A DNA stretch of 64,000 nucleotides from Spirochaetia bacterium (GCA_963662265.2 CAXXHA010000010.1:192001-256000), one strand, 5' to 3'; shown: positions 1-64,000, counted from the stretch's first letter. The notes: generated by a model from the sequence alone, not told the origin. Numbers and translations are program-made.

Positions 1-249
1 CTGATAATTCACAGGCTTGCAGTTCATCCGGATTTCCAGAACAGGGGAATTGCAAAATCAATGATGAATTTTGCCGAAATTTTTGCATCTGAAAACAAAT
101 ATTCAGCTATACGGTTTGATGCGTTTGAAAAAAATCACAAATCGGTAAATTTCTATGAAAAACTTGGATACAGTATCCCGGGAACTGTCAGGTTCAGGAA
201 AGGGATTTTCTGCTGTTTCGAAAAATTACTGAAACCTTCCGTCCTATAA
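1..249 (+). CDS. GNAT family N-acetyltransferase (5'-partial)
   Basis: Frame is open from base 1: LIIHRLAVHPDFQNRGIAKSMM (acetyl-CoA motif A) ... FYEKLGY. Confidence 0.85.
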   Translation: MIIHRLAVHPDFQNRGIAKSMMNFAEIFASENKYSAIRFDAFEKNHKSVNFYEKLGYSIPGTVRFRKGIFCCFEKLLKPSVL

Positions 250-411
250 AGGACAGTATCATTTGACAGATTGCTGTTAAAGATAATATCAACAATCCCT
301 TCAGTTAAGAATATGAGCGCTGGATTTTAACAGAAAAATCGGGGCCGGAAAATACAGAAATGCTTCTTTACAGAAAAATAAATAAACAGGCTCCTTAAGA
401 GATAATAAAAT

Positions 412-1416
412 TCACACAAGGACTGACATGAATATCATCAGATACAGGGGAAGAAGGACAATATACAGAATATATGTCACAAAAAGAATATAGGCTGTAA
501 GATCCTCATTTACACCGGCATTCATGGCCATTGTGGAAAAATTATTAGCCGGGGGAATGTGGAATTCAAGGAACAGAACAAATATTATAACCTTATCTAT
601 TCCCAATGGTTTCAGGATAAAAATACAGAAAAGAAAATAAATAACAGGAAGCAGCACATATCTTACAGCAATGACACCGACAAGAACAGTATTCATCTGC
701 CTCCTTACGGAATCATGGAGATGAATCCCTGCAATCATTGCTCCGAGAGTCACAAGAATCAGGGGGGCAAGGATTGTTCCCAGCTTTTCAATTGCGGTAT
801 AGATATAGAGAAGTGGCATTTCCGGATTAAAAACAATTTCCTGAAGGTGGAAAAGAGGAATTAAAAGCCCTGCAAGTATACCGCACACGGGGGGAGAAAT
901 AAAATTCCTGAGTGAAAAATCATGTCCCCTTTTGGTAATAAGGTTATTTCCAAGGGACCACAGAAGAGGACTGTAAAGAAAAATATAAATACCAATAAGG
1001 ATTACTGCCTTATCCAGGTCAAAGTACCTGGAAAAAACAGGAATTGTCATGGGAAATATTTCTATCAGGGAGATTGGAACATATCCTGAGTTGCCGAAAG
1101 CTCCCAGAGCTGTACCGGCTCTTTTTTCATTTGTCTTCAGGGGAAGAAATCTGAATACAGCAAATGCAAGCAGAAACGCTGCAGAAAAACTGACCAGGGC
1201 TGCAAGCGGCATGTATAGGGAATTTCTGAAAACATTCAGATCCGCCCTTCCCATCTTTGCAAAAAAATAAAGGGGAAGAGCAGCCTTTACAAGAAAAGCG
1301 CTTACTGATTTCTGAAACCCCTGATCTACCAGGCCAGCCTTTCTTGCAATAAAACCTATGCTCATGAGCACAAGAATCTGTATTGATGTATAAAATCCGG
1401 GAAGTATATATTCCAT
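412..1416 (-). CDS. AEC (auxin efflux carrier) family transporter
   Basis: 334 aa, about 10 TM segments, FGNSGYVP and PPANN motifs. Confidence 0.85.
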   Translation of the reverse strand: MEYILPGFYTSIQILVLMSIGFIARKAGLVDQGFQKSVSAFLVKAALPLYFFAKMGRADLNVFRNSLYMPLAALVSFSAAFLLAFAVFRFLPLKTNEKRAGTALGAFGNSGYVPISLIEIFPMTIPVFSRYFDLDKAVILIGIYIFLYSPLLWSLGNNLITKRGHDFSLRNFISPPVCGILAGLLIPLFHLQEIVFNPEMPLLYIYTAIEKLGTILAPLILVTLGAMIAGIHLHDSVRRQMNTVLVGVIAVRYVLLPVIYFLFCIFILKPLGIDKVIIFVLFLEFHIPPANNFSTMAMNAGVNEDLTAYILFVTYILYIVLLPLYLMIFMSVLV

Positions 1417-1612
1417 AACTTAAAGAAAGTATAATAATTAAACTCATGGAAGCAAAGGGAGAAATAAAGGATATAAAAAATATCTTTTAAAATGGCAGAA
1501 AATCTCTGATAATAAAACCGGGAAAAAGACCAGCAGACATGATATGATTTAACCCATATGAAAGAAAGTTAATGGAAACAATAAATAATTCAAAAAGGAG
1601 AACTTACAGGAA

Positions 1613-2464
1613 ATGTATGAATGCAGGAATTTAAGCAGTATTGATATTGAAATTATCCGATCCACATTTGAAGATGCTTTTTCAAACTATGAGGTAAAAG
1701 TAGAAATGCCCCTCGAAAAGCTGAAAGAGATGATGAAAACAAGGGACTACAGGGCAGAACTATCTTTCGGGTGTTTTGACGGGAAGGAACTGGTTGGTGT
1801 AAGCCTCACAGGATACAGGGAGATAAACAGGAAAAAATACTGCTATGATACCGGAACAGGTATAAGGGTGAAATACCAGAACAGGAAGATAGGCAGCCTT
1901 ATCATAAAAGAACTTATCAGTTACCTTAAATCATATGATATTGATTATTTCCAGCTGGAAGTACTTGTTAACAATCTGCCTGCGCAGAAAATATATCTGA
2001 ATAACGGTTTTGAAGTGACAAGAAAACTCAACTGCTATGAACTTTCAGGCAGAATAGCTGACATAGATACTTCGGGATACAGCTTTTCAGATTCCGCTGA
2101 TTATCTTGAAAAACTGGATGAAGAAAAATACTGTTCATATCAGCCATCATGGCAGAACTGCCTGACAGCATACTTCAACAGCAAAGATGTTCATGAAGTT
2201 TTCATAATTCCCGGAAAAAGAAATATTGCAGCCTATGCAATTGTACACAGGGTAAACGGATCTATTTTACAGCTGGGAGTTGAAGAATCAGAAAGAGACA
2301 ATGGACTCGAAAGAATCCTTCTCGGAAAAATACATTCTGTGCTTAAAAAAGAAAGGTATTCAGTATCAAACGTGGAAGATGAATCATATATGGACGGGAA
2401 ACTAAAGGAACTGGGATTTGTAAACAGTATCAGCCAGTATGAAATGATTCTGGAGATGAAATGA
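1613..2464 (+). CDS. GNAT family N-acetyltransferase (two-domain)
   Basis: GTGIRVKYQNRKIG, LEVLVNNLPAQKIYLNNGF; AGGAG upstream. Confidence 0.85.
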   Translation: MYECRNLSSIDIEIIRSTFEDAFSNYEVKVEMPLEKLKEMMKTRDYRAELSFGCFDGKELVGVSLTGYREINRKKYCYDTGTGIRVKYQNRKIGSLIIKELISYLKSYDIDYFQLEVLVNNLPAQKIYLNNGFEVTRKLNCYELSGRIADIDTSGYSFSDSADYLEKLDEEKYCSYQPSWQNCLTAYFNSKDVHEVFIIPGKRNIAAYAIVHRVNGSILQLGVEESERDNGLERILLGKIHSVLKKERYSVSNVEDESYMDGKLKELGFVNSISQYEMILEMK

Positions 2465-2577
2465 AACTAATGAAATGCAGCCGGGCAGACCTTGAAACAA
2501 TAATTGAAATTGGAAGAGAAACCTGCTATGACACGTTATATATTCAGAGGGATTATATCCTCAGAAAGGATCTGTAA
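2461..2577 (+). pseudogene. Internally deleted remnant of a PaiA-like GNAT (38 codons)
   Basis: ATGA-coupled ORF MKLMKCSRADLETIIEIGRETCYDTLYIQRDYILRKDL resembles the N- and C-termini of PaiA-type acetyltransferases (from memory). Confidence 0.55.
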
Positions 2578-2672
2578 CCAGGTATAATCAAAAACTCTGG
2601 AACCAGACAGGATATCAGAAAAAGAGTCCTGTTAAGCGATAAACAGTCTAAATAATAGAAAAGGAATACATA

Positions 2673-3158
2673 TTGGCAAAAATACTGATAAGCTCATGTC
2701 TCCTGGGCAGTAAAGTCCGCTACAACGGGACAGATATCAAACCGGATAATGAAATCCTTGAAAAAATAATAAGGGAAAATGAAATTATATCATTCTGCCC
2801 GGAAGTTTCAGCAGGCTTGCCGATTCCGCGCACACCAGCTGAAATAAGCAGCGGAGGGGGAGAAGATGTTATTTCAGGATCTTCTAAAGTAAAGGATAAA
2901 ACAGGGGCTGATGTTACAGAAGAATTCATACGAGGTGCGGAACTGGCGCTTGAGCTTTGCAGAAAGGAAAAAATCGAGCTGGCAGTCCTGGCGGAAAGAA
3001 GCCCTTCCTGCGGAAGCAGTCTCATATATGACGGGACTTTCTCCGGCAGACTGGTAAAGGGAAAAGGGGTAACCACAGCTCTCCTTGAAAAATCAGGGAT
3101 AAGAGTGTTCAGCCAGTTCAGTATTTCAGCATTGCAGGATTTTTTAGCCGATGATTAA
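2673..3158 (+). CDS. DUF523 / thiouracil desulfidase-like Fe-S protein
   Basis: SSCLLGxxVRY, CPEV, GLPIPR, SPSCG, GKGVT motifs; TTG start. Confidence 0.9.
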   Translation: MAKILISSCLLGSKVRYNGTDIKPDNEILEKIIRENEIISFCPEVSAGLPIPRTPAEISSGGGEDVISGSSKVKDKTGADVTEEFIRGAELALELCRKEKIELAVLAERSPSCGSSLIYDGTFSGRLVKGKGVTTALLEKSGIRVFSQFSISALQDFLADD

Positions 3159-3229
3159 GCATTATCATCATTTCTGTATATAATTATTATATAGAATTAA
3201 AGAAATATGATTTCCTTCAGGAAGGAAAA

Positions 3230-3751
3230 ATGAAGACTGATGTCGAGTTTCTCGAATACATGTGGCCTATGCGCCATTTTCTCATCACATGCGGAAATAT
3301 AGAAAGCAGGAAAAATATTACAGCTGTGAGTTTCTGCATGCCGGTATCAAAGAAGCCGGCGCAAATTGCAATTGCAATCACGAAAGACTCATATTCCTAT
3401 GAGCTTATAACCGAGAGCAGGGAGTTTGCAGTAAATATTCCTCTTCAGGACTTTTCATCACAGATTTATTACTGCGGTTTTCATTCAGGGAGAGATGTGG
3501 ATAAATTCGAAGAGACAGGGTTTTCAGCAGTAAAAGCAAAAAAAATACATTCTCCTGTAATTGGGGAATGTATCGCGCATATGGAATGCAGATATGCGGG
3601 CAGGAAAAAGACAGGGGACAAGGTTCTGATTATAGGAGATGTCGTTGAAGCATATGCAGATAAATCCTTCTCTGCCGGGCTGAAATTCACAGATTACGCA
3701 TTCGGGGATTTTCCCAGAAAAATATACAGCACCCGTTTCGGCAAAAACTGA
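3230..3751 (+). CDS. Flavin reductase family protein
   Basis: EFAVNIP, CGxxSGRDVDKF, SPVIGECIAHMEC. Confidence 0.9.
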   Translation: MKTDVEFLEYMWPMRHFLITCGNIESRKNITAVSFCMPVSKKPAQIAIAITKDSYSYELITESREFAVNIPLQDFSSQIYYCGFHSGRDVDKFEETGFSAVKAKKIHSPVIGECIAHMECRYAGRKKTGDKVLIIGDVVEAYADKSFSAGLKFTDYAFGDFPRKIYSTRFGKN

Positions 3752-3824
3752 CCGAAGATATTTTATAACAGAACTTTCTCACACATGAGTAGCAACATAA
3801 AAGTAACGAGAAATAATAACAGTT

Positions 3825-4040
3825 TTACAGTTTTTCAAACTTCTTATTCATACTCTCTCTCGACCTGGCTGTTTTGCAGTTTTCGCAGAAAAAACTGACA
3901 GAACCACAGCTCTCAACCTGTACCGGAGTACTGCCGCATACCTCGCAGCTGAATAGGACTTTCCACCTTACCCCGCATTCCCCGCACCGGTAGGAGCTCC
4001 CTGCCCCGTTGAGTTTTCCGCCGCAATCAGGACAATTCAT
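3825..4040 (-). CDS. Small zinc-ribbon protein (YfgJ-like)
   Basis: Four CxxC pairs plus CGSVSFFC; GGGGAAG upstream. Confidence 0.7.
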   Translation of the reverse strand: MNCPDCGGKLNGAGSSYRCGECGVRWKVLFSCEVCGSTPVQVESCGSVSFFCENCKTARSRESMNKKFEKL

Positions 4041-4102
4041 AATTCTTCCCCCTGTTCACTGAAAATAGATCAGATACATCTTAAATATAATAATATTCAC
4101 AG

Positions 4103-5011
4103 CTAATTTGCAAAATTATCTGAAAGAGTCAGCAGAGCCTTAAGCGCGGGGGAAATCCATTTATCCTTGTGATACAGGACCTGGGAATAGATTGAAAGCT
4201 CAGCATCAGGAGTATCAAAGCTGACAAGGACCTTACTTTCTATCTCCTTCCTTACAGTTGTTTCGGGAAGGAACGAGATGCCGTGCCCGCTTTTAACAAA
4301 ATGCTTTATTGCTTCTATACTTTCAAAATCAAGGTGTGATTTATACTTAATCTTTTTTTCGTCAAGATACCTGTCGAAAAGCTCCCTGTATTTGCTCCTC
4401 TGCGGTGTGAGAATAAGAGTCTGGTCTTTGAAGTCTTCGGGGGAAAGCTCATGTTTATCAGCAATACGGCTTCCCCCCCCTGCAACAATTACGAGTTTTT
4501 CCTCGGAAAGTATATGTGTAACAAGGTTCGGGTAATCTGTTTCATCATCAAGAACAAATGCAATATCTATAACACTGCTGTTGAGCCAGTCAGGGAAATC
4601 ATAGCAGCTTCCCATTTTAAGATTCAGCTCAACATCGGGATAGAGATTATTATACTGCATCAGAAGGTCGGGGAGCTTGTAAAAACACTGCGATTCTGTC
4701 ATTCCCACTTTAAGAACCCCCTTTACAGTATCCTTATCAGAGGATGACATTGCAGTCTCAGCCTCGCTGCACAGGTTCAGGATTCGTGATGAATATTCAA
4801 GAAGTTTTCTCCCGTCATGAGTAAGTTCAATCCTGTTTCCTATCCTCTCAAAAAGCACTGTATCAAGATCTGCTTCAAGCTTCCTGATCTGGTCGGAAAT
4901 ACTTGACTGGGAATAATTAAGCTCTTCTGAAGCTGCGGTGAAACTGTTAAGAGCTGCAACTGTATTGAAAGATTTAAGAAGTCTGATTTCCATGATTTCC
5001 CCCTGTACCAT
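4103..5011 (-). CDS. LysR family transcriptional regulator (probable start MEIRLL)
   Basis: SFTAASEELNYSQSSISDQIRKLE HTH; divergent from the DMT gene. Confidence 0.95.
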   Translation of the reverse strand: MVQGEIMEIRLLKSFNTVAALNSFTAASEELNYSQSSISDQIRKLEADLDTVLFERIGNRIELTHDGRKLLEYSSRILNLCSEAETAMSSSDKDTVKGVLKVGMTESQCFYKLPDLLMQYNNLYPDVELNLKMGSCYDFPDWLNSSVIDIAFVLDDETDYPNLVTHILSEEKLVIVAGGGSRIADKHELSPEDFKDQTLILTPQRSKYRELFDRYLDEKKIKYKSHLDFESIEAIKHFVKSGHGISFLPETTVRKEIESKVLVSFDTPDAELSIYSQVLYHKDKWISPALKALLTLSDNFAN

Positions 5012-5045
5012 ATTCAGTTATCCTGTTCTGAAAACAAGCATAGTC

Positions 5046-5060
5046 ATCGATTATTCCGAT
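5046..5060. promoter_or_regulatory. LysR recognition site ATCG-N7-CGAT (T-N11-A)
   Basis: atcgattattccgat palindrome in the divergent lysR/DMT intergenic region. Confidence 0.6.
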
Positions 5061-5187
5061 AGCTTCTATCTAAACTATCCGTTTTACTGTTTCAACTCCT
5101 CATGATAGCATGGAAACCGGCCAGAATGATCATTCTTTTTTTCGAAGGGCAGCTTTAATTGCTCATGTATGAATATTAATTGACTAA

Positions 5188-6129
5188 TTGTTGACGGAGA
5201 ACGGAATGACATATTTATGGATACTGATGACTGTATTTTTCTGGGGGACATCTTTTGCCGCATCCAAGGCAGGGATGGGAAGCCTCAATCCACTTCACTT
5301 TTTGTTTTTGAGGCTGCTGTTTTCAGCTGTTATTTTTACAGCAGTCCTGATACTGATGCCTGAATCAAAAAGAAAAATTCAGAAGGAAGATATTCCCAGG
5401 CTTTTTTTCCTGAGCCTGATAGGAATAAGCGGCTACTTTACAATACAGTACACAGCACTGACAATTACAACGACAGTCAATGCATCCCTTATAATCGGGA
5501 TGTCGCCTGTATTTATTGCCCTTTATATGCATTTCTCAGGAAAGGAATATTTAAGAAAAATTCAGGCAGCAGGAATAGCATTGAGTTTTGCAGGAATTAT
5601 CCTGGTTATTACAGGGGGAAATCCTGCAGGTATAGTTGCAGCAGGTCATTTTTCAGGAGACATGCTGATGATTCTCAATGCTGTAATGCTTGCAGTCTTT
5701 ACTGTAAGCGCAAGTGATATGGTAAAAAAATACAACCCCTTCACTGTAGTCGCAGTTATAAACATTATAGCGCTGTTTATTCTCATGCCTGTTATCTTAA
5801 CTGATAATCCGTTTTCTGAAGTTTCAATACTTCACATCATCAACAAAATTGAACTTAAAACCTGCCTTGCAGCTCTATACCTTGCAGTATTCTGCACAAT
5901 AATAGGGTATTACGGATGGTACAGGGGAATCAGAAACATAGGGGCGGCAAAAACATCTGTGTTCAACTACATGAATCCCCTTGTTGCAGCGGTTGTTTCG
6001 CATTTTGTCTTCAATGAAAAATTTTCAGTCTACACAGCAGCGGGAACAGCCCTTGTTCTTACAGGGGTCTTCATGGGAAGCAGCATAAGCAGCGTCCTGA
6101 AAAAAGGCCACGCAGTAGAAAAAACATGA
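5188..6129 (+). CDS. DMT/EamA family transporter (probable start ATG 5206)
   Basis: FWGTSF, 10 TM segments with duplicated EamA pattern, YMNPLVA. Confidence 0.92.
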   Translation: MLTENGMTYLWILMTVFFWGTSFAASKAGMGSLNPLHFLFLRLLFSAVIFTAVLILMPESKRKIQKEDIPRLFFLSLIGISGYFTIQYTALTITTTVNASLIIGMSPVFIALYMHFSGKEYLRKIQAAGIALSFAGIILVITGGNPAGIVAAGHFSGDMLMILNAVMLAVFTVSASDMVKKYNPFTVVAVINIIALFILMPVILTDNPFSEVSILHIINKIELKTCLAALYLAVFCTIIGYYGWYRGIRNIGAAKTSVFNYMNPLVAAVVSHFVFNEKFSVYTAAGTALVLTGVFMGSSISSVLKKGHAVEKT

Positions 6130-6322
6130 ATATGATCTATGGTGAACATGGGTTTACCGGGATTGCCTGAGTAACCGGGGTTGCTGGTGTTGCAGGTATT
6201 ACCGGAGTTTCCCGATTCTATCAGGCAAAACAGGGAAGCTGTGAAAAACTCATAATAAATAAGCCCCCGGAATTTGATTTTGAAGCTGTCATTTCCTATG
6301 ATTTATTAGCAGGGGGAAATCT

Positions 6323-7102
6323 ATGAATAAAACAGCTCTGATAACAGGGGCAAGCAGCGGCATAGGAAAGGAATTTGCACGTATTCATGCAGAACACGGC
6401 GGAGACCTTGTTATTGTAGCAAGAAGCTATGATAAACTCAATTCACTGAAGGCGGAACTTGAACAGGCCCATAATATAAAAGTAACAGTAATTGACAAGG
6501 ACCTCATAAAACCGGGAGCTGCAGAGGAAGTCTATAATAAAGTTAAAAAATCGGGAATTGAAATCGATTACCTGATTAATAATGCAGGCTTCGGAGGATG
6601 GGGGAAATTTCATGAAAGGGAATGGGAAAAAGACAGGGCAATGATTGACCTGAATATTACTGCTCTTACGGCCCTAACAAGATTCTTCCTCCCCGATTTT
6701 GTAAAACGAAACAGCGGAAAAATACTCAATGTATCATCAACTGCAAGCCTGATGCCAGGACCTCTTCAGGCTGTTTATTATGCCACAAAGGCATATGTTT
6801 CCTATTTCAGCAATGCAATTGCCGAGGAATTAAGCGACACTGAAATAACTGTAACAGCACTTCTCCCCGGGGCAACAGATACCGGCTTTGCATCAGTTTC
6901 CGGAATGGAGAAAACACCACTCTTTGCAAAAACAACCTCTCCCAGGGTAGTTGCAGAGGACGGGTATAAAGGGATGCTGAAAGGGAAGCTTAATGTTATT
7001 TCAGGATTGACCTTTTCCCAGAAAATCCTGACATCAATAATACCTTTTATGCCCAGGAAAATAGTTCTCAAGCAGATTCATGAAATGCAGAAAATAAAAT
7101 AA
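6323..7102 (+). CDS. SDR family oxidoreductase
   Basis: TGASSGIG, NNAG, YYATK (YxxxK). Confidence 0.95.
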   Translation: MNKTALITGASSGIGKEFARIHAEHGGDLVIVARSYDKLNSLKAELEQAHNIKVTVIDKDLIKPGAAEEVYNKVKKSGIEIDYLINNAGFGGWGKFHEREWEKDRAMIDLNITALTALTRFFLPDFVKRNSGKILNVSSTASLMPGPLQAVYYATKAYVSYFSNAIAEELSDTEITVTALLPGATDTGFASVSGMEKTPLFAKTTSPRVVAEDGYKGMLKGKLNVISGLTFSQKILTSIIPFMPRKIVLKQIHEMQKIK

Positions 7103-7123
7103 GGACACAGGAAGGATAATAAA

Positions 7124-8095
7124 TTGAAAGCATTCATATATGATAAATACGGCTCCCCCGATGTCATGAAACTGGCAGATATTCCGGAACCTGTGCCGGG
7201 AGAAGGTGAAGTTATTGTAAAGACAGAGTATGTTTCGCTCAATACTTCCGATTATGAACTTCTAACAGGAAAGCCTCTTTTTACCAGGTTATTCGGACTT
7301 TTCAGACCGAAGAACAGAATACTAGGAACAGATATTGCGGGAACAGTGAAAGCTGCCGGTAAAAATGCTGTGAAATTTTCACCCGGCGACAGGGTTTTCG
7401 GAGATATATTTGAGAACTTCGGAGGATTTGCAGAATATGTATCTGTCCCTGAAAAACTGCTTACAGAAATACCTGGAGAAATATCCTTCAAAACAGCCTC
7501 TGCAATACCGCAGGCAGCAGAAATTGCTTTTCAGGGAGTATTCTACAGAGGAAGTATCAGGAAAGGGGAGAAAATTCTAATCAACGGAGCAGGGGGAGGA
7601 TCAGGGTCCTTTGCAGTCCAGATAGCAAAACATTTCAAGGCCGACGTGACAGGGGTCGACAGCCCGGAAAAGCAGGATTTCATACTCTCGCTTGGAGCTG
7701 ACAGGGCAATTGACTATAAAACTGAAGATTTTACAAGTTCAGGTGAATCCTATGACCTGATACTTGATCTTGCGGCCTATCACCCTGTCGCAGATTATAA
7801 GAGAGTTCTCGCTAAAAAGGGTATTTACTGGATGGTTGGGGGATCAATGTCAGTTATATTACAGCTCCTCTTTTTCTCCCCCTTTATATCACTTTTCAGC
7901 GGGAAAAAAATGGGAATCCTTGCACTGAAAACCAACAGCAATATAGAAAAACGGCTGTCCATGGTAAAAGAAGGGATAATAACACCGGCAATTGACAGGG
8001 AATACAGCTTTCATGAAATACCTGAAGCACTCAGGTATCTCGGGGATGGTCATGCGAAGGGAAAAATAGTCATAAAAATAACAGGCAGCAGGTGA
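7124..8095 (+). CDS. NAD(P)-dependent MDR oxidoreductase (quinone reductase-like)
   Basis: GTDIAGTV, INGAGGGSG, GHAKGKIVI; TTG start. Confidence 0.92.
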   Translation: MKAFIYDKYGSPDVMKLADIPEPVPGEGEVIVKTEYVSLNTSDYELLTGKPLFTRLFGLFRPKNRILGTDIAGTVKAAGKNAVKFSPGDRVFGDIFENFGGFAEYVSVPEKLLTEIPGEISFKTASAIPQAAEIAFQGVFYRGSIRKGEKILINGAGGGSGSFAVQIAKHFKADVTGVDSPEKQDFILSLGADRAIDYKTEDFTSSGESYDLILDLAAYHPVADYKRVLAKKGIYWMVGGSMSVILQLLFFSPFISLFSGKKMGILALKTNSNIEKRLSMVKEGIITPAIDREYSFHEIPEALRYLGDGHAKGKIVIKITGSR

Positions 8096-8214
8096 TAATT
8101 TAAGAAGGAATAATAAATATTTTTTTTACACAGGCAAAGACTTCATGCAGGGAAGTACCTGACAGAAATATATAAGCGATGTACAAGTGTCTTTAACGTT
8201 ACAGGAGATAAATT

Positions 8215-9180
8215 ATGAAAGCAGTTTATAACAAGAAATACGGAAAGCCTGAGACTCTCCGGATAAGGGAGATTGAAAAACCTGTCCCGGCCGATAATGA
8301 AATTCTTGTAAAAGTGCATGCTGCAACAGTTAACAGGACAGACTGCGCAGCAATCATCGCCCATCCTTTTTTCATGCGGCTTGCAACAGGTTTGCTGAAG
8401 CCGAAAAATCCGGTGCCCGGAACTGACTTTGCAGGAACTGTTGAAGAAACAGGGAAGTCTGTCAAAGCCTTCAGCAGGGGCGACAGGGTTTTCGGCTTCA
8501 ATGACATGGGGACCTCTTCACATGCTGAATATCTGGTAATCGGGTCAGATCAGGCAGTGGATAAAATACCTGACAACAGCTCCTTTGAGGAGGCTGTATC
8601 AAGCTGTGAAGGGGCACATTATGCCATCAACTTCATCAATAAAGTTGACCTTAAAAAAGGGGATAAAGTACTTGTATACGGAGCAACCGGGGCCATAGGA
8701 TCGGCTGCTGTACAGCTTCTGAAGCATAAAGGGGCAGATATAACAGCTGTATGCGGAACCAAAAACATTGACCTGATCAGATCACTGGGAATTGACAGAG
8801 TCATTGATTACCAGAGGGAGGATTTTACAAAAGACAGCGCAAGATACAAATATGCTTTTGATACAGTGGGGAAAAGCTCTTTTTTTATCTGCAGAAAAGT
8901 ACTCGAACCGGGCGGGATCTATATATCATCAGAACTCGGTAAATTCTCACAGAATATTTTCCTGGCGCTTTTCAGCCCCCTTTTCAGAAAAAGAGTGGTT
9001 AAATTCCCCTACCCCTATGATCTCAAGGGGACTGTTGTCTACATGAAAGACCTTCTCGAAAAAAAGCTTTTCAGGCCTCTGATAGACAGGGAATACAGAC
9101 TTGAACAGGCTGTTGAAGCATATAAATATGCGGGATCAGGTGAAAAAACAGGGAATGTACTGCTAAAGATGAACCAATGA
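8215..9180 (+). CDS. NAD(P)-dependent MDR oxidoreductase, second paralog
   Basis: GTDFAGTV, YGATGAIG, GEKTGNV. Confidence 0.92.
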   Translation: MKAVYNKKYGKPETLRIREIEKPVPADNEILVKVHAATVNRTDCAAIIAHPFFMRLATGLLKPKNPVPGTDFAGTVEETGKSVKAFSRGDRVFGFNDMGTSSHAEYLVIGSDQAVDKIPDNSSFEEAVSSCEGAHYAINFINKVDLKKGDKVLVYGATGAIGSAAVQLLKHKGADITAVCGTKNIDLIRSLGIDRVIDYQREDFTKDSARYKYAFDTVGKSSFFICRKVLEPGGIYISSELGKFSQNIFLALFSPLFRKRVVKFPYPYDLKGTVVYMKDLLEKKLFRPLIDREYRLEQAVEAYKYAGSGEKTGNVLLKMNQ

Positions 9181-9269
9181 GCATTAAATTCCCTGAAAAT
9201 CAGTATATTTATTACTATGAGTTTTTACTCAGAGGAAAAGTCATAGTAATATATATCTGAGGAGATAAA

Positions 9270-10160
9270 ATGTCAGATTTAAAAATTATCAGAAAAAATA
9301 TCAAAAATCTTGAAAAAGACAACAGGAAAGAGGAAGCGGAAAAAGATCTGCTTAAAACAGGAAAACCTGCAATAACATATCTCATCGAATCATTGATAAC
9401 AAAGGACAGGGGAAATGAGGCAAAATTGAATCTCCTTGAAAAGCTTATACTGAACCACGGAGATGAAACAGCATTACTGAAGTTCAGTGAACATGCAGAA
9501 AAGAAAAAGTTCCATTCCCGTATTGCATGGGTTATCTGGAGAATCAGGATGAAATCCGGGAAGAATATTCTCATAAATATCCTGAAAGGAAAAGACAAGC
9601 ATTTTGCCTTAACAGCTTTAACCGATTGGCAGATTCCTGTCGATTTCAGCATAATAACTGATTTGTTGAATTCTCCATCAACAAGAAACACTGCACTTAA
9701 GGCTCTTTCATACCATGACACTGAAGAATCAAGAAATATTGCAATGAATTTTATTACAGATGAATATGAATCAACAAGAGAAGCTGCTTATTACGCTCTC
9801 GGTAAAATCGGGACAAAAGAGACTCTTTATAAATTTATCAGTCACAGGGAACCGGACAACAGTTATTTTAAAAATGCTGTTAAATCTCTGACCGACAGAT
9901 ATGCCGGCAAAAATATTGAAAAAGAAATAAGGCAGCTTGAAAAAATAGGCAGTTCAGAGGGATTTTTATCTCTTCAGCCGGGCGGAAGTTTTAATGAAAA
10001 CAGCAGAAACATTGAAGCTGTTAAAATCGGCCAGTCCCTGAATAACCAGGCAGGAAAAGAGGGGATGGAAATTGCAGCTTTAAGAATTTCAATTTCACTC
10101 GGAACAACAGCAGGAAGAGAACTTGAAGCAGCATGGAAGGGCATAGGCTCCTGGCTTTAA
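9270..10160 (+). CDS. HEAT-repeat protein
   Basis: TRNTALKALS and TREAAYYALGKIG repeats; GGAG RBS. Confidence 0.7.
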   Translation: MSDLKIIRKNIKNLEKDNRKEEAEKDLLKTGKPAITYLIESLITKDRGNEAKLNLLEKLILNHGDETALLKFSEHAEKKKFHSRIAWVIWRIRMKSGKNILINILKGKDKHFALTALTDWQIPVDFSIITDLLNSPSTRNTALKALSYHDTEESRNIAMNFITDEYESTREAAYYALGKIGTKETLYKFISHREPDNSYFKNAVKSLTDRYAGKNIEKEIRQLEKIGSSEGFLSLQPGGSFNENSRNIEAVKIGQSLNNQAGKEGMEIAALRISISLGTTAGRELEAAWKGIGSWL

Positions 10161-10429
10161 CAGGTGGCTGAAAAACAATATCAATACTGAACATTTTTTT
10201 AAGAAATGCTATTCACATATATCGCTTTGTAGGATAATCTGAACATATAGGTGAAAATATTAAACAGGACGAATATCCGGTCCTGGTTTCCAGGAATATT
10301 ATAAAAATAATTCATTCAGTTAATCAGGAAAAATGAATTGATGATGCGCAATAAGCATTAAATTAAAATATTCAGATAAAAACCAGTTACCGGGAATTCG
10401 GCCTGAAATAATTCAATCAGGGGGAAAAT

Positions 10430-10858
10430 ATGGCAATCGATAAAAACTGCATGTACTGCATGAGAGACAGCAGAGTATCAGATCTGATGTTTGAAATAGC
10501 AGAGCTGAAAGTATCAACATTCTACTTTTTCAGGGAGCAGACACATCCCGGAAGATGCATCCTTGCCTTCAACAAGGGGCACAAGGGGGAAATTTTTGAA
10601 CTGACAGAAGATGAAAGAAGAAATCTCATGGATGATCTTGCAAAAGCTTCAAATGCAGTCCAGAAAGTATTCAGCCCTGATAAGCTAAATTATGCTTCAT
10701 TCGGAGACAAGGGTCCGCACATCCATTTCCACATTGTACCGAAATACAAAAACGGGGTGAAATGGGGTGAAATATTTGACATGATGCCTGAAAACAAAGT
10801 TTATATTGAAGAGGCTGAATATAAAAAATATATTGAAGCTTTAAAAGCGGAACTGTAA
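10430..10858 (+). CDS. HIT family protein
   Basis: CxxC and HIHFHIVP histidine triad. Confidence 0.93.
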   Translation: MAIDKNCMYCMRDSRVSDLMFEIAELKVSTFYFFREQTHPGRCILAFNKGHKGEIFELTEDERRNLMDDLAKASNAVQKVFSPDKLNYASFGDKGPHIHFHIVPKYKNGVKWGEIFDMMPENKVYIEEAEYKKYIEALKAEL

Positions 10859-10864
10859 TCAGCA

Positions 10865-10902
10865 GGGGAGCCCGGTCAGCAGCAGGACTCCCCCCGTATT
10901 TT
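10865..10902 (+). terminator. Intrinsic terminator between convergent HIT and USP genes
   Basis: gggggag...ctccccc stem followed by gtatttt. Confidence 0.6.
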
Positions 10903-10939
10903 AATCAATTTTATAAAGGATTCTAATATTATAGGCCTG

Positions 10940-11404
10940 TCAGACATCCTCGGCTGTTTCCGGGACTACAAGGACAGGACAGAGTGCTTTTCTTATAAGC
11001 TTTTCAGTATAGTTGCCAAGCATCCTGTTGATAATATTCTTGCCGGCTCCCCGGCCTATTATTATCAGGTCCACTTTTTCCTTCTTCGCCTCTTTAAGAA
11101 TTTCCTCTCCCACATTGCCGATAACATATCCTGTATTCCATTTTATGCCTTCGGGGATAAGGGGAACATAATCCTTCTCAATTTTCCTGTCTATATCCTG
11201 TTTTGCCTTGATATCAACATCATCAACTTCATAAATATATGATTTCCAGAACTGTGCATCAGGTTCAGGAATTACATGAAACATTATTATTTCGCTGCCG
11301 GGATTGCCGGCAGCAATGTTGAGAGTATAGTGGAACGCTTTCATCGCATCTGTATTAAAGTCAGTGCAGAAAAGTATTTTACTGAAAATATTTCTGTATG
11401 GCAT
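10940..11404 (-). CDS. Universal stress protein (TRAP-associated)
   Basis: KILFCTDF, DLIIIGRG, LGNYTEKLIRKALCPVLVV. Confidence 0.93.
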   Translation of the reverse strand: MPYRNIFSKILFCTDFNTDAMKAFHYTLNIAAGNPGSEIIMFHVIPEPDAQFWKSYIYEVDDVDIKAKQDIDRKIEKDYVPLIPEGIKWNTGYVIGNVGEEILKEAKKEKVDLIIIGRGAGKNIINRMLGNYTEKLIRKALCPVLVVPETAEDV

Positions 11405-11430
11405 TTAAAACTCCTTTATCGCTTATACAC

Positions 11431-11662
11431 CGCTATCAGCCACTTTCTCCGAGAAAGGCTCTGCTGTTTCAGGCACTTCCCTGCAGGAAGTCTCTGCCAC
11501 CAGGAGGAACTTCCGCCAACAGAAATGCCCGACTTAAGAGCACTTTCGGAAACAGAAGTCTCCTGTCTGCAGGCACTTTCAAAATGAAATCTCCTGACTA
11601 TCGAGCACTCTTCCAGAAACGAAAGCCTCTTGTCTGCAGGCACTTTCCAAATAAAAGCACCT
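11431..11662. repeat. Degenerate tandem array of seven ~33-bp units
   Basis: cact/aact cores at 11441, 11474, 11508, 11541, 11574, 11606, 11641; exact 17-mer tgtctgcaggcactttc at 11564 and 11631. Confidence 0.75.
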
Positions 11663-11664
11663 TA

Positions 11665-12966
11665 TCAATGCAGCAGGTTCGGAAGAAAAAGACATATATC
11701 CGGAACCAGAATCAGAATAAGTGCGGATATTATGAGCATCAACAAAAACGGAATCGCACCCTTGAATATGACAGGAAGGGGAATATCCCTTTCCATGCCG
11801 CTCACGACATATACATTCACCCCTACAGGAGGCGTGATAACACCCATCTGGGTAATAACAACAACAATTACACCGAACCATACAGGATCAAAACCAAGTT
11901 CAAGAACAACCGGGTAGAATATCGGTATTGTAAGAAGTATTAGAGCCAGCGCATCAATTATACACCCTGCAGCCAGAAAGAACAGGATAATAACCATCAT
12001 CACCATCCACCCGGGCAGGGGAAGCGATATAAAAAATTCAGCTGCTGCAAAAGGAATACGGGAAACAGCCAGAAATCTTCCGAATATGACAGCGCCTGCT
12101 ACAATAAAGAAAATCATGCTTGATGTTCTTACTGTCTCAAGAAGGATCTGCCTGATCTTGTGCATATTCAGCTCTTTCTGGAAAAAGGCAATCGCAAAGC
12201 TCCCTGCAGCGCCTATGGCGGCAGCCTCGATCGGTGTAAATAATCCGAAAAACATTCCTCCCATTACAAGAAGGAAAAGAAGTATTGTCTCAACAACTCC
12301 GTTAAGAGAACGAATCCTCTCCTTCCATGAATGCTTCGGTCCGGCCGGGCCGAGAGTTTTATCTTTTGTACATCTTACATATATATTGATACAGAACATT
12401 GCTGTTATGAGAATTCCCGGAACTATGCCTGCGAGAAACAGGCTGCCTATAGACTGCTCTGTCATCAGCGCATAGACTATAAAGACAACTGACGGAGGAA
12501 TAAGCATTCCAAGCGATCCCCCCGATGCTACCGTGCCGGAGGAGAGAGAATCCGCGTAACCGTATCTTTTCATCTCAGGCAGGGCCACCGCAGCCATTGT
12601 CGCTGCTGTAGCAGGCCCGGAACCGCATATAGCGCCGAACCCGGCACAGGCGCCAACTGTTGCCATTGCAAGGCCCCCTTTAAGGTGACCTATCCACACA
12701 TATGCGGAATGAAAAAGACGCCTGCTTATACCTGCATGAAAAGAGACCTGCCCCATCATTACAAACAGGGGGATAACTGTAAGACCATAGGATGAAAAAG
12801 TTTCAAAAAGGTCCGCAGTCACCATGCTGAATGCAGCCTGGGGAGATATTATCATGGCAAAACCGATTACACCTGCGGCAAGCATGGCAAAAGCCACCGG
12901 CATACTTGTCAGAAGCATTGTAAAAAGAATCAGGCAGCCGAAGATGCCTATCTGAACAGGACTCAT
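11665..12966 (-). CDS. dctM: TRAP transporter large permease
   Basis: GSLGMLIPPS, ITPPVGVNVY, IPLF motifs. Confidence 0.95.
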   Translation of the reverse strand: MSPVQIGIFGCLILFTMLLTSMPVAFAMLAAGVIGFAMIISPQAAFSMVTADLFETFSSYGLTVIPLFVMMGQVSFHAGISRRLFHSAYVWIGHLKGGLAMATVGACAGFGAICGSGPATAATMAAVALPEMKRYGYADSLSSGTVASGGSLGMLIPPSVVFIVYALMTEQSIGSLFLAGIVPGILITAMFCINIYVRCTKDKTLGPAGPKHSWKERIRSLNGVVETILLFLLVMGGMFFGLFTPIEAAAIGAAGSFAIAFFQKELNMHKIRQILLETVRTSSMIFFIVAGAVIFGRFLAVSRIPFAAAEFFISLPLPGWMVMMVIILFFLAAGCIIDALALILLTIPIFYPVVLELGFDPVWFGVIVVVITQMGVITPPVGVNVYVVSGMERDIPLPVIFKGAIPFLLMLIISALILILVPDICLFLPNLLH

Positions 12967-13445
12967 GGTTTAATCAGCTCCTTTCCCGGATGTACAAGGT
13001 GATAGATAAAAACAACCATCATAAGAAAACAGTTAAAACTGATAAGAAGCGGTATCCAGAAAACCGGAAGCCCCAGGTTTGGAAAAACTTCCCCTGCCCT
13101 GAATAATGACATACCATGCTGAAATATCTTCACAGCAAGAACGGCGAAGATTACAAGCGATAGAATCCTGAGTACAGTATCGAGTATAACCCTCCAGAAA
13201 TGTCCGCATTTATGATAGAAAAATTCAATTGCAATATGACCCTTGACAGCTGTAAGGTATGGAAGAGCACATGCTACAGCCACTGCACCGCAGGCACGGA
13301 CCATATCATAAGCCCCGGTTATTCCTGTATTGAATATTCTCATCACAACATCCAGAACAGTAATAACAATCATCAGAAGAATTGCAGCGCCTGCCGCATA
13401 GGCAAGCGCAATAATTAGACGGCTTATTAAAGAAAATATTTTCAT
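12963..13445 (-). CDS. dctQ: TRAP transporter small permease
   Basis: 4 TM segments, DVVMR, GHIAIE; ATGA overlap with dctM. Confidence 0.92.
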   Translation of the reverse strand: MKIFSLISRLIIALAYAAGAAILLMIVITVLDVVMRIFNTGITGAYDMVRACGAVAVACALPYLTAVKGHIAIEFFYHKCGHFWRVILDTVLRILSLVIFAVLAVKIFQHGMSLFRAGEVFPNLGLPVFWIPLLISFNCFLMMVVFIYHLVHPGKELIKP

Positions 13446-13448
13446 TGT

Positions 13449-14465
13449 TTATTTTAACATCTCTTTGATGTCTTTCAGAAAATCAGAGCCGGGAAGACCT
13501 TTAGCCGCTGCAGCATCAACATATTCCCTGTATACAGGATCCATGGCAGCAACAAGCTTGCTGTTTTCCTCATCGCTGAGAGAGATATATGTTTTGCCGA
13601 GTTCCTTTACAAATGCATCGCCCTGGCTGTCGCTTTCATCCCATGCTTCTCCCTGCTTTGTAATCCATTCATTGCTGACTTCTGTCATAACTGCCTGGAG
13701 ATCTGAAGGAAGGGAATTCCATTTGTCATTATTCATAACAACAAACATAGATGTTGTATATCCCACTGCTTTTGTATCTACAACATAGTCAATAACTTCG
13801 CCCTGTTTCCAGCCTTTAAGAGTCTCAACCGGGCAGAATGTTGCATCAACTACACCTTTCTGGAGAGCTTCATATGTATCTCCCTGGCTCATTGAAACAG
13901 GAGTTCCCCCGAGGGCGGAAACAATTTTAGCTGAGAGTCCTGTAGCCCTTATTTTCATGCTGCTCATATCTGAAATGTTTTCTGCCTTTTTTCTGCTTGC
14001 AAGAATTCCGGGTCCGTGCGCATGAAGATATAAAACATGTACGCCTGAAAGCTCTTCAGGCTGATATTTTTTTACCATTTCATTGGCAATTTTAGTTGCT
14101 GTAACTCCATCTGGATAACCAAGGGGAAGATCAAGCCCCTCGAGAAGAGGGAAGCGTCCTCTTGTATATGCAAAAACACTCATACCGATATCTGCGACAC
14201 CTGTTTCAACAGCTTCATAAGTCTGTGCTGCCTTTGTAAGTGTACCACCGTGGAAAAGAGATATTTTTATCCTTCCGTTTGACCTTGATTCAACTTCTTC
14301 GGCCCATGCTTCGGCTGTTTTTGCCTGAAGATGTGTTGCAGGAAAAAATACTGCATAATTGAATTCATAAGTCTTTTCTGCCGAAGCAGCTGTTTCATTT
14401 TTCTTACTGCATCCCGAGAGCAGTACAAGAACTGCTAATAATAAGAGTGTTGTGATCTTTTTCAT
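13449..14465 (-). CDS. dctP: TRAP substrate-binding lipoprotein
   Basis: Lipobox LSGC, KIRATG, YEALQKGVVD, MNNDKWNSLP. Confidence 0.95.
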   Translation of the reverse strand: MKKITTLLLLAVLVLLSGCSKKNETAASAEKTYEFNYAVFFPATHLQAKTAEAWAEEVESRSNGRIKISLFHGGTLTKAAQTYEAVETGVADIGMSVFAYTRGRFPLLEGLDLPLGYPDGVTATKIANEMVKKYQPEELSGVHVLYLHAHGPGILASRKKAENISDMSSMKIRATGLSAKIVSALGGTPVSMSQGDTYEALQKGVVDATFCPVETLKGWKQGEVIDYVVDTKAVGYTTSMFVVMNNDKWNSLPSDLQAVMTEVSNEWITKQGEAWDESDSQGDAFVKELGKTYISLSDEENSKLVAAMDPVYREYVDAAAAKGLPGSDFLKDIKEMLK

Positions 14466-14713
14466 AGTTTCTCCATATAGTATTGGAATTTAAACAAGGA
14501 TATATTGATTTTATCATTTTATCAAATGGTTTTATCCTATCTTTTATTTTATTTTTAAATAAATATGCACTTCTGTGTATAATAATGCAGCTTATAGGTT
14601 TAGCAGAATTAAACAGGCTCAACAGTTATTGTTGAAGTATATTAAGTTGCAGAGTTCAATATTCAGAAGTAATATTATCCTGTCCTGTACAGATATATTA
14701 TAGCGGAGGAAAA

Positions 14714-15157
14714 ATGAAAATAAGAAATATTGAATATAAAGACCTCGAATCTCTGGGTAAGCTGTATTTCCAGTTCTGGGGAGATAAATCAGAACTCGAG
14801 AAAATGCAGGGAAAATATAAAGAACTTGAAAACAATGATAATTATATATTTCTCGCAGCAGAAGTTGACGGCAGACTTGCAGGATCAGTTATGGGTATTG
14901 TTTGTTCTGAACTTTACGGAGACTGCCGTCCTTTTATGGTTCTTGAGGACCTTATAGTTGATAAAAATTTCAGAAAAAAAGGAATAGGAAAAGCGCTTGT
15001 AAGAAAGCTTGAAGAAGAGGCAGAAAAAAGAAACTGCTGCCAGATTATTTTTATTACAGAAACAGACAGACATGATGCAGTTGCTTTCTACGAATCAGTA
15101 GGATATGACTCTAATAAAAATAGAGGATTCAAAAAAAAGATATCACAGGATACTTGA
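14714..15157 (+). CDS. GNAT family N-acetyltransferase
   Basis: VDKNFRKKGIGKAL, AVAFYESVGY. Confidence 0.92.
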   Translation: MKIRNIEYKDLESLGKLYFQFWGDKSELEKMQGKYKELENNDNYIFLAAEVDGRLAGSVMGIVCSELYGDCRPFMVLEDLIVDKNFRKKGIGKALVRKLEEEAEKRNCCQIIFITETDRHDAVAFYESVGYDSNKNRGFKKKISQDT

Positions 15158-15238
15158 ATGATGATTTCTATAATATCAACTGCGGTCAGGAAATATGTCC
15201 CCGGATCCGTATAATCCTTTGATACGGGGGAATAATAA

Positions 15239-16126
15239 ATGCATGAAGAGGATGTAATCAGCGAAATCCTGGAGTTTATAGATACTCATCTGAATGAGGA
15301 AATTACTCTGAAAAAAATCAGCGACAGAATCTGCTATTCAGAAGAATACACCTGCCGTCTCTTTAAAAAGAAGACAGGTGAAAACCTTTTTGATTACATA
15401 AGAAGCAGACGGCTTCTGAATGCTGCGGAACTGCTTAAAACAAACGGTGGAAAAATCATCGATGTAGCACTTGCACACGGCTTTGATTCTCCGGAAGGAT
15501 TTTCAAGAGCATTCTCATCATACTTCGGCATGCCGCCCCTGAAATTCCGGAACTGCAGGCCGGAAATTAAACATTTCATGCCAAGGGGATACAAAGTATA
15601 CCCCTGGACTATCAGGGAGAAAAAAATGAAAAAACTGACTGTATTTACACAGGTAATCGAAAGACCTGAAAGAAAACTGTACCTTGTCAGAGGAAAAAAA
15701 GCGGAAAACTATTTCGAATACTGCGAGGAACTGGGGTGCGATATATGGGGGAGGCTTCTGGAAGTGGAAAACCCTCTTTATGAGCCGGTGGGTGTATGGC
15801 TTCCGGATCCATTCAGGCCTGAAGAAACTTCAAATTATGCTCAGGGGGTTGAAGTTGCAATAAATCATACAGGAGCTGTTCCTGCCGGCCTCGAATGCAT
15901 TACACTTCCCGCATCAAAATATATGATTTTCCAGAGTGAACCCTATGAAGAAAATGATGAGACAATGATGGAAGTTATTCTCCAGGTCCAGGATTCAATA
16001 AAGAAATATAATCCTGAGATTTACGGCTATGAATGGGCGGAAAACAACGGCCCGAGGTTTCAGCTTATGCCGATCGGGGAAAGAGGATATATTGAAGGGC
16101 TTCCTGTAAAAATGAAAGCTGAATAA
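15239..16126 (+). CDS. AraC family regulator with C-terminal GyrI-like effector domain
   Basis: N-terminal double HTH (GFDSPEGFSRAF); C-terminal YFEYCEELGCDIWG domain. Confidence 0.9.
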   Translation: MHEEDVISEILEFIDTHLNEEITLKKISDRICYSEEYTCRLFKKKTGENLFDYIRSRRLLNAAELLKTNGGKIIDVALAHGFDSPEGFSRAFSSYFGMPPLKFRNCRPEIKHFMPRGYKVYPWTIREKKMKKLTVFTQVIERPERKLYLVRGKKAENYFEYCEELGCDIWGRLLEVENPLYEPVGVWLPDPFRPEETSNYAQGVEVAINHTGAVPAGLECITLPASKYMIFQSEPYEENDETMMEVILQVQDSIKKYNPEIYGYEWAENNGPRFQLMPIGERGYIEGLPVKMKAE

Positions 16127-16210
16127 CACAGGCTGTATTTGATGCGGATTATTCTGTTTCCAGATATTATTCCTGTCAGGCTGCAGAATTTTAATCCTTA
16201 GGATCATATA

Positions 16211-16249
16211 AACCCGGGGAAGCAAACCAGCTTTATCCGGGTTTTTTAT
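16211..16249 (+). terminator. Intrinsic terminator
   Basis: aacccgg...ccgggtt stem plus T-tract. Confidence 0.6.
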
Positions 16250-16348
16250 CGCTTTTGTCACTTTTTTCAGCCATATCCGAAGACAGCTGATCATTGTATT
16301 GCAGAAAACTCAGAGTGCTTTTAAAATGATAACAAAAGGATAATAGAT

Positions 16349-17101
16349 ATGGAAGAACTGAAACTTCTAATAGATCTCCACAAAGACAGCGGAAGGCTTG
16401 GCCCCGGCAGCAGAGAAACAACAGAAAAAGCATTCAATCTCACCGGGTTAAGCAGCAGCAGGAATTACAAGGCTGCAGATATCGGATGCGGAACAGGGGC
16501 ACAAACCTTCGATCTTGTAGAGATGTCGGAATGCAGTATTACTGCTGTTGACCTCTTTCAGATATTTCTTGATAAGATTGAGAATAATAAACTATATGAA
16601 AAATACAGCGACAGAATAAGAACAGTCTGCTGTTCAATGGATAATCTTCCATTTGAAGACAATGAATTAGACCTGATATGGTCCGAAGGTGCTGTCTATA
16701 ATATCGGATTTGAAAACGGAATAAAGAAATGGAGAAAATTTTTAAAGCCTGACGGAATCCTGGCTGTTACAGAAATAAGCTGGCTGACAGAATCAAGACC
16801 TGCAGAACTGGAAAACTACTGGAATAAAGCATACCCGGAAATTGCTACAGCTGAAGTGAAAAAAAATCAGCTGGAAACCGCCGGTTACAGGGTAATAGCC
16901 GACTTTGTACTTCCTGACAGCTGCTGGCTTGATAATTACTATCTCCCTCTCGAGAAAAAGTTCCATTCATTTCTCGGCAGTCATGACAACAGCAAAACAG
17001 CAGCAGCACTTATCAATGATGAAATTGATGAAATAGAAATGTACAGAAAATACAGTACCTGTTACGGATATGTTTTTTATATAGCAGCAAAAAAAGGATA
17101 A
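16349..17101 (+). CDS. Class I SAM-dependent methyltransferase
   Basis: ADIGCGTG, DLIWSEGAVYNIGF. Confidence 0.93.
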   Translation: MEELKLLIDLHKDSGRLGPGSRETTEKAFNLTGLSSSRNYKAADIGCGTGAQTFDLVEMSECSITAVDLFQIFLDKIENNKLYEKYSDRIRTVCCSMDNLPFEDNELDLIWSEGAVYNIGFENGIKKWRKFLKPDGILAVTEISWLTESRPAELENYWNKAYPEIATAEVKKNQLETAGYRVIADFVLPDSCWLDNYYLPLEKKFHSFLGSHDNSKTAAALINDEIDEIEMYRKYSTCYGYVFYIAAKKG

Positions 17102-17121
17102 TAGTTTAATAAATCAGACTG

Positions 17122-17316
17122 ATGATACTTTGCAGGGGAAAATCAACCGGACAGAAGCTGATCAATGAATTAAGCAGTATCGCAGATTCAAAAGGAGCTG
17201 TAAGGCTGATGCTTAATAATGAGAAAAATTCAGAATCCTACAAACGATCTTTTTATAAGAAGCAGGATTTTACTGAATGGGAAAATTTTGCAAATTTTGT
17301 AACCCCGGTTAAATAA
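17122..17316 (+). pseudogene. C-terminal GNAT fragment
   Basis: RGKSTGQKLI (motif A remnant) ... RSFYKKQDF; no N-terminal half and no clear RBS. Confidence 0.55.
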
Positions 17317-17468
17317 CTGCAAGCATTACTGTAAGAAATACCCGGGGATTTTTTATTTAATCTGAATAAAAGAAACCCTGAAAAAAAACTGATCATATTG
17401 TACATGAAGAAATTATTAAACAAAACTTCAGCCTTACCGTAAACAACTCCAATCAAACATCATATATA

Positions 17469-17497
17469 TTGACTTTTATATATATAGTTTTTATCTT
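17469..17497 (+). promoter_or_regulatory. Candidate sigma70 promoter TTGACT-N17-TATCTT
   Basis: About 70 bp upstream of the ATG at 17566. Confidence 0.45.
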
Positions 17498-17565
17498 AAA
17501 TCTCATCAGAAAATATTTATTGTTTAAATAAACGAATATCCTAAAACAGGGAGTGAGCATACATA

Positions 17566-18534
17566 ATGTGGAAACTGCTATCTTTCATACAGAAAAATTT
17601 AATATGGAGCATTCCGGTTACGATGATACTTGGAATAGTCTACGGAACAAGCTTTGATGCGTCAAATCTTAAAGTCTTAATACTTCCGCTTACCTTCCTT
17701 ATGGTTTATCCGATGATGGTAAACCTGCAGGTCAGAAAAGTAGTATCGACAGGCGACTTCAATCTGCAGCTGGCTGTCCAGGTAATCAACTTCACTCTGA
17801 TACCGGCTGCAGCTTTTATACTGGGCAAAACAGCATTTGCCGAAACACCGTTAACAGCGCTGGGACTCCTTCTTGCAGCACTTCTGCCTACAAGCGGCAT
17901 GACAATATCATGGACAGGTTTCGCAAAAGGCAATATAAATGCGGCAATCAAAATGACTGTAATCGGCCTGATTATCGGATCTCTTGCAACACCGCTCTAT
18001 ATCAAATACCTGATGGGAACTGTGATAGAAATACCTCTTGCTGCAATTTTCAGGCAGATTATTCTCATTGTTTTCCTCCCCATGCTTGCGGGACAGATAA
18101 CACAGAAAATAATTATTAAAACAGCGGGTGAGGAAAAATACCATAAAAAGATTAAACAGAAATTTCCTCCAGTTTCTACGCTGGGTGTACTGGGAATTGT
18201 CTTCACAGCAATGGCGCTGAAAGCTGACCTGATTGTAAAAAATCCCTTTTCGCTGTTATACCTGATTGTCCCTCTATTCATACTTTATGCATTCAACTTT
18301 GTCATAAGCACAGCTGCTGCAAAGCTTTTTTTCAACAGGGAGGACGGGATTGCCCTTGTTTACGGAACAGTGATGCGCAATCTCTCAATTGCCCTTGCAA
18401 TAGCAATGACAGTTTTCGGCAAGGCAGGATCTGAAATAGCCCTCATCATTGCAGTAGCATATATTATTCAGGTACAGTCTGCAGCATGGTATGTAAAACT
18501 GACAGATAGAATATTTCCTCTCAAAGCAGCCTGA
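17566..18534 (+). CDS. Acr3/BASS family transporter
   Basis: MVYPMM, LPTSGMTISWTGFAKGN, MRNLSIALAIA. Confidence 0.85.
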   Translation: MWKLLSFIQKNLIWSIPVTMILGIVYGTSFDASNLKVLILPLTFLMVYPMMVNLQVRKVVSTGDFNLQLAVQVINFTLIPAAAFILGKTAFAETPLTALGLLLAALLPTSGMTISWTGFAKGNINAAIKMTVIGLIIGSLATPLYIKYLMGTVIEIPLAAIFRQIILIVFLPMLAGQITQKIIIKTAGEEKYHKKIKQKFPPVSTLGVLGIVFTAMALKADLIVKNPFSLLYLIVPLFILYAFNFVISTAAAKLFFNREDGIALVYGTVMRNLSIALAIAMTVFGKAGSEIALIIAVAYIIQVQSAAWYVKLTDRIFPLKAA

Positions 18535-18768
18535 ACAGCAGGCTGTTTTGATTTTCAATTATAAGGAGAACCTACCGGAGATAAAGTTGACATGGCTTCT
18601 TTCTAAATCTCACTTATTTTTAAAAAATTACACAGCAAGCTGCGGGGTGATGGATCCGACCGGTGGATAAAGAAATAATTAATACAGAAATCCCGGATTA
18701 TACTTTTTTTTCTATTCTTTCTGTATTAATCTGAAATACAGAACATATTTATAAAAGGAAAAATTATA

Positions 18769-19509
18769 TTGAACGAAATACTTGAACAGATAAAGAAAAG
18801 AAAATCGGTCAGAATCTTCGAAAAAAACGAAATCCCGGGCAATCATAAAGAGGAAATAATACAGTCAGCTTTTGAAGCACCTTCTGCAGGCGGCATGATG
18901 CTTTATTCGATTCTTGATATTACAGATCAGGAACTTAAAGAAAAACTGGCTGTCAGCTGCGACAACCAGATGTTTATCGCAGAGGCTCCGCTTGTTCTTA
19001 TTTTTCTTGCTGATTACCAGAGATGGTATGACACATTCTGCCATTATAAATGCAATCCCAGAAAGCCGGGCGAGGGAGATATTCTTCTTGCTTCTGCAGA
19101 TGCAGTAATTGCTGCCCAGAATACAGTTGTCGCGGCAGAATCCCTTGGACTAGGATCATGTTATATAGGTGATATTCTTGAAAACTGCGAACAGGTTAGG
19201 GAATTGCTTGACCTCCCGGAATATGTATTCCCGGCTGCAATGCTGGTTTACGGCTATCCTACGGAAAAGCAGAAACAGAGAAAAAAACCGGTAAGATTTG
19301 ACAGGGAATATATTGTTTTTAAGAACAGGTACAGAAAACTGCCTGAAGAAAAACATTTTGAAATGCATGAAAAAAGAAATAAAAAGTCAGGAAAATCAAA
19401 CCCGGAATCAATTGAAGCATTCTGCAGCAGAAAATATATGTCTAAATTTTCACTTGAAATGAGCAGGTCAGCTTCTGAATATATGAAAAACTTCAGAGGA
19501 CATCAATAA
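18769..19509 (+). CDS. Nitroreductase family protein (NfsA/FRP-like)
   Basis: RKSVRxF, APS, DAVIAAQNxxxAAESLGLGSCYIG, GYP. Confidence 0.93.
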   Translation: MNEILEQIKKRKSVRIFEKNEIPGNHKEEIIQSAFEAPSAGGMMLYSILDITDQELKEKLAVSCDNQMFIAEAPLVLIFLADYQRWYDTFCHYKCNPRKPGEGDILLASADAVIAAQNTVVAAESLGLGSCYIGDILENCEQVRELLDLPEYVFPAAMLVYGYPTEKQKQRKKPVRFDREYIVFKNRYRKLPEEKHFEMHEKRNKKSGKSNPESIEAFCSRKYMSKFSLEMSRSASEYMKNFRGHQ

Positions 19510-19605
19510 CACAGCCGCAAACTAAAGAGCATTACCTGTGCCGGGGAATGACAGGCAGCGGGGAACAAGAAGCTTAAACCGTCCTGTGAAGAAGAGGGGG
19601 ATAAC

Positions 19606-20070
19606 ATGGGAAAAGCTGTCAAATTTATTATATCTCTTGCACTACCTTTAACAGCAGGATTAACAGGTTCTTTTTTCACACGCTCATCAGTTACAACATG
19701 GTATCAGACCTTAAACAAACCTCTTTTTAATCCGCCTGATTATGTTTTTGCACCTGTCTGGACACTGCTCTACCTTCTCATGGGAGTTTCCTTTTTCCTG
19801 ATATGGAATATTAAAAATAATAATAAAAAACCAGCCGTTGCTGTTTACTTTATACAGCTCTTTTTTAACTTCCTTTGGTCCGCTGTTTTTTTCGGACTCA
19901 GGAACCCGCTGGCCGGATTATTTGATATAATACTGCTTCAGGCGCTTATTGCTGTTACAATACTCTTCTTTCACAGGATACATGCAAAAGCATCCTATCT
20001 TCTCATTCCTTACCTGGGATGGGTAACATTTGCTTCTGTACTTAATTTCTCGATAGTTTTACTGAATTAG
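19606..20070 (+). CDS. tspO: TspO/MBR tryptophan-rich sensory protein
   Basis: WYQTLNKPxxxPPxxxFAPVWTLLY, LIPYLGWVTFA. Confidence 0.95.
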   Translation: MGKAVKFIISLALPLTAGLTGSFFTRSSVTTWYQTLNKPLFNPPDYVFAPVWTLLYLLMGVSFFLIWNIKNNNKKPAVAVYFIQLFFNFLWSAVFFGLRNPLAGLFDIILLQALIAVTILFFHRIHAKASYLLIPYLGWVTFASVLNFSIVLLN

Positions 20071-20081
20071 GAGGCTGACAG

Positions 20082-20513
20082 ATGGATACAGAAGAAAATT
20101 TACGAAAATTTCAGGCAGATACAGAAAAACTCACACTAAAACAGAAAGCATTCAGACTTTTATTGATCACAGCAGGATCTGTATCTCTTGTCCTCGGGAT
20201 AACCGGGATTTTTCTTCCGATACTACCGACAACACCTTTTCTTCTCCTTGCCGCATTCTGCTATGCAAGAAGTTCCGGCAGATTTTACTCTATGCTGATG
20301 AATAACAGGTATCTCGGAAACTATATAAGAAACTACAGGGAATACAGGGCAATTCCGCTCAAAACAAAGATAGGCTCAATATCACTGCTGTGGATAACAA
20401 TACTTATTTCCGCGTTCATTTTTACAGAGAATCAAATCGGAAGAACAATACTGATAATAATTGCAGCAGCAGTAACCTGGCATATTGTATCAATAAAGAC
20501 ACTGCGGAAATAA
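20082..20513 (+). CDS. YbaN (DUF454) family membrane protein
   Basis: GIFLPILPTTPFLLLAAFCYARSS. Confidence 0.93.
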   Translation: MDTEENLRKFQADTEKLTLKQKAFRLLLITAGSVSLVLGITGIFLPILPTTPFLLLAAFCYARSSGRFYSMLMNNRYLGNYIRNYREYRAIPLKTKIGSISLLWITILISAFIFTENQIGRTILIIIAAAVTWHIVSIKTLRK

Positions 20514-20705
20514 CCATTTATGGAGAATAATGGAGGTTTATTTTCATTAAAATAATGGTTTTAAATTTTTATTTTCTAGATATTTTTATTATTTTACAAA
20601 TAAGGAAAAGCAGAAAATAATCAGATACAGGTCAGTAAATATTGCTGAAATATTAACAGGAAAAATGTGCTTCTGATGATACAGAGGAATGAAAAGGATC
20701 ATGAA

Positions 20706-21212
20706 ATGATCGGGAAAAAAGTTGTTATAAATGATTCAATGCAGAAAGGATATTATTATATCACGGAACCTGAGGGAAAAAACTTTGATCCGGAATTCAA
20801 ACCGGAACTTACACCAAAAGAAATGCTGTCTCTCGGCGTATTCGGGGGGAAATATATGACAGACTGCAGAGGGGAATTTCCTGATCAATGGTTTGAAAAT
20901 GCAAAGCTTTCTCCGGATAAAAAAGATATTTCTCTTAATTACTTCAATGTTGATGCATCGCTGCCGCTGCGTATCTGGCAGGACAGGGGGTGGATTCATC
21001 CGGCAGATCCCAGGGGCTGGTTTCAGTGGTACTGCCGTTATTATATGGGCAGAAGAATGGAGGATGAAGACAGTCGCCAGATAAAAAGATGGAAAGCAAT
21101 GAAGAGACATATCGCTCAGATAAGGAAAAACTGCAGACCGGGAGATATTGAATGCAGAAAAAAACAGAGGCAGGCGCTTCTTCACTGGGCTTATGACAGC
21201 AGGAAATATTGA
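20706..21212 (+). CDS. Conserved hypothetical protein
   Basis: PELTPKEMLxxGVFGGKY, DPRGWFQWYCRYYMGRR, RQALLHWAYD; ATG 20706 follows AAGGA. Confidence 0.85.
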   Translation: MIGKKVVINDSMQKGYYYITEPEGKNFDPEFKPELTPKEMLSLGVFGGKYMTDCRGEFPDQWFENAKLSPDKKDISLNYFNVDASLPLRIWQDRGWIHPADPRGWFQWYCRYYMGRRMEDEDSRQIKRWKAMKRHIAQIRKNCRPGDIECRKKQRQALLHWAYDSRKY

Positions 21213-21453
21213 GAGGAATATTCCGGGTATCAGAGGCTGCTCCCTATTTAATTTTTTAAATATTTGCAATTCTCAAGATTTAAAGATATTATTTAATAAT
21301 AAAACCAATCCTGTATGTTTTCAGCTGTTGTATTAATTCTGTAGGATCTGTTAGTAAAGGATTTAAAGGCAGCGGTAAAATTTAGATATTCCGGAATTCC
21401 ATTTTTCATCAGCCTTTATTCAAATATATAATTTCAAAATCAGGGATTTTAAA

Positions 21454-22356
21454 ATGGCAGATAAAGATATCTATGAAAAAATCATTGAGAATCTTCATGA
21501 CGGTCTCTTCTTCATCAATCAGGATAATATAATCACATACTGGAACAATGCTGCAGAAAGAATTACTGGATACTCAGCTGAGGAAATAATTGGAAAATCA
21601 TACACCGAGACTTTATTAAGCTATTATGATGCAAACGGAGAAATAATCGGCAACAATTTCTGCACGATACAGACCGCTATTTCAGAGGCTCTCCAGGTTG
21701 AAACTGATTTATATATTATTCACAAGAACGGAAAAAAAATACCTGTATCTGTAAGGGTTAGCACTCTGAAAGATAACAATGACAGGATAATAGGAACAAT
21801 AGAACTCTTTACAGATATCAGTACAAAAACAGTCAATGAACTACGTATCAGGGAACTTGAAAAAATGGCGCTAATCGACAATTTGACAATGCTTGCAAAC
21901 CGCCATTATATAGAACGGGAGCTGAAAAGCAGATTTGAGGAAAAAAAGCGGTTTAATATACCTTTCGGAATACTGTTTGCAGATATAGATAATTTTAAAA
22001 ATTTTAATGATACATATGGCCATCTGACAGGGGATGAAGTTCTAAAAAAAGTATCAGAAATATTCATATCAAACTCAAGACCTTTTGATCTTTTCGGAAG
22101 ATGGGGTGGAGAGGAATTTTTGGGAATTATCCGCAATATCAACGGACAGGACCTTCTCAATCTCGGAGAAAAAATGAGAAAACTTGTCGAAAAATCAGAT
22201 ATACAGAATAGCAATGGCAAGCTTAATGTAACAATATCTATAGGGGCAACACTCGTAAAATCAGAAGACAATGTCAACACCCTTATAGACAGGGCAGACA
22301 ACCTGCTGTATGAGAGCAAGGAAAACGGAAGAAACCGTCTATCATCAGATATTTAG
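21454..22356 (+). CDS. PAS-domain diguanylate cyclase
   Basis: WNNAAERITGY (PAS); DIDNFKNFNDTYGHxxGD; RPFD I-site; GGEEF. Confidence 0.95.
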   Translation: MADKDIYEKIIENLHDGLFFINQDNIITYWNNAAERITGYSAEEIIGKSYTETLLSYYDANGEIIGNNFCTIQTAISEALQVETDLYIIHKNGKKIPVSVRVSTLKDNNDRIIGTIELFTDISTKTVNELRIRELEKMALIDNLTMLANRHYIERELKSRFEEKKRFNIPFGILFADIDNFKNFNDTYGHLTGDEVLKKVSEIFISNSRPFDLFGRWGGEEFLGIIRNINGQDLLNLGEKMRKLVEKSDIQNSNGKLNVTISIGATLVKSEDNVNTLIDRADNLLYESKENGRNRLSSDI

Positions 22357-22418
22357 AATAATAAAGATATCGATGAAAATTCATAAACACAGTTTCAAGG
22401 ATTCCTTATAATAAACAG

Positions 22419-23120
22419 ATGAAAAACAGAATAATCGGATTTGATGCAGATGATACATTATGGGTAAATGAACCATATTACAGAGAAACAGAAAAAGAAT
22501 TTGCAGATCTTCTTTCAGGTTTCTATCCAGAAGAGACCGTAAACAGGGAACTTCTGAAAACAGAAATTGCCAATATACCACTCTACGGTTTCGGGGCAAA
22601 AGGATTTACCCTGTCTCTCATTGAGACAGCCCTCAGGCTGAGCAGCAACAGAATAGAACAGGAAAAAATCGGGAAAATCATAGACTTATGCAAGGCCCTC
22701 ATCAACCGCCCCCTGATTCTTCTGGAGGGAGTTGAAGAGACGCTTGAAAAACTTTTCACGAGCGGTTACGGAATGGTTGTTGCCACAAAAGGAGACCTCC
22801 TTGACCAGCAGAGAAAACTCAAAAATTCCGGACTTGAAAAATATTTCGATCATATTGAGATAATGAGTGACAAGAAAGAGAGAGACTATCTGAATCTCAC
22901 AGAAAGACTCGGCATAAGAACTGAAAATTTTGTAATGATTGGAAACTCGCTGAAATCAGACATTCTGCCTGTTATCAGGATCGGGGCATCTGCTGTTCAT
23001 ATTCCGTTTCATACAACATGGGAACATGAAAAAGCAGAAGTTTCAGAAGAAGAAAAGAATAAATATATTGAAGCAGATCATATTAACGATGTAATCAGGA
23101 TTCTGGAAAATAAATATTGA
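22419..23120 (+). CDS. HAD family hydrolase
   Basis: FDADDTLW, TKGDLLDQ, MIGNSLKSDI. Confidence 0.93.
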   Translation: MKNRIIGFDADDTLWVNEPYYRETEKEFADLLSGFYPEETVNRELLKTEIANIPLYGFGAKGFTLSLIETALRLSSNRIEQEKIGKIIDLCKALINRPLILLEGVEETLEKLFTSGYGMVVATKGDLLDQQRKLKNSGLEKYFDHIEIMSDKKERDYLNLTERLGIRTENFVMIGNSLKSDILPVIRIGASAVHIPFHTTWEHEKAEVSEEEKNKYIEADHINDVIRILENKY

Positions 23121-23264
23121 AAAAAAATAATTCTTAAATAAGAATTATATAGGGAAATAATTTATATAAAATCAGGAATTTTCTGCCGGGGGTTTCAATT
23201 CCGGATAAGTTGATATTTCCGCCGGCACCTGCAATAAAAATAAAATTATTTTCGGGAGGTTTAT

Positions 23265-23786
23265 GTGAAAACTGCTGTTGTTTACAAATCAGTATCTGGC
23301 TTTACAAGGAAATATGCGGAATGGATATCGGAAGAACTTGGCTGCGATATCTATGAGCTTTCCAGGTTTACAGGGAAAAAAATAAAAACCTATGATGCTT
23401 TTATTTACGGCGGCCCGCTTCATGCTGTAGGTATATCAGGATTAAAATCATTCAGAAGCAGGATAGGAAAAGCTGATGGAAAAAAAGTTATCATATATGC
23501 CTGCGGCGCTTCTCCTGAAAATAGAAAAGTGCTTTCTGATATTGAAAGAAAGAATTTTCCTGAACAGAGGAAAGAAAACATATCATTTCATTACCTTAGA
23601 GGCGGCTTCAACTACAGCAAGCTCAATTTAACAAACCGCCTGATAATGTCAATGATGAGAAACATGCTTGAAAAGAAAAAAGACAGAACTGAAGAGGAAC
23701 AGCAAATGCTTGATTCCTATGACAATCCTGTAGACTTTACACAAAGAGAAAATATAAAACCGCTTATTGAAGAACTTCTGACATAA
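23265..23786 (+). CDS. Flavodoxin-domain protein (HemG-like)
   Basis: YKSVSGFTRKYAEWI, YGGPLHA, YLRGGFNYSKL. Confidence 0.9.
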   Translation: MKTAVVYKSVSGFTRKYAEWISEELGCDIYELSRFTGKKIKTYDAFIYGGPLHAVGISGLKSFRSRIGKADGKKVIIYACGASPENRKVLSDIERKNFPEQRKENISFHYLRGGFNYSKLNLTNRLIMSMMRNMLEKKKDRTEEEQQMLDSYDNPVDFTQRENIKPLIEELLT

Positions 23787-23853
23787 GAGGGGATAATATT
23801 CAGTATTTTTGGAATAAAACCACTGATCAAGGTTTTCAGAAACCGGGGGAAAT

Positions 23854-24351
23854 ATGGATTTAAAAGATGTATTAAAAAAAGCAATTCAGGGAGAAATTGA
23901 AGGAAGAGAACTGTACAGAATGGCTTCAGAAAAAAGTGATGATGAAAAGGCAAGGGAGGTTTTTGCTTTTCTTGCGGAAGAGGAAAATTCACATATCACA
24001 GCTCTCCAGTCAATTTATAAATCATTTATTGATGAGGAAGAACTTGCCATAGCTCTTCCTGATAAAAAAATAACTCTGGATAAAGCGGACAATCCTATTT
24101 TTTCAGCGAATTTCAAAGAGAGACTAAAGGGAAAACATTTTGAAATCTCAGCTATTTCAATAGGGATGAAGCTGGAAATGGATTCATACAAATTTTATTC
24201 AGAAATGGCTGAACAGGCATATGACATAAAATTAAAGGAATTTTTCAAAAGCTTGTCTGACTGGGAAAAATCCCATTACAATGCTCTGAACAGGGAAATG
24301 GAATCTCTCCAGAATGATTATTTTGAAATGAACAACTTTGCACCCTTCTGA
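23854..24351 (+). CDS. Ferritin/rubrerythrin family di-iron protein
   Basis: Two ExxH motifs (EENSH, WEKSH). Confidence 0.9.
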   Translation: MDLKDVLKKAIQGEIEGRELYRMASEKSDDEKAREVFAFLAEEENSHITALQSIYKSFIDEEELAIALPDKKITLDKADNPIFSANFKERLKGKHFEISAISIGMKLEMDSYKFYSEMAEQAYDIKLKEFFKSLSDWEKSHYNALNREMESLQNDYFEMNNFAPF

Positions 24352-24377
24352 TTTAAGCCGGCTCTTCATATCATTAT

Positions 24378-24407
24378 AAACTCTCCGCAAAGCCGGGGAG
24401 TTTTTTT
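24378..24407 (+). terminator. Intrinsic terminator
   Basis: aaactctccg caaagc cggggagtttttttt. Confidence 0.75.
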
Positions 24408-24556
24408 ATAAAACTGGCCAATAAGAAAAACAGTTAAAAATATAAAAAACCTATTAACCGGCAACAGGTGCAGAGGGATTGCAATATTCAGCTTTTTTAA
24501 AAGAAAGGGTGACATAAATGATATCCTGCAGGAACTGGATACAACAGGATTGCAGT

Positions 24557-25420
24557 TTAACAGAGCTGTTCACACAAAGCAGACTGCATAAGAATATCTT
24601 TCCACTCATCTTCATATGCCGGGAAAAATTTCAGGAGGAATCCCCCCCTGTGACAGAATATTGTCTCTCCTACATCTGCCCTGCAGAAATCAAGGTTATC
24701 ATAACCGTGATTTGTCCTGAAAAGTGTTCTTGAAGCTTCATCATCCTCATCAAATGAATAAACAGCATCTGCAGTATAATTATCAACAATATCCTTATCA
24801 GCCGACCGGGTTGCCTGGAAAAGACCTTCAGGCGGCCTTTTGTTGTAAACAAGCACCTTAAGCCCGGCAATCTCCTTTATCCCGACATTTCCATCTTCAG
24901 ACAGCCATTCAGCTGCAAGAAGGCATTTTTCTTCAAAACTGATTTTTTCCTTAAGACCTTCGGTAAAAATACCTGTTATCAGGCGCGGATCCTCTTCAAA
25001 AGCCTTTAGAACAATATTCTGGGGAAATGAAAAATACTTTCTGCTCTCATCCGATGTTTCAAAATCTAATAAAGCTTTCTGCCCCTGGGTATCAACTTTT
25101 GAAACAAGACTGATATATTCATTAAGCTTGCTCCCTTCAAGTTCCGGGAAAAAATAGTCAAAAACAAGCTTTGCTGAACAGGAAAGGTTTATGTCCTGAT
25201 GATGATCAAACATCCTGTTATCAGGATCATATAAAAGGCCGCAGTCTATGAAATATGTATCGCTTTCGTAATCACCTGTTTCGGCAAGAGCTGCAGCTTC
25301 CTGAGAATTCATTCTTGTTATTTCTTCGGGAAGTTCATTCCTGTAAACTGCAATCAGTGATATAGCAAGAAGTTCATCCATATGGGCTTTACCATGGTGA
25401 GTTATTATTCTGTATCCCAT
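24557..25420 (-). CDS. MYG1 family protein (DHH-like hydrolase)
   Basis: THHGKAHMDE, IDCG, FDHHQ, FCHRGGF. Confidence 0.8.
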   Translation of the reverse strand: MGYRIITHHGKAHMDELLAISLIAVYRNELPEEITRMNSQEAAALAETGDYESDTYFIDCGLLYDPDNRMFDHHQDINLSCSAKLVFDYFFPELEGSKLNEYISLVSKVDTQGQKALLDFETSDESRKYFSFPQNIVLKAFEEDPRLITGIFTEGLKEKISFEEKCLLAAEWLSEDGNVGIKEIAGLKVLVYNKRPPEGLFQATRSADKDIVDNYTADAVYSFDEDDEASRTLFRTNHGYDNLDFCRADVGETIFCHRGGFLLKFFPAYEDEWKDILMQSALCEQLC

Positions 25421-25691
25421 TTTATCTCCGGTAATATCTAAATATCTAATTCATAGTATGATTAGAGTGTACAAGTCTAATGACAGGGGATAAAATAATA
25501 TATAGAAAAAAAGACTGAATTTAAATACTTTCATACATGAATCATTGCATAAACTTTGATTATTCAGTTTTTTTACAGATAGAATAATTATTTTCATATG
25601 AAATTTTATTTATCAGAATTGTTTATCAATTTCCTGTTGAATAAAATACTGTAACCACATGGACGGCAAAATCAGAAAAACGGAGATCAGA

Positions 25692-26321
25692 TTGAACATT
25701 GAAAGACTTAAACTGGCAGAACAGATGTTTTTTAAAAAATATCCCGAAGGATTCAATGCTCCGGAAATGCTGGAAATAGCAAAAAAACACAAACCGGAAA
25801 AAATGCATTCAATGGCACGGGAATTTTTCAGTAGAGAGAATTTTTCAAACCCTGAAAATATTGTAGAAAACATGATTAAAATCATAACAAGATCTTCAAT
25901 GGTTTCTGTTTTTGAAAAACCTAAATTCCGCGATTATGCAAGGTCCCTTGAAAAAGGGGAAAAACTGGTACTTGCAAAAGGTCTTGAAGACTTTCTTTAC
26001 AGTAACCAGGAAGCCGGATTTTCAGCAATAGTTGATATTCTCACTCCCGGGAAAATAGCAAAATGGCCTGTAATAACAGTGATACCTGAATACTTTAATC
26101 CACAGTGGGAAATATTTGTAAAACCTACAACAGCAAAGAATGTCCTTTCCTTTTTTGATATTCACGATCCTGTATACAGACCTAAACCGACTTTTGATTT
26201 CTACACAAAATACAGAGATATAATAAACAGCATGAAGAAAGAGGTTTCTGAATCTCTTGCTCCATCCAATGCGGCATTCTGCGGATTTCTGATGATGATA
26301 ATGGACCCGGAACAATGCTGA
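25692..26321 (+). CDS. Conserved hypothetical protein
   Basis: TTG start after GGAG; FFKKYPEGF, AKWP, FVKPTT, NAAFCGFLMM. Confidence 0.8.
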   Translation: MNIERLKLAEQMFFKKYPEGFNAPEMLEIAKKHKPEKMHSMAREFFSRENFSNPENIVENMIKIITRSSMVSVFEKPKFRDYARSLEKGEKLVLAKGLEDFLYSNQEAGFSAIVDILTPGKIAKWPVITVIPEYFNPQWEIFVKPTTAKNVLSFFDIHDPVYRPKPTFDFYTKYRDIINSMKKEVSESLAPSNAAFCGFLMMIMDPEQC

Positions 26322-26364
26322 ACAGAATTCTACAGAAACCGGAACACAGGAGAAACAGAAACAA

Positions 26365-26847
26365 ATGAAAATACTGTATATTTTTACAGCACTCTGCATT
26401 GCAGCTTCTTTTCTTACTGACAGGAAAAAAACAAAGCAGGCATTTAAAAAAGCCCTTAAAAAATTTGAAAAAATGATACCTCCCTTCCTCACGATGATTA
26501 TTGCAATATCAATAGTCCTCTATTTCCTTTCAGACAGAGTACTCCTTAATATACTGGACAACAGCAACCGCACAGTATCTGTCATGCTCGCATCTCTTCT
26601 GGGTTCTATATCTTTCATGCCGGGATTCATAACCTATCCATTGTGCGGCCTGCTTCTTGATAAAGGGGTAAGCTACACAGTACTTTCAGCATTCACCACA
26701 ACTCTGATGATGGTGGGAGTTCTTACATTCCCTGTTGAAAAAGCATACTTCGGAAGCAGGGTAACTGTTATCAGAAACCTGATAGGTTTCATTACAGCAC
26801 TTATTGTGGCATTTGCTACAGGACTCTTCTTCGGGGAGATTTTCTGA
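26365..26847 (+). CDS. Permease subunit (DUF318/ArsP-like, two-gene type)
   Basis: GSISFMPGFITYP, TTLMMVG, PVEKAYFG. Confidence 0.8.
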   Translation: MKILYIFTALCIAASFLTDRKKTKQAFKKALKKFEKMIPPFLTMIIAISIVLYFLSDRVLLNILDNSNRTVSVMLASLLGSISFMPGFITYPLCGLLLDKGVSYTVLSAFTTTLMMVGVLTFPVEKAYFGSRVTVIRNLIGFITALIVAFATGLFFGEIF

Positions 26848-27369
26848 TGAAAAAGAATTTAATAATCAAAGGAATTATTATACTGCTCTACGGCTGTTTT
26901 CTTGCATGGTCATGGTTTACAGGTTTTAAACCGGGGATTGAAATAGGAAAAACTTTTTCCCATTTTGTATCAGACCTTATAAGCATTATCCCATGCGTAT
27001 TCATACTTCTGGGACTTTTTGAAGTGTGGGTAAAAAGGGAAACTGTTGAAAAACATCTGGGAGAAAAATCATCCTTCCTGAGTTACATATGGGTAATTCT
27101 TCTCGCGGGAACAACCGTGGGGGGGGCTTTATCTGGCATTTCCTGTTGCCTATACACTTTATAAAAAGGGGGCAAGGCTTTCCGTTATTTTCACATATAT
27201 AGGTGCATCTGCTGTATGCAGGATTCCGATGACAGCGTTTGAAGCATCATTCCTGGGGCTGAAATTCACACTTGTAAGGCTTTCTGTATCAGTACCTCTT
27301 ATCATACTCAGTTCGCTGATTCTTGAAAAATTTCTGAAAAATAAAAACTTTGAAATAAATGAGGGATAA
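26847..27369 (+). pseudogene. Second permease subunit, frameshifted in a G8 tract
   Basis: Removing one G at 27119-27126 gives TVGGLYLAFPVAYTLYKKGA...CRIPMTAFEASFLG...stop 27367-27369. Confidence 0.85.
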
Positions 27370-27371
27370 GA

Positions 27372-28046
27372 ATGTTAAGAAAAGAAATAAAAATAATTTC
27401 AAAAAAAGGCATCAGCTATCAGCTTGAAAACGGAAAAATCCTTAAATTCAAACCATGGCTGGGGGACCTTTTTGCCTTCAAATATGATGAAATAATGGAG
27501 AAGTCAATTTTCCCGAAAAAATTCAAATCCGACATGGTGAAACATGAAAACACTATCAGGTCGGAGTTGAAAGATATTCATGAAAAAATGGTACTGGAAC
27601 TTGCCTGCGGAAGCGGCAGCCTCTCAAAACAGCTGCCTGAAGACAATATCTATACAGGAATCGATATCAGCCCGGGGCTTGTAAAAAATGCGGTTAAAAA
27701 GTTCAAATCGGAAGGATTCAAGGATGCCCGTTTTTTCATATCTGATGTTTCAGATCTGCCGTTTGAAGATAACAGCTTTGACATATGCATATGCAGCCTT
27801 TCGCTCAATTTTTTCCCGGACACAGAAAACACAGCAGAAGAAATTTACAGGGTACTGAAGCAGGGAGGATGTTTTTTCTGCTGTGTTCCAGTCCCTGAAA
27901 GAGTGCCGGAAGGAAGCACAGTAAGGGGGACTCTTCACACAGAAGCTGAACTTGAAAAGATTTTCACAGGAAGACATTTCAGCTTCAATTCCTTTTCAGA
28001 CCAGTTAAACGGGGCGCTGCTATATTTCAAGGCAGAAAAAACATAG
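27372..28046 (+). CDS. Class I SAM-dependent methyltransferase
   Basis: LELACGSG, GIDIS, LPFEDNSFD, RVLKQGG. Confidence 0.9.
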   Translation: MLRKEIKIISKKGISYQLENGKILKFKPWLGDLFAFKYDEIMEKSIFPKKFKSDMVKHENTIRSELKDIHEKMVLELACGSGSLSKQLPEDNIYTGIDISPGLVKNAVKKFKSEGFKDARFFISDVSDLPFEDNSFDICICSLSLNFFPDTENTAEEIYRVLKQGGCFFCCVPVPERVPEGSTVRGTLHTEAELEKIFTGRHFSFNSFSDQLNGALLYFKAEKT

Positions 28047-28127
28047 ATTTCACTGCTCAGCCGATACTGATGAAAAATGAGCAGGAAGTGAAATCCCCAT
28101 TATAAAATACCGGAGGTTTTATAAAAA

Positions 28128-29156
28128 ATGGGAAAAATAAGACTCAACCACTTATTCAATTTTATTTTTCCTGTCACATTTTTTATACTGCTTTTAAGCA
28201 GCTGCTATAAAAGTAATTCTCTCGAAAAAATACCGCCTGAAGAAGCAGGTTTTTCATCAGAAAAGCTTGAAAAAGTTTCAGCTCATGCTGATAAAGCCGG
28301 GGCTTCTGCAATTATTGCGTTGTATGACAGTAAAGTGTTTTATTCATGGGGAAATGTTTCTAAAAACATTCCCTGCCATTCCATCAGGAAACCTTTTCTG
28401 GGAGCATTATACGGGATCTTTATCGAAAGGGGACTAATAAATCCCGGTATGACTGTCGGGGAACTTGGAATTGATGATATTCCCCCGTCACTGACAGCCT
28501 CAGAGAAAAAGGCAACAGTTAGAGACCTTCTAATGTCAAAGTCGGGAATATATCATGAGGCTGCTTCTGAATCTGAAAAAATGAAAAGACTCAGACCGGA
28601 AAGGGGAATCCATGCACCGGGAACCTTCTTCTACTACAACAACTGGGACTTCAATGTACTGGGGACTTCATTTGAAAAGACAACAGATAAGAAAATATTC
28701 AGTTCCTTCAAAAAGGAGATTGCAGATAAAATCGGGATGGAGGATTTCAACCCGTATATATGCTCTTACAAATATGAAAGAAAGCTGTCAAAGCACCCTG
28801 CCTATATTTTCAGGATGTCTGCAAGAGACATGGCAAGGTTCGGCCTTCTATGTATGAATTACGGTAAATGGAAAGGAAAGCAGATAATCCCGGAAGAATG
28901 GATAAGGGAAAGTACAAAGAGCCATTCGTTCAAGTGCCTTAACGGGGATGACTACGGATATCTCTGGAGCATTATACCGGAATCAGTTTTTCCGGGGGGA
29001 GGATTTTACCATACAGGTTTTAAAAACCATTTCCTGGGGATTCTTCCGGATGAAAAACTCGTTGTTGTATACAGGGGAGAGGGTGATCAAGGAGTGGAAC
29101 AGGATGCGGCACAGATGAGAGAGATTCTTTTCATGCTGTATAATGCGAAAAAATGA
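28128..29156 (+). CDS. Serine hydrolase, beta-lactamase family (probable lipoprotein)
   Basis: SxxK (SIRK), YNN, HTG; LSSC lipobox. Confidence 0.9.
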   Translation: MGKIRLNHLFNFIFPVTFFILLLSSCYKSNSLEKIPPEEAGFSSEKLEKVSAHADKAGASAIIALYDSKVFYSWGNVSKNIPCHSIRKPFLGALYGIFIERGLINPGMTVGELGIDDIPPSLTASEKKATVRDLLMSKSGIYHEAASESEKMKRLRPERGIHAPGTFFYYNNWDFNVLGTSFEKTTDKKIFSSFKKEIADKIGMEDFNPYICSYKYERKLSKHPAYIFRMSARDMARFGLLCMNYGKWKGKQIIPEEWIRESTKSHSFKCLNGDDYGYLWSIIPESVFPGGGFYHTGFKNHFLGILPDEKLVVVYRGEGDQGVEQDAAQMREILFMLYNAKK

Positions 29157-29157
29157 G

Positions 29158-29256
29158 GGACATAATTTCGTCCATTCATTCGCCGGCCTCTACGCCTTCC
29201 TTGGCTGGCCGGCATAATTTCGTCCATGAAATTAACCGCCGCGGTTTGCGGCGGCT
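29158..29256. repeat. Multi-hairpin palindromic element between convergent genes
   Basis: cataatttcgtccat twice (29161, 29213); gccggc pair; ccgccgc/gcggcgg stem. Confidence 0.6.
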
Positions 29257-29349
29257 TATATCTGATATTAATTTTTAAGGGCAGAACATTTAAACTCTGG
29301 AACCGGAAGCTCTTCAGGCTGCTGTATCAGGATTCAGCGCCCTGTTTTA

Positions 29350-30276
29350 TTACCTTTCCCCCCTGATATAGGGCTCCCCGAGATGTGCGGGAGCATTCAT
29401 TTTCCTGTGCCCCTCCTTGCTTATGCCGTAGAGGAACAGCACGGCAAGAGTCGTGAGGTATGGGAGCATACCAAGGAAATTCGGAGAAATCCCTAGCGGC
29501 TGGAGAAGATACTGGAGTACAAATATTCCTCCGAAAATGTAGGCCCCTGCAAAAGCTTTCCTCGGATCCCACATGGCGAAAATTGTAAGAGCCACAACTA
29601 TCCAGCCCCTTCCTGCAATCATCCCCTCGATCCAGGACTTGCTGTATGCAATGGAAAGATGAGATCCCGCAAGCCCCGCAAAAGCACCTCCGGTCATGAC
29701 ACAAAGATACTGAACTACCGATGCATTCACCCCCTGTGTTTCCGCAGCCCTTGGGTTCTCACCGACAGTCCTCACTGCAATACCGCCCCTTGTCTTGAAG
29801 AGAAAAAACCATGCAGCAATCCCGAGAATAACTGATATATAAAAATAGGGATCATGATTAAAAAGAATATCACCTACAACAGGGATATCACCCAGTAAAG
29901 GTATTTTAACAGCTGCCATTTTCATCTTGAGAGGTTTACCGATATATGGTTTGCCCCACAGGCCGCTTATTCCAAGGCCGAGCATTGTGAGGGCAAGGCC
30001 GGAGACTACCTGGTTTGCCTTGAGAGTGATACTTACAAAACCGTGGACCAGCGAAATCAGCGCGCCCATCACAATGGATGCAAACATTCCAAGCCATGGG
30101 TTTCCGGTAGTAAAAGTTACTATAAACCCGGAAACAGCGCCAACAGCCATCATCCCCTCTATACCGAGGTTCATCACACCGCCTCTCTGTGTTATTACTT
30201 CGCCGACAGTCCCGAGAAGAAGAGGCGTACCTGCAATAAGAGTTCTTTTCAATATTGATATAATTATCTGTTCCAT
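29350..30276 (-). CDS. Nucleoside-type ABC transporter permease (NupC-like)
   Basis: GVMNLGIEG, GENPRAA, GRGWIVVAL, MLPYLTT. Confidence 0.93.
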   Translation of the reverse strand: MEQIIISILKRTLIAGTPLLLGTVGEVITQRGGVMNLGIEGMMAVGAVSGFIVTFTTGNPWLGMFASIVMGALISLVHGFVSITLKANQVVSGLALTMLGLGISGLWGKPYIGKPLKMKMAAVKIPLLGDIPVVGDILFNHDPYFYISVILGIAAWFFLFKTRGGIAVRTVGENPRAAETQGVNASVVQYLCVMTGGAFAGLAGSHLSIAYSKSWIEGMIAGRGWIVVALTIFAMWDPRKAFAGAYIFGGIFVLQYLLQPLGISPNFLGMLPYLTTLAVLFLYGISKEGHRKMNAPAHLGEPYIRGER

Positions 30277-31382
30277 TATTTACCTTTCCTGATAAGAGAA
30301 ATCCTGTTTCTCTGGAAATATTCCCCCATTATGAGGAAAACAAGAATTATTCCGTTAAATACATTTACAGTAGCAGCAGGAAGATTAAGAGATATCTGGA
30401 TAGCATCTCCCCCCACAAGGATCCCGGCAAAAAATATACCTGATATTATTACAAGTACAGGATTCAGCCGCGCAAGCCATGCAACTATAATAGCGGTAAA
30501 TCCGTATCCTGAACTGATTGATTCGGGATATGTGAGGTGATGATGTATACCTGCAACCTCGCCTACCCCGGCAACTCCTGCAAGCCCGCCGCTAATAACC
30601 ATCATGAGAACTGTGGTTCTGAAAAAATCTATACCTGCATAACGTGCAGCTTCCTGGTTTTCACCGATAACTCTCACCTCATAGCCGAACCTTGTCCTGA
30701 AAAGAAGGAAGAAAAGATAAACCACACAGATAAGTGCAACAGCAAGTGTGAAGACATGGATCCTTGATCCCGGCAGAATAGCAAGCATTGCCTGCTCGGG
30801 GAAATCATCTGTATAGGGATACCCGAACTGGGTCTTTCCCTTCCAGGGCCCTATTACCAGCATCTTTATAAATTCGGCAGCAACATAGTTCAGCATCAGA
30901 GTTGAAATAACCTCGTTTATTCCGAAACGGACCTTCAGAAGCGCAGGGATAATTCCCCAGAGAGCACCTCCTACAAAACCTCCCAGAAACATGAGAGGAA
31001 CAACTACAGCAGCGGGAAGAAAAGGCCCCCACCGGAGGGCAATCCATGTGGCAACTGCGGCGCCGGCAAGAAGCTGGCTCTCTGCCCCGATATTCCAGAA
31101 CTTTCCCCTGTAAACAACAGTCAGCCCGCCCCCAATAAGTATAAGGGGAATTGCCTTTGTAATTGTTTCCTTGAATCCGTACATGCTTCCGAATGAGCCG
31201 GAAAATATCCTGAATATTGCATAAAAAGGGTTAATCCCCTTGAGGAGGAAAATAAAACCAATTGCTGAAAGCCCGGCGAAGAGAGAAATAAGCGCTATGA
31301 GCGATGAAACCCAACCCTTTACTTCTCCCCTGGGAGCTACATCTATTTTATAGTTTGTCATTAAATCTGTCGCAATTTTCAT
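30276..31382 (-). CDS. Nucleoside-type ABC transporter permease (NupB-like)
   Basis: WNIGAESQ, NEVISTLMLNY, GYGFTAIIVAWL. Confidence 0.93.
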   Translation of the reverse strand: MKIATDLMTNYKIDVAPRGEVKGWVSSLIALISLFAGLSAIGFIFLLKGINPFYAIFRIFSGSFGSMYGFKETITKAIPLILIGGGLTVVYRGKFWNIGAESQLLAGAAVATWIALRWGPFLPAAVVVPLMFLGGFVGGALWGIIPALLKVRFGINEVISTLMLNYVAAEFIKMLVIGPWKGKTQFGYPYTDDFPEQAMLAILPGSRIHVFTLAVALICVVYLFFLLFRTRFGYEVRVIGENQEAARYAGIDFFRTTVLMMVISGGLAGVAGVGEVAGIHHHLTYPESISSGYGFTAIIVAWLARLNPVLVIISGIFFAGILVGGDAIQISLNLPAATVNVFNGIILVFLIMGEYFQRNRISLIRKGK

Positions 31383-32953
31383 CTGGCAGCCCCGTTAATA
31401 ATAGTATTTTCAGACTCTGTATCACTGTCATTATTCTCATCAAGTTTCAATGAGCCTGTCATCATCAGTCCTATATCCTTGATATTGGAATCTCCCGCAG
31501 AGAGGATGCCCATGAACTCACCCTTGAATATGACCGCTATCCTGTCGCAGATTTCAAAAAGCTCTTCAAGGTCTTCTGAAACAAGGAGAACTCCGCCCCC
31601 TTCCTCACGCCTGTTAAGTATCTGTTTTCTGATATATTCTGTTGCACCGATATCAAGACCATATGTCGGATGAGAAGCAACAAGAAGAGCAGGCTTGCTT
31701 TCTATCTCACGGCCGATAATAAGCTTCTGTATATTACCCCCTGAAAGGGATTTAACCGGCACATTTATGGAAGGCGCTGCAATATTGAATTTTTCTACAA
31801 TATTTGTTGTATGCTGTTTAATCAGGTCGTAATCGAGAAAGAGAAGCCTGGAAAAAGGGCTTGAATGGTGTTTTTTCAGAATTGCATTCTCATATATGAA
31901 GAGATTGGGAACAATCCCGAACTTGATCCTTTCCTCCGGGACATGTGTTATACCGCGTGTATTTACAACACGGGCAGACTGATTTGTAATTGAATCATCT
32001 TCAAGCATTATTTCCCCGGAATGAGCTTTTCTGAGCCCTGTAATTGATTCGACAAGCTCTCTCTGACCGTTACCCGATACACCGGCAATACCGAAAACCT
32101 CGTTTCTGTAAACAGAGAAGTTAAGAGAATTAACAGCCTTGTTTCCCCTGTCTCCCAGGACAACAAGATCTTTGACTTCAAGGACTTTTTCCCCCCTGGG
32201 CATAGGCTTCTTGTCAAAGGTAAGAAAGACATCACGGCCAACCATCATTCTGGCAAGAGCTTTCTTATCTATATCCTTTACAAAAGCCTCACCTACAGTT
32301 TCCCCTTTTCTGAGAACTGTTACCCTGTTGCAGATATTCATAATCTCATCAAGTTTATGGCTTATGAGAATAATTGAATGTCCCTCAAGGGTCATCCTCC
32401 GGATTATTTCAAACAGATCATCTGACTCCTGAGGAGTCAGAACACTTGTCGGTTCATCCATGATAAGAAGATCTGCTTCAAGAAAAAGCGCTTTCAGAAT
32501 CTCAACCTTCTGCTGCTCACCTGCCGAAAGCTGCCAGATTTTCTTATCAGGATCAACTTCCATTCCATACTGCCTGGAAATTCTGAATATCTTTTCCCTG
32601 ATATATTTTTTGGGAAAAAAGAAAGGAACATCCTTGAATCCGAGAGCAATATTCTCCGCTACTGTATGATTCTGAACAAGCATGAAATGCTGATGAATCA
32701 TTCCTATCCCGGAACCCATACTGTCTTTCGGGGATTTGATTCTGACAGATTCGCCATTTATACAAATTTCCCCCTCATCCGGCTTGTACAGGCCGTAGAG
32801 GATATTCATGAGCGTTGTTTTACCGGCCCCGTTCTCGCCAAGAAGACCAAGGACCTCCCCTGATTTGATCTTCAGGTTGATATTTTTATTTGCATAAAAT
32901 CCGTGGAAGGATTTGGAAATACCCTTCATTTCAAGGGTTTCTATTCTATGCAC
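31379..32953 (-). CDS. Nucleoside-type ABC transporter ATP-binding protein (NupA-like)
   Basis: GENGAGKTTL, DEPT, LSGGNIQK; GTG start at 32953 after AGGAG. Confidence 0.93.
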   Translation of the reverse strand: MHRIETLEMKGISKSFHGFYANKNINLKIKSGEVLGLLGENGAGKTTLMNILYGLYKPDEGEICINGESVRIKSPKDSMGSGIGMIHQHFMLVQNHTVAENIALGFKDVPFFFPKKYIREKIFRISRQYGMEVDPDKKIWQLSAGEQQKVEILKALFLEADLLIMDEPTSVLTPQESDDLFEIIRRMTLEGHSIILISHKLDEIMNICNRVTVLRKGETVGEAFVKDIDKKALARMMVGRDVFLTFDKKPMPRGEKVLEVKDLVVLGDRGNKAVNSLNFSVYRNEVFGIAGVSGNGQRELVESITGLRKAHSGEIMLEDDSITNQSARVVNTRGITHVPEERIKFGIVPNLFIYENAILKKHHSSPFSRLLFLDYDLIKQHTTNIVEKFNIAAPSINVPVKSLSGGNIQKLIIGREIESKPALLVASHPTYGLDIGATEYIRKQILNRREEGGGVLLVSEDLEELFEICDRIAVIFKGEFMGILSAGDSNIKDIGLMMTGSLKLDENNDSDTESENTIINGAAR

Positions 32954-33350
32954 AAGATTTTCTCCTGATTTTTGTTGTTGAAGGCAATATAACCCGGACA
33001 GCACTGAAACCAGAACACAATGCTGAAAACTGCTGATTATTATCCAGCATGGCCGGGGTACCCCCCTCACAGTTCTCCCGGCTTTATGGTTTCAGGAAGT
33101 ATAAGTAAAATAAATCACTTACAGATAAAGAGATATACATATCCGGGAATATTATCAAATAATATTCAAATATTTGATATTCTGCAATAATAAGAAATAT
33201 TATTTAGGAATAAATGAAGTATCAGAAACTGTTATTTAGCAGAAAACTGACGTCACGACATGGAAAATACAGAATAGTTTATTTTAGACTTTTAAAATTT
33301 GATTTCAGAACAGGCTTTTATAAATTGAATCAATAACCCCTCTAGCTGTA

Positions 33351-33433
33351 CGTTCCGGTTGGTTTTACGCCTGTTCCGGCTGGTTTTTCGCCCGTTCCGT
33401 TGGTACGGGCTGGATATGGGCTGGATACGGCTT
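33351..33433. repeat. Short tandem repeats (21-bp then 11-bp period)
   Basis: cgttccggttggttttacgcc / tgttccggctggtttttcgcc / cgttccgttgg / tacgggctgga / tatgggctgga / tacggct. Confidence 0.7.
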
Positions 33434-33492
33434 TTTACAAACTGCGGAGTATCAGACCCGCCCTGCGAATAAAAAGCCGATGAATTTAATAA

Positions 33493-34407
33493 TTATTTTG
33501 ACTGTTTAAAATCTTTTCCCCAGTCAAAAATATCTTCTATCAAACTGCTTACAGTTTTTTTCATTATCTTCTGGGAATTGTATGCCAGGTAAAACTTTCT
33601 CTTCAGTTCCGGGTCATTTATTCTTACTGCATGAATTTCGCCCCGTTCAATTTCATTTTTAATAACATTTTCCGCGATGAATCCAAATCCCATCCCGTTT
33701 TTGACAAAATTCTTCAACATTTCGCTGTTTGAAAAATCGCCTCTGACATTTACTGTTATCTTGTTTCTTGTGAGGAATTTCTTTACAGAGTCTATTGTTC
33801 CGCAGCTTTTTTCCATGAAGAAAACATTTTCAAGCCCGTCTATCTCTTCAGGGTCCACAAAATCTCTATCTGAAAATTTACTTTCCTTCGGACAGATAAG
33901 AACAATTCTGTCTTCAAGTATCTCTGTTACTGTCAAACAGGAGTCCTTGATTTTTTTGGAAATAATTCCGAAATCACACTTGAGATCTATAAGGTTCATT
34001 ATGACCTGGCTATCCGGCAGAATATCAAGCGACACATAATTATCTGGATTGCTGGACAGGAAATCGGGATAAATATAGGAAAAATAATGTATTGCAAAAG
34101 TTTCAGTTGAATATATTTTTATCCGGCTCTGATTCTGCTTTATTAAATCATTGATTTCAGCAGCAACCTTTATTTCATTTTCAAAAAAATCTTTTGCAAT
34201 TTCAAAAATCCGGGATCCCTCATTAGTCAACTCTACATGCTTCTTGCTTTTATTTATCAAAGACAGCTGAAGTTCGTTCTGCAGCTCCTGAACCTGTCTG
34301 GTCACTGTAGGCTGCGATGTTTCGAGATATTTTGCAGCATTACTGAAACTTTTAAACTTTGCAGTATAATAAAACGTTTTTAGCAAATTTATATTCATAC
34401 AACGCAA
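33493..34407 (-). CDS. LysR family transcriptional regulator
   Basis: SFSNAAKYLETSQPTVTRQVQELQ HTH, GMGFGFI. Confidence 0.93.
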   Translation of the reverse strand: MRCMNINLLKTFYYTAKFKSFSNAAKYLETSQPTVTRQVQELQNELQLSLINKSKKHVELTNEGSRIFEIAKDFFENEIKVAAEINDLIKQNQSRIKIYSTETFAIHYFSYIYPDFLSSNPDNYVSLDILPDSQVIMNLIDLKCDFGIISKKIKDSCLTVTEILEDRIVLICPKESKFSDRDFVDPEEIDGLENVFFMEKSCGTIDSVKKFLTRNKITVNVRGDFSNSEMLKNFVKNGMGFGFIAENVIKNEIERGEIHAVRINDPELKRKFYLAYNSQKIMKKTVSSLIEDIFDWGKDFKQSK

Positions 34408-34511
34408 CCTTATTTTATATTATTAAACAGATATCTGACTTCTAAGTCAGTTTTCATAACAAGCACAAGTATATATTATTATTTAAAACAATACTCTGAA
34501 TAAAAACAATT

Positions 34512-35996
34512 TTAACTTCCTATGATTCTATCAACAGCTTTTTCCCATCTTTCAAACTTCCGGATATTATCCATGTATTTCTCATGCCTGATAATTTCCT
34601 TTTGTTTTTCAATCTTTTGTATTTCATCAAGATCAGACCAGATTCCAAGGCCTAATCCGGCAAGATAACAACCGCCGAGAGCTGTTATTTCATTCTCCCT
34701 GGGCTTGATTATTTCAATTCCCAGAAGTTTTGAAAGATAATCAATTAAAAAAGCATTATTTGTAACACCGCCGTCTATTGAAAGAGATCTGATTGACTGG
34801 ATTCCATTTTTCTCAATCAGGTTCACTATCTGGTAAATACGAAATGCTATTGATTCAAGCACAGATTTTACCAGTTGATTCCTGCTTGTATCAAGCCCCA
34901 TGCCTGTAAATGCAGCATTGCTTTCAGTAGTCCAGTATGGAACAGATAATCCAGCAAGAGCCGGAATAAAAAAGACTTCACTGTCGCCATCCTTAACCAT
35001 CTCTTCCAGTTCGCTGTTTGATTCAAAGACACCGATTTTATTCTTAAGCCAGTCAATTGCAGATCCGACTGTATATATCCCGCCGTCGATTATATAACCT
35101 TTTTCATCTTTCAACTGGGGACAAACTGTTGTAATCAGCTTATCCTTTTTAAAAGGTATTTCATAACCTACATTAACAAGTAAAAATCCGCCTGTACCCA
35201 ATGTAAGTTTAGCCTCGCCCTTATTGAAACACCTGTGCCCGAACAATGCAGACTGCTGATCCACTACTGAAGAGATAATAGGCGCTTCTATTCCGGAGCA
35301 TATTTCAGGATCAGTTATTCCATAGTCAAAAATAGTTGATGCTGTCTCCGGTAGCAGATTCATATTTAAGCCGAAGAAATCAACAATTTTTTCATCCCAT
35401 TTATATTTATCAATATCAAACAGAAGTGTCCTGGAAGCTGTAGTCACATCTGTGCAGTAGTTTTTCTTTTTAATCAGTTTATTTATAAGCCATACTTCAG
35501 AAGTAGCAATAATAAGATTGTTTTTTTTATTTTCTGCTTCAATTTCAGAAATATTATCCAGAAGCCATTTCATTTTAGGAGCTGAAAAATAAGAATCCAT
35601 GAAAAGCCCTGTTGTTTTTTCTATATAATTTTCAATCGCAGGGTTTTTATAGATATTCAAATCCTCTGAAGTTCTGTTATCCTGCCAGACAATAGCATTA
35701 TAGAGGGGTTCGAGAGTTGTCTTGTTAAACGGAATAATTGTCTCGCCCTGATTATCTATCGCTACAGCAGCTATTTCTTTAGGCGAAACATCATAATTAT
35801 TTAAGACATCTTTAATTCCGTCTGTAATACTTAAAAATATATCCTGAGGATTATGTTCAACCCAGTTTCTTTTCGGAGTAATTGTTTTAAACGGTTTTAT
35901 AATTTTTACTATTTCGTTGGTTTTGAAATCATAGAGGACTACTTTAGTAGATGTTGTTCCCTGATCAATAGATAAAATATATTCATTCATATACAC
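34512..35996 (-). CDS. FGGY family kinase, GlpK-like with divergent substrate pocket
   Basis: IDQGTTSTK, WVEHNP, VWQD, ASRT, DQQSALFG, GTGGF, DGG; DNQGE in place of TNQRE. Confidence 0.9.
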   Translation of the reverse strand: MYMNEYILSIDQGTTSTKVVLYDFKTNEIVKIIKPFKTITPKRNWVEHNPQDIFLSITDGIKDVLNNYDVSPKEIAAVAIDNQGETIIPFNKTTLEPLYNAIVWQDNRTSEDLNIYKNPAIENYIEKTTGLFMDSYFSAPKMKWLLDNISEIEAENKKNNLIIATSEVWLINKLIKKKNYCTDVTTASRTLLFDIDKYKWDEKIVDFFGLNMNLLPETASTIFDYGITDPEICSGIEAPIISSVVDQQSALFGHRCFNKGEAKLTLGTGGFLLVNVGYEIPFKKDKLITTVCPQLKDEKGYIIDGGIYTVGSAIDWLKNKIGVFESNSELEEMVKDGDSEVFFIPALAGLSVPYWTTESNAAFTGMGLDTSRNQLVKSVLESIAFRIYQIVNLIEKNGIQSIRSLSIDGGVTNNAFLIDYLSKLLGIEIIKPRENEITALGGCYLAGLGLGIWSDLDEIQKIEKQKEIIRHEKYMDNIRKFERWEKAVDRIIGS

Positions 35997-36172
35997 CTCT
36001 ACAAAAATTATTAGAAATTATCAGATATTTAGAGACTCTTTCGCATGAACTTGTTTATTCTGTAAATCTGACTAAGTGCCCTGTAACAGAAACTTCCACA
36101 GATGAAACTGCAGAAGTTTCCAAACCAGATAAAAAAGTTCTCAATAAAGTTATTCAAACTTTGAATAATTTT

Positions 36173-37492
36173 CTATTTTGCAAAATACAGGTCAGGCAGC
36201 CATGTAGCAATTTCCGGGAAAATAATCAGAATTGCTATTGTTGCAACCATAAGCAGGATGAAAGGAACAATGGAACGGTATATATCACCAAGAGTTATTT
36301 CCTTAGGAGCCATTGCCTTCATGAGAAACAGGTTATATCCGAACGGAGGTGTCAGGTAAGCTATCTGACATGTTATTGTATAGAGAACCCCGTACCATAT
36401 CGGGTTAAAACCCATTTTAACTACCAGCGGTATATAAAGCGGAGCTACAATAATAAGCATAGCTGTATCATCCAGGAAAGTTCCAAGCAGCAGGAATGAA
36501 ACCTGCATGGCAATAATAGTCCCTATAGGACCGAAACCATGGCTCAGGAATAATGATGCAATAGCATGTACAGCTCCGAGACCGTCAAAAATTCCTGCAA
36601 AAGCCATAGCAGACATTGCAACCCACATGAACATAACACTTACACTTACTGTCTGTGTCAGAACTTTGTTCAGGATTTCCCAGTTAAATCTTTTCTTGAT
36701 AATTGCTGCAATTACAGTTGCAATTGCACCGATCGCAGAACTCTCAACAAGACTTGTTACACCAAGAAGGAAAAGACCGGACATCATTAAAATAATAAAT
36801 AATGGAAGAAGACCGCCCTGCAGAGCTTTAATCTTTTCTTTCATCGGGAGGTCCCATTCTTCTCTCGGCAGTACAGGTCCCAGGTCAGGCTGAAGGTGAC
36901 ATCTTACAATGATATATGCAATGAACATTCCAGACATGAGAAGACCAGGAAAAACACCTGCGAGCCAGAGATGACCTACCGGCTGTCTTGCAATCATTCC
37001 GTAAAGCACAAGAACTACACTTGGCGGTATCAGAATACCAAGGGAACTTCCGGCCTGGATTACACCTGTTACCATCTTTTTGTCATACTTCCTTTTAAGC
37101 ATTTCCGGCAGAGCTACACTGCTGCCAACGCTCATCCCGGCAACACTTAAACCGTTAATTGCGGATATAACAGCCATCAGACAAATAGTCCCGATTGCCA
37201 GTCCCCCTTTCAGAGGCCCGGTTAGAATATGTATCAGTTTATACAAATCTTCTGATATTTTTGATTCAGAAAACAAATATCCGATAAATACAAAAATCGG
37301 CAGAGTAACCAGAGGATACCAGTTAATAAGTTTGAAAGCAGAATGAAACCCCATTTCCATTCCGCCGGCACCCCAGAGGGCTATAGCGAAAATACTTGCA
37401 ACTCCCCCTATAACAGCATATATATGACGTCCCGATAAGAGAGTAACAAACATGGTAAGAAACATTAATAGTGCAATATACTCATAACTCAT
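36173..37492 (-). CDS. dctM: TRAP transporter large permease
   Basis: GSSLGILIPPS, YLTPPFGYNLF; start MSYEY after GGAGG. Confidence 0.95.
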   Translation of the reverse strand: MSYEYIALLMFLTMFVTLLSGRHIYAVIGGVASIFAIALWGAGGMEMGFHSAFKLINWYPLVTLPIFVFIGYLFSESKISEDLYKLIHILTGPLKGGLAIGTICLMAVISAINGLSVAGMSVGSSVALPEMLKRKYDKKMVTGVIQAGSSLGILIPPSVVLVLYGMIARQPVGHLWLAGVFPGLLMSGMFIAYIIVRCHLQPDLGPVLPREEWDLPMKEKIKALQGGLLPLFIILMMSGLFLLGVTSLVESSAIGAIATVIAAIIKKRFNWEILNKVLTQTVSVSVMFMWVAMSAMAFAGIFDGLGAVHAIASLFLSHGFGPIGTIIAMQVSFLLLGTFLDDTAMLIIVAPLYIPLVVKMGFNPIWYGVLYTITCQIAYLTPPFGYNLFLMKAMAPKEITLGDIYRSIVPFILLMVATIAILIIFPEIATWLPDLYFAK

Positions 37493-38036
37493 CGTCAAAC
37501 CTCCAGTCTTTAATCCAGGATGTATCTTTGCCGAATGCAAGTACTATATCTTTAATAATTTCAGAAATATTCTGTAACAGCATAAGAGCTACACCTGCAG
37601 TAGCAATAATTTTCATCGGGGCTATAGGCGGAGCCCATGCTGAATAATTAGTCTGATTATATTTCAACGCATAAGCTGAACTTGAAAAACCGCCAATTAA
37701 AAGCCAAATTAAAAATGCAAGGCTTAATGCAAAAGTAAGAATATCAAAGACAGTTTTTTTCCTCTGAGACCATTCATGATAAAAATAGTCCATACGAACA
37801 TGCCCGCCTATCAGATATACATAAGCTCCGCCCAGCAGATAATAGGTTCCATTAATAAACTGAGTAATTTCCAGTGACCATTTATTGGAAATATCAAAAA
37901 AATTCCTACACATGGCTTCATATGCCAAAACTGCAATCATTAATAAAACCAGAAATTTAACCACATTGCCGAGTGCTGCGCTTATGGAATCTATAGACTT
38001 TACATAAATTTTAATCGGCTTCATTATAAAATCCAT
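37482..38036 (-). CDS. dctQ: TRAP transporter small permease
   Basis: LGGAY, GHVRMD, WAPPIAP, LMLLQ. Confidence 0.92.
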   Translation of the reverse strand: MDFIMKPIKIYVKSIDSISAALGNVVKFLVLLMIAVLAYEAMCRNFFDISNKWSLEITQFINGTYYLLGGAYVYLIGGHVRMDYFYHEWSQRKKTVFDILTFALSLAFLIWLLIGGFSSSAYALKYNQTNYSAWAPPIAPMKIIATAGVALMLLQNISEIIKDIVLAFGKDTSWIKDWRFDDEL

Positions 38037-38061
38037 TTCTCTTTTCCTTCTAAAAAATTAT

Positions 38062-38137
38062 GCTGTATTCCCTTCGAAATGAGCAGAGAATACAGCCTGA
38101 AGATATTTTAATCTGATTTTCATCAGATTAAAATATC
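38062..38137. other. Two hairpins between dctP and dctQ
   Basis: gctgtattc...gaatacagc, and a perfect 16-bp stem gatattttaatctgat-tttc-atcagattaaaatatc. Confidence 0.7.
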
Positions 38138-38149
38138 AAAGTTTCATTC

Positions 38150-39244
38150 TTATTTTCCGCCTGTGTAAGGAGCGCCTGCTTTCTGTCTGATCTCTGCATA
38201 CTCTTTAAATGCTTTGATAATTCTTTCAGATCTTGGGCTTTTCTTGGAAAATTCATCCCAGTATTTAGCAGCCTGCGCTTCTACGCCTGTCCACTGGTCT
38301 TCTGGAATTGAAGTAAGTTCCATTTTAGCACCTTCAGCTCTGTACTTAGCTTCTCCCCACCAGTACCAGTGAAGTCTGTAATAGTTGGATGCCTGAATTG
38401 TCATTTTTAATAGTCTCTGGAGGTGATCAGGAAGAGCTTCCCATGACTTTGTGTTAACAAAGAAACCGCCTGACCATGCACCTGAAATAGGGTTTGTTAA
38501 AAGGTAATCACATACATCAGCAATACCTGTTGTATAAAGTTCAGTAGCGCCTGACCATGTTACACCATCAAGCATTCCTGTCTGAAGAGCCATCTGTACA
38601 TCTTCTACAGGCATAACTACAGGAACAATACCGTATTCTGCCTCAAGGAATTTACCGTTGAAAAGAGAAGTAAAAAGTCTCATACCTTTAAGATCTTCTA
38701 CACTTCTTACAGGTTTTGTACTTGCTACAAGACAAGGGTCCCAGCTTCCCTGAGAAAGCCATGTAACACCTTCGATTTCATCATAAGCTTCTTTCCAGAT
38801 TTCATTAAGGCCGTATCTGTTCCATAAAACATCAATATCAAGACCGATTCTTCCTGCTGCAGGAAAATAAGCTGAGAATGTTGCAACATCTGCAGGTGAA
38901 CCCATTGATTCATCATCACTGAGAGCCATATCTACAGTACCGCTCTGAACAGCATTAAAAAGTTCTCCATGAGGTACAAGCTGGTCAGCCCCGAAAATTT
39001 CGATTACCATTTCACCGTTTGCAATCTCATTGAATTCCTTGATCATGTTGCCGATGATTTCATCATTCATTGAAGGCCCTGCATATGTCTGAAGCCTCCA
39101 TCTGATTGTTTCTTTCTTTGCATTTCCGCCTGCATCTCCAGAGCCGGCATTATTACCGCAGCCGGTAAAAATCAAAGAAGCCATTACTACCATTGCAGTA
39201 AGTCCGATAACAAAGAAAAATCTTCCAACGTTCTTCTTTTTCAC
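38150..39244 (-). CDS. dctP: TRAP substrate-binding lipoprotein, ethanolamine/amino-alcohol-binding type
   Basis: FTGC lipobox; RLQTYAG, ADQLVPxGELF, SDDxSMxSP, WDPC, WSGxTE, ISGAW, WYWWGEA. Confidence 0.9.
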   Translation of the reverse strand: MKKKNVGRFFFVIGLTAMVVMASLIFTGCGNNAGSGDAGGNAKKETIRWRLQTYAGPSMNDEIIGNMIKEFNEIANGEMVIEIFGADQLVPHGELFNAVQSGTVDMALSDDESMGSPADVATFSAYFPAAGRIGLDIDVLWNRYGLNEIWKEAYDEIEGVTWLSQGSWDPCLVASTKPVRSVEDLKGMRLFTSLFNGKFLEAEYGIVPVVMPVEDVQMALQTGMLDGVTWSGATELYTTGIADVCDYLLTNPISGAWSGGFFVNTKSWEALPDHLQRLLKMTIQASNYYRLHWYWWGEAKYRAEGAKMELTSIPEDQWTGVEAQAAKYWDEFSKKSPRSERIIKAFKEYAEIRQKAGAPYTGGK

Positions 39245-39362
39245 AAAATCCCCCTAAACCAAACTTAAAACTAAAATATTCACAGGCAAAATGCCTGTTG
39301 TTAGAAAATAGAAACTACCGGGCAAATACGACAATTTCTAATTACTACCGAAATAAGTATTC

Positions 39363-40472
39363 TTAATTCCCTGACATATCCTTAAAAACACTTTCCAGAA
39401 CTTTTACAAAAGCCCTGCAGTCATCAGGAAAAATCAGACCCATATTTGCTATCTGAAACATGTTTTTCTCGAGAAAAGGCCCTTTTCCCAGATATAACAC
39501 ATATCCTTCCTCTTCCATTCTATCAATAAAATCATGTACAGGAATCGAATCCGGAAGAAAAACAGATGTTACTGTATTTGATGAAACTTTATCATCAAGA
39601 AGAACTTTAAGCCCCATATCTGCAACATACTTTCTGATTATTCCGGCATTTTCTCTGTATCTTGCAATACGTCTGTCCATCCCCTCTTCCAGCAGTTCCC
39701 TGACTGACTCAAGAAATGTATTAAACATAACAACTGACGGCGTATTAAGTGTCTGGTTGATTGATTCAGCAAGCTCTATATGCTTCTGAAGCCTCAGATA
39801 TGTATTTCTTACAGGTGTATTCGCAATTTCGCTGATTCTCTCTCTTTTTGTAATAACAAAAGAAGCACCCGGCTGTCCTCCGACCGCTTTATTGGGAACT
39901 CCTGTACAGAAATCAACACTCCAGTCATCAAGATAAATAGCTTCTCCCCCTACCGCACTTACTGCATCCAGATGGAAAAGAACATTATATTTTTTTGTAA
40001 GCTCAGAAACTTCCTTAACCGGGTTAATCATACCGGAACTTGTTTCATGCATAACCATCAGCAGATGTGTAATTGAAGAATCATTTTTAAGAGCATCTTC
40101 AATTTTGCTGATATCAGGATATCCCCCCCAGTCAAAATCCAGTACTGTGTTGGAAATACCGTAGCAATCAACAAATTTTGCAAGCCTGCTTCCAAATTCA
40201 CCATTGCTGATAACAAGAGCCTTTGAATCTTCCGAAAAAACAGAAGAGATGACACATTCATTGGCAGCACTTCCAGAACCTGTAAGTACAACCGAAGAAT
40301 AGTTTTCTTCAGAAGCATTAACAATTTTAAGAATACCCTGTCTTAATTCAGAATATATTTTTTCAAAATCTCCCCTTCGATGACACAAATCAGGGATTAA
40401 CGCCGCATTTTTTACTTTATCAGTAGTTAATACCGGCCCCGGGGCAAATAAGTATTTTTTTTGCATTATCAC
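39363..40472 (-). CDS. Class V PLP-dependent enzyme, PhnW-like
   Basis: APGP, GSGSAANE, NGEFG, HETSSGMINP, DAVSAVGG, PNK (PLP Lys), YLGK. Confidence 0.9.
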   Translation of the reverse strand: MIMQKKYLFAPGPVLTTDKVKNAALIPDLCHRRGDFEKIYSELRQGILKIVNASEENYSSVVLTGSGSAANECVISSVFSEDSKALVISNGEFGSRLAKFVDCYGISNTVLDFDWGGYPDISKIEDALKNDSSITHLLMVMHETSSGMINPVKEVSELTKKYNVLFHLDAVSAVGGEAIYLDDWSVDFCTGVPNKAVGGQPGASFVITKRERISEIANTPVRNTYLRLQKHIELAESINQTLNTPSVVMFNTFLESVRELLEEGMDRRIARYRENAGIIRKYVADMGLKVLLDDKVSSNTVTSVFLPDSIPVHDFIDRMEEEGYVLYLGKGPFLEKNMFQIANMGLIFPDDCRAFVKVLESVFKDMSGN

Positions 40473-40533
40473 TCCATAATTTGCAGCATTATTTTAAAAA
40501 CAATGCTGCTATATATTCTACAACGAATAATAA

Positions 40534-40620
40534 TATTTATTTATGTATAATAATAAATATACTAAAGGGATTTTGTCAAGATATATTCATTTTTAGATAT
40601 CGTTATTTATTTATGTATAA
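40534..40620 (-). promoter_or_regulatory. Promoter TTGACA-N18-TATTAT flanked by two exact 17-bp direct repeats
   Basis: -35 at 40579-40574; repeats tatttatttatgtataa at 40534 and 40604. Confidence 0.55.
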
Positions 40621-40732
40621 AGATGTATCGATATATACCAAATCCCGGTTCTATATGCTCTTCTCTACCTGATTAGGGCCTTATAATGCTGTCAGATCAC
40701 TATCTCCTGCTTACTTCAAAACAGGGGACTTG

Positions 40733-40808
40733 TGCCTGTTACTTTCACAGGCATAAAAAAAGCGCTGATCAGATGACCAGCGCTTTTGTATATCCCCGTA
40801 CACCGGGG
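40733..40808 (-). terminator. Three tandem hairpins including the bmp terminator
   Basis: tgcctgt/acaggca; aaaagcgctg/cagcgctttt with a minus-strand T-tract; ccccg/cgggg. Confidence 0.75.
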
Positions 40809-40827
40809 TATTCATATTATTAAATTT

Positions 40828-42027
40828 CTAGTTGGTTTTAGGAAGCTTTGATGCAACATTATCCACATAATACATTATAGAAAGAAGGTGGTCCTTATCA
40901 CCTCTCTCCCCTTCAGCAATCTGCAGGTTACCTTCATTGTCATAAACCGGGCCGTCATAAGGATCAAACTCGGGATTTTCCTGCTGCATCTGCTCGAGTC
41001 TTTTCTTGACAAGATCAAGAATGGATATTTCACCGAAATCCTTGCTGTTTGTCATGATACCTGCAAGGTCATCAATAAATTTGCTGTTGATCTGTTCTTC
41101 GAAATTTCCTCCAAGAGCTACAGCTTTTTTATTTACAAGCCACCAGAGATCTTCACTCTTCCAGTTTCCTTCGTAGAGATCTTTAAAGATTTTTTCATAC
41201 ATTACACCCCAGTTTGCAAGGTGACCGGAAACAACACTGTCTTCGCCGTACTGCTGCATAGGGCTGTAATGGCTGAATGTATAAATCTGGTTTCCTTTTT
41301 CTGTATGCTCCTGGCCTACTTCAATTACAGCAGGTGTATCTTCTGTAAAAGCAAGTGTATCACAGCCTTCTGCAATAAGAGCTTCAGCAGCTTCTCTGGC
41401 CTTGTCAGGTCCGTACCAGGAATAGATCCATTTTACATAAACTTTGGCTTCCGGATTGACTTCCTTGATACCACGGGAAAAAGCATTTATATGTCTGTAA
41501 AGTTCAGGAATAGGGAAAGCAGCAACATATCCGATTTTATTGCTTTTAGAAAGGGAACCAGCCATGAGTCCATTCAGGTAATACATCTGGTAGAGGTCTC
41601 CATAATATGTACCAACATTTTCAGACTGCTTGAAACCGGAACAGTGCATGAATTTTGTATCGGGATATTTTTCTCCTGCAGCAATAGTATCATCCATATA
41701 ACCGAAACTTGTTGTAAAAACAATATCGCATTTTTCTTCCTGTACAAATCTGTCTATAATTCTTGAACTGTCAGATTCAGCAACACTTTCAACATATACT
41801 GTATCAAGCCATGGAAATTTTGATTCTGCATACTCTTTGCCGACATGGTGGGCATATGACCATCCATAGTCCCCTACAGGGCCTACATAAACAAATCCGG
41901 CCTTTATTCTTTTTTCCTCAGCAGCTGCAGCGCTTTTTTCCTCTTTTTTACAGCCTGTCACAGCTAAAACACTTAATGCAATTATCATTATTAAAACTAT
42001 TTTAGATAATGCTTTCCCCATTTTCAT
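40828..42027 (-). CDS. BMP family ABC substrate-binding lipoprotein (nucleoside type)
   Basis: VTGC lipobox, YVGPVGDYGW, TSFGYMD, INAF, SWYGP. Confidence 0.95.
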   Translation of the reverse strand: MKMGKALSKIVLIMIIALSVLAVTGCKKEEKSAAAAEEKRIKAGFVYVGPVGDYGWSYAHHVGKEYAESKFPWLDTVYVESVAESDSSRIIDRFVQEEKCDIVFTTSFGYMDDTIAAGEKYPDTKFMHCSGFKQSENVGTYYGDLYQMYYLNGLMAGSLSKSNKIGYVAAFPIPELYRHINAFSRGIKEVNPEAKVYVKWIYSWYGPDKAREAAEALIAEGCDTLAFTEDTPAVIEVGQEHTEKGNQIYTFSHYSPMQQYGEDSVVSGHLANWGVMYEKIFKDLYEGNWKSEDLWWLVNKKAVALGGNFEEQINSKFIDDLAGIMTNSKDFGEISILDLVKKRLEQMQQENPEFDPYDGPVYDNEGNLQIAEGERGDKDHLLSIMYYVDNVASKLPKTN

Positions 42028-42207
42028 AACACATTTCTCCTTTAAGGTTTATAAATCAACGTAAAATGAGTAGGAATTTTTGTCAATAGAAATCAATAAT
42101 TCTTTATATACATGGGAAATAATTTAAAAAAAAAGCAAAATACATGTCTGCCGGGAAACAGGAGAATATACCGGTCTCCGGCAGCCTGAACTGTCAGAAA
42201 AAATCTG

Positions 42208-44151
42208 TCAGTCTGCCGATGATACAGTAATTCCCCCGAATATCTTTTCCGCTTCCCAGTCATATCCTGCATAAGCTGAAAAGATAACCGAGGTCAATCC
42301 TATAAATGAGACATCAAAATCAAGGGACATCCCTGTAGATATACCGTCATCATCTCTCTGAAAATAATCACAGAAAGCTGATGCCTCAATATCTTTTACA
42401 ATAAGAATTTCCCCGAGAGAGATATCTGAATCTGCAAAGAAAGAGAAGTTGTTGTTTGTAACAATTATTCTGTCAAACCTGCCGTCTACCGAATATCCCC
42501 TGAGCCCGTCATTTCTGTAAAGCTCAAGAGTATCACTGCTATCCAGAGGCATCCTGACAGTTGTTTTCTGCCTTATCCCGAAATGATCAGTAAACCTGAT
42601 CTTGAAATTATCCCTGAATCCCATACCGGCAACAGATGTTTCACTGCCGATTTTCCCGTCCCCTTCATTGAACCAGAATCCGGAAAGGTAATAATCACCT
42701 CTTGCAAAATAGAGATCAAGCCCGGATCTGAGCATTGATTTTTCTATCTCATAGGACGGATCAAATTCCGACTCAAATACAGCAAAGGGAAGGATAGAAG
42801 TTTCCAGGGATGATGAAAGATTGAAATCTCCTCTCCCGTAATAATAGGAATATTCATAATCAAAATCTTCCCAGTTAAACAGCATCCTGTTCTTGAAACG
42901 GAGGAAATCAAAAAGGACAAAATTAAGCCTGTTGTCAAATCCGGCATTTTCTCCTCCCCAGTATTCACTCACCGATGCTTCAAGATACCTGTATTCAAGT
43001 TTCTGCCTTAGATTGAGATAATTTATATCGTTAAGAAAATAATCATCTGCTGTTCCGCTGTACATCTGGAACCCTCCGGAGAAAGAGAAGGAAGGATCTT
43101 TCTGCGGAATGAATGATGTTTTTATATATTTTTTTCTGCTTATTTCATAACGCTTTTCAACAGACTTTCTTTCCTCAGAGAGAATCTTTATCATATTCAC
43201 ATTTCTGTTTTCAGATAAATTTATGGTTAAATCAGGCGGAAGCTCTGAAAGGGCGTGTTCAGCAGATTCATAGCCTATTTTTGAAAGTTCATCCATTTTC
43301 TGAAAAGCCATGAATGAATAATTCTCTACATTACATCTTATAAGAACCGGTTTGAGTGTCTTCAGCTGATAAACACCTTTCCGGGTTTTTCCAATGTCAA
43401 AAGCCCTGTTGATTACAGAAGTAAAGCTGTTGAAGCTGCTTTCAAGATTATAGAGTGCAGTTGAGACAATAATCCTGTCTGTATACTTTGCCGCGCCGTC
43501 AACAGGGACTAAATTCGTCACTCCCCCGTCAATAAGCTTCATACCGTTATACTCAACAGGAGGGAAACTGAAAGGCATTGAAATACTGCCCTGAAGGACT
43601 TTATAAAAATCTCCTTCCATAAAAACTATCTGTCTTCTGGAAACAAGATCCTCTGAAATAATAGCAACAGGTATTTTTAGATCTTTTATATCAATATCGC
43701 CCAGAACTTCGTAAAGAACAGAAATGAACCGGCCGGAATCCAGAACTCCCCCGTCTACTGGCATTTTCAACTGGAAAAGCTCCTTTGTATCATAATCAAG
43801 CATCATCTGCTGAATCATGTCGGGAGAAAATCCCGCAGCATAGAGAAGAGCCACAACTGATCCCATGGAATTTGCAACAATAAAATCAGGGTATATGTTT
43901 TCAGCTTCAAGTTTTTTAAGAACACCTATATGTGCAAAAGCTCTTGCCGCTCCGCCTGAGAAAACAAGACCGAGAGGTTTTTCACCTGTTTCATGGCAGT
44001 TTATCCTCTTCCTGAAATTTTCCTCGCCATAATATACAGGCTGATCAGTAAGATAAAGATCCCCGTTCAGCGTCGTATAATCAAAAGCTTCAGAAAAAGC
44101 AAGACTGCATAAAATAAAGAAGATAAGTATAATAAATGTGTTTTTTTTCAT
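42208..44151 (-). CDS. Patatin-like phospholipase with probable C-terminal beta-barrel
   Basis: Signal peptide; SGGAARAFAHIG; ANSMG; DGG; aromatic alternating strands in the C-terminal half. Confidence 0.8.
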   Translation of the reverse strand: MKKNTFIILIFFILCSLAFSEAFDYTTLNGDLYLTDQPVYYGEENFRKRINCHETGEKPLGLVFSGGAARAFAHIGVLKKLEAENIYPDFIVANSMGSVVALLYAAGFSPDMIQQMMLDYDTKELFQLKMPVDGGVLDSGRFISVLYEVLGDIDIKDLKIPVAIISEDLVSRRQIVFMEGDFYKVLQGSISMPFSFPPVEYNGMKLIDGGVTNLVPVDGAAKYTDRIIVSTALYNLESSFNSFTSVINRAFDIGKTRKGVYQLKTLKPVLIRCNVENYSFMAFQKMDELSKIGYESAEHALSELPPDLTINLSENRNVNMIKILSEERKSVEKRYEISRKKYIKTSFIPQKDPSFSFSGGFQMYSGTADDYFLNDINYLNLRQKLEYRYLEASVSEYWGGENAGFDNRLNFVLFDFLRFKNRMLFNWEDFDYEYSYYYGRGDFNLSSSLETSILPFAVFESEFDPSYEIEKSMLRSGLDLYFARGDYYLSGFWFNEGDGKIGSETSVAGMGFRDNFKIRFTDHFGIRQKTTVRMPLDSSDTLELYRNDGLRGYSVDGRFDRIIVTNNNFSFFADSDISLGEILIVKDIEASAFCDYFQRDDDGISTGMSLDFDVSFIGLTSVIFSAYAGYDWEAEKIFGGITVSSAD

Positions 44152-44157
44152 AAAAAG

Positions 44158-45363
44158 CTAAATCAGAGAAGATCCTTCAGAAGAAACATTTATATTAAAA
44201 ATCTTAAGTACAGTAGCCGCAATATCTGCAAAGGACTCTCTTATTCCCCCGTTATTCTTTTCAATGCTGTCCCCGCTTATTTGATCAGTAACACCCTTTC
44301 TGTAAAAAAGGATAGGTACATATTCTCTTGTGTGATCAGTTCCTTTAAAAGAGGGATCACAGCCGTGGTCAGCAGTGATGATAAGGACATCTTTTTCAGA
44401 AAGAAGAGATACAACTTCATCTATTCTACTGTCTATTTCTGCAACAGCATCATGATAACCCTGAATATCTCTCCGGTGTCCGTATTTCATATCTGTATCA
44501 ACTAGATTAACAAAAATCAACCTGTCAGAAGCCTCTTTATGCTTTAAAAGGTCAACTGTTCTGTCCATGCAGAGGAGATTTCCCTTATCATGGTAACTTT
44601 CATCAATTCCCTGTTCATTGAAAATATCGCCTATTTTGCCGACAGCAACTGTTTTAACACTGTTCTCTGACAGATGATCAAGCATTGTTTTTCCGGGAAG
44701 AGGAATACTGAAGTCCCGCCTTCTCTCAGTCCTTGTAAAACCGCCAGAGCTGTTTCCAATAAACGGACGGGCAATAACACGCCCTACCATGAAGTCATCA
44801 CATATTACCCTGCTTTTCTCACAGATCTCATAGAGCTTATCAACAGGAATAACATCTTCATGGGCAGCTATCTGCAAAACAGAATCGGAAGAAGTATAAA
44901 TTATCGGATACCCTGTTTTTATATGCTCGTCTCCGAGCTCCTGTATAATCTGCGTACCGGAGGCTGCCCTGTTTCCAAGATACCCCGGGCATACATCTTT
45001 TACAAAACGATCGAGAAGCTCCTCAGGGAAGGAGGGATAATCAGGGGGAAAAGTTCTGAATGCCTTATCAAGGACAGTTCCCGCAATTTCCCAGTGCCCG
45101 GTTGTTGTGTCTTTTCCGGGCGACTTTTCAGCAGCAGCAGCATATAAAGATACTGGATTATTATCAGGTCCGCACCCGGGAAGAGAATTTCCAAGGAGCA
45201 TTGAAACATTGCCGAGTCCCATTTTTTTAAGAGCAGGCCACTTAACCTCTTTTACATTTTCACATATATGAAGGGCAGTATTTGATCCCCTGTCCCCGTA
45301 TTTATCAGCATCAGGCAATTCCCCAATACCGAAACTGTCTATAACAAGAATTACTGCATCCAT
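44158..45363 (-). CDS. deoB: Phosphopentomutase
   Basis: DSFGIG, GKDTTTGHWE, YGHRRD, TADHGCDP, TDHTRE. Confidence 0.97.
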   Translation of the reverse strand: MDAVILVIDSFGIGELPDADKYGDRGSNTALHICENVKEVKWPALKKMGLGNVSMLLGNSLPGCGPDNNPVSLYAAAAEKSPGKDTTTGHWEIAGTVLDKAFRTFPPDYPSFPEELLDRFVKDVCPGYLGNRAASGTQIIQELGDEHIKTGYPIIYTSSDSVLQIAAHEDVIPVDKLYEICEKSRVICDDFMVGRVIARPFIGNSSGGFTRTERRRDFSIPLPGKTMLDHLSENSVKTVAVGKIGDIFNEQGIDESYHDKGNLLCMDRTVDLLKHKEASDRLIFVNLVDTDMKYGHRRDIQGYHDAVAEIDSRIDEVVSLLSEKDVLIITADHGCDPSFKGTDHTREYVPILFYRKGVTDQISGDSIEKNNGGIRESFADIAATVLKIFNINVSSEGSSLI

Positions 45364-45513
45364 ATTCCGCCGCCTTATCCATAGTATTTTAAATAAATTA
45401 TTATGCCTTTCTTACCAATTAAGTTTAATACAATTAATTTAATAAATTTCAGATGACAGGTAAATGAGAATTTCTTTTCAGTTGAACTGATTTTTTCTTA
45501 AGATATAGAATAT

Positions 45514-46821
45514 TTACTCATCCAGTATTGTATATATGAGCGGCAGTTCATCCGGCTGCTCAGCCCCTATTTTATAGGCATCAAGAAACCGGCGGACAGC
45601 AGCATCAAGGTTTGTCCCGTCATTCACATGGAAATCAGCAATCACATCACCTTTTTCCACATATTCCCCCAGTCTTTTTCTCAGCCATATTCCGACTGAA
45701 TGATCTATCTCATCCTCTTTCCTGACACGGCCGGCGCCGAGAAGCATTGCAGAGTACCCTACCTCGGGAGTGTTTATCTCCCTGATATAGCCGCTTTCTG
45801 CAGCTTTAACAGGAATTATTTCCGAAGCCCGGGGAATAAGCGATATATCATTGACAATATCAGGATTTCCCCCCTGTGCTTCTATCATCTGCGCAAGTTT
45901 AAAAAGAGCTTTCCCTGATTTTAAAGCATCCTCAAGCATATCAACCGCACTGCTTTCTGTATCGCAGATACCTGATGAAATCAGCATGCGGGAGGCAAGA
46001 GTAAAAGCAACAACTTTAAGATCTGATTCATACTGACCCTGGAGGATTTCAACAGCTTCCCTCACTTCAAGTGTATTTCCCACACTGAAACCCAGAGGCT
46101 GGTTCATATCAGTTACCACCGCAATAGTTTTCCGTCCTGCAAGCTTCCCGATATCAACCATTGATTCGGCAAGCCTGATAGAATCGCTTATCCGGTTCAT
46201 GAATGCCCCGTTGCCGGTTTTAATATCCAGGACAATTGCATCGCTTCCCGATGCAATTTTTTTGCTCATAATACTCGATGCAATAAGCGAGATATTATCG
46301 ATAGTTCCTGTAACATCCCTCAAAGCATAGAGTTTCTTGTCTGCGGGAACAAGGTTATCTGTCTGGCCTATAACAGAAAGACCTATTTCAGATACAGTTC
46401 TGATAAATTTATCCATACTCTGCATAACGGAAAACCCGGGTATTGATTCAAGCTTATCCAGGGTTCCCCCGGTATGCCCGAGTCCCCGACCCGACATCTT
46501 TGCAACCTTGCCTCCGCAGGCAGCTACAAGAGGAGCAACAACAAGAGTAGTACCGTCACTCACCCCTCCTGTAGAATGTTTATCGACTTTAATACCCTCA
46601 ATCGCGGAGAGATCCACCTGGTCACCCGATTCTGCCATTGCAATTGTAAGGTCTGCAGTTTCCTGCCTGTCCATACCGCTGAACCATATTGCCATCAGAA
46701 GCGCTGATATCTGGTAATCAGGTATTGTTCCGTCAACATACCCGTTAATGAAAAAGCTGATTTCCTCTTTTGAAAGGGACTCTGAGTGTTTTTTCTTATT
46801 TAGCAAATCTGTTATAAGCAT
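45514..46821 (-). CDS. pdp: Pyrimidine-nucleoside phosphorylase
   Basis: DKHSTGGV, SGRGLGHTGGTLDKLE, YALRD, SIMSKK. Confidence 0.96.
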   Translation of the reverse strand: MLITDLLNKKKHSESLSKEEISFFINGYVDGTIPDYQISALLMAIWFSGMDRQETADLTIAMAESGDQVDLSAIEGIKVDKHSTGGVSDGTTLVVAPLVAACGGKVAKMSGRGLGHTGGTLDKLESIPGFSVMQSMDKFIRTVSEIGLSVIGQTDNLVPADKKLYALRDVTGTIDNISLIASSIMSKKIASGSDAIVLDIKTGNGAFMNRISDSIRLAESMVDIGKLAGRKTIAVVTDMNQPLGFSVGNTLEVREAVEILQGQYESDLKVVAFTLASRMLISSGICDTESSAVDMLEDALKSGKALFKLAQMIEAQGGNPDIVNDISLIPRASEIIPVKAAESGYIREINTPEVGYSAMLLGAGRVRKEDEIDHSVGIWLRKRLGEYVEKGDVIADFHVNDGTNLDAAVRRFLDAYKIGAEQPDELPLIYTILDE

Positions 46822-46920
46822 ACAGTAATTTTAAAGCCAATATCTCAGGAATTCAACTGCTGTTTTCCGATGACAACAAAAGATCCTTTAAACAGACAGG
46901 TATACAGAATATAATAGTTT

Positions 46921-47322
46921 TTATTTATGAAAGGATAATCCTTTTGTCATCCTGTCGATATGATTCTTTTTTCCGCACATGGCAATCCCTGCAAGATTTA
47001 AATCATCTGTTTTAAATAAACTGACTGACTTTCTGTTATCAGCATCGTTAAATGTCTGAAAGAGTTCCTGTGTAAAAATACTTATTACAACATCTTTATT
47101 TAAGCCCTTTTTTAAAATATCTTTTATGACTTCTCTTTCTGATGAATAAATCATTACTGGCTGACCGCTCATTGGAAGATATTCTATTCCGGAAGCATCA
47201 ACATAAGGATCACCGATTATATCCTGAGTAGCTATCCCGCTCATTAAAAATGCAGTAACATTCATTTTCTGCCATGTTAATAAATCTTCATCGATAATTA
47301 TTACTATTTTTGTATTTTCCAT
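46921..47322 (-). CDS. DUF2000 family protein
   Basis: TKIVIII, WQKMNVTAFLMSG; ATG 47322 after GAGGAG. Confidence 0.85.
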   Translation of the reverse strand: MENTKIVIIIDEDLLTWQKMNVTAFLMSGIATQDIIGDPYVDASGIEYLPMSGQPVMIYSSEREVIKDILKKGLNKDVVISIFTQELFQTFNDADNRKSVSLFKTDDLNLAGIAMCGKKNHIDRMTKGLSFHK

Positions 47323-47383
47323 TATGTAATTACTCCTCGGCTGCATGGACGAGCAGCAAGCTTTGCTTGCGACCAGTCCTTTT

Positions 47384-48160
47384 TCAGCTTATACATGAAA
47401 CATATTCTGATGCAGTAACACCGTAAATCCGTTTAAAATGCCTGTTAAGATGGGTAAGATCTGTAAAATCAAGTTCCGCAACAGCAGAGTATGCATCCCT
47501 GTATTTATCAAGAATGTCCCGCGCTTTCACAATCTTACTGTTTATATAATACTGATAGGGGGAAAGTCCCGATCCTGCCTTGAAAGCTCTTATAAACTGA
47601 TATTTTGATAATCCGAATTCATCAGAAATTCTGTCCAGCTTTAAAATTTCATTCAGGGAACTGTTAATTATCTCTTTTGATTTTTTTATAAGCCTGTCAT
47701 CTGAACCAATCCTCCGGCTTATCAGCGATCCGGAAAAATTATTCATCAGAGTTACAAGAGATTCGCTGCAGAGAGCATCCTCGTGTTCATAGATTACAGA
47801 TGATGTAAAATCCATAATATTTTTCATCAGTTTTCTGTCATGAATAATTGGATCAGAAAATTTCATCATTTCGGGAGATTCGCGAAGTTCGAGAAATTTG
47901 TCAGCCTTTATATAGACCATAACATAATCAAGCCTGTTCTGTTCCCATGACCAGCCATCATGCATTTCCTCGGGATTTATAAGCATTATACAGCTCTGTC
48001 TGGAAGACTGAAAACTTCCTGCAAGATTATAATTCTGCACTCCATGGAGAGTCACCCCGAAAGCATATTCCTCATGACAGTGTTTCTTATAACGAAAATC
48101 ACTTATACTTGCAGAGAGAACTGTAATACCATCGAATTTTTTATAGATAAACTTATCCAG
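47384..48160 (-). CDS. AraC family regulator (cupin + HTH), apparent CTG start
   Basis: HCHEEY, NPEEMHDG, SKYQFIRAFK, HLNRHFKRIYG. Confidence 0.9.
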   Translation of the reverse strand: MDKFIYKKFDGITVLSASISDFRYKKHCHEEYAFGVTLHGVQNYNLAGSFQSSRQSCIMLINPEEMHDGWSWEQNRLDYVMVYIKADKFLELRESPEMMKFSDPIIHDRKLMKNIMDFTSSVIYEHEDALCSESLVTLMNNFSGSLISRRIGSDDRLIKKSKEIINSSLNEILKLDRISDEFGLSKYQFIRAFKAGSGLSPYQYYINSKIVKARDILDKYRDAYSAVAELDFTDLTHLNRHFKRIYGVTASEYVSCIS

Positions 48161-48782
48161 AGAAATACCCCTTAATAATATCTGCAGCTCCAGAAACCGT
48201 AACAGCCGAATATGCAAGAAAAAAAGCCATAATCCGGTTCAAAGCTGTTCTGTATTTTATCATGACATTCCTGAACACTGTGCCGAATGCAACCCAGAGA
48301 ATGCAGGAAACAAATCCGATGCATGTTACAGCAGCAGCAAATAGAAGCTGTACTGATACAGATTTATAAAAAGGCATAACAAATGCCGGGAGAACTGTCA
48401 GTGTAAATATTACAACTTTTGGATTTAAATACTGCATCAGAACAGCTGAAATAAATGTACCTTTTCCAGATAAATCCGAACTTCCGGATTTATCTGTGTT
48501 TTCAGAAAACTTCATATTATAAATTTTCCAGGCAAGATAAAGCATATATGATGCTCCTGTGGCCTGCATAAGAGTAATAATCCATGGAAATGAATCAAGA
48601 AGTGCATTGCCAATAAATACAGATGAAAAAATCAGAGAGGCAAATGCAACTGTGACTCCGAGAGTAAATTCAAACCCTTTACCTGTTCCAGAATTATTTA
48701 CAGTTGAAAGGATCATAACAACAGCAGGACCCGGGGTAGCTGTTACAATAAAACAGTATAATATAAAGGATAAAATACTCAT
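48153..48782 (-). CDS. LysE family exporter
   Basis: TPGP, YMLYLAWKI, QYLNPK; start after AGGAG. Confidence 0.92.
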   Translation of the reverse strand: MSILSFILYCFIVTATPGPAVVMILSTVNNSGTGKGFEFTLGVTVAFASLIFSSVFIGNALLDSFPWIITLMQATGASYMLYLAWKIYNMKFSENTDKSGSSDLSGKGTFISAVLMQYLNPKVVIFTLTVLPAFVMPFYKSVSVQLLFAAAVTCIGFVSCILWVAFGTVFRNVMIKYRTALNRIMAFFLAYSAVTVSGAADIIKGYFSG

Positions 48783-48895
48783 TAAGCTGTCTCCTTTTTT
48801 ATCAAAATAATATGAATAAATTAAAGAAGCATAGTACATTATTGCAGCAGAAATTATTCTTTACTATTTCTATAAAATTCCTTAACTTTTTAATT

Positions 48896-49594
48896 ATGAA
48901 TAAAGTTCAGAAATCAACCTCTTTTCAGGCTTTTAAAGCTACAATACCTGTTTTATTCGGATACGTACCTATAGGAATGGCATATGGTTTTCTTCTTGTA
49001 AAAACAGGCCTTCAGTGGTACTGGGCCCCGCTTATGTGTATCTTTGTATTTGCAGGAGCTGCGCAGTTTCTGTTTCTGACAATGTTTACACAGCAGAAAA
49101 CTGTTCCGGAAATGGCGCTTGCTGTATTTCTCATGAATTCCCGCCACATGGTATACGGCTTCTCCCTGATAGAAAGATTTTCAATATTCAAATGGGCAAA
49201 ACCTTACCTTATATACGGACTCACCGATGAGACATATGCACTGCTGACAACTGTGGAACCTCCTGAAGGCAGCAGCAAAGAAAAATTCGATTTCTTGATA
49301 ACTCTTTTCAACCAGTCTTACTGGACACTTGGAAGCACTATAGGGGCTTTATTGGGATCTGTAATTATGTGGGATGCACCGGGACTTGATTTTGCACTGA
49401 CAGCCCTCTTTGTCGTCCTGCTTGTCGAACAGGTAAAATCACTTAAAAGACCGGGGCCGTTTCTTGCGGCAGCAGCAGGAGTACTTTTCTTTACCCTGAT
49501 AGGGCTTACAGATCAGGCGCTTACAGGCGGTATAGTTATCGGGTCTGCATCATGTTTTTTCATGGCAAAAAAGGGAGCTACAGTAAATGAATAA
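48896..49594 (+). CDS. azlC: AzlC family branched-chain amino acid exporter
   Basis: FAGAAQF, NSRH, LTDETYA, GLDFALTALF. Confidence 0.92.
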   Translation: MNKVQKSTSFQAFKATIPVLFGYVPIGMAYGFLLVKTGLQWYWAPLMCIFVFAGAAQFLFLTMFTQQKTVPEMALAVFLMNSRHMVYGFSLIERFSIFKWAKPYLIYGLTDETYALLTTVEPPEGSSKEKFDFLITLFNQSYWTLGSTIGALLGSVIMWDAPGLDFALTALFVVLLVEQVKSLKRPGPFLAAAAGVLFFTLIGLTDQALTGGIVIGSASCFFMAKKGATVNE

Positions 49595-49904
49595 GGTATT
49601 AATCGCAGCAATAACAATGGGTATTGTAACTCTTTTTACAAGAGCATTTCCTTTTCTCCTTTTTTCCGGAAGAAAAGCTCCTGAAAAATTCCTGAGAGGG
49701 GCAAGACTTATACCAGGAGCAGTAATGGCAGTTCTTGTGCTGACAAGCCTCCCCTTGAGTCTTGAAATTACAGAAAACTCAGTTATATTTCCGTGGATAG
49801 GAGCTGCAGTTGTTGTTGCCGTACATCTTAAATTCAGGAATGCTCTCTTAAGCATCTTCGGGGGGACTGCCGTCTACATGTCGCTGCTTCATTTTTTCGG
49901 GTAA
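49587..49904 (+). CDS. azlD: AzlD family small subunit
   Basis: TRAFPF, PGAVMAVLV, RNALLSIFGGT. Confidence 0.9.
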   Translation: MNKVLIAAITMGIVTLFTRAFPFLLFSGRKAPEKFLRGARLIPGAVMAVLVLTSLPLSLEITENSVIFPWIGAAVVVAVHLKFRNALLSIFGGTAVYMSLLHFFG

Positions 49905-49920
49905 ACAACAGGCTGACAGA

Positions 49921-50670
49921 CTATTTATATTTATCTATTATTTTCTGAAACTCTCCGTTCTTCTTCATTACATCCAATTCAAAATTGAAAAAAGGGACAA
50001 ATTCCGCCCACTTTCTGTTGAAAGCAATACACAGATCGGCGCTGTCGACAGCTTTACTGGATCTTATGAATTTATTTTTAAATAAATTACTGTGTGTTTC
50101 AACCAGATTATTATAAATCAATTCATTTACAATAACAGCATCCACTCTTTTTCTCAGAAGTTTAAGAAGGCTCTGATACTCTCTCAGTGCATCATCCCGG
50201 ATAATTTTTCCTGATTCAAAAAAAGAATTTATAAACTTGTATCTGTAGCCAAGCCTGGTTCCTATCCTTCTTCCGAAAAGATCTTCAGTTTTTCTGAAAA
50301 CAACAGCATCCTCTCTCAATGAATACAGATAATCATGACTGGTATCAATTACTTCTGTCCATATATAGTTTTCATGCTTTTCAAGATAAGTTCTTGATGT
50401 TGCATAGGCATCAATTGAACCGCCAGATAAAGCTTTTTCAGCCCTTTTGCGCGGTAAAATCCTGTAAATTACCTTTATACCCTGTTTTTCCGCAATCTGT
50501 TCAAGCAGTTCAACCATAATGCCGGAAGCCTTGCCATCTTTATCAGCATAGGCATGAGGAGCTATTTCTGAGGGGGGATCCAGCTGCATGATGATTACAG
50601 TTTCAGCATAAGCAAAAGAGATAATCGAAATAAACAATAAAAAAAGTATTATTCTTTTTCTGTAATTCAT
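49921..50670 (-). CDS. Orphan substrate-binding protein (family 3 PBP)
   Basis: Signal peptide, GIMVELL, PRKRA, IGTRLGYRY, MKKNGEFQKIIDKY. Confidence 0.85.
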   Translation of the reverse strand: MNYRKRIILFLLFISIISFAYAETVIIMQLDPPSEIAPHAYADKDGKASGIMVELLEQIAEKQGIKVIYRILPRKRAEKALSGGSIDAYATSRTYLEKHENYIWTEVIDTSHDYLYSLREDAVVFRKTEDLFGRRIGTRLGYRYKFINSFFESGKIIRDDALREYQSLLKLLRKRVDAVIVNELIYNNLVETHSNLFKNKFIRSSKAVDSADLCIAFNRKWAEFVPFFNFELDVMKKNGEFQKIIDKYK

Positions 50671-50726
50671 GAATTAATCAGCCTGTAAACAGTATACTCC
50701 GAAAACATGCAATTCATAAAGAAATA

Positions 50727-50918
50727 TCAGCTGTTTTTTACTTTACCTGACAGCTTGAACGCGGGACAGTTTTTACCTGTATTTCTTAAGACAACAACAG
50801 AAGGGAGTTCCCTGCTTTTAATGTTGAAAACAGAGCATGAGCGGGGAAATCGCTTATCCCAGGTCACTTTAAAGTAAATACATTTCAGACAGTCTGGGGG
50901 GGTGTTTATTTCTGCCAT
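50727..50918 (-). CDS. Small 4-Cys hypothetical protein
   Basis: CLKCIYFKVTWD..FPRSC..F..KS..LPS..V....G..C..F. Confidence 0.7.
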   Translation of the reverse strand: MAEINTPPDCLKCIYFKVTWDKRFPRSCSVFNIKSRELPSVVVLRNTGKNCPAFKLSGKVKNS

Positions 50919-50997
50919 GTATTCATGATACCAGATATTTTTTAACGTAATCAATCCTTGATTATATTTTAATGATAATTCAGAATAGCATCACTGT

Positions 50998-52263
50998 ATG
51001 GAAGAAAAAGAATTAACTGCTGTACTGGTCGGGATAGACTATAACAGGGAAAGCGAAACTGTAAAACGGCATCTCGATGAGCTTGAAGCTCTTGCAGCGA
51101 CCATAGGCATCAATACTGTGGAAAAAATAATTGCACCTCTTAAATCGCCGACTCCGAGGTTTCTCGTAGGAACAGGAAAGGCAGAAGAGATTAAATTCGC
51201 AGCTGAAAATTTTGAAGCTGATTATATTATTTTCGATGATGAACTTAGCCCCAGCCAGCAGAGAAACTGGGAAAAGTTTACAGAAAGACAAACTGCAGAC
51301 AGGCAGGAGATAATAATAAACATCTTCTCAGACAGGGCAGTCACAAAAGAGGCCTCTCTCCAGGTTGAACTTGCCAGGCTTTCCTATTCACTGCCCCGCC
51401 TCACAGGCGCATGGACACACTTTTCAAAGCAGAAAGGTGGAGTTTCAGGGACAAGGGGAGAAGGGGAAAAACAGCTTGAGCTTGACAGGCGCATGATTCT
51501 CCACAGGATCAGCAGGCTTAAAAGAGATCTCAAGGCTGTTGAAAAACAGAGAAGTACTCAGAGGAAACTGAGAAGCAGCAGGAAAACAGCATCCTGCGCT
51601 ATCGCCGGTTACACAAATGCAGGAAAATCCACCCTTCTGAACAGGCTTACTCTTTCTGATGTGGATGCGAACGACAGGGTTTTCGATACCCTTGATCCCG
51701 CAACACGCAAGATGAAACTTCCCGGTGGAAAGGAAATACTCCTTACCGATACTGTCGGCTTCATAAGAAAACTCCCGCACCAGCTTGTCGAAGCATTTAA
51801 ATCGACCCTTGAAGAGACAGTTCTTTCCGATTTAATAATTCTTCTTCTCGACGGTTCTGATCCTGAAGTACTGAGCCATTACAGGACTTCAATGGAAGTC
51901 CTTGATGAAATAGGCGCGTCTGAAAAACCGGTGCTGAAGGTTGTAAACAAGACTGATTCGGAATCCGATCCATTCCTCAGGAACATGCTTGAAAATGAAC
52001 TTGGGGAGGCTGTCTTTATCTCGGCAAGGAGCGGAGAAAATATTGATATGTTTCTGAGGAAAGTCGAAGAAATTCTGAAGAGCGGGGAAAAAATACTTAC
52101 ATTCAGAATTCCTCTCAGCAAATACAATATTATTGCAAAGATAAAATCATCGGGAACTGTATATAATGAGGAATATCTTGATGATGCTGTAATAATTGAA
52201 GCGTCCGTACCGGAAAGTCTTGCAGGAAAACTCAGTCAGTATTCTATTGAAAATGTCCTGTAA
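50998..52263 (+). CDS. hflX: GTPase HflX
   Basis: GYTNAGKS, TLD, DTVGFI, AFKSTLEE, NKTD, SA. Confidence 0.97.
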   Translation: MEEKELTAVLVGIDYNRESETVKRHLDELEALAATIGINTVEKIIAPLKSPTPRFLVGTGKAEEIKFAAENFEADYIIFDDELSPSQQRNWEKFTERQTADRQEIIINIFSDRAVTKEASLQVELARLSYSLPRLTGAWTHFSKQKGGVSGTRGEGEKQLELDRRMILHRISRLKRDLKAVEKQRSTQRKLRSSRKTASCAIAGYTNAGKSTLLNRLTLSDVDANDRVFDTLDPATRKMKLPGGKEILLTDTVGFIRKLPHQLVEAFKSTLEETVLSDLIILLLDGSDPEVLSHYRTSMEVLDEIGASEKPVLKVVNKTDSESDPFLRNMLENELGEAVFISARSGENIDMFLRKVEEILKSGEKILTFRIPLSKYNIIAKIKSSGTVYNEEYLDDAVIIEASVPESLAGKLSQYSIENVL

Positions 52264-52532
52264 TATCCCTGGTAGGGTCTTTCATGCTTCCTGATTTCCA
52301 GGATTCTTGCACTTGGAGGACCGCCCTGCTCCAGCCAGAGGAGGAAATTGTCGATGTTTTCTATCTCACCCTCACATTCAAGCTGAACAGTTCCGTCAGA
52401 TTTATTCCTGACCCATCCGAAAACATTGTATCTTGCGGCTGCCCGTACTGTATAGTAACGGAATCCTACACCCTGAACTGTTCCGAAAACTGTTACAGAG
52501 TATCTTTTTTTAGATTTATTTTTTTGCTCCAT
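52236..52532 (-). CDS. acyP: Acylphosphatase
   Basis: GTVQGVGFRY, GWVRN. Confidence 0.95.
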   Translation of the reverse strand: MEQKNKSKKRYSVTVFGTVQGVGFRYYTVRAAARYNVFGWVRNKSDGTVQLECEGEIENIDNFLLWLEQGGPPSARILEIRKHERPYQGYYRTFSIEY

Positions 52533-53121
52533 TTCTTTTCTTTCCGGAATTGCTGTCAATATGATCAAACAGCACATTGAAATCCACTGGATGTTTCATG
52601 GTTATATCACTGTGACTGCTGTGTTCAACATCTGTAGTATCAGTAATTGTAATAATAAAGGGAACAGATATTTTCTCTTTCTCAAAAAAACTTTTAAGTT
52701 TTTCAGGATCTGTATCACGGAATGATGTTTTCAGAATTATTGTTTCAGGAGACAGCTTTGCGCACTGATATCCTGTTTCCATGTTATTGAGGGAAATTCT
52801 GATTTCATATTCTTTTTTTTCAAGGGAGACTTTTTCTTTCAGCAGATTTCCGAACAGGGGATCCGAATCAATAACAAGTATCCTGCATCCGGAATTTTTT
52901 ACCGCTTTATAGGGAACAAGTTCCTCGGGAAGGATCATTCCCCGGTTTTCGATGAATTCAATGAGATTCTCGGCATATACACGGTACTGTCCCCCGGGAG
53001 TTGTAAAAGCCTTAAGATAACCGTTTTTAATCCAGTTAATAGCTGTCTGATTAACAACACCGCAGAGGTTTGCAACCTCGAGAGCAGAAAAGATTTTAAG
53101 TTTTTTCCCCTTTTTTCCCAT
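52516..53121 (-). CDS. Excisionase/MerR-type HTH protein with degenerate receiver domain
   Basis: FSALEVANLCGVVNQTAINWI, TPGGQYRV; ILVIDSD...MKHP. Confidence 0.8.
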   Translation of the reverse strand: MGKKGKKLKIFSALEVANLCGVVNQTAINWIKNGYLKAFTTPGGQYRVYAENLIEFIENRGMILPEELVPYKAVKNSGCRILVIDSDPLFGNLLKEKVSLEKKEYEIRISLNNMETGYQCAKLSPETIILKTSFRDTDPEKLKSFFEKEKISVPFIITITDTTDVEHSSHSDITMKHPVDFNVLFDHIDSNSGKKRNGAKK

Positions 53122-53204
53122 AAAAGACCTTTCTGATTATTCAACAGTTAAATTATTCTAGCATATTATCAGAAACATCTGTGTTACTTTTTTACCCTGA
53201 ATAT

Positions 53205-53230
53205 AAAAAACCTGCCTGAAGACAGGCAGG
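53205..53230 (-). terminator. Intrinsic terminator after glgC
   Basis: cctgcctg aaga caggcagg stem with a minus-strand T6 tract. Confidence 0.8.
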
Positions 53231-53252
53231 AATAGCTGCTAAATTAAATTAC

Positions 53253-54518
53253 TTATATTTCTGTCCCGTCACGGAGAACAGCAGCTTTATTTATAATTAT
53301 TATTCCGTCCCGGATCGAATGATTTTCATAATTACCGTCCGGACGGTCTTTACGGTCAATACCTATCCTACAGCCTCTTCCTATCCGGGCATTCTTGTCA
53401 ACAAGAGCATTTCTGATTATCGTGCCGGATGAAATACCTATATTCGGTATCCCTCTTTCATTGTTTTCCCATTTTTCCCTTTCTGTTTCATAATGGTCAG
53501 CGCCCATGCAGTAGACATTTTCAAGGCTTGCCCCGGAATCAATTATTGTACGTATTCCTATCAGCGAATTGCTGATAAAGGCATTTGTAATGATAGAGCC
53601 CTGCCCGGTGAGAGAATTCTGGAATGTACAGGAATTAACCTTGGAAGGGGGAAGATAATTTTTACTGGCATAGATTGGATACATTTCATCATACATGTTG
53701 AACTGCGGTTTATTTGAGGCAAGCATAAGGTTTGCTTCATAGAAATTCCTTATTGTTCCTATATCTTCCCAGTAGCCGTCATATACAAATCCCTTGACCT
53801 TGTAAGTTCCTATGGCAGTAGGGATGATTTCCTTTCCGAAGTCCTCAGACCCTGAAGAGAGCGCCTTTTCCAGAATATCGGCATTGAAAATATATATCCC
53901 CATAGAGGCAAGATAATCCTTATCACCGCCGCGGGTTTTATTGGGAAGCTTCATATCAGAGATATCCCTGTCAGGACCTGGTTTTTCAAGGAAACTGCTG
54001 ATAAACCCTTTTTCATCAACACTCAGTATTCCCAGCTGGGAAGCATCATTTCTTGTAACAGTAGTGGCGGCAATGCTGATCTCGGCCCCTGATTCCTTGT
54101 GTTCTTTCAGAAACTGCTTAAGATCCATTCTGTAAAGCTGATCGCCCGAAAGTATCATGTAATAATCAGGATTCTGGCTCCTGAATGACGGGAAGTTTTT
54201 CCTAATAGCATCTGCAGTCCCTGTATACCAGCCGGTTTCGCTGCCGTAAGACTGCTTTGCTGCAATGATTTTTACATATCCTTTCGAGAACGAATCAAAC
54301 CAGTATGCAGATGCAATATGGTTGTTGAGTGAATCAGAATTAAACTGGGTAAGTATACTGATATTTCTGATCCCGGCATGAATACTGTTTGAAAGAGGGA
54401 TATCAATCAGCCTGTAGCTGCAGCCGAACGGAACTGCAGGTTTAGCACGTTCCTTAGTTAAAGGGTAAAGTCTCTCCCCTTTTCCGCCTCCTAAAATAAC
54501 ACAAGAAACATTATCCAT
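53253..54518 (-). CDS. glgC: Glucose-1-phosphate adenylyltransferase
   Basis: GGGKGERLYPLT.RAKPAVP, GTADA, ASMGIY, DFGKEIIP, YWEDIGT. Confidence 0.97.
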   Translation of the reverse strand: MDNVSCVILGGGKGERLYPLTKERAKPAVPFGCSYRLIDIPLSNSIHAGIRNISILTQFNSDSLNNHIASAYWFDSFSKGYVKIIAAKQSYGSETGWYTGTADAIRKNFPSFRSQNPDYYMILSGDQLYRMDLKQFLKEHKESGAEISIAATTVTRNDASQLGILSVDEKGFISSFLEKPGPDRDISDMKLPNKTRGGDKDYLASMGIYIFNADILEKALSSGSEDFGKEIIPTAIGTYKVKGFVYDGYWEDIGTIRNFYEANLMLASNKPQFNMYDEMYPIYASKNYLPPSKVNSCTFQNSLTGQGSIITNAFISNSLIGIRTIIDSGASLENVYCMGADHYETEREKWENNERGIPNIGISSGTIIRNALVDKNARIGRGCRIGIDRKDRPDGNYENHSIRDGIIIINKAAVLRDGTEI

Positions 54519-54552
54519 TTACTCGCCCCTTAAAAATTATTTTAATACAAAT

Positions 54553-56022
54553 TCATCTGTTTTTCGAAATATTTGCATAAAGTTCCAGATACCTGTCTGC
54601 CGACTTTTTCCAGGAATAGTCCTTCAGCATCCCTTTTTTCCGCATCCTGGTTATATCCTTTCTTCTGTCATACCATGTTGATACAGCCCAGCCCAGAACG
54701 TTGTAGAGCACATGGGGGTTCAGATCATTGAACACAAAGCCTGTACCCTCCCCTGTCTCCTGGTTGTAGTTTTCAACTGTATCTGCAAGGCCTCCTGTAT
54801 GTCTCACAATCGGAATAGCTCCGTATTTAAGAGAATAAAGCTGATTAAGGCCACACGGTTCATACCTGCTGGGCATGAGAAAAAAGTCGCTTCCCCCCTC
54901 GATAAGGTGTGCAAGCTTTTCATTGTAGCCAATCCACACCTTCAGGTTGGGAAAAACAGAGGACAGATGGGAAAGCTCTTTCTCACACCAGTTTTCACCG
55001 GAACCGAGTATTGCAAACTGAACATTCATATCGTTAAGTATTGAATAAAGGCTTCCCTCTTTAGGGGCAGCAAGTTCACGTATCCCCTTCTGCGCTACAA
55101 GCCGTGTTACCATCCCGACAACCGGGACCGTGCTGTCAACAGGAAGCCCCAACTCCTGCTGCAGTCTTTTCTTGACCCTTGCCTTTGCAGCTGTTTTCTG
55201 CGGGGAATAATTATCAGGGGCAAGATAGATATCAGTTTCAGGATTCCAGTGATTATAATCAGCCCCGTTGAGAATTCCGTGAAGATCTTCCTGTCTGTAG
55301 CGGAGAATGCCGTCAAGACCGTATCCGTAGTAATCTGTTTTGATCTCCTCCGAATATGTCGGGGAAACAGTTGTTATCTGGTTAGCGCTAATGATGCCTG
55401 CTTTGAGAAAATTCAATGCTCCACTGAATTCCAGTGTCGAGACAGAATAAAGATCCCTTTCATGCTGGATATAGGAAACATCATCAAGGGAGAAAACCCC
55501 CTGGTATCCGAGGTTGTGGATTGTAAGGACAGAAGATGATGATGAAAATTCCCTGAACCTTTCCTCCCTCTTCAGAAAGTAGGGGACGAGAGAAGAGGCC
55601 CAGTCATGGCAGTGGAAAATATCAGGAATCCAGTTGATTGCCCTGCATACCTGAAAAACAGCCCTGTTAAAAATAGCAAACCGCTTTGCATTATCTTCAA
55701 AACCCTCCTGCCCGGCATGGCTGTATATCCCGTCTCTTCCGAAAGCCTCTTCATGGTCTACAAAATATACAGGTATATCTGTTCCCGGCAGTACAGTTTC
55801 ATAAAGACCTGCCCATTCCTCACCATACGGGACTGGTATGCCCAGAGGATAGGGATGTTTTTCAAGCCCGGCACGGTCTATGCTGTAATACCTGGGAATT
55901 ATTATCCTTATATCTGTATGATCCTTTTTCAGCTCGGCAGAAAGAGCTGTAACCATATCTGCAAGTCCTCCGGTCTTTGCATAAGGCAGAAGTTCAGTAG
56001 TTACCATGAGAATTTTTATCAT
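54553..56022 (-). CDS. glgA: Glycogen synthase
   Basis: KTGGLAD, HCHDW, HNLGYQG, PSRYEPCGLNQ. Confidence 0.97.
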   Translation of the reverse strand: MIKILMVTTELLPYAKTGGLADMVTALSAELKKDHTDIRIIIPRYYSIDRAGLEKHPYPLGIPVPYGEEWAGLYETVLPGTDIPVYFVDHEEAFGRDGIYSHAGQEGFEDNAKRFAIFNRAVFQVCRAINWIPDIFHCHDWASSLVPYFLKREERFREFSSSSSVLTIHNLGYQGVFSLDDVSYIQHERDLYSVSTLEFSGALNFLKAGIISANQITTVSPTYSEEIKTDYYGYGLDGILRYRQEDLHGILNGADYNHWNPETDIYLAPDNYSPQKTAAKARVKKRLQQELGLPVDSTVPVVGMVTRLVAQKGIRELAAPKEGSLYSILNDMNVQFAILGSGENWCEKELSHLSSVFPNLKVWIGYNEKLAHLIEGGSDFFLMPSRYEPCGLNQLYSLKYGAIPIVRHTGGLADTVENYNQETGEGTGFVFNDLNPHVLYNVLGWAVSTWYDRRKDITRMRKKGMLKDYSWKKSADRYLELYANISKNR

Positions 56023-57701
56023 TAATTCATTCCTTTTATTTTAAAAATCATTATACCGCAGGGCTCCAGTGTGAAGCCGAAAATCATATCAGAAACAGAG
56101 ATCTCCCTCCCTGAAATAATATCTTCAAGAACAAACATCCTGATCGGAAGGTTGAAATCCCGCTGATGGAGTTCAATTGATGCATTGTTGTGAATATCGA
56201 AATTGGCAAGAAGAAGCCAGGCATCTTCTCCCCTTATGTCGCTTCTGAGAGCGGCAAGAACTGAGGGGTGATTATTGTCGACAAACCTGAGATTCCCTAT
56301 ATCATGAAAAACATGCTCCTTCTCGAGCAGCTTGTTGACAGCAAATATTTCCCTGGTATAGTCATTTTCCCCTGAATCGTCCAGAACATTGTTTCTTCCT
56401 ATGAATTTTATCTTATCCTTTATTCCTGTCTCTGAGCCCTGGACTATTCCGGTCTGTCCGGTTCCGCAGAGTGCATATGACATGTACCTGGGAACAGTAG
56501 AACATGGACTTCCGTATTCCATTGAAGGAGTTCCTGTATCATGGGTTGTAAGGGGTAGCAGGTACTTGAGTCCCCCCTCGTTGTGTATGCTTTTTATATA
56601 TTTTCTCAGGTCAGGAAGAAGTCTGTATTCCCAGGGGTTACCCAGTACAAGGTTAAGCTGCCAGTGGGGAACATTTTTCAGAAAATTCTCGGTTGAGGTG
56701 AAATACTCCCCCAGGAGAATCAGGTCGGGATAATCATTTTTAAGCTTGCCGGAAAGGAAGACCATGAACAGGGAGTTGGAGCTGTGAAGATTATCAAACC
56801 GCAATCCCCCGCCTGTGTAATCTGCATAGTTTGCCCAGAAATCAACATAATGGTACATGTAGTTCCAGATTTCATAATTCACTTTCGGATCAGGATGGTC
56901 ATAGTCTATAAGAACAAGGTCATCCCACCTTATCCAGGAGTTATGATGATAGCATCCGGCCCTCTTGAAACCATCCTTCTCGCCGCTGTCCTTCTTTATC
57001 CATTCCCTGCATTCAACAGCCGGGATACTCTCGGGATTGATGTGGTTTATCACTATATCCAGATAGAGCCTTATGCCCAGTTTTTTCGCCTTTTCGACAA
57101 ACTCTTCAAACTGATCAAGGCCGCTCTCCTCCCGGGAGGGATCAAGGTATGAGGGATCAATATCAAAGAGGTCAAATGCGGAATAGGGGCTCTCTGATTT
57201 TCCCATTTTTGTGACAGGAAGCAGATGAACCGCATTAAAGCCGAGCTTCTTGATATCAGTAAGCTTTTTCTTCCAATCTGTAATACTTCCTGAAGAATTG
57301 GGGATAAGGGTATAGATCCTGAGGTTTTTCATACCCGGGGGATCCACCAGGATTTTCCTATCAGGGATGCTGTTCCACAGCCATTTTTTCCCTCCGTCAT
57401 ATGAATACCTGATTTTCAGCTCATAAATTCCGCATTTTGAGAAAATAATATCCATGTAAAAACGGTCACCGCTGTTTTCCATCCTGTAATAGGACCACCG
57501 TGTCTTCCGGTCCATGTCGGGAAAATCAGCATATATTTCCGCAACAGTATCAGAATTGGCTCTGCTGATTTCAATTTCTATATGAAGATTCCTGTCACGG
57601 TATGTCCTGATTATAGTTTCATTCCTGTAGGGATAAAGAAACATTATATCATCTGCTTCCCCTTTCTCTGTTCTGAGTACTGGTACAGATCTTCTTTCCA
57701 T
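56022..57701 (-). CDS. GH13 enzyme resembling the glucanotransferase half of eukaryotic glycogen debranching enzyme
   Basis: GFNAVHLLP, SPYS, DIVINH, WDDLV, GLRFDNLHS, GEYFT, THD. Confidence 0.75.
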   Translation of the reverse strand: MERRSVPVLRTEKGEADDIMFLYPYRNETIIRTYRDRNLHIEIEISRANSDTVAEIYADFPDMDRKTRWSYYRMENSGDRFYMDIIFSKCGIYELKIRYSYDGGKKWLWNSIPDRKILVDPPGMKNLRIYTLIPNSSGSITDWKKKLTDIKKLGFNAVHLLPVTKMGKSESPYSAFDLFDIDPSYLDPSREESGLDQFEEFVEKAKKLGIRLYLDIVINHINPESIPAVECREWIKKDSGEKDGFKRAGCYHHNSWIRWDDLVLIDYDHPDPKVNYEIWNYMYHYVDFWANYADYTGGGLRFDNLHSSNSLFMVFLSGKLKNDYPDLILLGEYFTSTENFLKNVPHWQLNLVLGNPWEYRLLPDLRKYIKSIHNEGGLKYLLPLTTHDTGTPSMEYGSPCSTVPRYMSYALCGTGQTGIVQGSETGIKDKIKFIGRNNVLDDSGENDYTREIFAVNKLLEKEHVFHDIGNLRFVDNNHPSVLAALRSDIRGEDAWLLLANFDIHNNASIELHQRDFNLPIRMFVLEDIISGREISVSDMIFGFTLEPCGIMIFKIKGMN

Positions 57702-57801
57702 AGTTCAACCCCGTAATTTCCGGAGGATTACCCCTCCTGAAGTAATTAATCAAATCCCCTGTTATGCAGCCTTATTGATTTGTCAGCAGAAAAATTTCCT
57801 G

Positions 57802-60291
57802 CTAATCAACAAGCGGCTTGATATTCCATATCTTCTCAGCATATTCCCTTATTGTTCTGTCACTGGAAAACTTGCCGGCATTTGCAATATTGAAAAGAGA
57901 CATTTTCATCCATTTTTTCCTGTCTGAATATGCTTTTTCTACATCTTCATGAACCCTGATATAATCATCAAAATCAGCAAGATGCATGTATGTATCTTGC
58001 TGCAGAAGAAGGTTTTTTATCGGTTCAAAAACACCCTGCTCATTGAGGTCGAAATGGCCTTTGAAGAGAAGATCGAGTGTCTCCTTAATAACAGGATTTG
58101 AGTCGTAAAGGTCATGAGGATTATAGTTTTTCTTCCTTTCAGCAACTTCTTCTGCTGTCATTCCGAATATAAAAACATTTTCACTCCCCGCTTCTTCCTT
58201 TATTTCTATATTCGCGCCGTCAAGTGTTCCCACAGTCAAAGCCCCGTTCAGCATGAATTTCATGTTGCTTGTTCCTGAGGCCTCTGTCCCTGCTGTTGAA
58301 ATCTGTTCAGAAATATCTGCGGCAGGAATTATTTTTTCAGCCTGGGAAACCCCGTAATCCCAGAGAAAGCAGACTTTCAGAGAGTCATATACATGAGGGT
58401 TCCTGTTTATGACATAACCCACATTATTGATCAGTTTTATGATAAGCTTTGCCATGTAGTATCCGGGAGCAGCCTTGCCTCCGAATATGAAAGTCCTTGG
58501 TATAATTTTTCGGCCTGTTCTTATCTGGTTATAGAGATAGACAATATGAAGAATATTAAGAAGCTGCCTCTTGTATTCATGAATCCTCTTTACGTGAATA
58601 TCAAAGACTGTTTCCGGATCTAATTCTATGCCGAAAGATTTTCTGCAGTGTTTCTGAAGACTCATCTTTGCCTTCTGCTTTACTTCGAAAAGGCTTTCAA
58701 GGAATGATGAGTCATCAACATATTTTTCGAGCTTTTTAAGTTCATAGAGGTCTGTAATCCATTTATCCCCGATTGTATCTGTTATCAGTGATGCCAGCGG
58801 GGGATTGGCCTTGAGAAGCCACCTTCTCTGTGTTATCCCGTTTGTCATGTTTACGAAGCGGTCAGGATACAGATGGTAAAAATCGGGAGTGAGTTTTTCC
58901 TTTATAAGCTTTGTGTGAAGCTCTGCAACACCATTAACCCTGTGTGATCCTGCGATGGAAACATTGGCCATCCTGACATGTTTCCCCCCCCCTTCACCTA
59001 TCAGGCTGATATTGGCAATCTTGTCATGATCATCCGGATATTTCTTTGATATTTTATCAATCAGCTCATAGTTTATCCTGTAAATGATATCAAGGTGCCG
59101 GGGAAGCAGGTTTTCAAACATTGACAGAGACCATGTTTCCAGTGCTTCAGGCATGAGAGTATGGTTTGTATAACTGAATGTCTTTCGGGTAATGCTCCAT
59201 GCAACATCCCATGTAAGATGTTCCTTGTCCACAAGAATTCTCATCAGTTCGGGAACTGCCAGAGCGGGATGAGTGTCATTGAGCTGAACAGCTGCCTTGT
59301 CAGGCAGATTTGTAAAAGGAAGACCAAGCCCCTTGAAGCGCCTTATAATATCCTGGATGGAACATGAAACAAAGAAATATTCCTGTTTGAAACGGAGCTC
59401 CTTCCCTTCATAGAGATTATCATCGGGATAGAGAATTTTTGTAAGGCTTTCGGCTTTTGCCTGCTTGTTTACAGAGTAGTAGTATTCACCCCTGTTAAAC
59501 CTGTCATAATTAAACTGCTCAAGGCTTCTTGCCTTCCAGAGCCTGAGTGTATTTATAGTCTTTCCCCCGTATCCGACAACAGGCATATCATACGGGATGC
59601 CGACAATATCATCTGTAGCAACCCACCTGATTTCCCCGCTGTCATCCCTTTCGAGTCTTCCGCCGAACTGGACTGTACACGGGATATCAGGGCGTTTGAT
59701 TTCCCAGGGATTACCGTTCTTGAGCCAGTCATCAGGTTTCTCCACCTGGTACCCGTTGATAATTTCCTGTCTGAAAATACCGTATTCATATCTCAGCCCG
59801 TAGCCTATGGCCTGGTAATTCATTGTTGCAAGAGAATCAAGAAAACAGGCGGCAAGCCTTCCGAGCCCCCCGTTTCCAAGCCCTTCGTCCCTCTCAAGGG
59901 CTCTAAGCTCCTTCCATGGTATGCCGTTTTTCTCCATAGCCTCTTTGAGAACATCTTCATATCCAAGGTTGATCACATTGTTTCCTATTGCCCTTCCCAT
60001 CAGGTACTCGATAGAAAGGTAATAGAGCTGCTTTGATTCAGCTTCTTCCTGCTTTTTTTTTGTCTCTACCCATCTGTCGATAAGCCTGTCCCTTATTGTA
60101 AGAACAAGAGCATTATACATATCATACCTGCTTGCAGTTTCAGGATTGGCTGCAAGGGAAAACCTGAGGTGCTCATCAAATCCAGCATAGAAAGAGAGAG
60201 GATCAGCGCCCCGCCGTGAAGATGTTATTTTTTCAGCATCTTTATTTACGCTGTTATTGTTTTTTACGGATTCCGATTTTTTATCACTCAT
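57802..60291 (-). CDS. glgP: Glycogen phosphorylase
   Basis: GLGNGGLGRLAAC, QLNDTHP, KRIHEYKRQ, EASGTSNMK; start MSDKK after GGGGGG. Confidence 0.97.
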   Translation of the reverse strand: MSDKKSESVKNNNSVNKDAEKITSSRRGADPLSFYAGFDEHLRFSLAANPETASRYDMYNALVLTIRDRLIDRWVETKKKQEEAESKQLYYLSIEYLMGRAIGNNVINLGYEDVLKEAMEKNGIPWKELRALERDEGLGNGGLGRLAACFLDSLATMNYQAIGYGLRYEYGIFRQEIINGYQVEKPDDWLKNGNPWEIKRPDIPCTVQFGGRLERDDSGEIRWVATDDIVGIPYDMPVVGYGGKTINTLRLWKARSLEQFNYDRFNRGEYYYSVNKQAKAESLTKILYPDDNLYEGKELRFKQEYFFVSCSIQDIIRRFKGLGLPFTNLPDKAAVQLNDTHPALAVPELMRILVDKEHLTWDVAWSITRKTFSYTNHTLMPEALETWSLSMFENLLPRHLDIIYRINYELIDKISKKYPDDHDKIANISLIGEGGGKHVRMANVSIAGSHRVNGVAELHTKLIKEKLTPDFYHLYPDRFVNMTNGITQRRWLLKANPPLASLITDTIGDKWITDLYELKKLEKYVDDSSFLESLFEVKQKAKMSLQKHCRKSFGIELDPETVFDIHVKRIHEYKRQLLNILHIVYLYNQIRTGRKIIPRTFIFGGKAAPGYYMAKLIIKLINNVGYVINRNPHVYDSLKVCFLWDYGVSQAEKIIPAADISEQISTAGTEASGTSNMKFMLNGALTVGTLDGANIEIKEEAGSENVFIFGMTAEEVAERKKNYNPHDLYDSNPVIKETLDLLFKGHFDLNEQGVFEPIKNLLLQQDTYMHLADFDDYIRVHEDVEKAYSDRKKWMKMSLFNIANAGKFSSDRTIREYAEKIWNIKPLVD

Positions 60292-62351
60292 ATGCTTTCC
60301 CCCCTTTTTATCCTGTCTATCAGTGAATAACTTCGAATAATTTCTGCACTGCTCCAAGCCTGTGCAAAAGTGCCCTTTCCCCTGCCGGGATTCATCCCGT
60401 CAAAGACTTCAGAAACAAATCCGGCCCCCTCTTTGAAAAGGTGCTGTTCAAGAAAACTGTCAAGAAATGCCTTTATCTCTTCAGCAGATTTTTCCTTATC
60501 ATCAGATGCTCTGAGAGAAGCTTCTGTATAAATTCCGAAAAGCCAGGGCCAAACAGTCCCCTGATGGTATCTGCTGTCCCGTTCATTTCCCCCGCCTGAA
60601 TACTCACCCTTAAACTCAGGATGATCAGGGCTCAGAGTTCTAAGACCGGATGATGTCAGAAGCTTTTCCCTGCAAACCTCAACCACAGAGCTCTTTTCAG
60701 CCTCCCCTATCGGGGAAAAGGGGAGAGAAACAGCCCACAGCATATTGGGTCTTACTGAAAAATCTTTTCCTGATTTGCTTACAGTATCAGCAAGATAGCC
60801 TTCAGAAATTTTCCTCTTCTTATCTGAACTGTAAGCTTCTGAGGAGGCTTCTTGACTGATATAAGTAGAAGATCCACCAGATTCCACCCAGTATCTTTCC
60901 CTGAAAACACTCCTGATTTTATCTGCAGTTGATTTATATTTTGCAGGGATATCAGCTTTCATGAATTCAGAAAGTTCAACGAAAAAAAGGAGGGCATTGT
61001 ACCATAGCGCATTTATATCGACAGGGGATCCTCCCCGGGGAGTTACAGGGATATTGTTGACCATGGCATCCATCCATGTAAGCTGTGTATTTTCACTTCC
61101 TGCAGTCAGAAGCCCATCCTCACTGACTGAAACATCAGTGGCACTTCCATCGAAAAATGCATCGAGAATCCCTTTTATATATTCACGGAATTCCGAAGCA
61201 GCCTTCCTGCCTCCCCTGACATTTCTGTAAAGCTGCTGCACTGCATAAACATACAGAAGAGAGGCATCCACCGAATTATAGGATTCAAAACCCTGTGTAC
61301 CTGAAAGAGTGTTTGGAAGAAGCCCATTTCGTATAAGATTTGAATATGACCTGAGTATCTCTATGCCTGTTTCAGTCCTTCCGTTGTAAAATGTCAGCCC
61401 GGGAAGGGAAATCATTGTATCCCTGCCCCATTCACCGAACCATGGATATCCTGCAACAATGGAACTCAAGCCGCTGCTGTTTACAATTATGAAACAGCCG
61501 GCCTTTTCCCTGAGAACTCTCAGAAGGCTGTTTTTCTCATTGCTGTATTTTCTTCTTTCCTTCTGCCTGTTCTTTTTTTCCTCTTCATAAATTTTCCCGA
61601 AATCTGAAGGAGAGATTATTTCATTATTTCTAATGGAAACTCCCATGAATATTTCATCGCCTGTATTAAAGTCAGATGAAAATGTTCCCGGCATTATTCT
61701 GTCTTCCCTGAAATCAAATCCCCTCTCCAGTTCCTTCAGATATTCAGTATCTTTTATCCAGTATGAGGTATCAGCAAAATCTGTTTCCCTGCTGAAGCTG
61801 ATATTGATACCGGGAAATGAATCATAACAGGAAAAAGAATAGCTGCTGCCGGTTTTCCGCATTCTGATATCAGCATCACTGTTTTCCTTTGCCAGATGAT
61901 GGGAATTCCTGAGACTGAAAAGAAGATTAAGCTTTAGAGAATACTTTTTCTCCTTTCCGGAACTGTTTTTCATCCTGACAACAAGCCCGTTTTCAGGTGT
62001 CATCAGAATTTCAAGAGTGAATTCACAGTCGCCTTTTCTGTATTTCCATGAAGGAAAGGGATAATCGGAAAATGACTCAAGGTAGCAGTATCCGTCAGGA
62101 TGTATTTCGCCGGGATACTGGCTGTTTGAAAATTCACACCCGGAATCCCCGTCTTCAATCACCGGCTCTATACCTGAGAGCAGAAGAAACCTCCCCTCAA
62201 GCCCCTCTACCGGAACAACATACAGCCCGTGATATTTTCTTGTATTGCAGAGAGAAACTGTTGATGAGGCATATCCCCCCTTTCCGTCAGTTTCAAGCCA
62301 TTCAATATCAGTTACAGGATATTCGCCTTTAAAAGAAATTTTATTATCCAT
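60288..62351 (-). CDS. Amylo-alpha-1,6-glucosidase (GH133-like)
   Basis: EWLETDGxGGYAS, AGYPWFGEWGRDTMISLPG, LTWMDA, YHQGTVWPW, QAWS. Confidence 0.93.
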   Translation of the reverse strand: MDNKISFKGEYPVTDIEWLETDGKGGYASSTVSLCNTRKYHGLYVVPVEGLEGRFLLLSGIEPVIEDGDSGCEFSNSQYPGEIHPDGYCYLESFSDYPFPSWKYRKGDCEFTLEILMTPENGLVVRMKNSSGKEKKYSLKLNLLFSLRNSHHLAKENSDADIRMRKTGSSYSFSCYDSFPGINISFSRETDFADTSYWIKDTEYLKELERGFDFREDRIMPGTFSSDFNTGDEIFMGVSIRNNEIISPSDFGKIYEEEKKNRQKERRKYSNEKNSLLRVLREKAGCFIIVNSSGLSSIVAGYPWFGEWGRDTMISLPGLTFYNGRTETGIEILRSYSNLIRNGLLPNTLSGTQGFESYNSVDASLLYVYAVQQLYRNVRGGRKAASEFREYIKGILDAFFDGSATDVSVSEDGLLTAGSENTQLTWMDAMVNNIPVTPRGGSPVDINALWYNALLFFVELSEFMKADIPAKYKSTADKIRSVFRERYWVESGGSSTYISQEASSEAYSSDKKRKISEGYLADTVSKSGKDFSVRPNMLWAVSLPFSPIGEAEKSSVVEVCREKLLTSSGLRTLSPDHPEFKGEYSGGGNERDSRYHQGTVWPWLFGIYTEASLRASDDKEKSAEEIKAFLDSFLEQHLFKEGAGFVSEVFDGMNPGRGKGTFAQAWSSAEIIRSYSLIDRIKRGESI

Positions 62352-62495
62352 ACCTTATTTCCCAGCTCATAGCTTTTCAATAGATACTGGAGCCTTAATA
62401 TCCTGAAGTCATTATCAGGATCAGTAAAATCATCAGCCCTGTTTCTGATATAACAGTAAATGCCTATCAGATATTTAAAATGCCTTTCAAGGCCC

Positions 62496-64000
62496 TCATA
62501 ATTTACGAAAAACCAAAGCAGTCCTTGTGGGAAGATAGAGTGGAAGATAATAATCATCTCCCCGCTTCTGTGCTTCAAGTTCCAGTTTTTCCGGAATCCT
62601 GCCGTATCCTCCGAACTGCTCTGAATCTGAATCAAGCACAAGAGAGTATTTTCCCTTTCCGATTTGAAAACTGTAATCAACATATGAATCAGAAGGATCT
62701 GTATTTATAAAATAAAACAGCCCCCCCCTGCTGTATGCAAGGACATGATCACTGTTGTGGACATGGATAAGTTCTGCATATCCGCAGTCGACAGAGCTGC
62801 TGCATTCCCTTATCATTGCCTGGTCAAAATTAAGCAGCAGATGGTATTTAAGCTCCCTGTTCTCTGCAAGAGACCACTGGCGCCTGGCATAATGATACGA
62901 CCAGTTGTTACCTTCCCTGGGAAAATCAATCCATTCAGGATGACCGAATTCATTCCCCATGAAATTCATATAACTGTTTCCGGCGCATGAAAAAGTCAGG
63001 AGCCTTATTATCTTGTGAAGCGCCATACCGCGAGAGATTAAAACAGAGTCATCGCCGATTTTCATATGGTAATACATCTCGGCATCCATCAGCCTGAAAG
63101 CAATTGTCTTGTCCCCTACAAGGGCCTGGTCATGTGATTCACAGTAGGCAATGTTTTTTTCACTCCACCTTCTGTTTGAAAGCTGGTTCCAGATTTCCTC
63201 GAGGTTCCAGTCCTCATCCCTTTTTTCCTTGATAATTTTAATCCAGAAATCGGGAATCCCCATTCCCAGCCTGTAGTCAAACCCGATTCCCCCTTTTTCA
63301 ACAGGGAATGCCATCCCGGGATAGCCGCTCATATCTTCAGCAATTGTAATGAAGTCAGGATTAACTTCATGCATCATCCTGTTGGCCAGGGTAAGATATG
63401 TAAGCGCCTCAACATCGGTGTTCTCAGAAAAGTAGTAATCATAATTTGAAAAACTGCTTTCAAGGCCGTGATTGTGGTATATCATGCTTGTAACACCGTC
63501 AAACCGGAATCCGTCAATTCTGTACTCATCCGCCCAGAACATGCAGTTTGAAAGGAGAAAATGGAGAACTTCAGGTTTCTTATAATCAAACAGCTTGGAG
63601 TCCCATGCAGGATGGTCACCCTTTCCCCCCTCATGAAAATACTGGTATGTTGTGCCGTCAAAACTCCTCAGCCCCTCGTTGTCATTCTTTACAGAATGGG
63701 AGTGAATCAGGTCCATTATGACTTTGAGTCCGTGTTTATGGCATTTATCAACCAGCGACTTGAACTCTTCAGGTGTCCCGAACCTTGAGGATAGTGCAAA
63801 AAAGTTTGACACCTGGTATCCGAAAGAACCGTAATAGGGATGCTCCATAAGCGCCATGAACTGGACAGCGGTATAACCACCCCTGACAATATGGGGAATG
63901 ACATGTTTCGCGAATTCAGAAAAACTGCCTACACAGTATTTTTCCGTGGCCATTCCGACATGGGCCTCGTAAATAAGGAGGGGAACTGATGAATCAGAGG
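62496..64000 (-). CDS. glgB: 1,4-alpha-glucan branching enzyme, GH13_8 type (5'-partial)
   Basis: IYEAHVGMA, EHPYYGSFGYQV, FRFDGVTSM, AEDMSG, ESHDQALVGDKT; frame is open to the window edge. Confidence 0.95.
   Translation of the reverse strand, partial: SDSSVPLLIYEAHVGMATEKYCVGSFSEFAKHVIPHIVRGGYTAVQFMALMEHPYYGSFGYQVSNFFALSSRFGTPEEFKSLVDKCHKHGLKVIMDLIHSHSVKNDNEGLRSFDGTTYQYFHEGGKGDHPAWDSKLFDYKKPEVLHFLLSNCMFWADEYRIDGFRFDGVTSMIYHNHGLESSFSNYDYYFSENTDVEALTYLTLANRMMHEVNPDFITIAEDMSGYPGMAFPVEKGGIGFDYRLGMGIPDFWIKIIKEKRDEDWNLEEIWNQLSNRRWSEKNIAYCESHDQALVGDKTIAFRLMDAEMYYHMKIGDDSVLISRGMALHKIIRLLTFSCAGNSYMNFMGNEFGHPEWIDFPREGNNWSYHYARRQWSLAENRELKYHLLLNFDQAMIRECSSSVDCGYAELIHVHNSDHVLAYSRGGLFYFINTDPSDSYVDYSFQIGKGKYSLVLDSDSEQFGGYGRIPEKLELEAQKRGDDYYLPLYLPTRTALVFRKL

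Follow-up and report, generated by a model that had tools for sequence, protein, structure and literature searches.

In gut and sediment habitats, ethanolamine and similar amines from head groups serve as major sources of carbon and nitrogen. A route through an amino-alcohol kinase and an O-phosphate phospho-lyase is represented by Erwinia, the mycobacterial aminopropanol route and animal ETNPPL; its kinases have a protein-kinase-like fold, the phospho-lyase reaction (EC 4.2.3.2) is usually carried out by class III enzymes, and the lyases of the route are class III aminotransferases. In the literature searched, the bacterial ethanolamine routes were the B12-dependent eut system and gamma-glutamylation, and the kinase and phospho-lyase route surfaced only via the animal enzyme. 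Transporter genes of the EtoXVW/Csal_0678 type (Chromohalobacter and Phaeobacter) accompany genes for a gamma-glutamylase, a dehydrogenase and an amidohydrolase (PMC10132767). Among enzymes to which the locus can be compared, SerC touches the phosphate of phosphoserine through His41 and Arg42 (PMC12011608), and the specificity signature of GlpK is Arg83, Glu84, Tyr135, Asp245 and Phe270 (PMC3245297), which together with Trp103 and Gln246 are its published specificity positions (PMC3245297, PMC2680290).

Here, we compare with these systems a locus that, on an even chance, represents an inducible operon for the catabolism of a small cationic amino alcohol; judging from its sequence, the substrate would be imported, phosphorylated and then deaminated, as the phosphate ester, by a PLP enzyme. 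Such an operon would share with the kinase and phospho-lyase route the ATP-dependent phosphorylation of a hydroxyl followed by PLP-dependent removal of nitrogen, with no B12 or microcompartment, but its kinase is an FGGY protein and its PLP enzyme belongs to class V.

Gene organization and regulatory elements

The window analysed is a stretch of 64,000 nt from a Spirochaetia bacterium (GCA_963662265.2 CAXXHA010000010.1:192001-256000), with positions counted from its first letter. The ORF listing places six minus-strand open reading frames at 33493..40472, and these and the associated elements are as follows.

40758..40787, minus strand: terminator-like hairpin with T run (inverted repeat I1, 14-nt arms, 93% complementary)
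40534..40620, minus strand: promoter region (-35 TTGACA, -10 TATTAT; 40579-40550)
39363-40472, minus strand: PLP enzyme, PhnW-like class V (369 aa; Pfam Aminotran_5, 72.2 bits)
39282..39340, minus strand: two terminator-like hairpins between the PLP-enzyme gene and dctP (sites 39340-39309 and 39298-39282)
38150-39244, minus strand: DctP, TRAP solute-binding lipoprotein (364 aa; Pfam DctP, 90.2 bits)
37482-38036, minus strand: DctQ, TRAP small membrane subunit (184 aa; Pfam DctQ, 71.2 bits)
36173-37540, minus strand: DctM, TRAP large membrane subunit (455 aa; Pfam DctM, 225.7 bits; TIGR00786, 254.5 bits)
34512-35996, minus strand: GlpK-like FGGY kinase (494 aa; Pfam FGGY_N, 196.8 bits, and FGGY_C, 91.1 bits)
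33493-34407, minus strand: LysR regulator (304 aa; Pfam HTH_1, 53.6 bits, and LysR_substrate, 104.6 bits)

The ORF listing and the Pfam matches agree with the original prediction of a co-oriented PLP enzyme, dctPQM, kinase and LysR cluster, the limits of which were exact, and its treatment of the genes as one unit is supported by co-orientation and a single conserved promoter. The PLP enzyme likely starts at ATG 40466, behind GGAG, and a database protein 100% identical to it has 367 aa; for dctM, the ATG at about 37492, 16 codons inside the listed TTG start, which overlaps dctQ, is the more likely start.

The hairpin at 40758..40787 closes an upstream gene for a BMP-family binding protein, which indicates that the cluster has its own transcription start. 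The TTGACA/TATTAT pair is the best promoter-like match of the region (11/12) and is flanked by direct repeat D1, two exact copies (100%) of 17 nt at 40604-40620 and 40534-40550 with a spacing of 70. The repeat boxes and both hexamers are kept in L002 and L005, the two genomes closest to this one, while the intergenic DNA around them is not conserved; as putative operators, the repeats could be bound by the LysR regulator. The LysR protein carries an N-terminal HTH_1 and a LysR substrate-binding domain (Pfam) and reached none of the curated NCBIfam cut-offs; its gene is the last of the cluster, with orthologues at the equivalent position in L002, L005, L029 and L032. It is probably the activator of the operon and would turn it on through the repeated promoter boxes, while the hairpins at 39282..39340 could be a putative attenuator or transcript-stabilising element.

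A Pfam sweep of the 61 ORFs with 80 aa or more in the window gave zero matches to EutB/EutC, glutamine-synthetase-like proteins, MIP/GlpF, FAD-type GlpD or aldehyde dehydrogenase; phnX, phnA and phnY were seen neither in this sweep nor among the annotated neighbour families of related loci. The absence of phnX/phnA/phnY, glpD/glpF, eutBC and gamma-glutamylation genes, as first noted, thus holds for these ORFs. The sole HAD hydrolase of the window (22419-23120) lies on the opposite strand, 16 kb off.

An ethanolamine-type TRAP transporter

DctP, in which a Cys follows the signal peptide, matched PDB 4uab/4xf5 with an E value of 1.5e-106 (359.8 bits), the next match being at 2.1e-18, which bears out its claimed resemblance to ethanolamine-binding Csal_0678; 4UAB is Csal_0678 with bound ethanolamine (PMC12410723). 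Phe191 occupies the column of the conserved canonical TRAP Arg (the carboxylate-binding Arg-147 of the literature), an Arg that Csal_0678 likewise does not have (PMC4646407), and the platform Glu is retained, Glu235 aligning with the Glu of the Csal_0678 motif. DctP therefore combines a close relationship to the EtoX/Csal_0678 type with loss of the carboxylate Arg and presence of the acidic platform residue. It differs from the proven ethanolamine binders at 22 columns, among them Val213 in place of Tyr/Trp, Ser193 in place of Phe, Leu236 in place of Asp and one additional Glu (Glu201); columns 129, 193 and 213, where Csal_0678 and the majority of 110 family members carry aromatic or large residues, are occupied by Ala, Ser and Val in the subtype of the window. 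These columns probably line the binding pocket, in which a protein of this type is expected to enclose the ethanolamine carbons with aromatic residues. The 22 columns place DctP in a distinct subtype of the EtoX/Csal_0678-type ethanolamine-binding proteins. In contrast to the EtoXVW/Csal_0678 genes, those of the transporter stand with a kinase and a PLP enzyme, and gamma-glutamylation genes were found neither in the window (61 ORFs) nor in eight related loci with the same transporter, in which the DctQ copies are 57 to 97% identical. Free amino alcohol would be taken up via this EtoX-type system, import being the direction expected from knowledge of the family.

A glycerol-kinase descendant with an altered signature

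The kinase matches the E. coli GlpK structures at about 1e-102 but falls below the curated NCBIfam cut-offs (473.6 versus 498 for GlpK, NF000756; 464.1 versus 590.35 for TIGR01311), and neither glpF nor glpD accompanies it. It shares Glu84, Trp103, Tyr135, Asp245, Gln246 and Phe270 with GlpK, whereas Arg83 is replaced by Gly, leaving four residues of the five-residue signature. Gly83 is found in the window kinase and in 25 of 26 full-length locus kinases, 24 of these 25 Gly83 proteins keeping all six of the other positions. Among the best 150 cluster representatives, 22 have Gly83 and 110 the canonical signature; all Gly83 kinases (48/48) fall into one clade with zero Arg83 members (support 0.79), which is further set apart by N185T, G244V and F307Y, and in the loci examined a Gly83 kinase is always accompanied by the PLP-enzyme gene. 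With the substrate-contacting Arg83 lost, Glu84 and Asp245 are the remaining charged members of the glycerol-contact signature. We propose from these replacements that the Gly83 FGGY kinase of the glycerol-kinase branch is an amino-alcohol kinase, which would phosphorylate the hydroxyl of the substrate.

The kinase also bears on the possibility, which we regard as distinctly unlikely, that the order of the two steps is reversed, the PLP enzyme acting as a transaminase on the unphosphorylated amino alcohol, so that serinol would yield dihydroxyacetone, 3-amino-1,2-propanediol would yield glyceraldehyde or ethanolamine would yield glycolaldehyde, and the GlpK-like kinase then phosphorylating the hydroxy-carbonyl product. 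E. coli glycerol kinase accepts dihydroxyacetone and glyceraldehyde; however, the loss of Arg83 is hard to account for with a neutral substrate.

A PhnW-related PLP enzyme with a SerC-like residue pair

The PLP enzyme has the class V fold (PF00266, 72.2 bits), with invariant Lys195 and Asp169 aligned with those of PhnW and SerC. PhnW is its best family and structure match (1m32, E value of 7.5e-49), relatives carry the name of AEP transaminase in source or automatic annotation, and some related loci share with phn clusters GntR regulators and ABC transporters similar to PhnS or PotD. These likenesses would suit 2-aminoethylphosphonate catabolism by PhnW beside an unrelated, ordinary glycerol kinase, an explanation that we find scarcely credible for several reasons: (i) the protein scores below all three PhnW cut-offs (285.6 versus 360.8 for TIGR03301 PhnW-AepZ, 229.7 versus 296 for NF010006 and 217.7 versus 400.8 for TIGR02326); (ii) Arg340 of Salmonella PhnW, which we take to be its phosphonate-binding residue, is Gln in the window protein and in 49 of 49 locus proteins, whereas two phnX-adjacent PhnW proteins keep Arg; (iii) neither the window nor the annotated neighbour families showed phnX, phnA or phnY; (iv) the transporter has an ethanolamine-type binding protein; and (v) a separate Gly83 kinase clade follows the PLP-enzyme gene across phyla. 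The scores, Gln340 and the missing phnX/phnA/phnY link likewise speak against an ordinary AEP transaminase as a candidate for the enzyme itself. What the operon would share with the PhnW/PhnX route (Salmonella type) is a class V PLP enzyme acting on a 2-aminoethyl compound with a phosphorus oxyanion; it differs in having no PhnX and in its attached kinase and TRAP uptake.

His31, Arg32 and Gln340 are present in 49/49 locus proteins and 32/32 alignment rows, in contrast to the Thr, Trp and Arg at these positions of PhnW proteins encoded beside phnX, and PhnW, like every other class V transaminase in the comparison, has Arg at the position of Gln340. The absence of Arg from this carboxylate site, at which the enzyme also departs from SerC, fits a carboxylate-free substrate, that is, a decarboxy- or reduced phosphoserine. 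His31-Arg32 aligns with the His41/Arg42 phosphate pair of SerC in both hhalign and MAFFT, the two proteins being of the same fold class yet only distantly related (hhalign probability only 26.7%). We propose that the enzyme deaminates a phosphorylated amino alcohol, binding the aminoalkyl phosphate through the SerC-like pair and removing its amino group, and the predicted order of import, phosphorylation and deamination is consistent with this alignment. In the plant class V enzyme AGT1 an equivalent Tyr-Arg pair is credited with the use of serine as amino donor (PMC6797613), so that the His-Arg pair is no proof of a phosphate-bearing substrate and transamination ahead of phosphorylation gains some support; against it, the invariant His-Arg pair and the lost carboxylate Arg suggest an anionic group at the side-chain site.

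Two plasmid-borne relatives carry the same His-Arg and Gln: one from Sulfitobacter (33% identical) adjoins genes for a cytidylyltransferase and a CDP-alcohol phosphatidyltransferase, and one from Bacillus thuringiensis (36% identical) adjoins a cytidylyltransferase gene and an NRPS. These neighbours would agree with a biosynthetic role, in which the enzyme supplies an aminoalkyl phosphate to a cell-envelope product, for instance by converting dihydroxyacetone phosphate to serinol phosphate. This we hold to be very improbable, since the unit to which the gene belongs also encodes a kinase, a LysR regulator and a TRAP system that depends on a binding protein, NCBIfam and Pfam revealed no transferase of the nucleotidyl or phosphatidyl kind in the window, and related loci bring uptake systems and hydrolases.

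Recurrence of the gene pair across phyla

Related loci (n = 69) were defined by a relative of the PLP enzyme at least 40% identical. As the proposed neighbourhood check anticipated, the cluster recurs: a Gly83-type kinase lies near the PLP-enzyme gene in 30 of the 69 loci (within 500 bp in 14 and on the same strand in 25), and the pairing occurs in Spirochaetota, Atribacterota, Desulfobacterales, Chloroflexota and Bacillota (gut/rumen), with linked cases dispersed among all subclades in the tree of the PLP enzyme. The kinase is absent from the available stretch in 39 of 69 loci, and from 18 of the 33 that have at least 5 kb on both flanks; the PLP enzyme can therefore work without a neighbouring kinase. 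Transporters and feeder enzymes differ between loci, the latter including a GpdQ-like phosphodiesterase, an amidase, N-demethylating enzymes and a nearby patatin lipase. DeoR-family regulators, which often sense phosphorylated intermediates, adjoin the PLP-enzyme gene in 15 loci. Neither phnX nor eut or gamma-glutamylation genes were seen at PLP-enzyme/kinase loci (window and annotated neighbour families).

A divergent transaldolase lies near the PLP-enzyme gene in seven of the 69 loci, six of them with no kinase in the available stretch; a hydroxy-carbonyl product in free form would be compatible with such loci too. The kinase-free loci with a transaldolase or fructose-6-phosphate-aldolase-like gene suit direct use of dihydroxyacetone or glycolaldehyde and hence the reversed order of steps, but L028 carries kinase and transaldolase-like gene together.

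The neighbourhoods also bear on an unlikely alternative, although not the least likely, in which uptake and kinase are unchanged and the PLP enzyme eliminates phosphate from O-phosphoethanolamine or another phospho-amino-alcohol to give acetaldehyde, ammonia and phosphate. A kinase followed by a phospho-lyase is the classical way to degrade ethanolamine and 1-aminopropan-2-ol independently of B12; a beta-phosphate, by general PLP chemistry, leaves readily after removal of the alpha-proton, and the product needs no special downstream enzyme, matching the minimal cluster. Several observations argue against elimination: (i) the protein is of transaminase descent and keeps the conserved residues of transaminases; (ii) SerC, of the same fold, is generally known to handle a beta-phosphate without elimination; (iii) no aldehyde or alcohol dehydrogenase family was among the annotated neighbour families, i.e., those in at least three loci plus 48 further picks; (iv) the divergent transaldolase recurs; and (v) one ATP would be spent for a small gain in fermenters.

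Proposed pathway and substrate

In the favoured reading of import, phosphorylation and deamination of the phosphate ester, the last step would be a transamination whose product, a carbonyl compound bearing the phosphate, enters sugar-phosphate metabolism; this product would be 2-phosphoglycolaldehyde from ethanolamine and dihydroxyacetone phosphate from serinol. To our knowledge, 2-phosphoglycolaldehyde is no standard metabolite. Cj1437, of another aminotransferase class, is reportedly a dihydroxyacetone-phosphate aminotransferase making serinol phosphate. [quoted passage not shown] Long fused relatives of the PLP enzyme were absent at an E value of 1e-10.

As to the substrate, ethanolamine has close to an even chance, serinol or another C3 amino-diol is possible but less probable, and something else is somewhat improbable. 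Judged by the pockets, an amino-diol of about the size of glycerol, such as serinol, is favoured, and the feeder enzymes of related loci favour ethanolamine. Binding protein, kinase and PLP enzyme all depart from the ordinary members of their families. Of the pocket changes that the original prediction saw in all three proteins, those of the kinase and the PLP enzyme stand, being family-wide and at known substrate-contact positions, whereas the DctP columns are only probably pocket-lining.

More tentatively, and with some doubt, the locus may exemplify a widespread route by which anaerobes exploit the amino alcohols of lipid head groups with no need for vitamin B12 or a microcompartment, a glycerol-kinase descendant and then a PhnW/SerC-like transaminase leading directly to a sugar-phosphate precursor (O-phosphoethanolamine to 2-phosphoglycolaldehyde, serinol phosphate to dihydroxyacetone phosphate). 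The dedicated divergent transaldolase could, on such a route, combine 2-phosphoglycolaldehyde with a three-carbon unit into a pentulose phosphate.

To conclude, the literature search found no published description of a kinase-transaminase amino-alcohol route, in keeping with the claim that the system is undescribed. The current names, AEP transaminase and glycerol kinase, misleadingly imply the use of phosphonate and glycerol, and three markers can serve for re-annotation, namely Gly83 of the kinase and, for the PLP enzyme, His31-Arg32 together with Gln340. A third ethanolamine route needing few genes would alter the reading of such genomes and, if true, both enzyme activities and the transaldolase pathway would be new to biochemistry.

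Organization of the gene cluster

The six genes at 33493-40472 were all unambiguously assigned by Pfam and, as had been predicted, are co-oriented; they lie on the minus strand.

Genes of the cluster in transcription order (ORF listing, Pfam)
39363-40472, minus strand: class V PLP enzyme, first in transcription order
38150-39244, minus strand: DctP
37482-38036, minus strand: DctQ
36173-37540, minus strand: DctM
34512-35996, minus strand: FGGY kinase
33493-34407, minus strand: LysR regulator, last in transcription order

The top sigma-70-like match in the region (11/12), TTGACA-18-TATTAT at 40579-40550, is flanked on both sides by two exact 17-nt direct repeats (40604-40620 and 40534-40550), and its hexamers and both repeat boxes, not the remaining spacer, are kept in the two nearest genomes, L002 and L005. 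We read this element as the operon promoter, with the repeats as candidate operator boxes. The upstream gene, encoding a BMP-family binding protein, has a hairpin and a T run at its 3' end (40758-40787). The PLP-enzyme gene probably starts at ATG 40466, preceded by GGAG, since this start agrees with an identical database entry of 367 aa. In L002 and L005, both Spirochaetia and the nearest records, the gene order is that of the window and the proteins are 84-97% identical. The six genes are predicted from sequence to form a single transcription unit. Rfam gave no match anywhere in the window. The absence of EutB/EutC, of a glutamine-synthetase-like gene, of a MIP channel and of an FAD-type glycerol-3-phosphate dehydrogenase, claimed in the original prediction, holds for the 61 window ORFs of at least 80 aa scanned with Pfam; aldehyde dehydrogenase was likewise not found among the 61, nor was a HAD hydrolase near the cluster.

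A BMP/PnrA-type ABC transporter is divided by the cluster: its binding protein is encoded on one side (40828-42027), its ATPase and two permeases on the other (29350-33070). All of these genes are co-stranded with the cluster and have deoB and a gene for a pyrimidine-nucleoside phosphorylase (44158-46821) as neighbors, and in L002 and L005 the transporter is split in the same way. The lower G+C of the cluster (0.34-0.39, versus 0.44 in 28-32 kb) suggests its insertion into an operon for nucleoside uptake. A co-stranded gene for a patatin-like phospholipase (647 aa, 42208-44151), also present in L002 and L005, lies 1.7 kb upstream and could supply the pathway by freeing lipid head groups. At 53253-63953 (minus strand), the window carries an ordinary-looking glycogen gene set, comprising glucose-1-phosphate adenylyltransferase, glycogen synthase, two amylase-family genes and glycogen phosphorylase.

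Recurrence of the kinase beside the PLP enzyme

A genome scan starting from the PLP enzyme yielded 79 loci, 69 of which have a relative at least 40% identical. Kinases and PLP enzymes were counted from tblastn matches, because ORF calls in some loci of high GC content (families F4 and F9) had fallen on antisense frames. A gene or fragment for a kinase with Gly in place of GlpK Arg83 lies within the examined stretch in 30 of the 69 loci, within 500 bp of the PLP-enzyme gene in 14 of these and co-stranded with it in 25; of the 33 loci flanked by 5 kb or more on either side, 15 have the kinase. The neighborhood co-occurrence check bears out the expectation that the pair recurs. Chance adjacency was considered and rejected on this frequency, together with the presence of Gly83 in 25/26 full-length kinases from these loci, the 26th (L041) being of a different FGGY type. 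The carriers, one of them the cultured Hornefia butyriciproducens, belong to Spirochaetota, Atribacterota, Desulfobacterales, Chloroflexota and Bacillota. Kinase-linked loci are spread across all subclades of the PLP-enzyme tree; the linkage, as read from these genomes, spans phyla. In two metagenome-assembled loci the kinase gene looks shortened or interrupted, encoding 397 aa with an internal gap in one (L009, 4678-5871) and matched only in part in the other (L027, about 4378-5124), which could reflect decay or assembly error.

The transporter is variable: the window-type TRAP system occurs in eight loci, and others have PotD-like or PhnS-like ABC transporters, an APC permease, an oligopeptide-type ABC transporter or an ordinary TRAP system. 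Among the neighbors annotated (families in at least three loci plus 48 further picks, so that rare ones may be missed), a metallophosphoesterase occurs in eight loci, a divergent transaldolase in seven, a dimethylglycine-oxidase-like protein with a folate-binding domain in seven, and MttB-family methyltransferases, opine-dehydrogenase-like proteins and M81 peptidases in three each; a single amidase and a single M20 amidohydrolase were also seen. The one metallophosphoesterase tested (L014) is closest over its full length to the solved structures 2dxl/2zo9/3d03 (E 2e-38), 274-aa "phosphohydrolase" entries that we take to be the glycerophosphodiesterase GpdQ. Adjoining regulators are of the DeoR (15 loci), GntR (6) and LysR (4) types.

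Some loci depart from this pattern. In the Anaerolineales-type loci L035-L039 and L025 (e.g., L036, 5838-9924), the PLP-enzyme gene has no kinase, is preceded by genes for a fused FAD-oxidase/aminomethyltransferase (837 aa) and a divergent transaldolase (401 aa), and is followed by a PhnS-like ABC transporter, an arrangement that may form a route starting with an N-methylated aminoalkyl phosphate. The more distant L033 and L034 (Omnitrophota and Nomurabacteria; 35-36% identical), whose PLP enzymes have the His-Arg pair described below but His at position 340, are a different context, with a PurF-like amidotransferase, a cupin, a 412-aa protein without assignment and a uridine-kinase-family protein as neighbors.

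Substrate sites of the three proteins

The kinase is by its sequence a descendant of the glycerol kinases, matching that of E. coli at about 1e-102, but scores below both curated glycerol-kinase cut-offs. With positions numbered by alignment to E. coli GlpK of the K-12 record, whose glycerol contacts, including position 83, agree with PMC2680290, the window kinase has Gly83, and the remaining contacts are all kept in 24 of the 25 Gly83 kinases from the loci, L017 being the exception. In a search of 1.84 billion proteins, Gly83 occurs in 22 of the best 150 representatives and the canonical pattern in 110. All 48 Gly83 sequences fall into one clade without an Arg83 member (FastTree support, 0.79). 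Private to this clade are Thr for Asn185, Val for Gly244 and Tyr for Phe307; the 307 segment is placed near the glycerol site (PMC2680290). By this replacement of Arg83, with the other contacts kept, the pocket is predicted to have lost its sole cationic contact, as would be expected for a glycerol-like substrate with an ammonium group in place of one hydroxyl.

The PLP enzyme is PhnW-like, as predicted, its top structural relatives being PhnW proteins (1m32, E 7.5e-49), though it falls below the cut-offs of all three PhnW models. At least 120 clusters of relatives, mostly 46-87% identical to the window protein, carry the source names AEP transaminase, alanine-glyoxylate aminotransferase family or class V enzyme, and ESM Atlas returned solely clusters auto-named AEP transaminase. 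Against two PhnW references encoded beside phnX (Salmonella and Vibrio plasmids), the family differs at the following positions.

Residues of the PLP-enzyme family compared with PhnW
Positions 31-32: His-Arg in the window family; Thr-Trp in PhnW
Position 71: Asn; Val in PhnW
Position 225: Tyr; Ser/Thr in PhnW
Positions 240-241: Gln-Thr; Lys-Trp in PhnW
Position 340: Gln; Arg in PhnW, presumably its phosphonate-binding residue

His31, Arg32 and Gln340 occur together in 32/32 rows of the family alignment and in 49/49 locus proteins covering those columns, a count that leaves out three truncated proteins and ten relatives less than 40% identical; residue 340 is Arg in eight of these ten and His in two. 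The His-Arg pair aligns with His41/Arg42 of E. coli SerC in both hhalign and MAFFT. According to PMC12011608, these residues grip the phosphate of phosphoserine together with Arg328 and His327, and PMC6797613 describes the site as one for side-chain recognition in common with the Tyr-Arg of plant AGT1. With an hhalign probability of only 26.7%, we regard the match as a reasoned lead, not proof. The protein is best described as a transaminase-fold enzyme with an apparently rearranged anion site, and on our reading its substrate would resemble phosphoserine minus the carboxylate, i.e., O-phosphoethanolamine or serinol phosphate. Long fused relatives such as RtxA were not found at E 1e-10 among 7980 candidates, which is weak evidence.

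His-Arg and Gln also mark class V enzymes that are encoded on plasmids beside LicC-like cytidylyltransferases (L085, 5001-7816; L084, 4272-6859). A CDP-alcohol phosphatidyltransferase also adjoins the Sulfitobacter relative, and the Bacillus thuringiensis relative has a 240-aa N-terminal extension without assignment and an NRPS as neighbor. Neither gene has an annotated phosphonate gene nearby. These look like a so far undescribed biosynthetic use of the same enzyme type. Further, unannotated plasmid matches come from Cupriavidus and Burkholderia.

The expected likeness of DctP to Csal_0678 is borne out: its top solved relative is 4uab/4xf5 (E 1.5e-106), the runner-up reaching only 2.1e-18. 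PMC12410723 describes 4UAB as Csal_0678 with ethanolamine, which the platform Glu220 holds and aromatic side chains enclose; PMC10132767 puts the Kd for ethanolamine of EtoX, a Phaeobacter homologue encoded with gamma-glutamylation genes, at 7.9 uM; and PMC4646407 describes Csal_0678 as being without the carboxylate-binding Arg of TRAP proteins. The window DctP retains the platform Glu and has Phe191 where two ordinary DctP proteins align their canonical Arg; one of these two belongs to the second, ordinary TRAP system of the window (DctP, DctQ and DctM, 11665-14465), where this Arg is kept. The protein is predicted to be of the ethanolamine-type, non-carboxylate class. Uptake of taurine or another sulfonate or carboxylate was excluded, the window DctP being without the anion-binding Arg.

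Within this large family (2063 matches at E 1e-40 or better), we compared 18 window-type sequences (from eight loci with the PLP enzyme and ten database matches sharing 66% identity or more with the window protein, its own entry included) with 110 other members. Ninety-nine columns are common to both sets and almost invariant, and 22 are type-specific, among them the following.

Type-specific columns of DctP
Column 129: Ala in the window type; Leu/Phe in others
Columns 192-196: Thr192-Ser193-Leu194-Phe195-Asn196; Met-Phe-Pro-Thr-Gly in others
Column 201: inserted Glu201 in the window type
Column 213: Val213; Tyr/Trp in others
Column 236: Leu236; Asp in others

Csal_0678 has the majority state at 129, 193-195, 213 and 236. 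Because the 192-196 run starts directly after the canonical-Arg column, and column 213 is, we assume, that of the ligand-stacking Phe of the sialic-acid protein, the columns listed are probably pocket positions at which bulky residues gave way to small polar ones. The changes read in the original prediction as fitting a cationic glycerol-like substrate are borne out, at known substrate-contact sites in the kinase and the PLP enzyme and at probable pocket positions in DctP.

Proposed pathway and its substrate

In the proposed mechanism, an amino alcohol would be imported, then phosphorylated, and would then lose its amino group as the phosphate ester. We consider this order fairly probable over the reverse. 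A phosphorylated intermediate fits both the DeoR regulators and the loci in which a phosphodiesterase or a PhnS-like importer, instead of a kinase, lies beside the PLP enzyme. For the PLP step we lean slightly towards transamination, and phosphate elimination has a chance just short of even.

The identity of the amino alcohol can be approached by several lines of reasoning: (i) ethanolamine is our tentative first choice, in keeping with the ancestry of the binding protein, its abundance where such bacteria live, the patatin-like lipase encoded 1.7 kb upstream, feeder enzymes that would release it or its phosphate (the GpdQ-like diesterase, the amidase and N-demethylating enzymes), and the transaldolase-like gene, which would make sense for the unusual product 2-phosphoglycolaldehyde; (ii) serinol or another C3 amino-diol is rather unlikely, and would account for the whole three-carbon pocket retained by the kinase, the polar-lined room that the binding protein seems to have gained, and Gln340, to which a hydroxymethyl group could bind, and dihydroxyacetone phosphate would then be the direct end product of the two enzymes; the signature-bearing plasmid relatives beside cytidylyltransferase genes, and in Sulfitobacter also the phosphatidyltransferase gene, with no annotated phosphonate gene, also favor it, suggesting that those enzymes convert a central metabolite into an aminoalkyl phosphate; (iii) some other compound is a shade less likely still.

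The pairing of an amino-alcohol kinase with a phospho-lyase is a classical route, and the logic of the cluster resembles it. In the searched literature, mostly outside subscription journals, neither the pathway nor its enzyme names were found described. The cluster proteins resemble PhnW, GlpK and EtoX, and each departs from its family in a defining feature. We rate the chemistry as known in outline and the proteins as new branches of three families, with a distribution that is wide and so far unrecognized.
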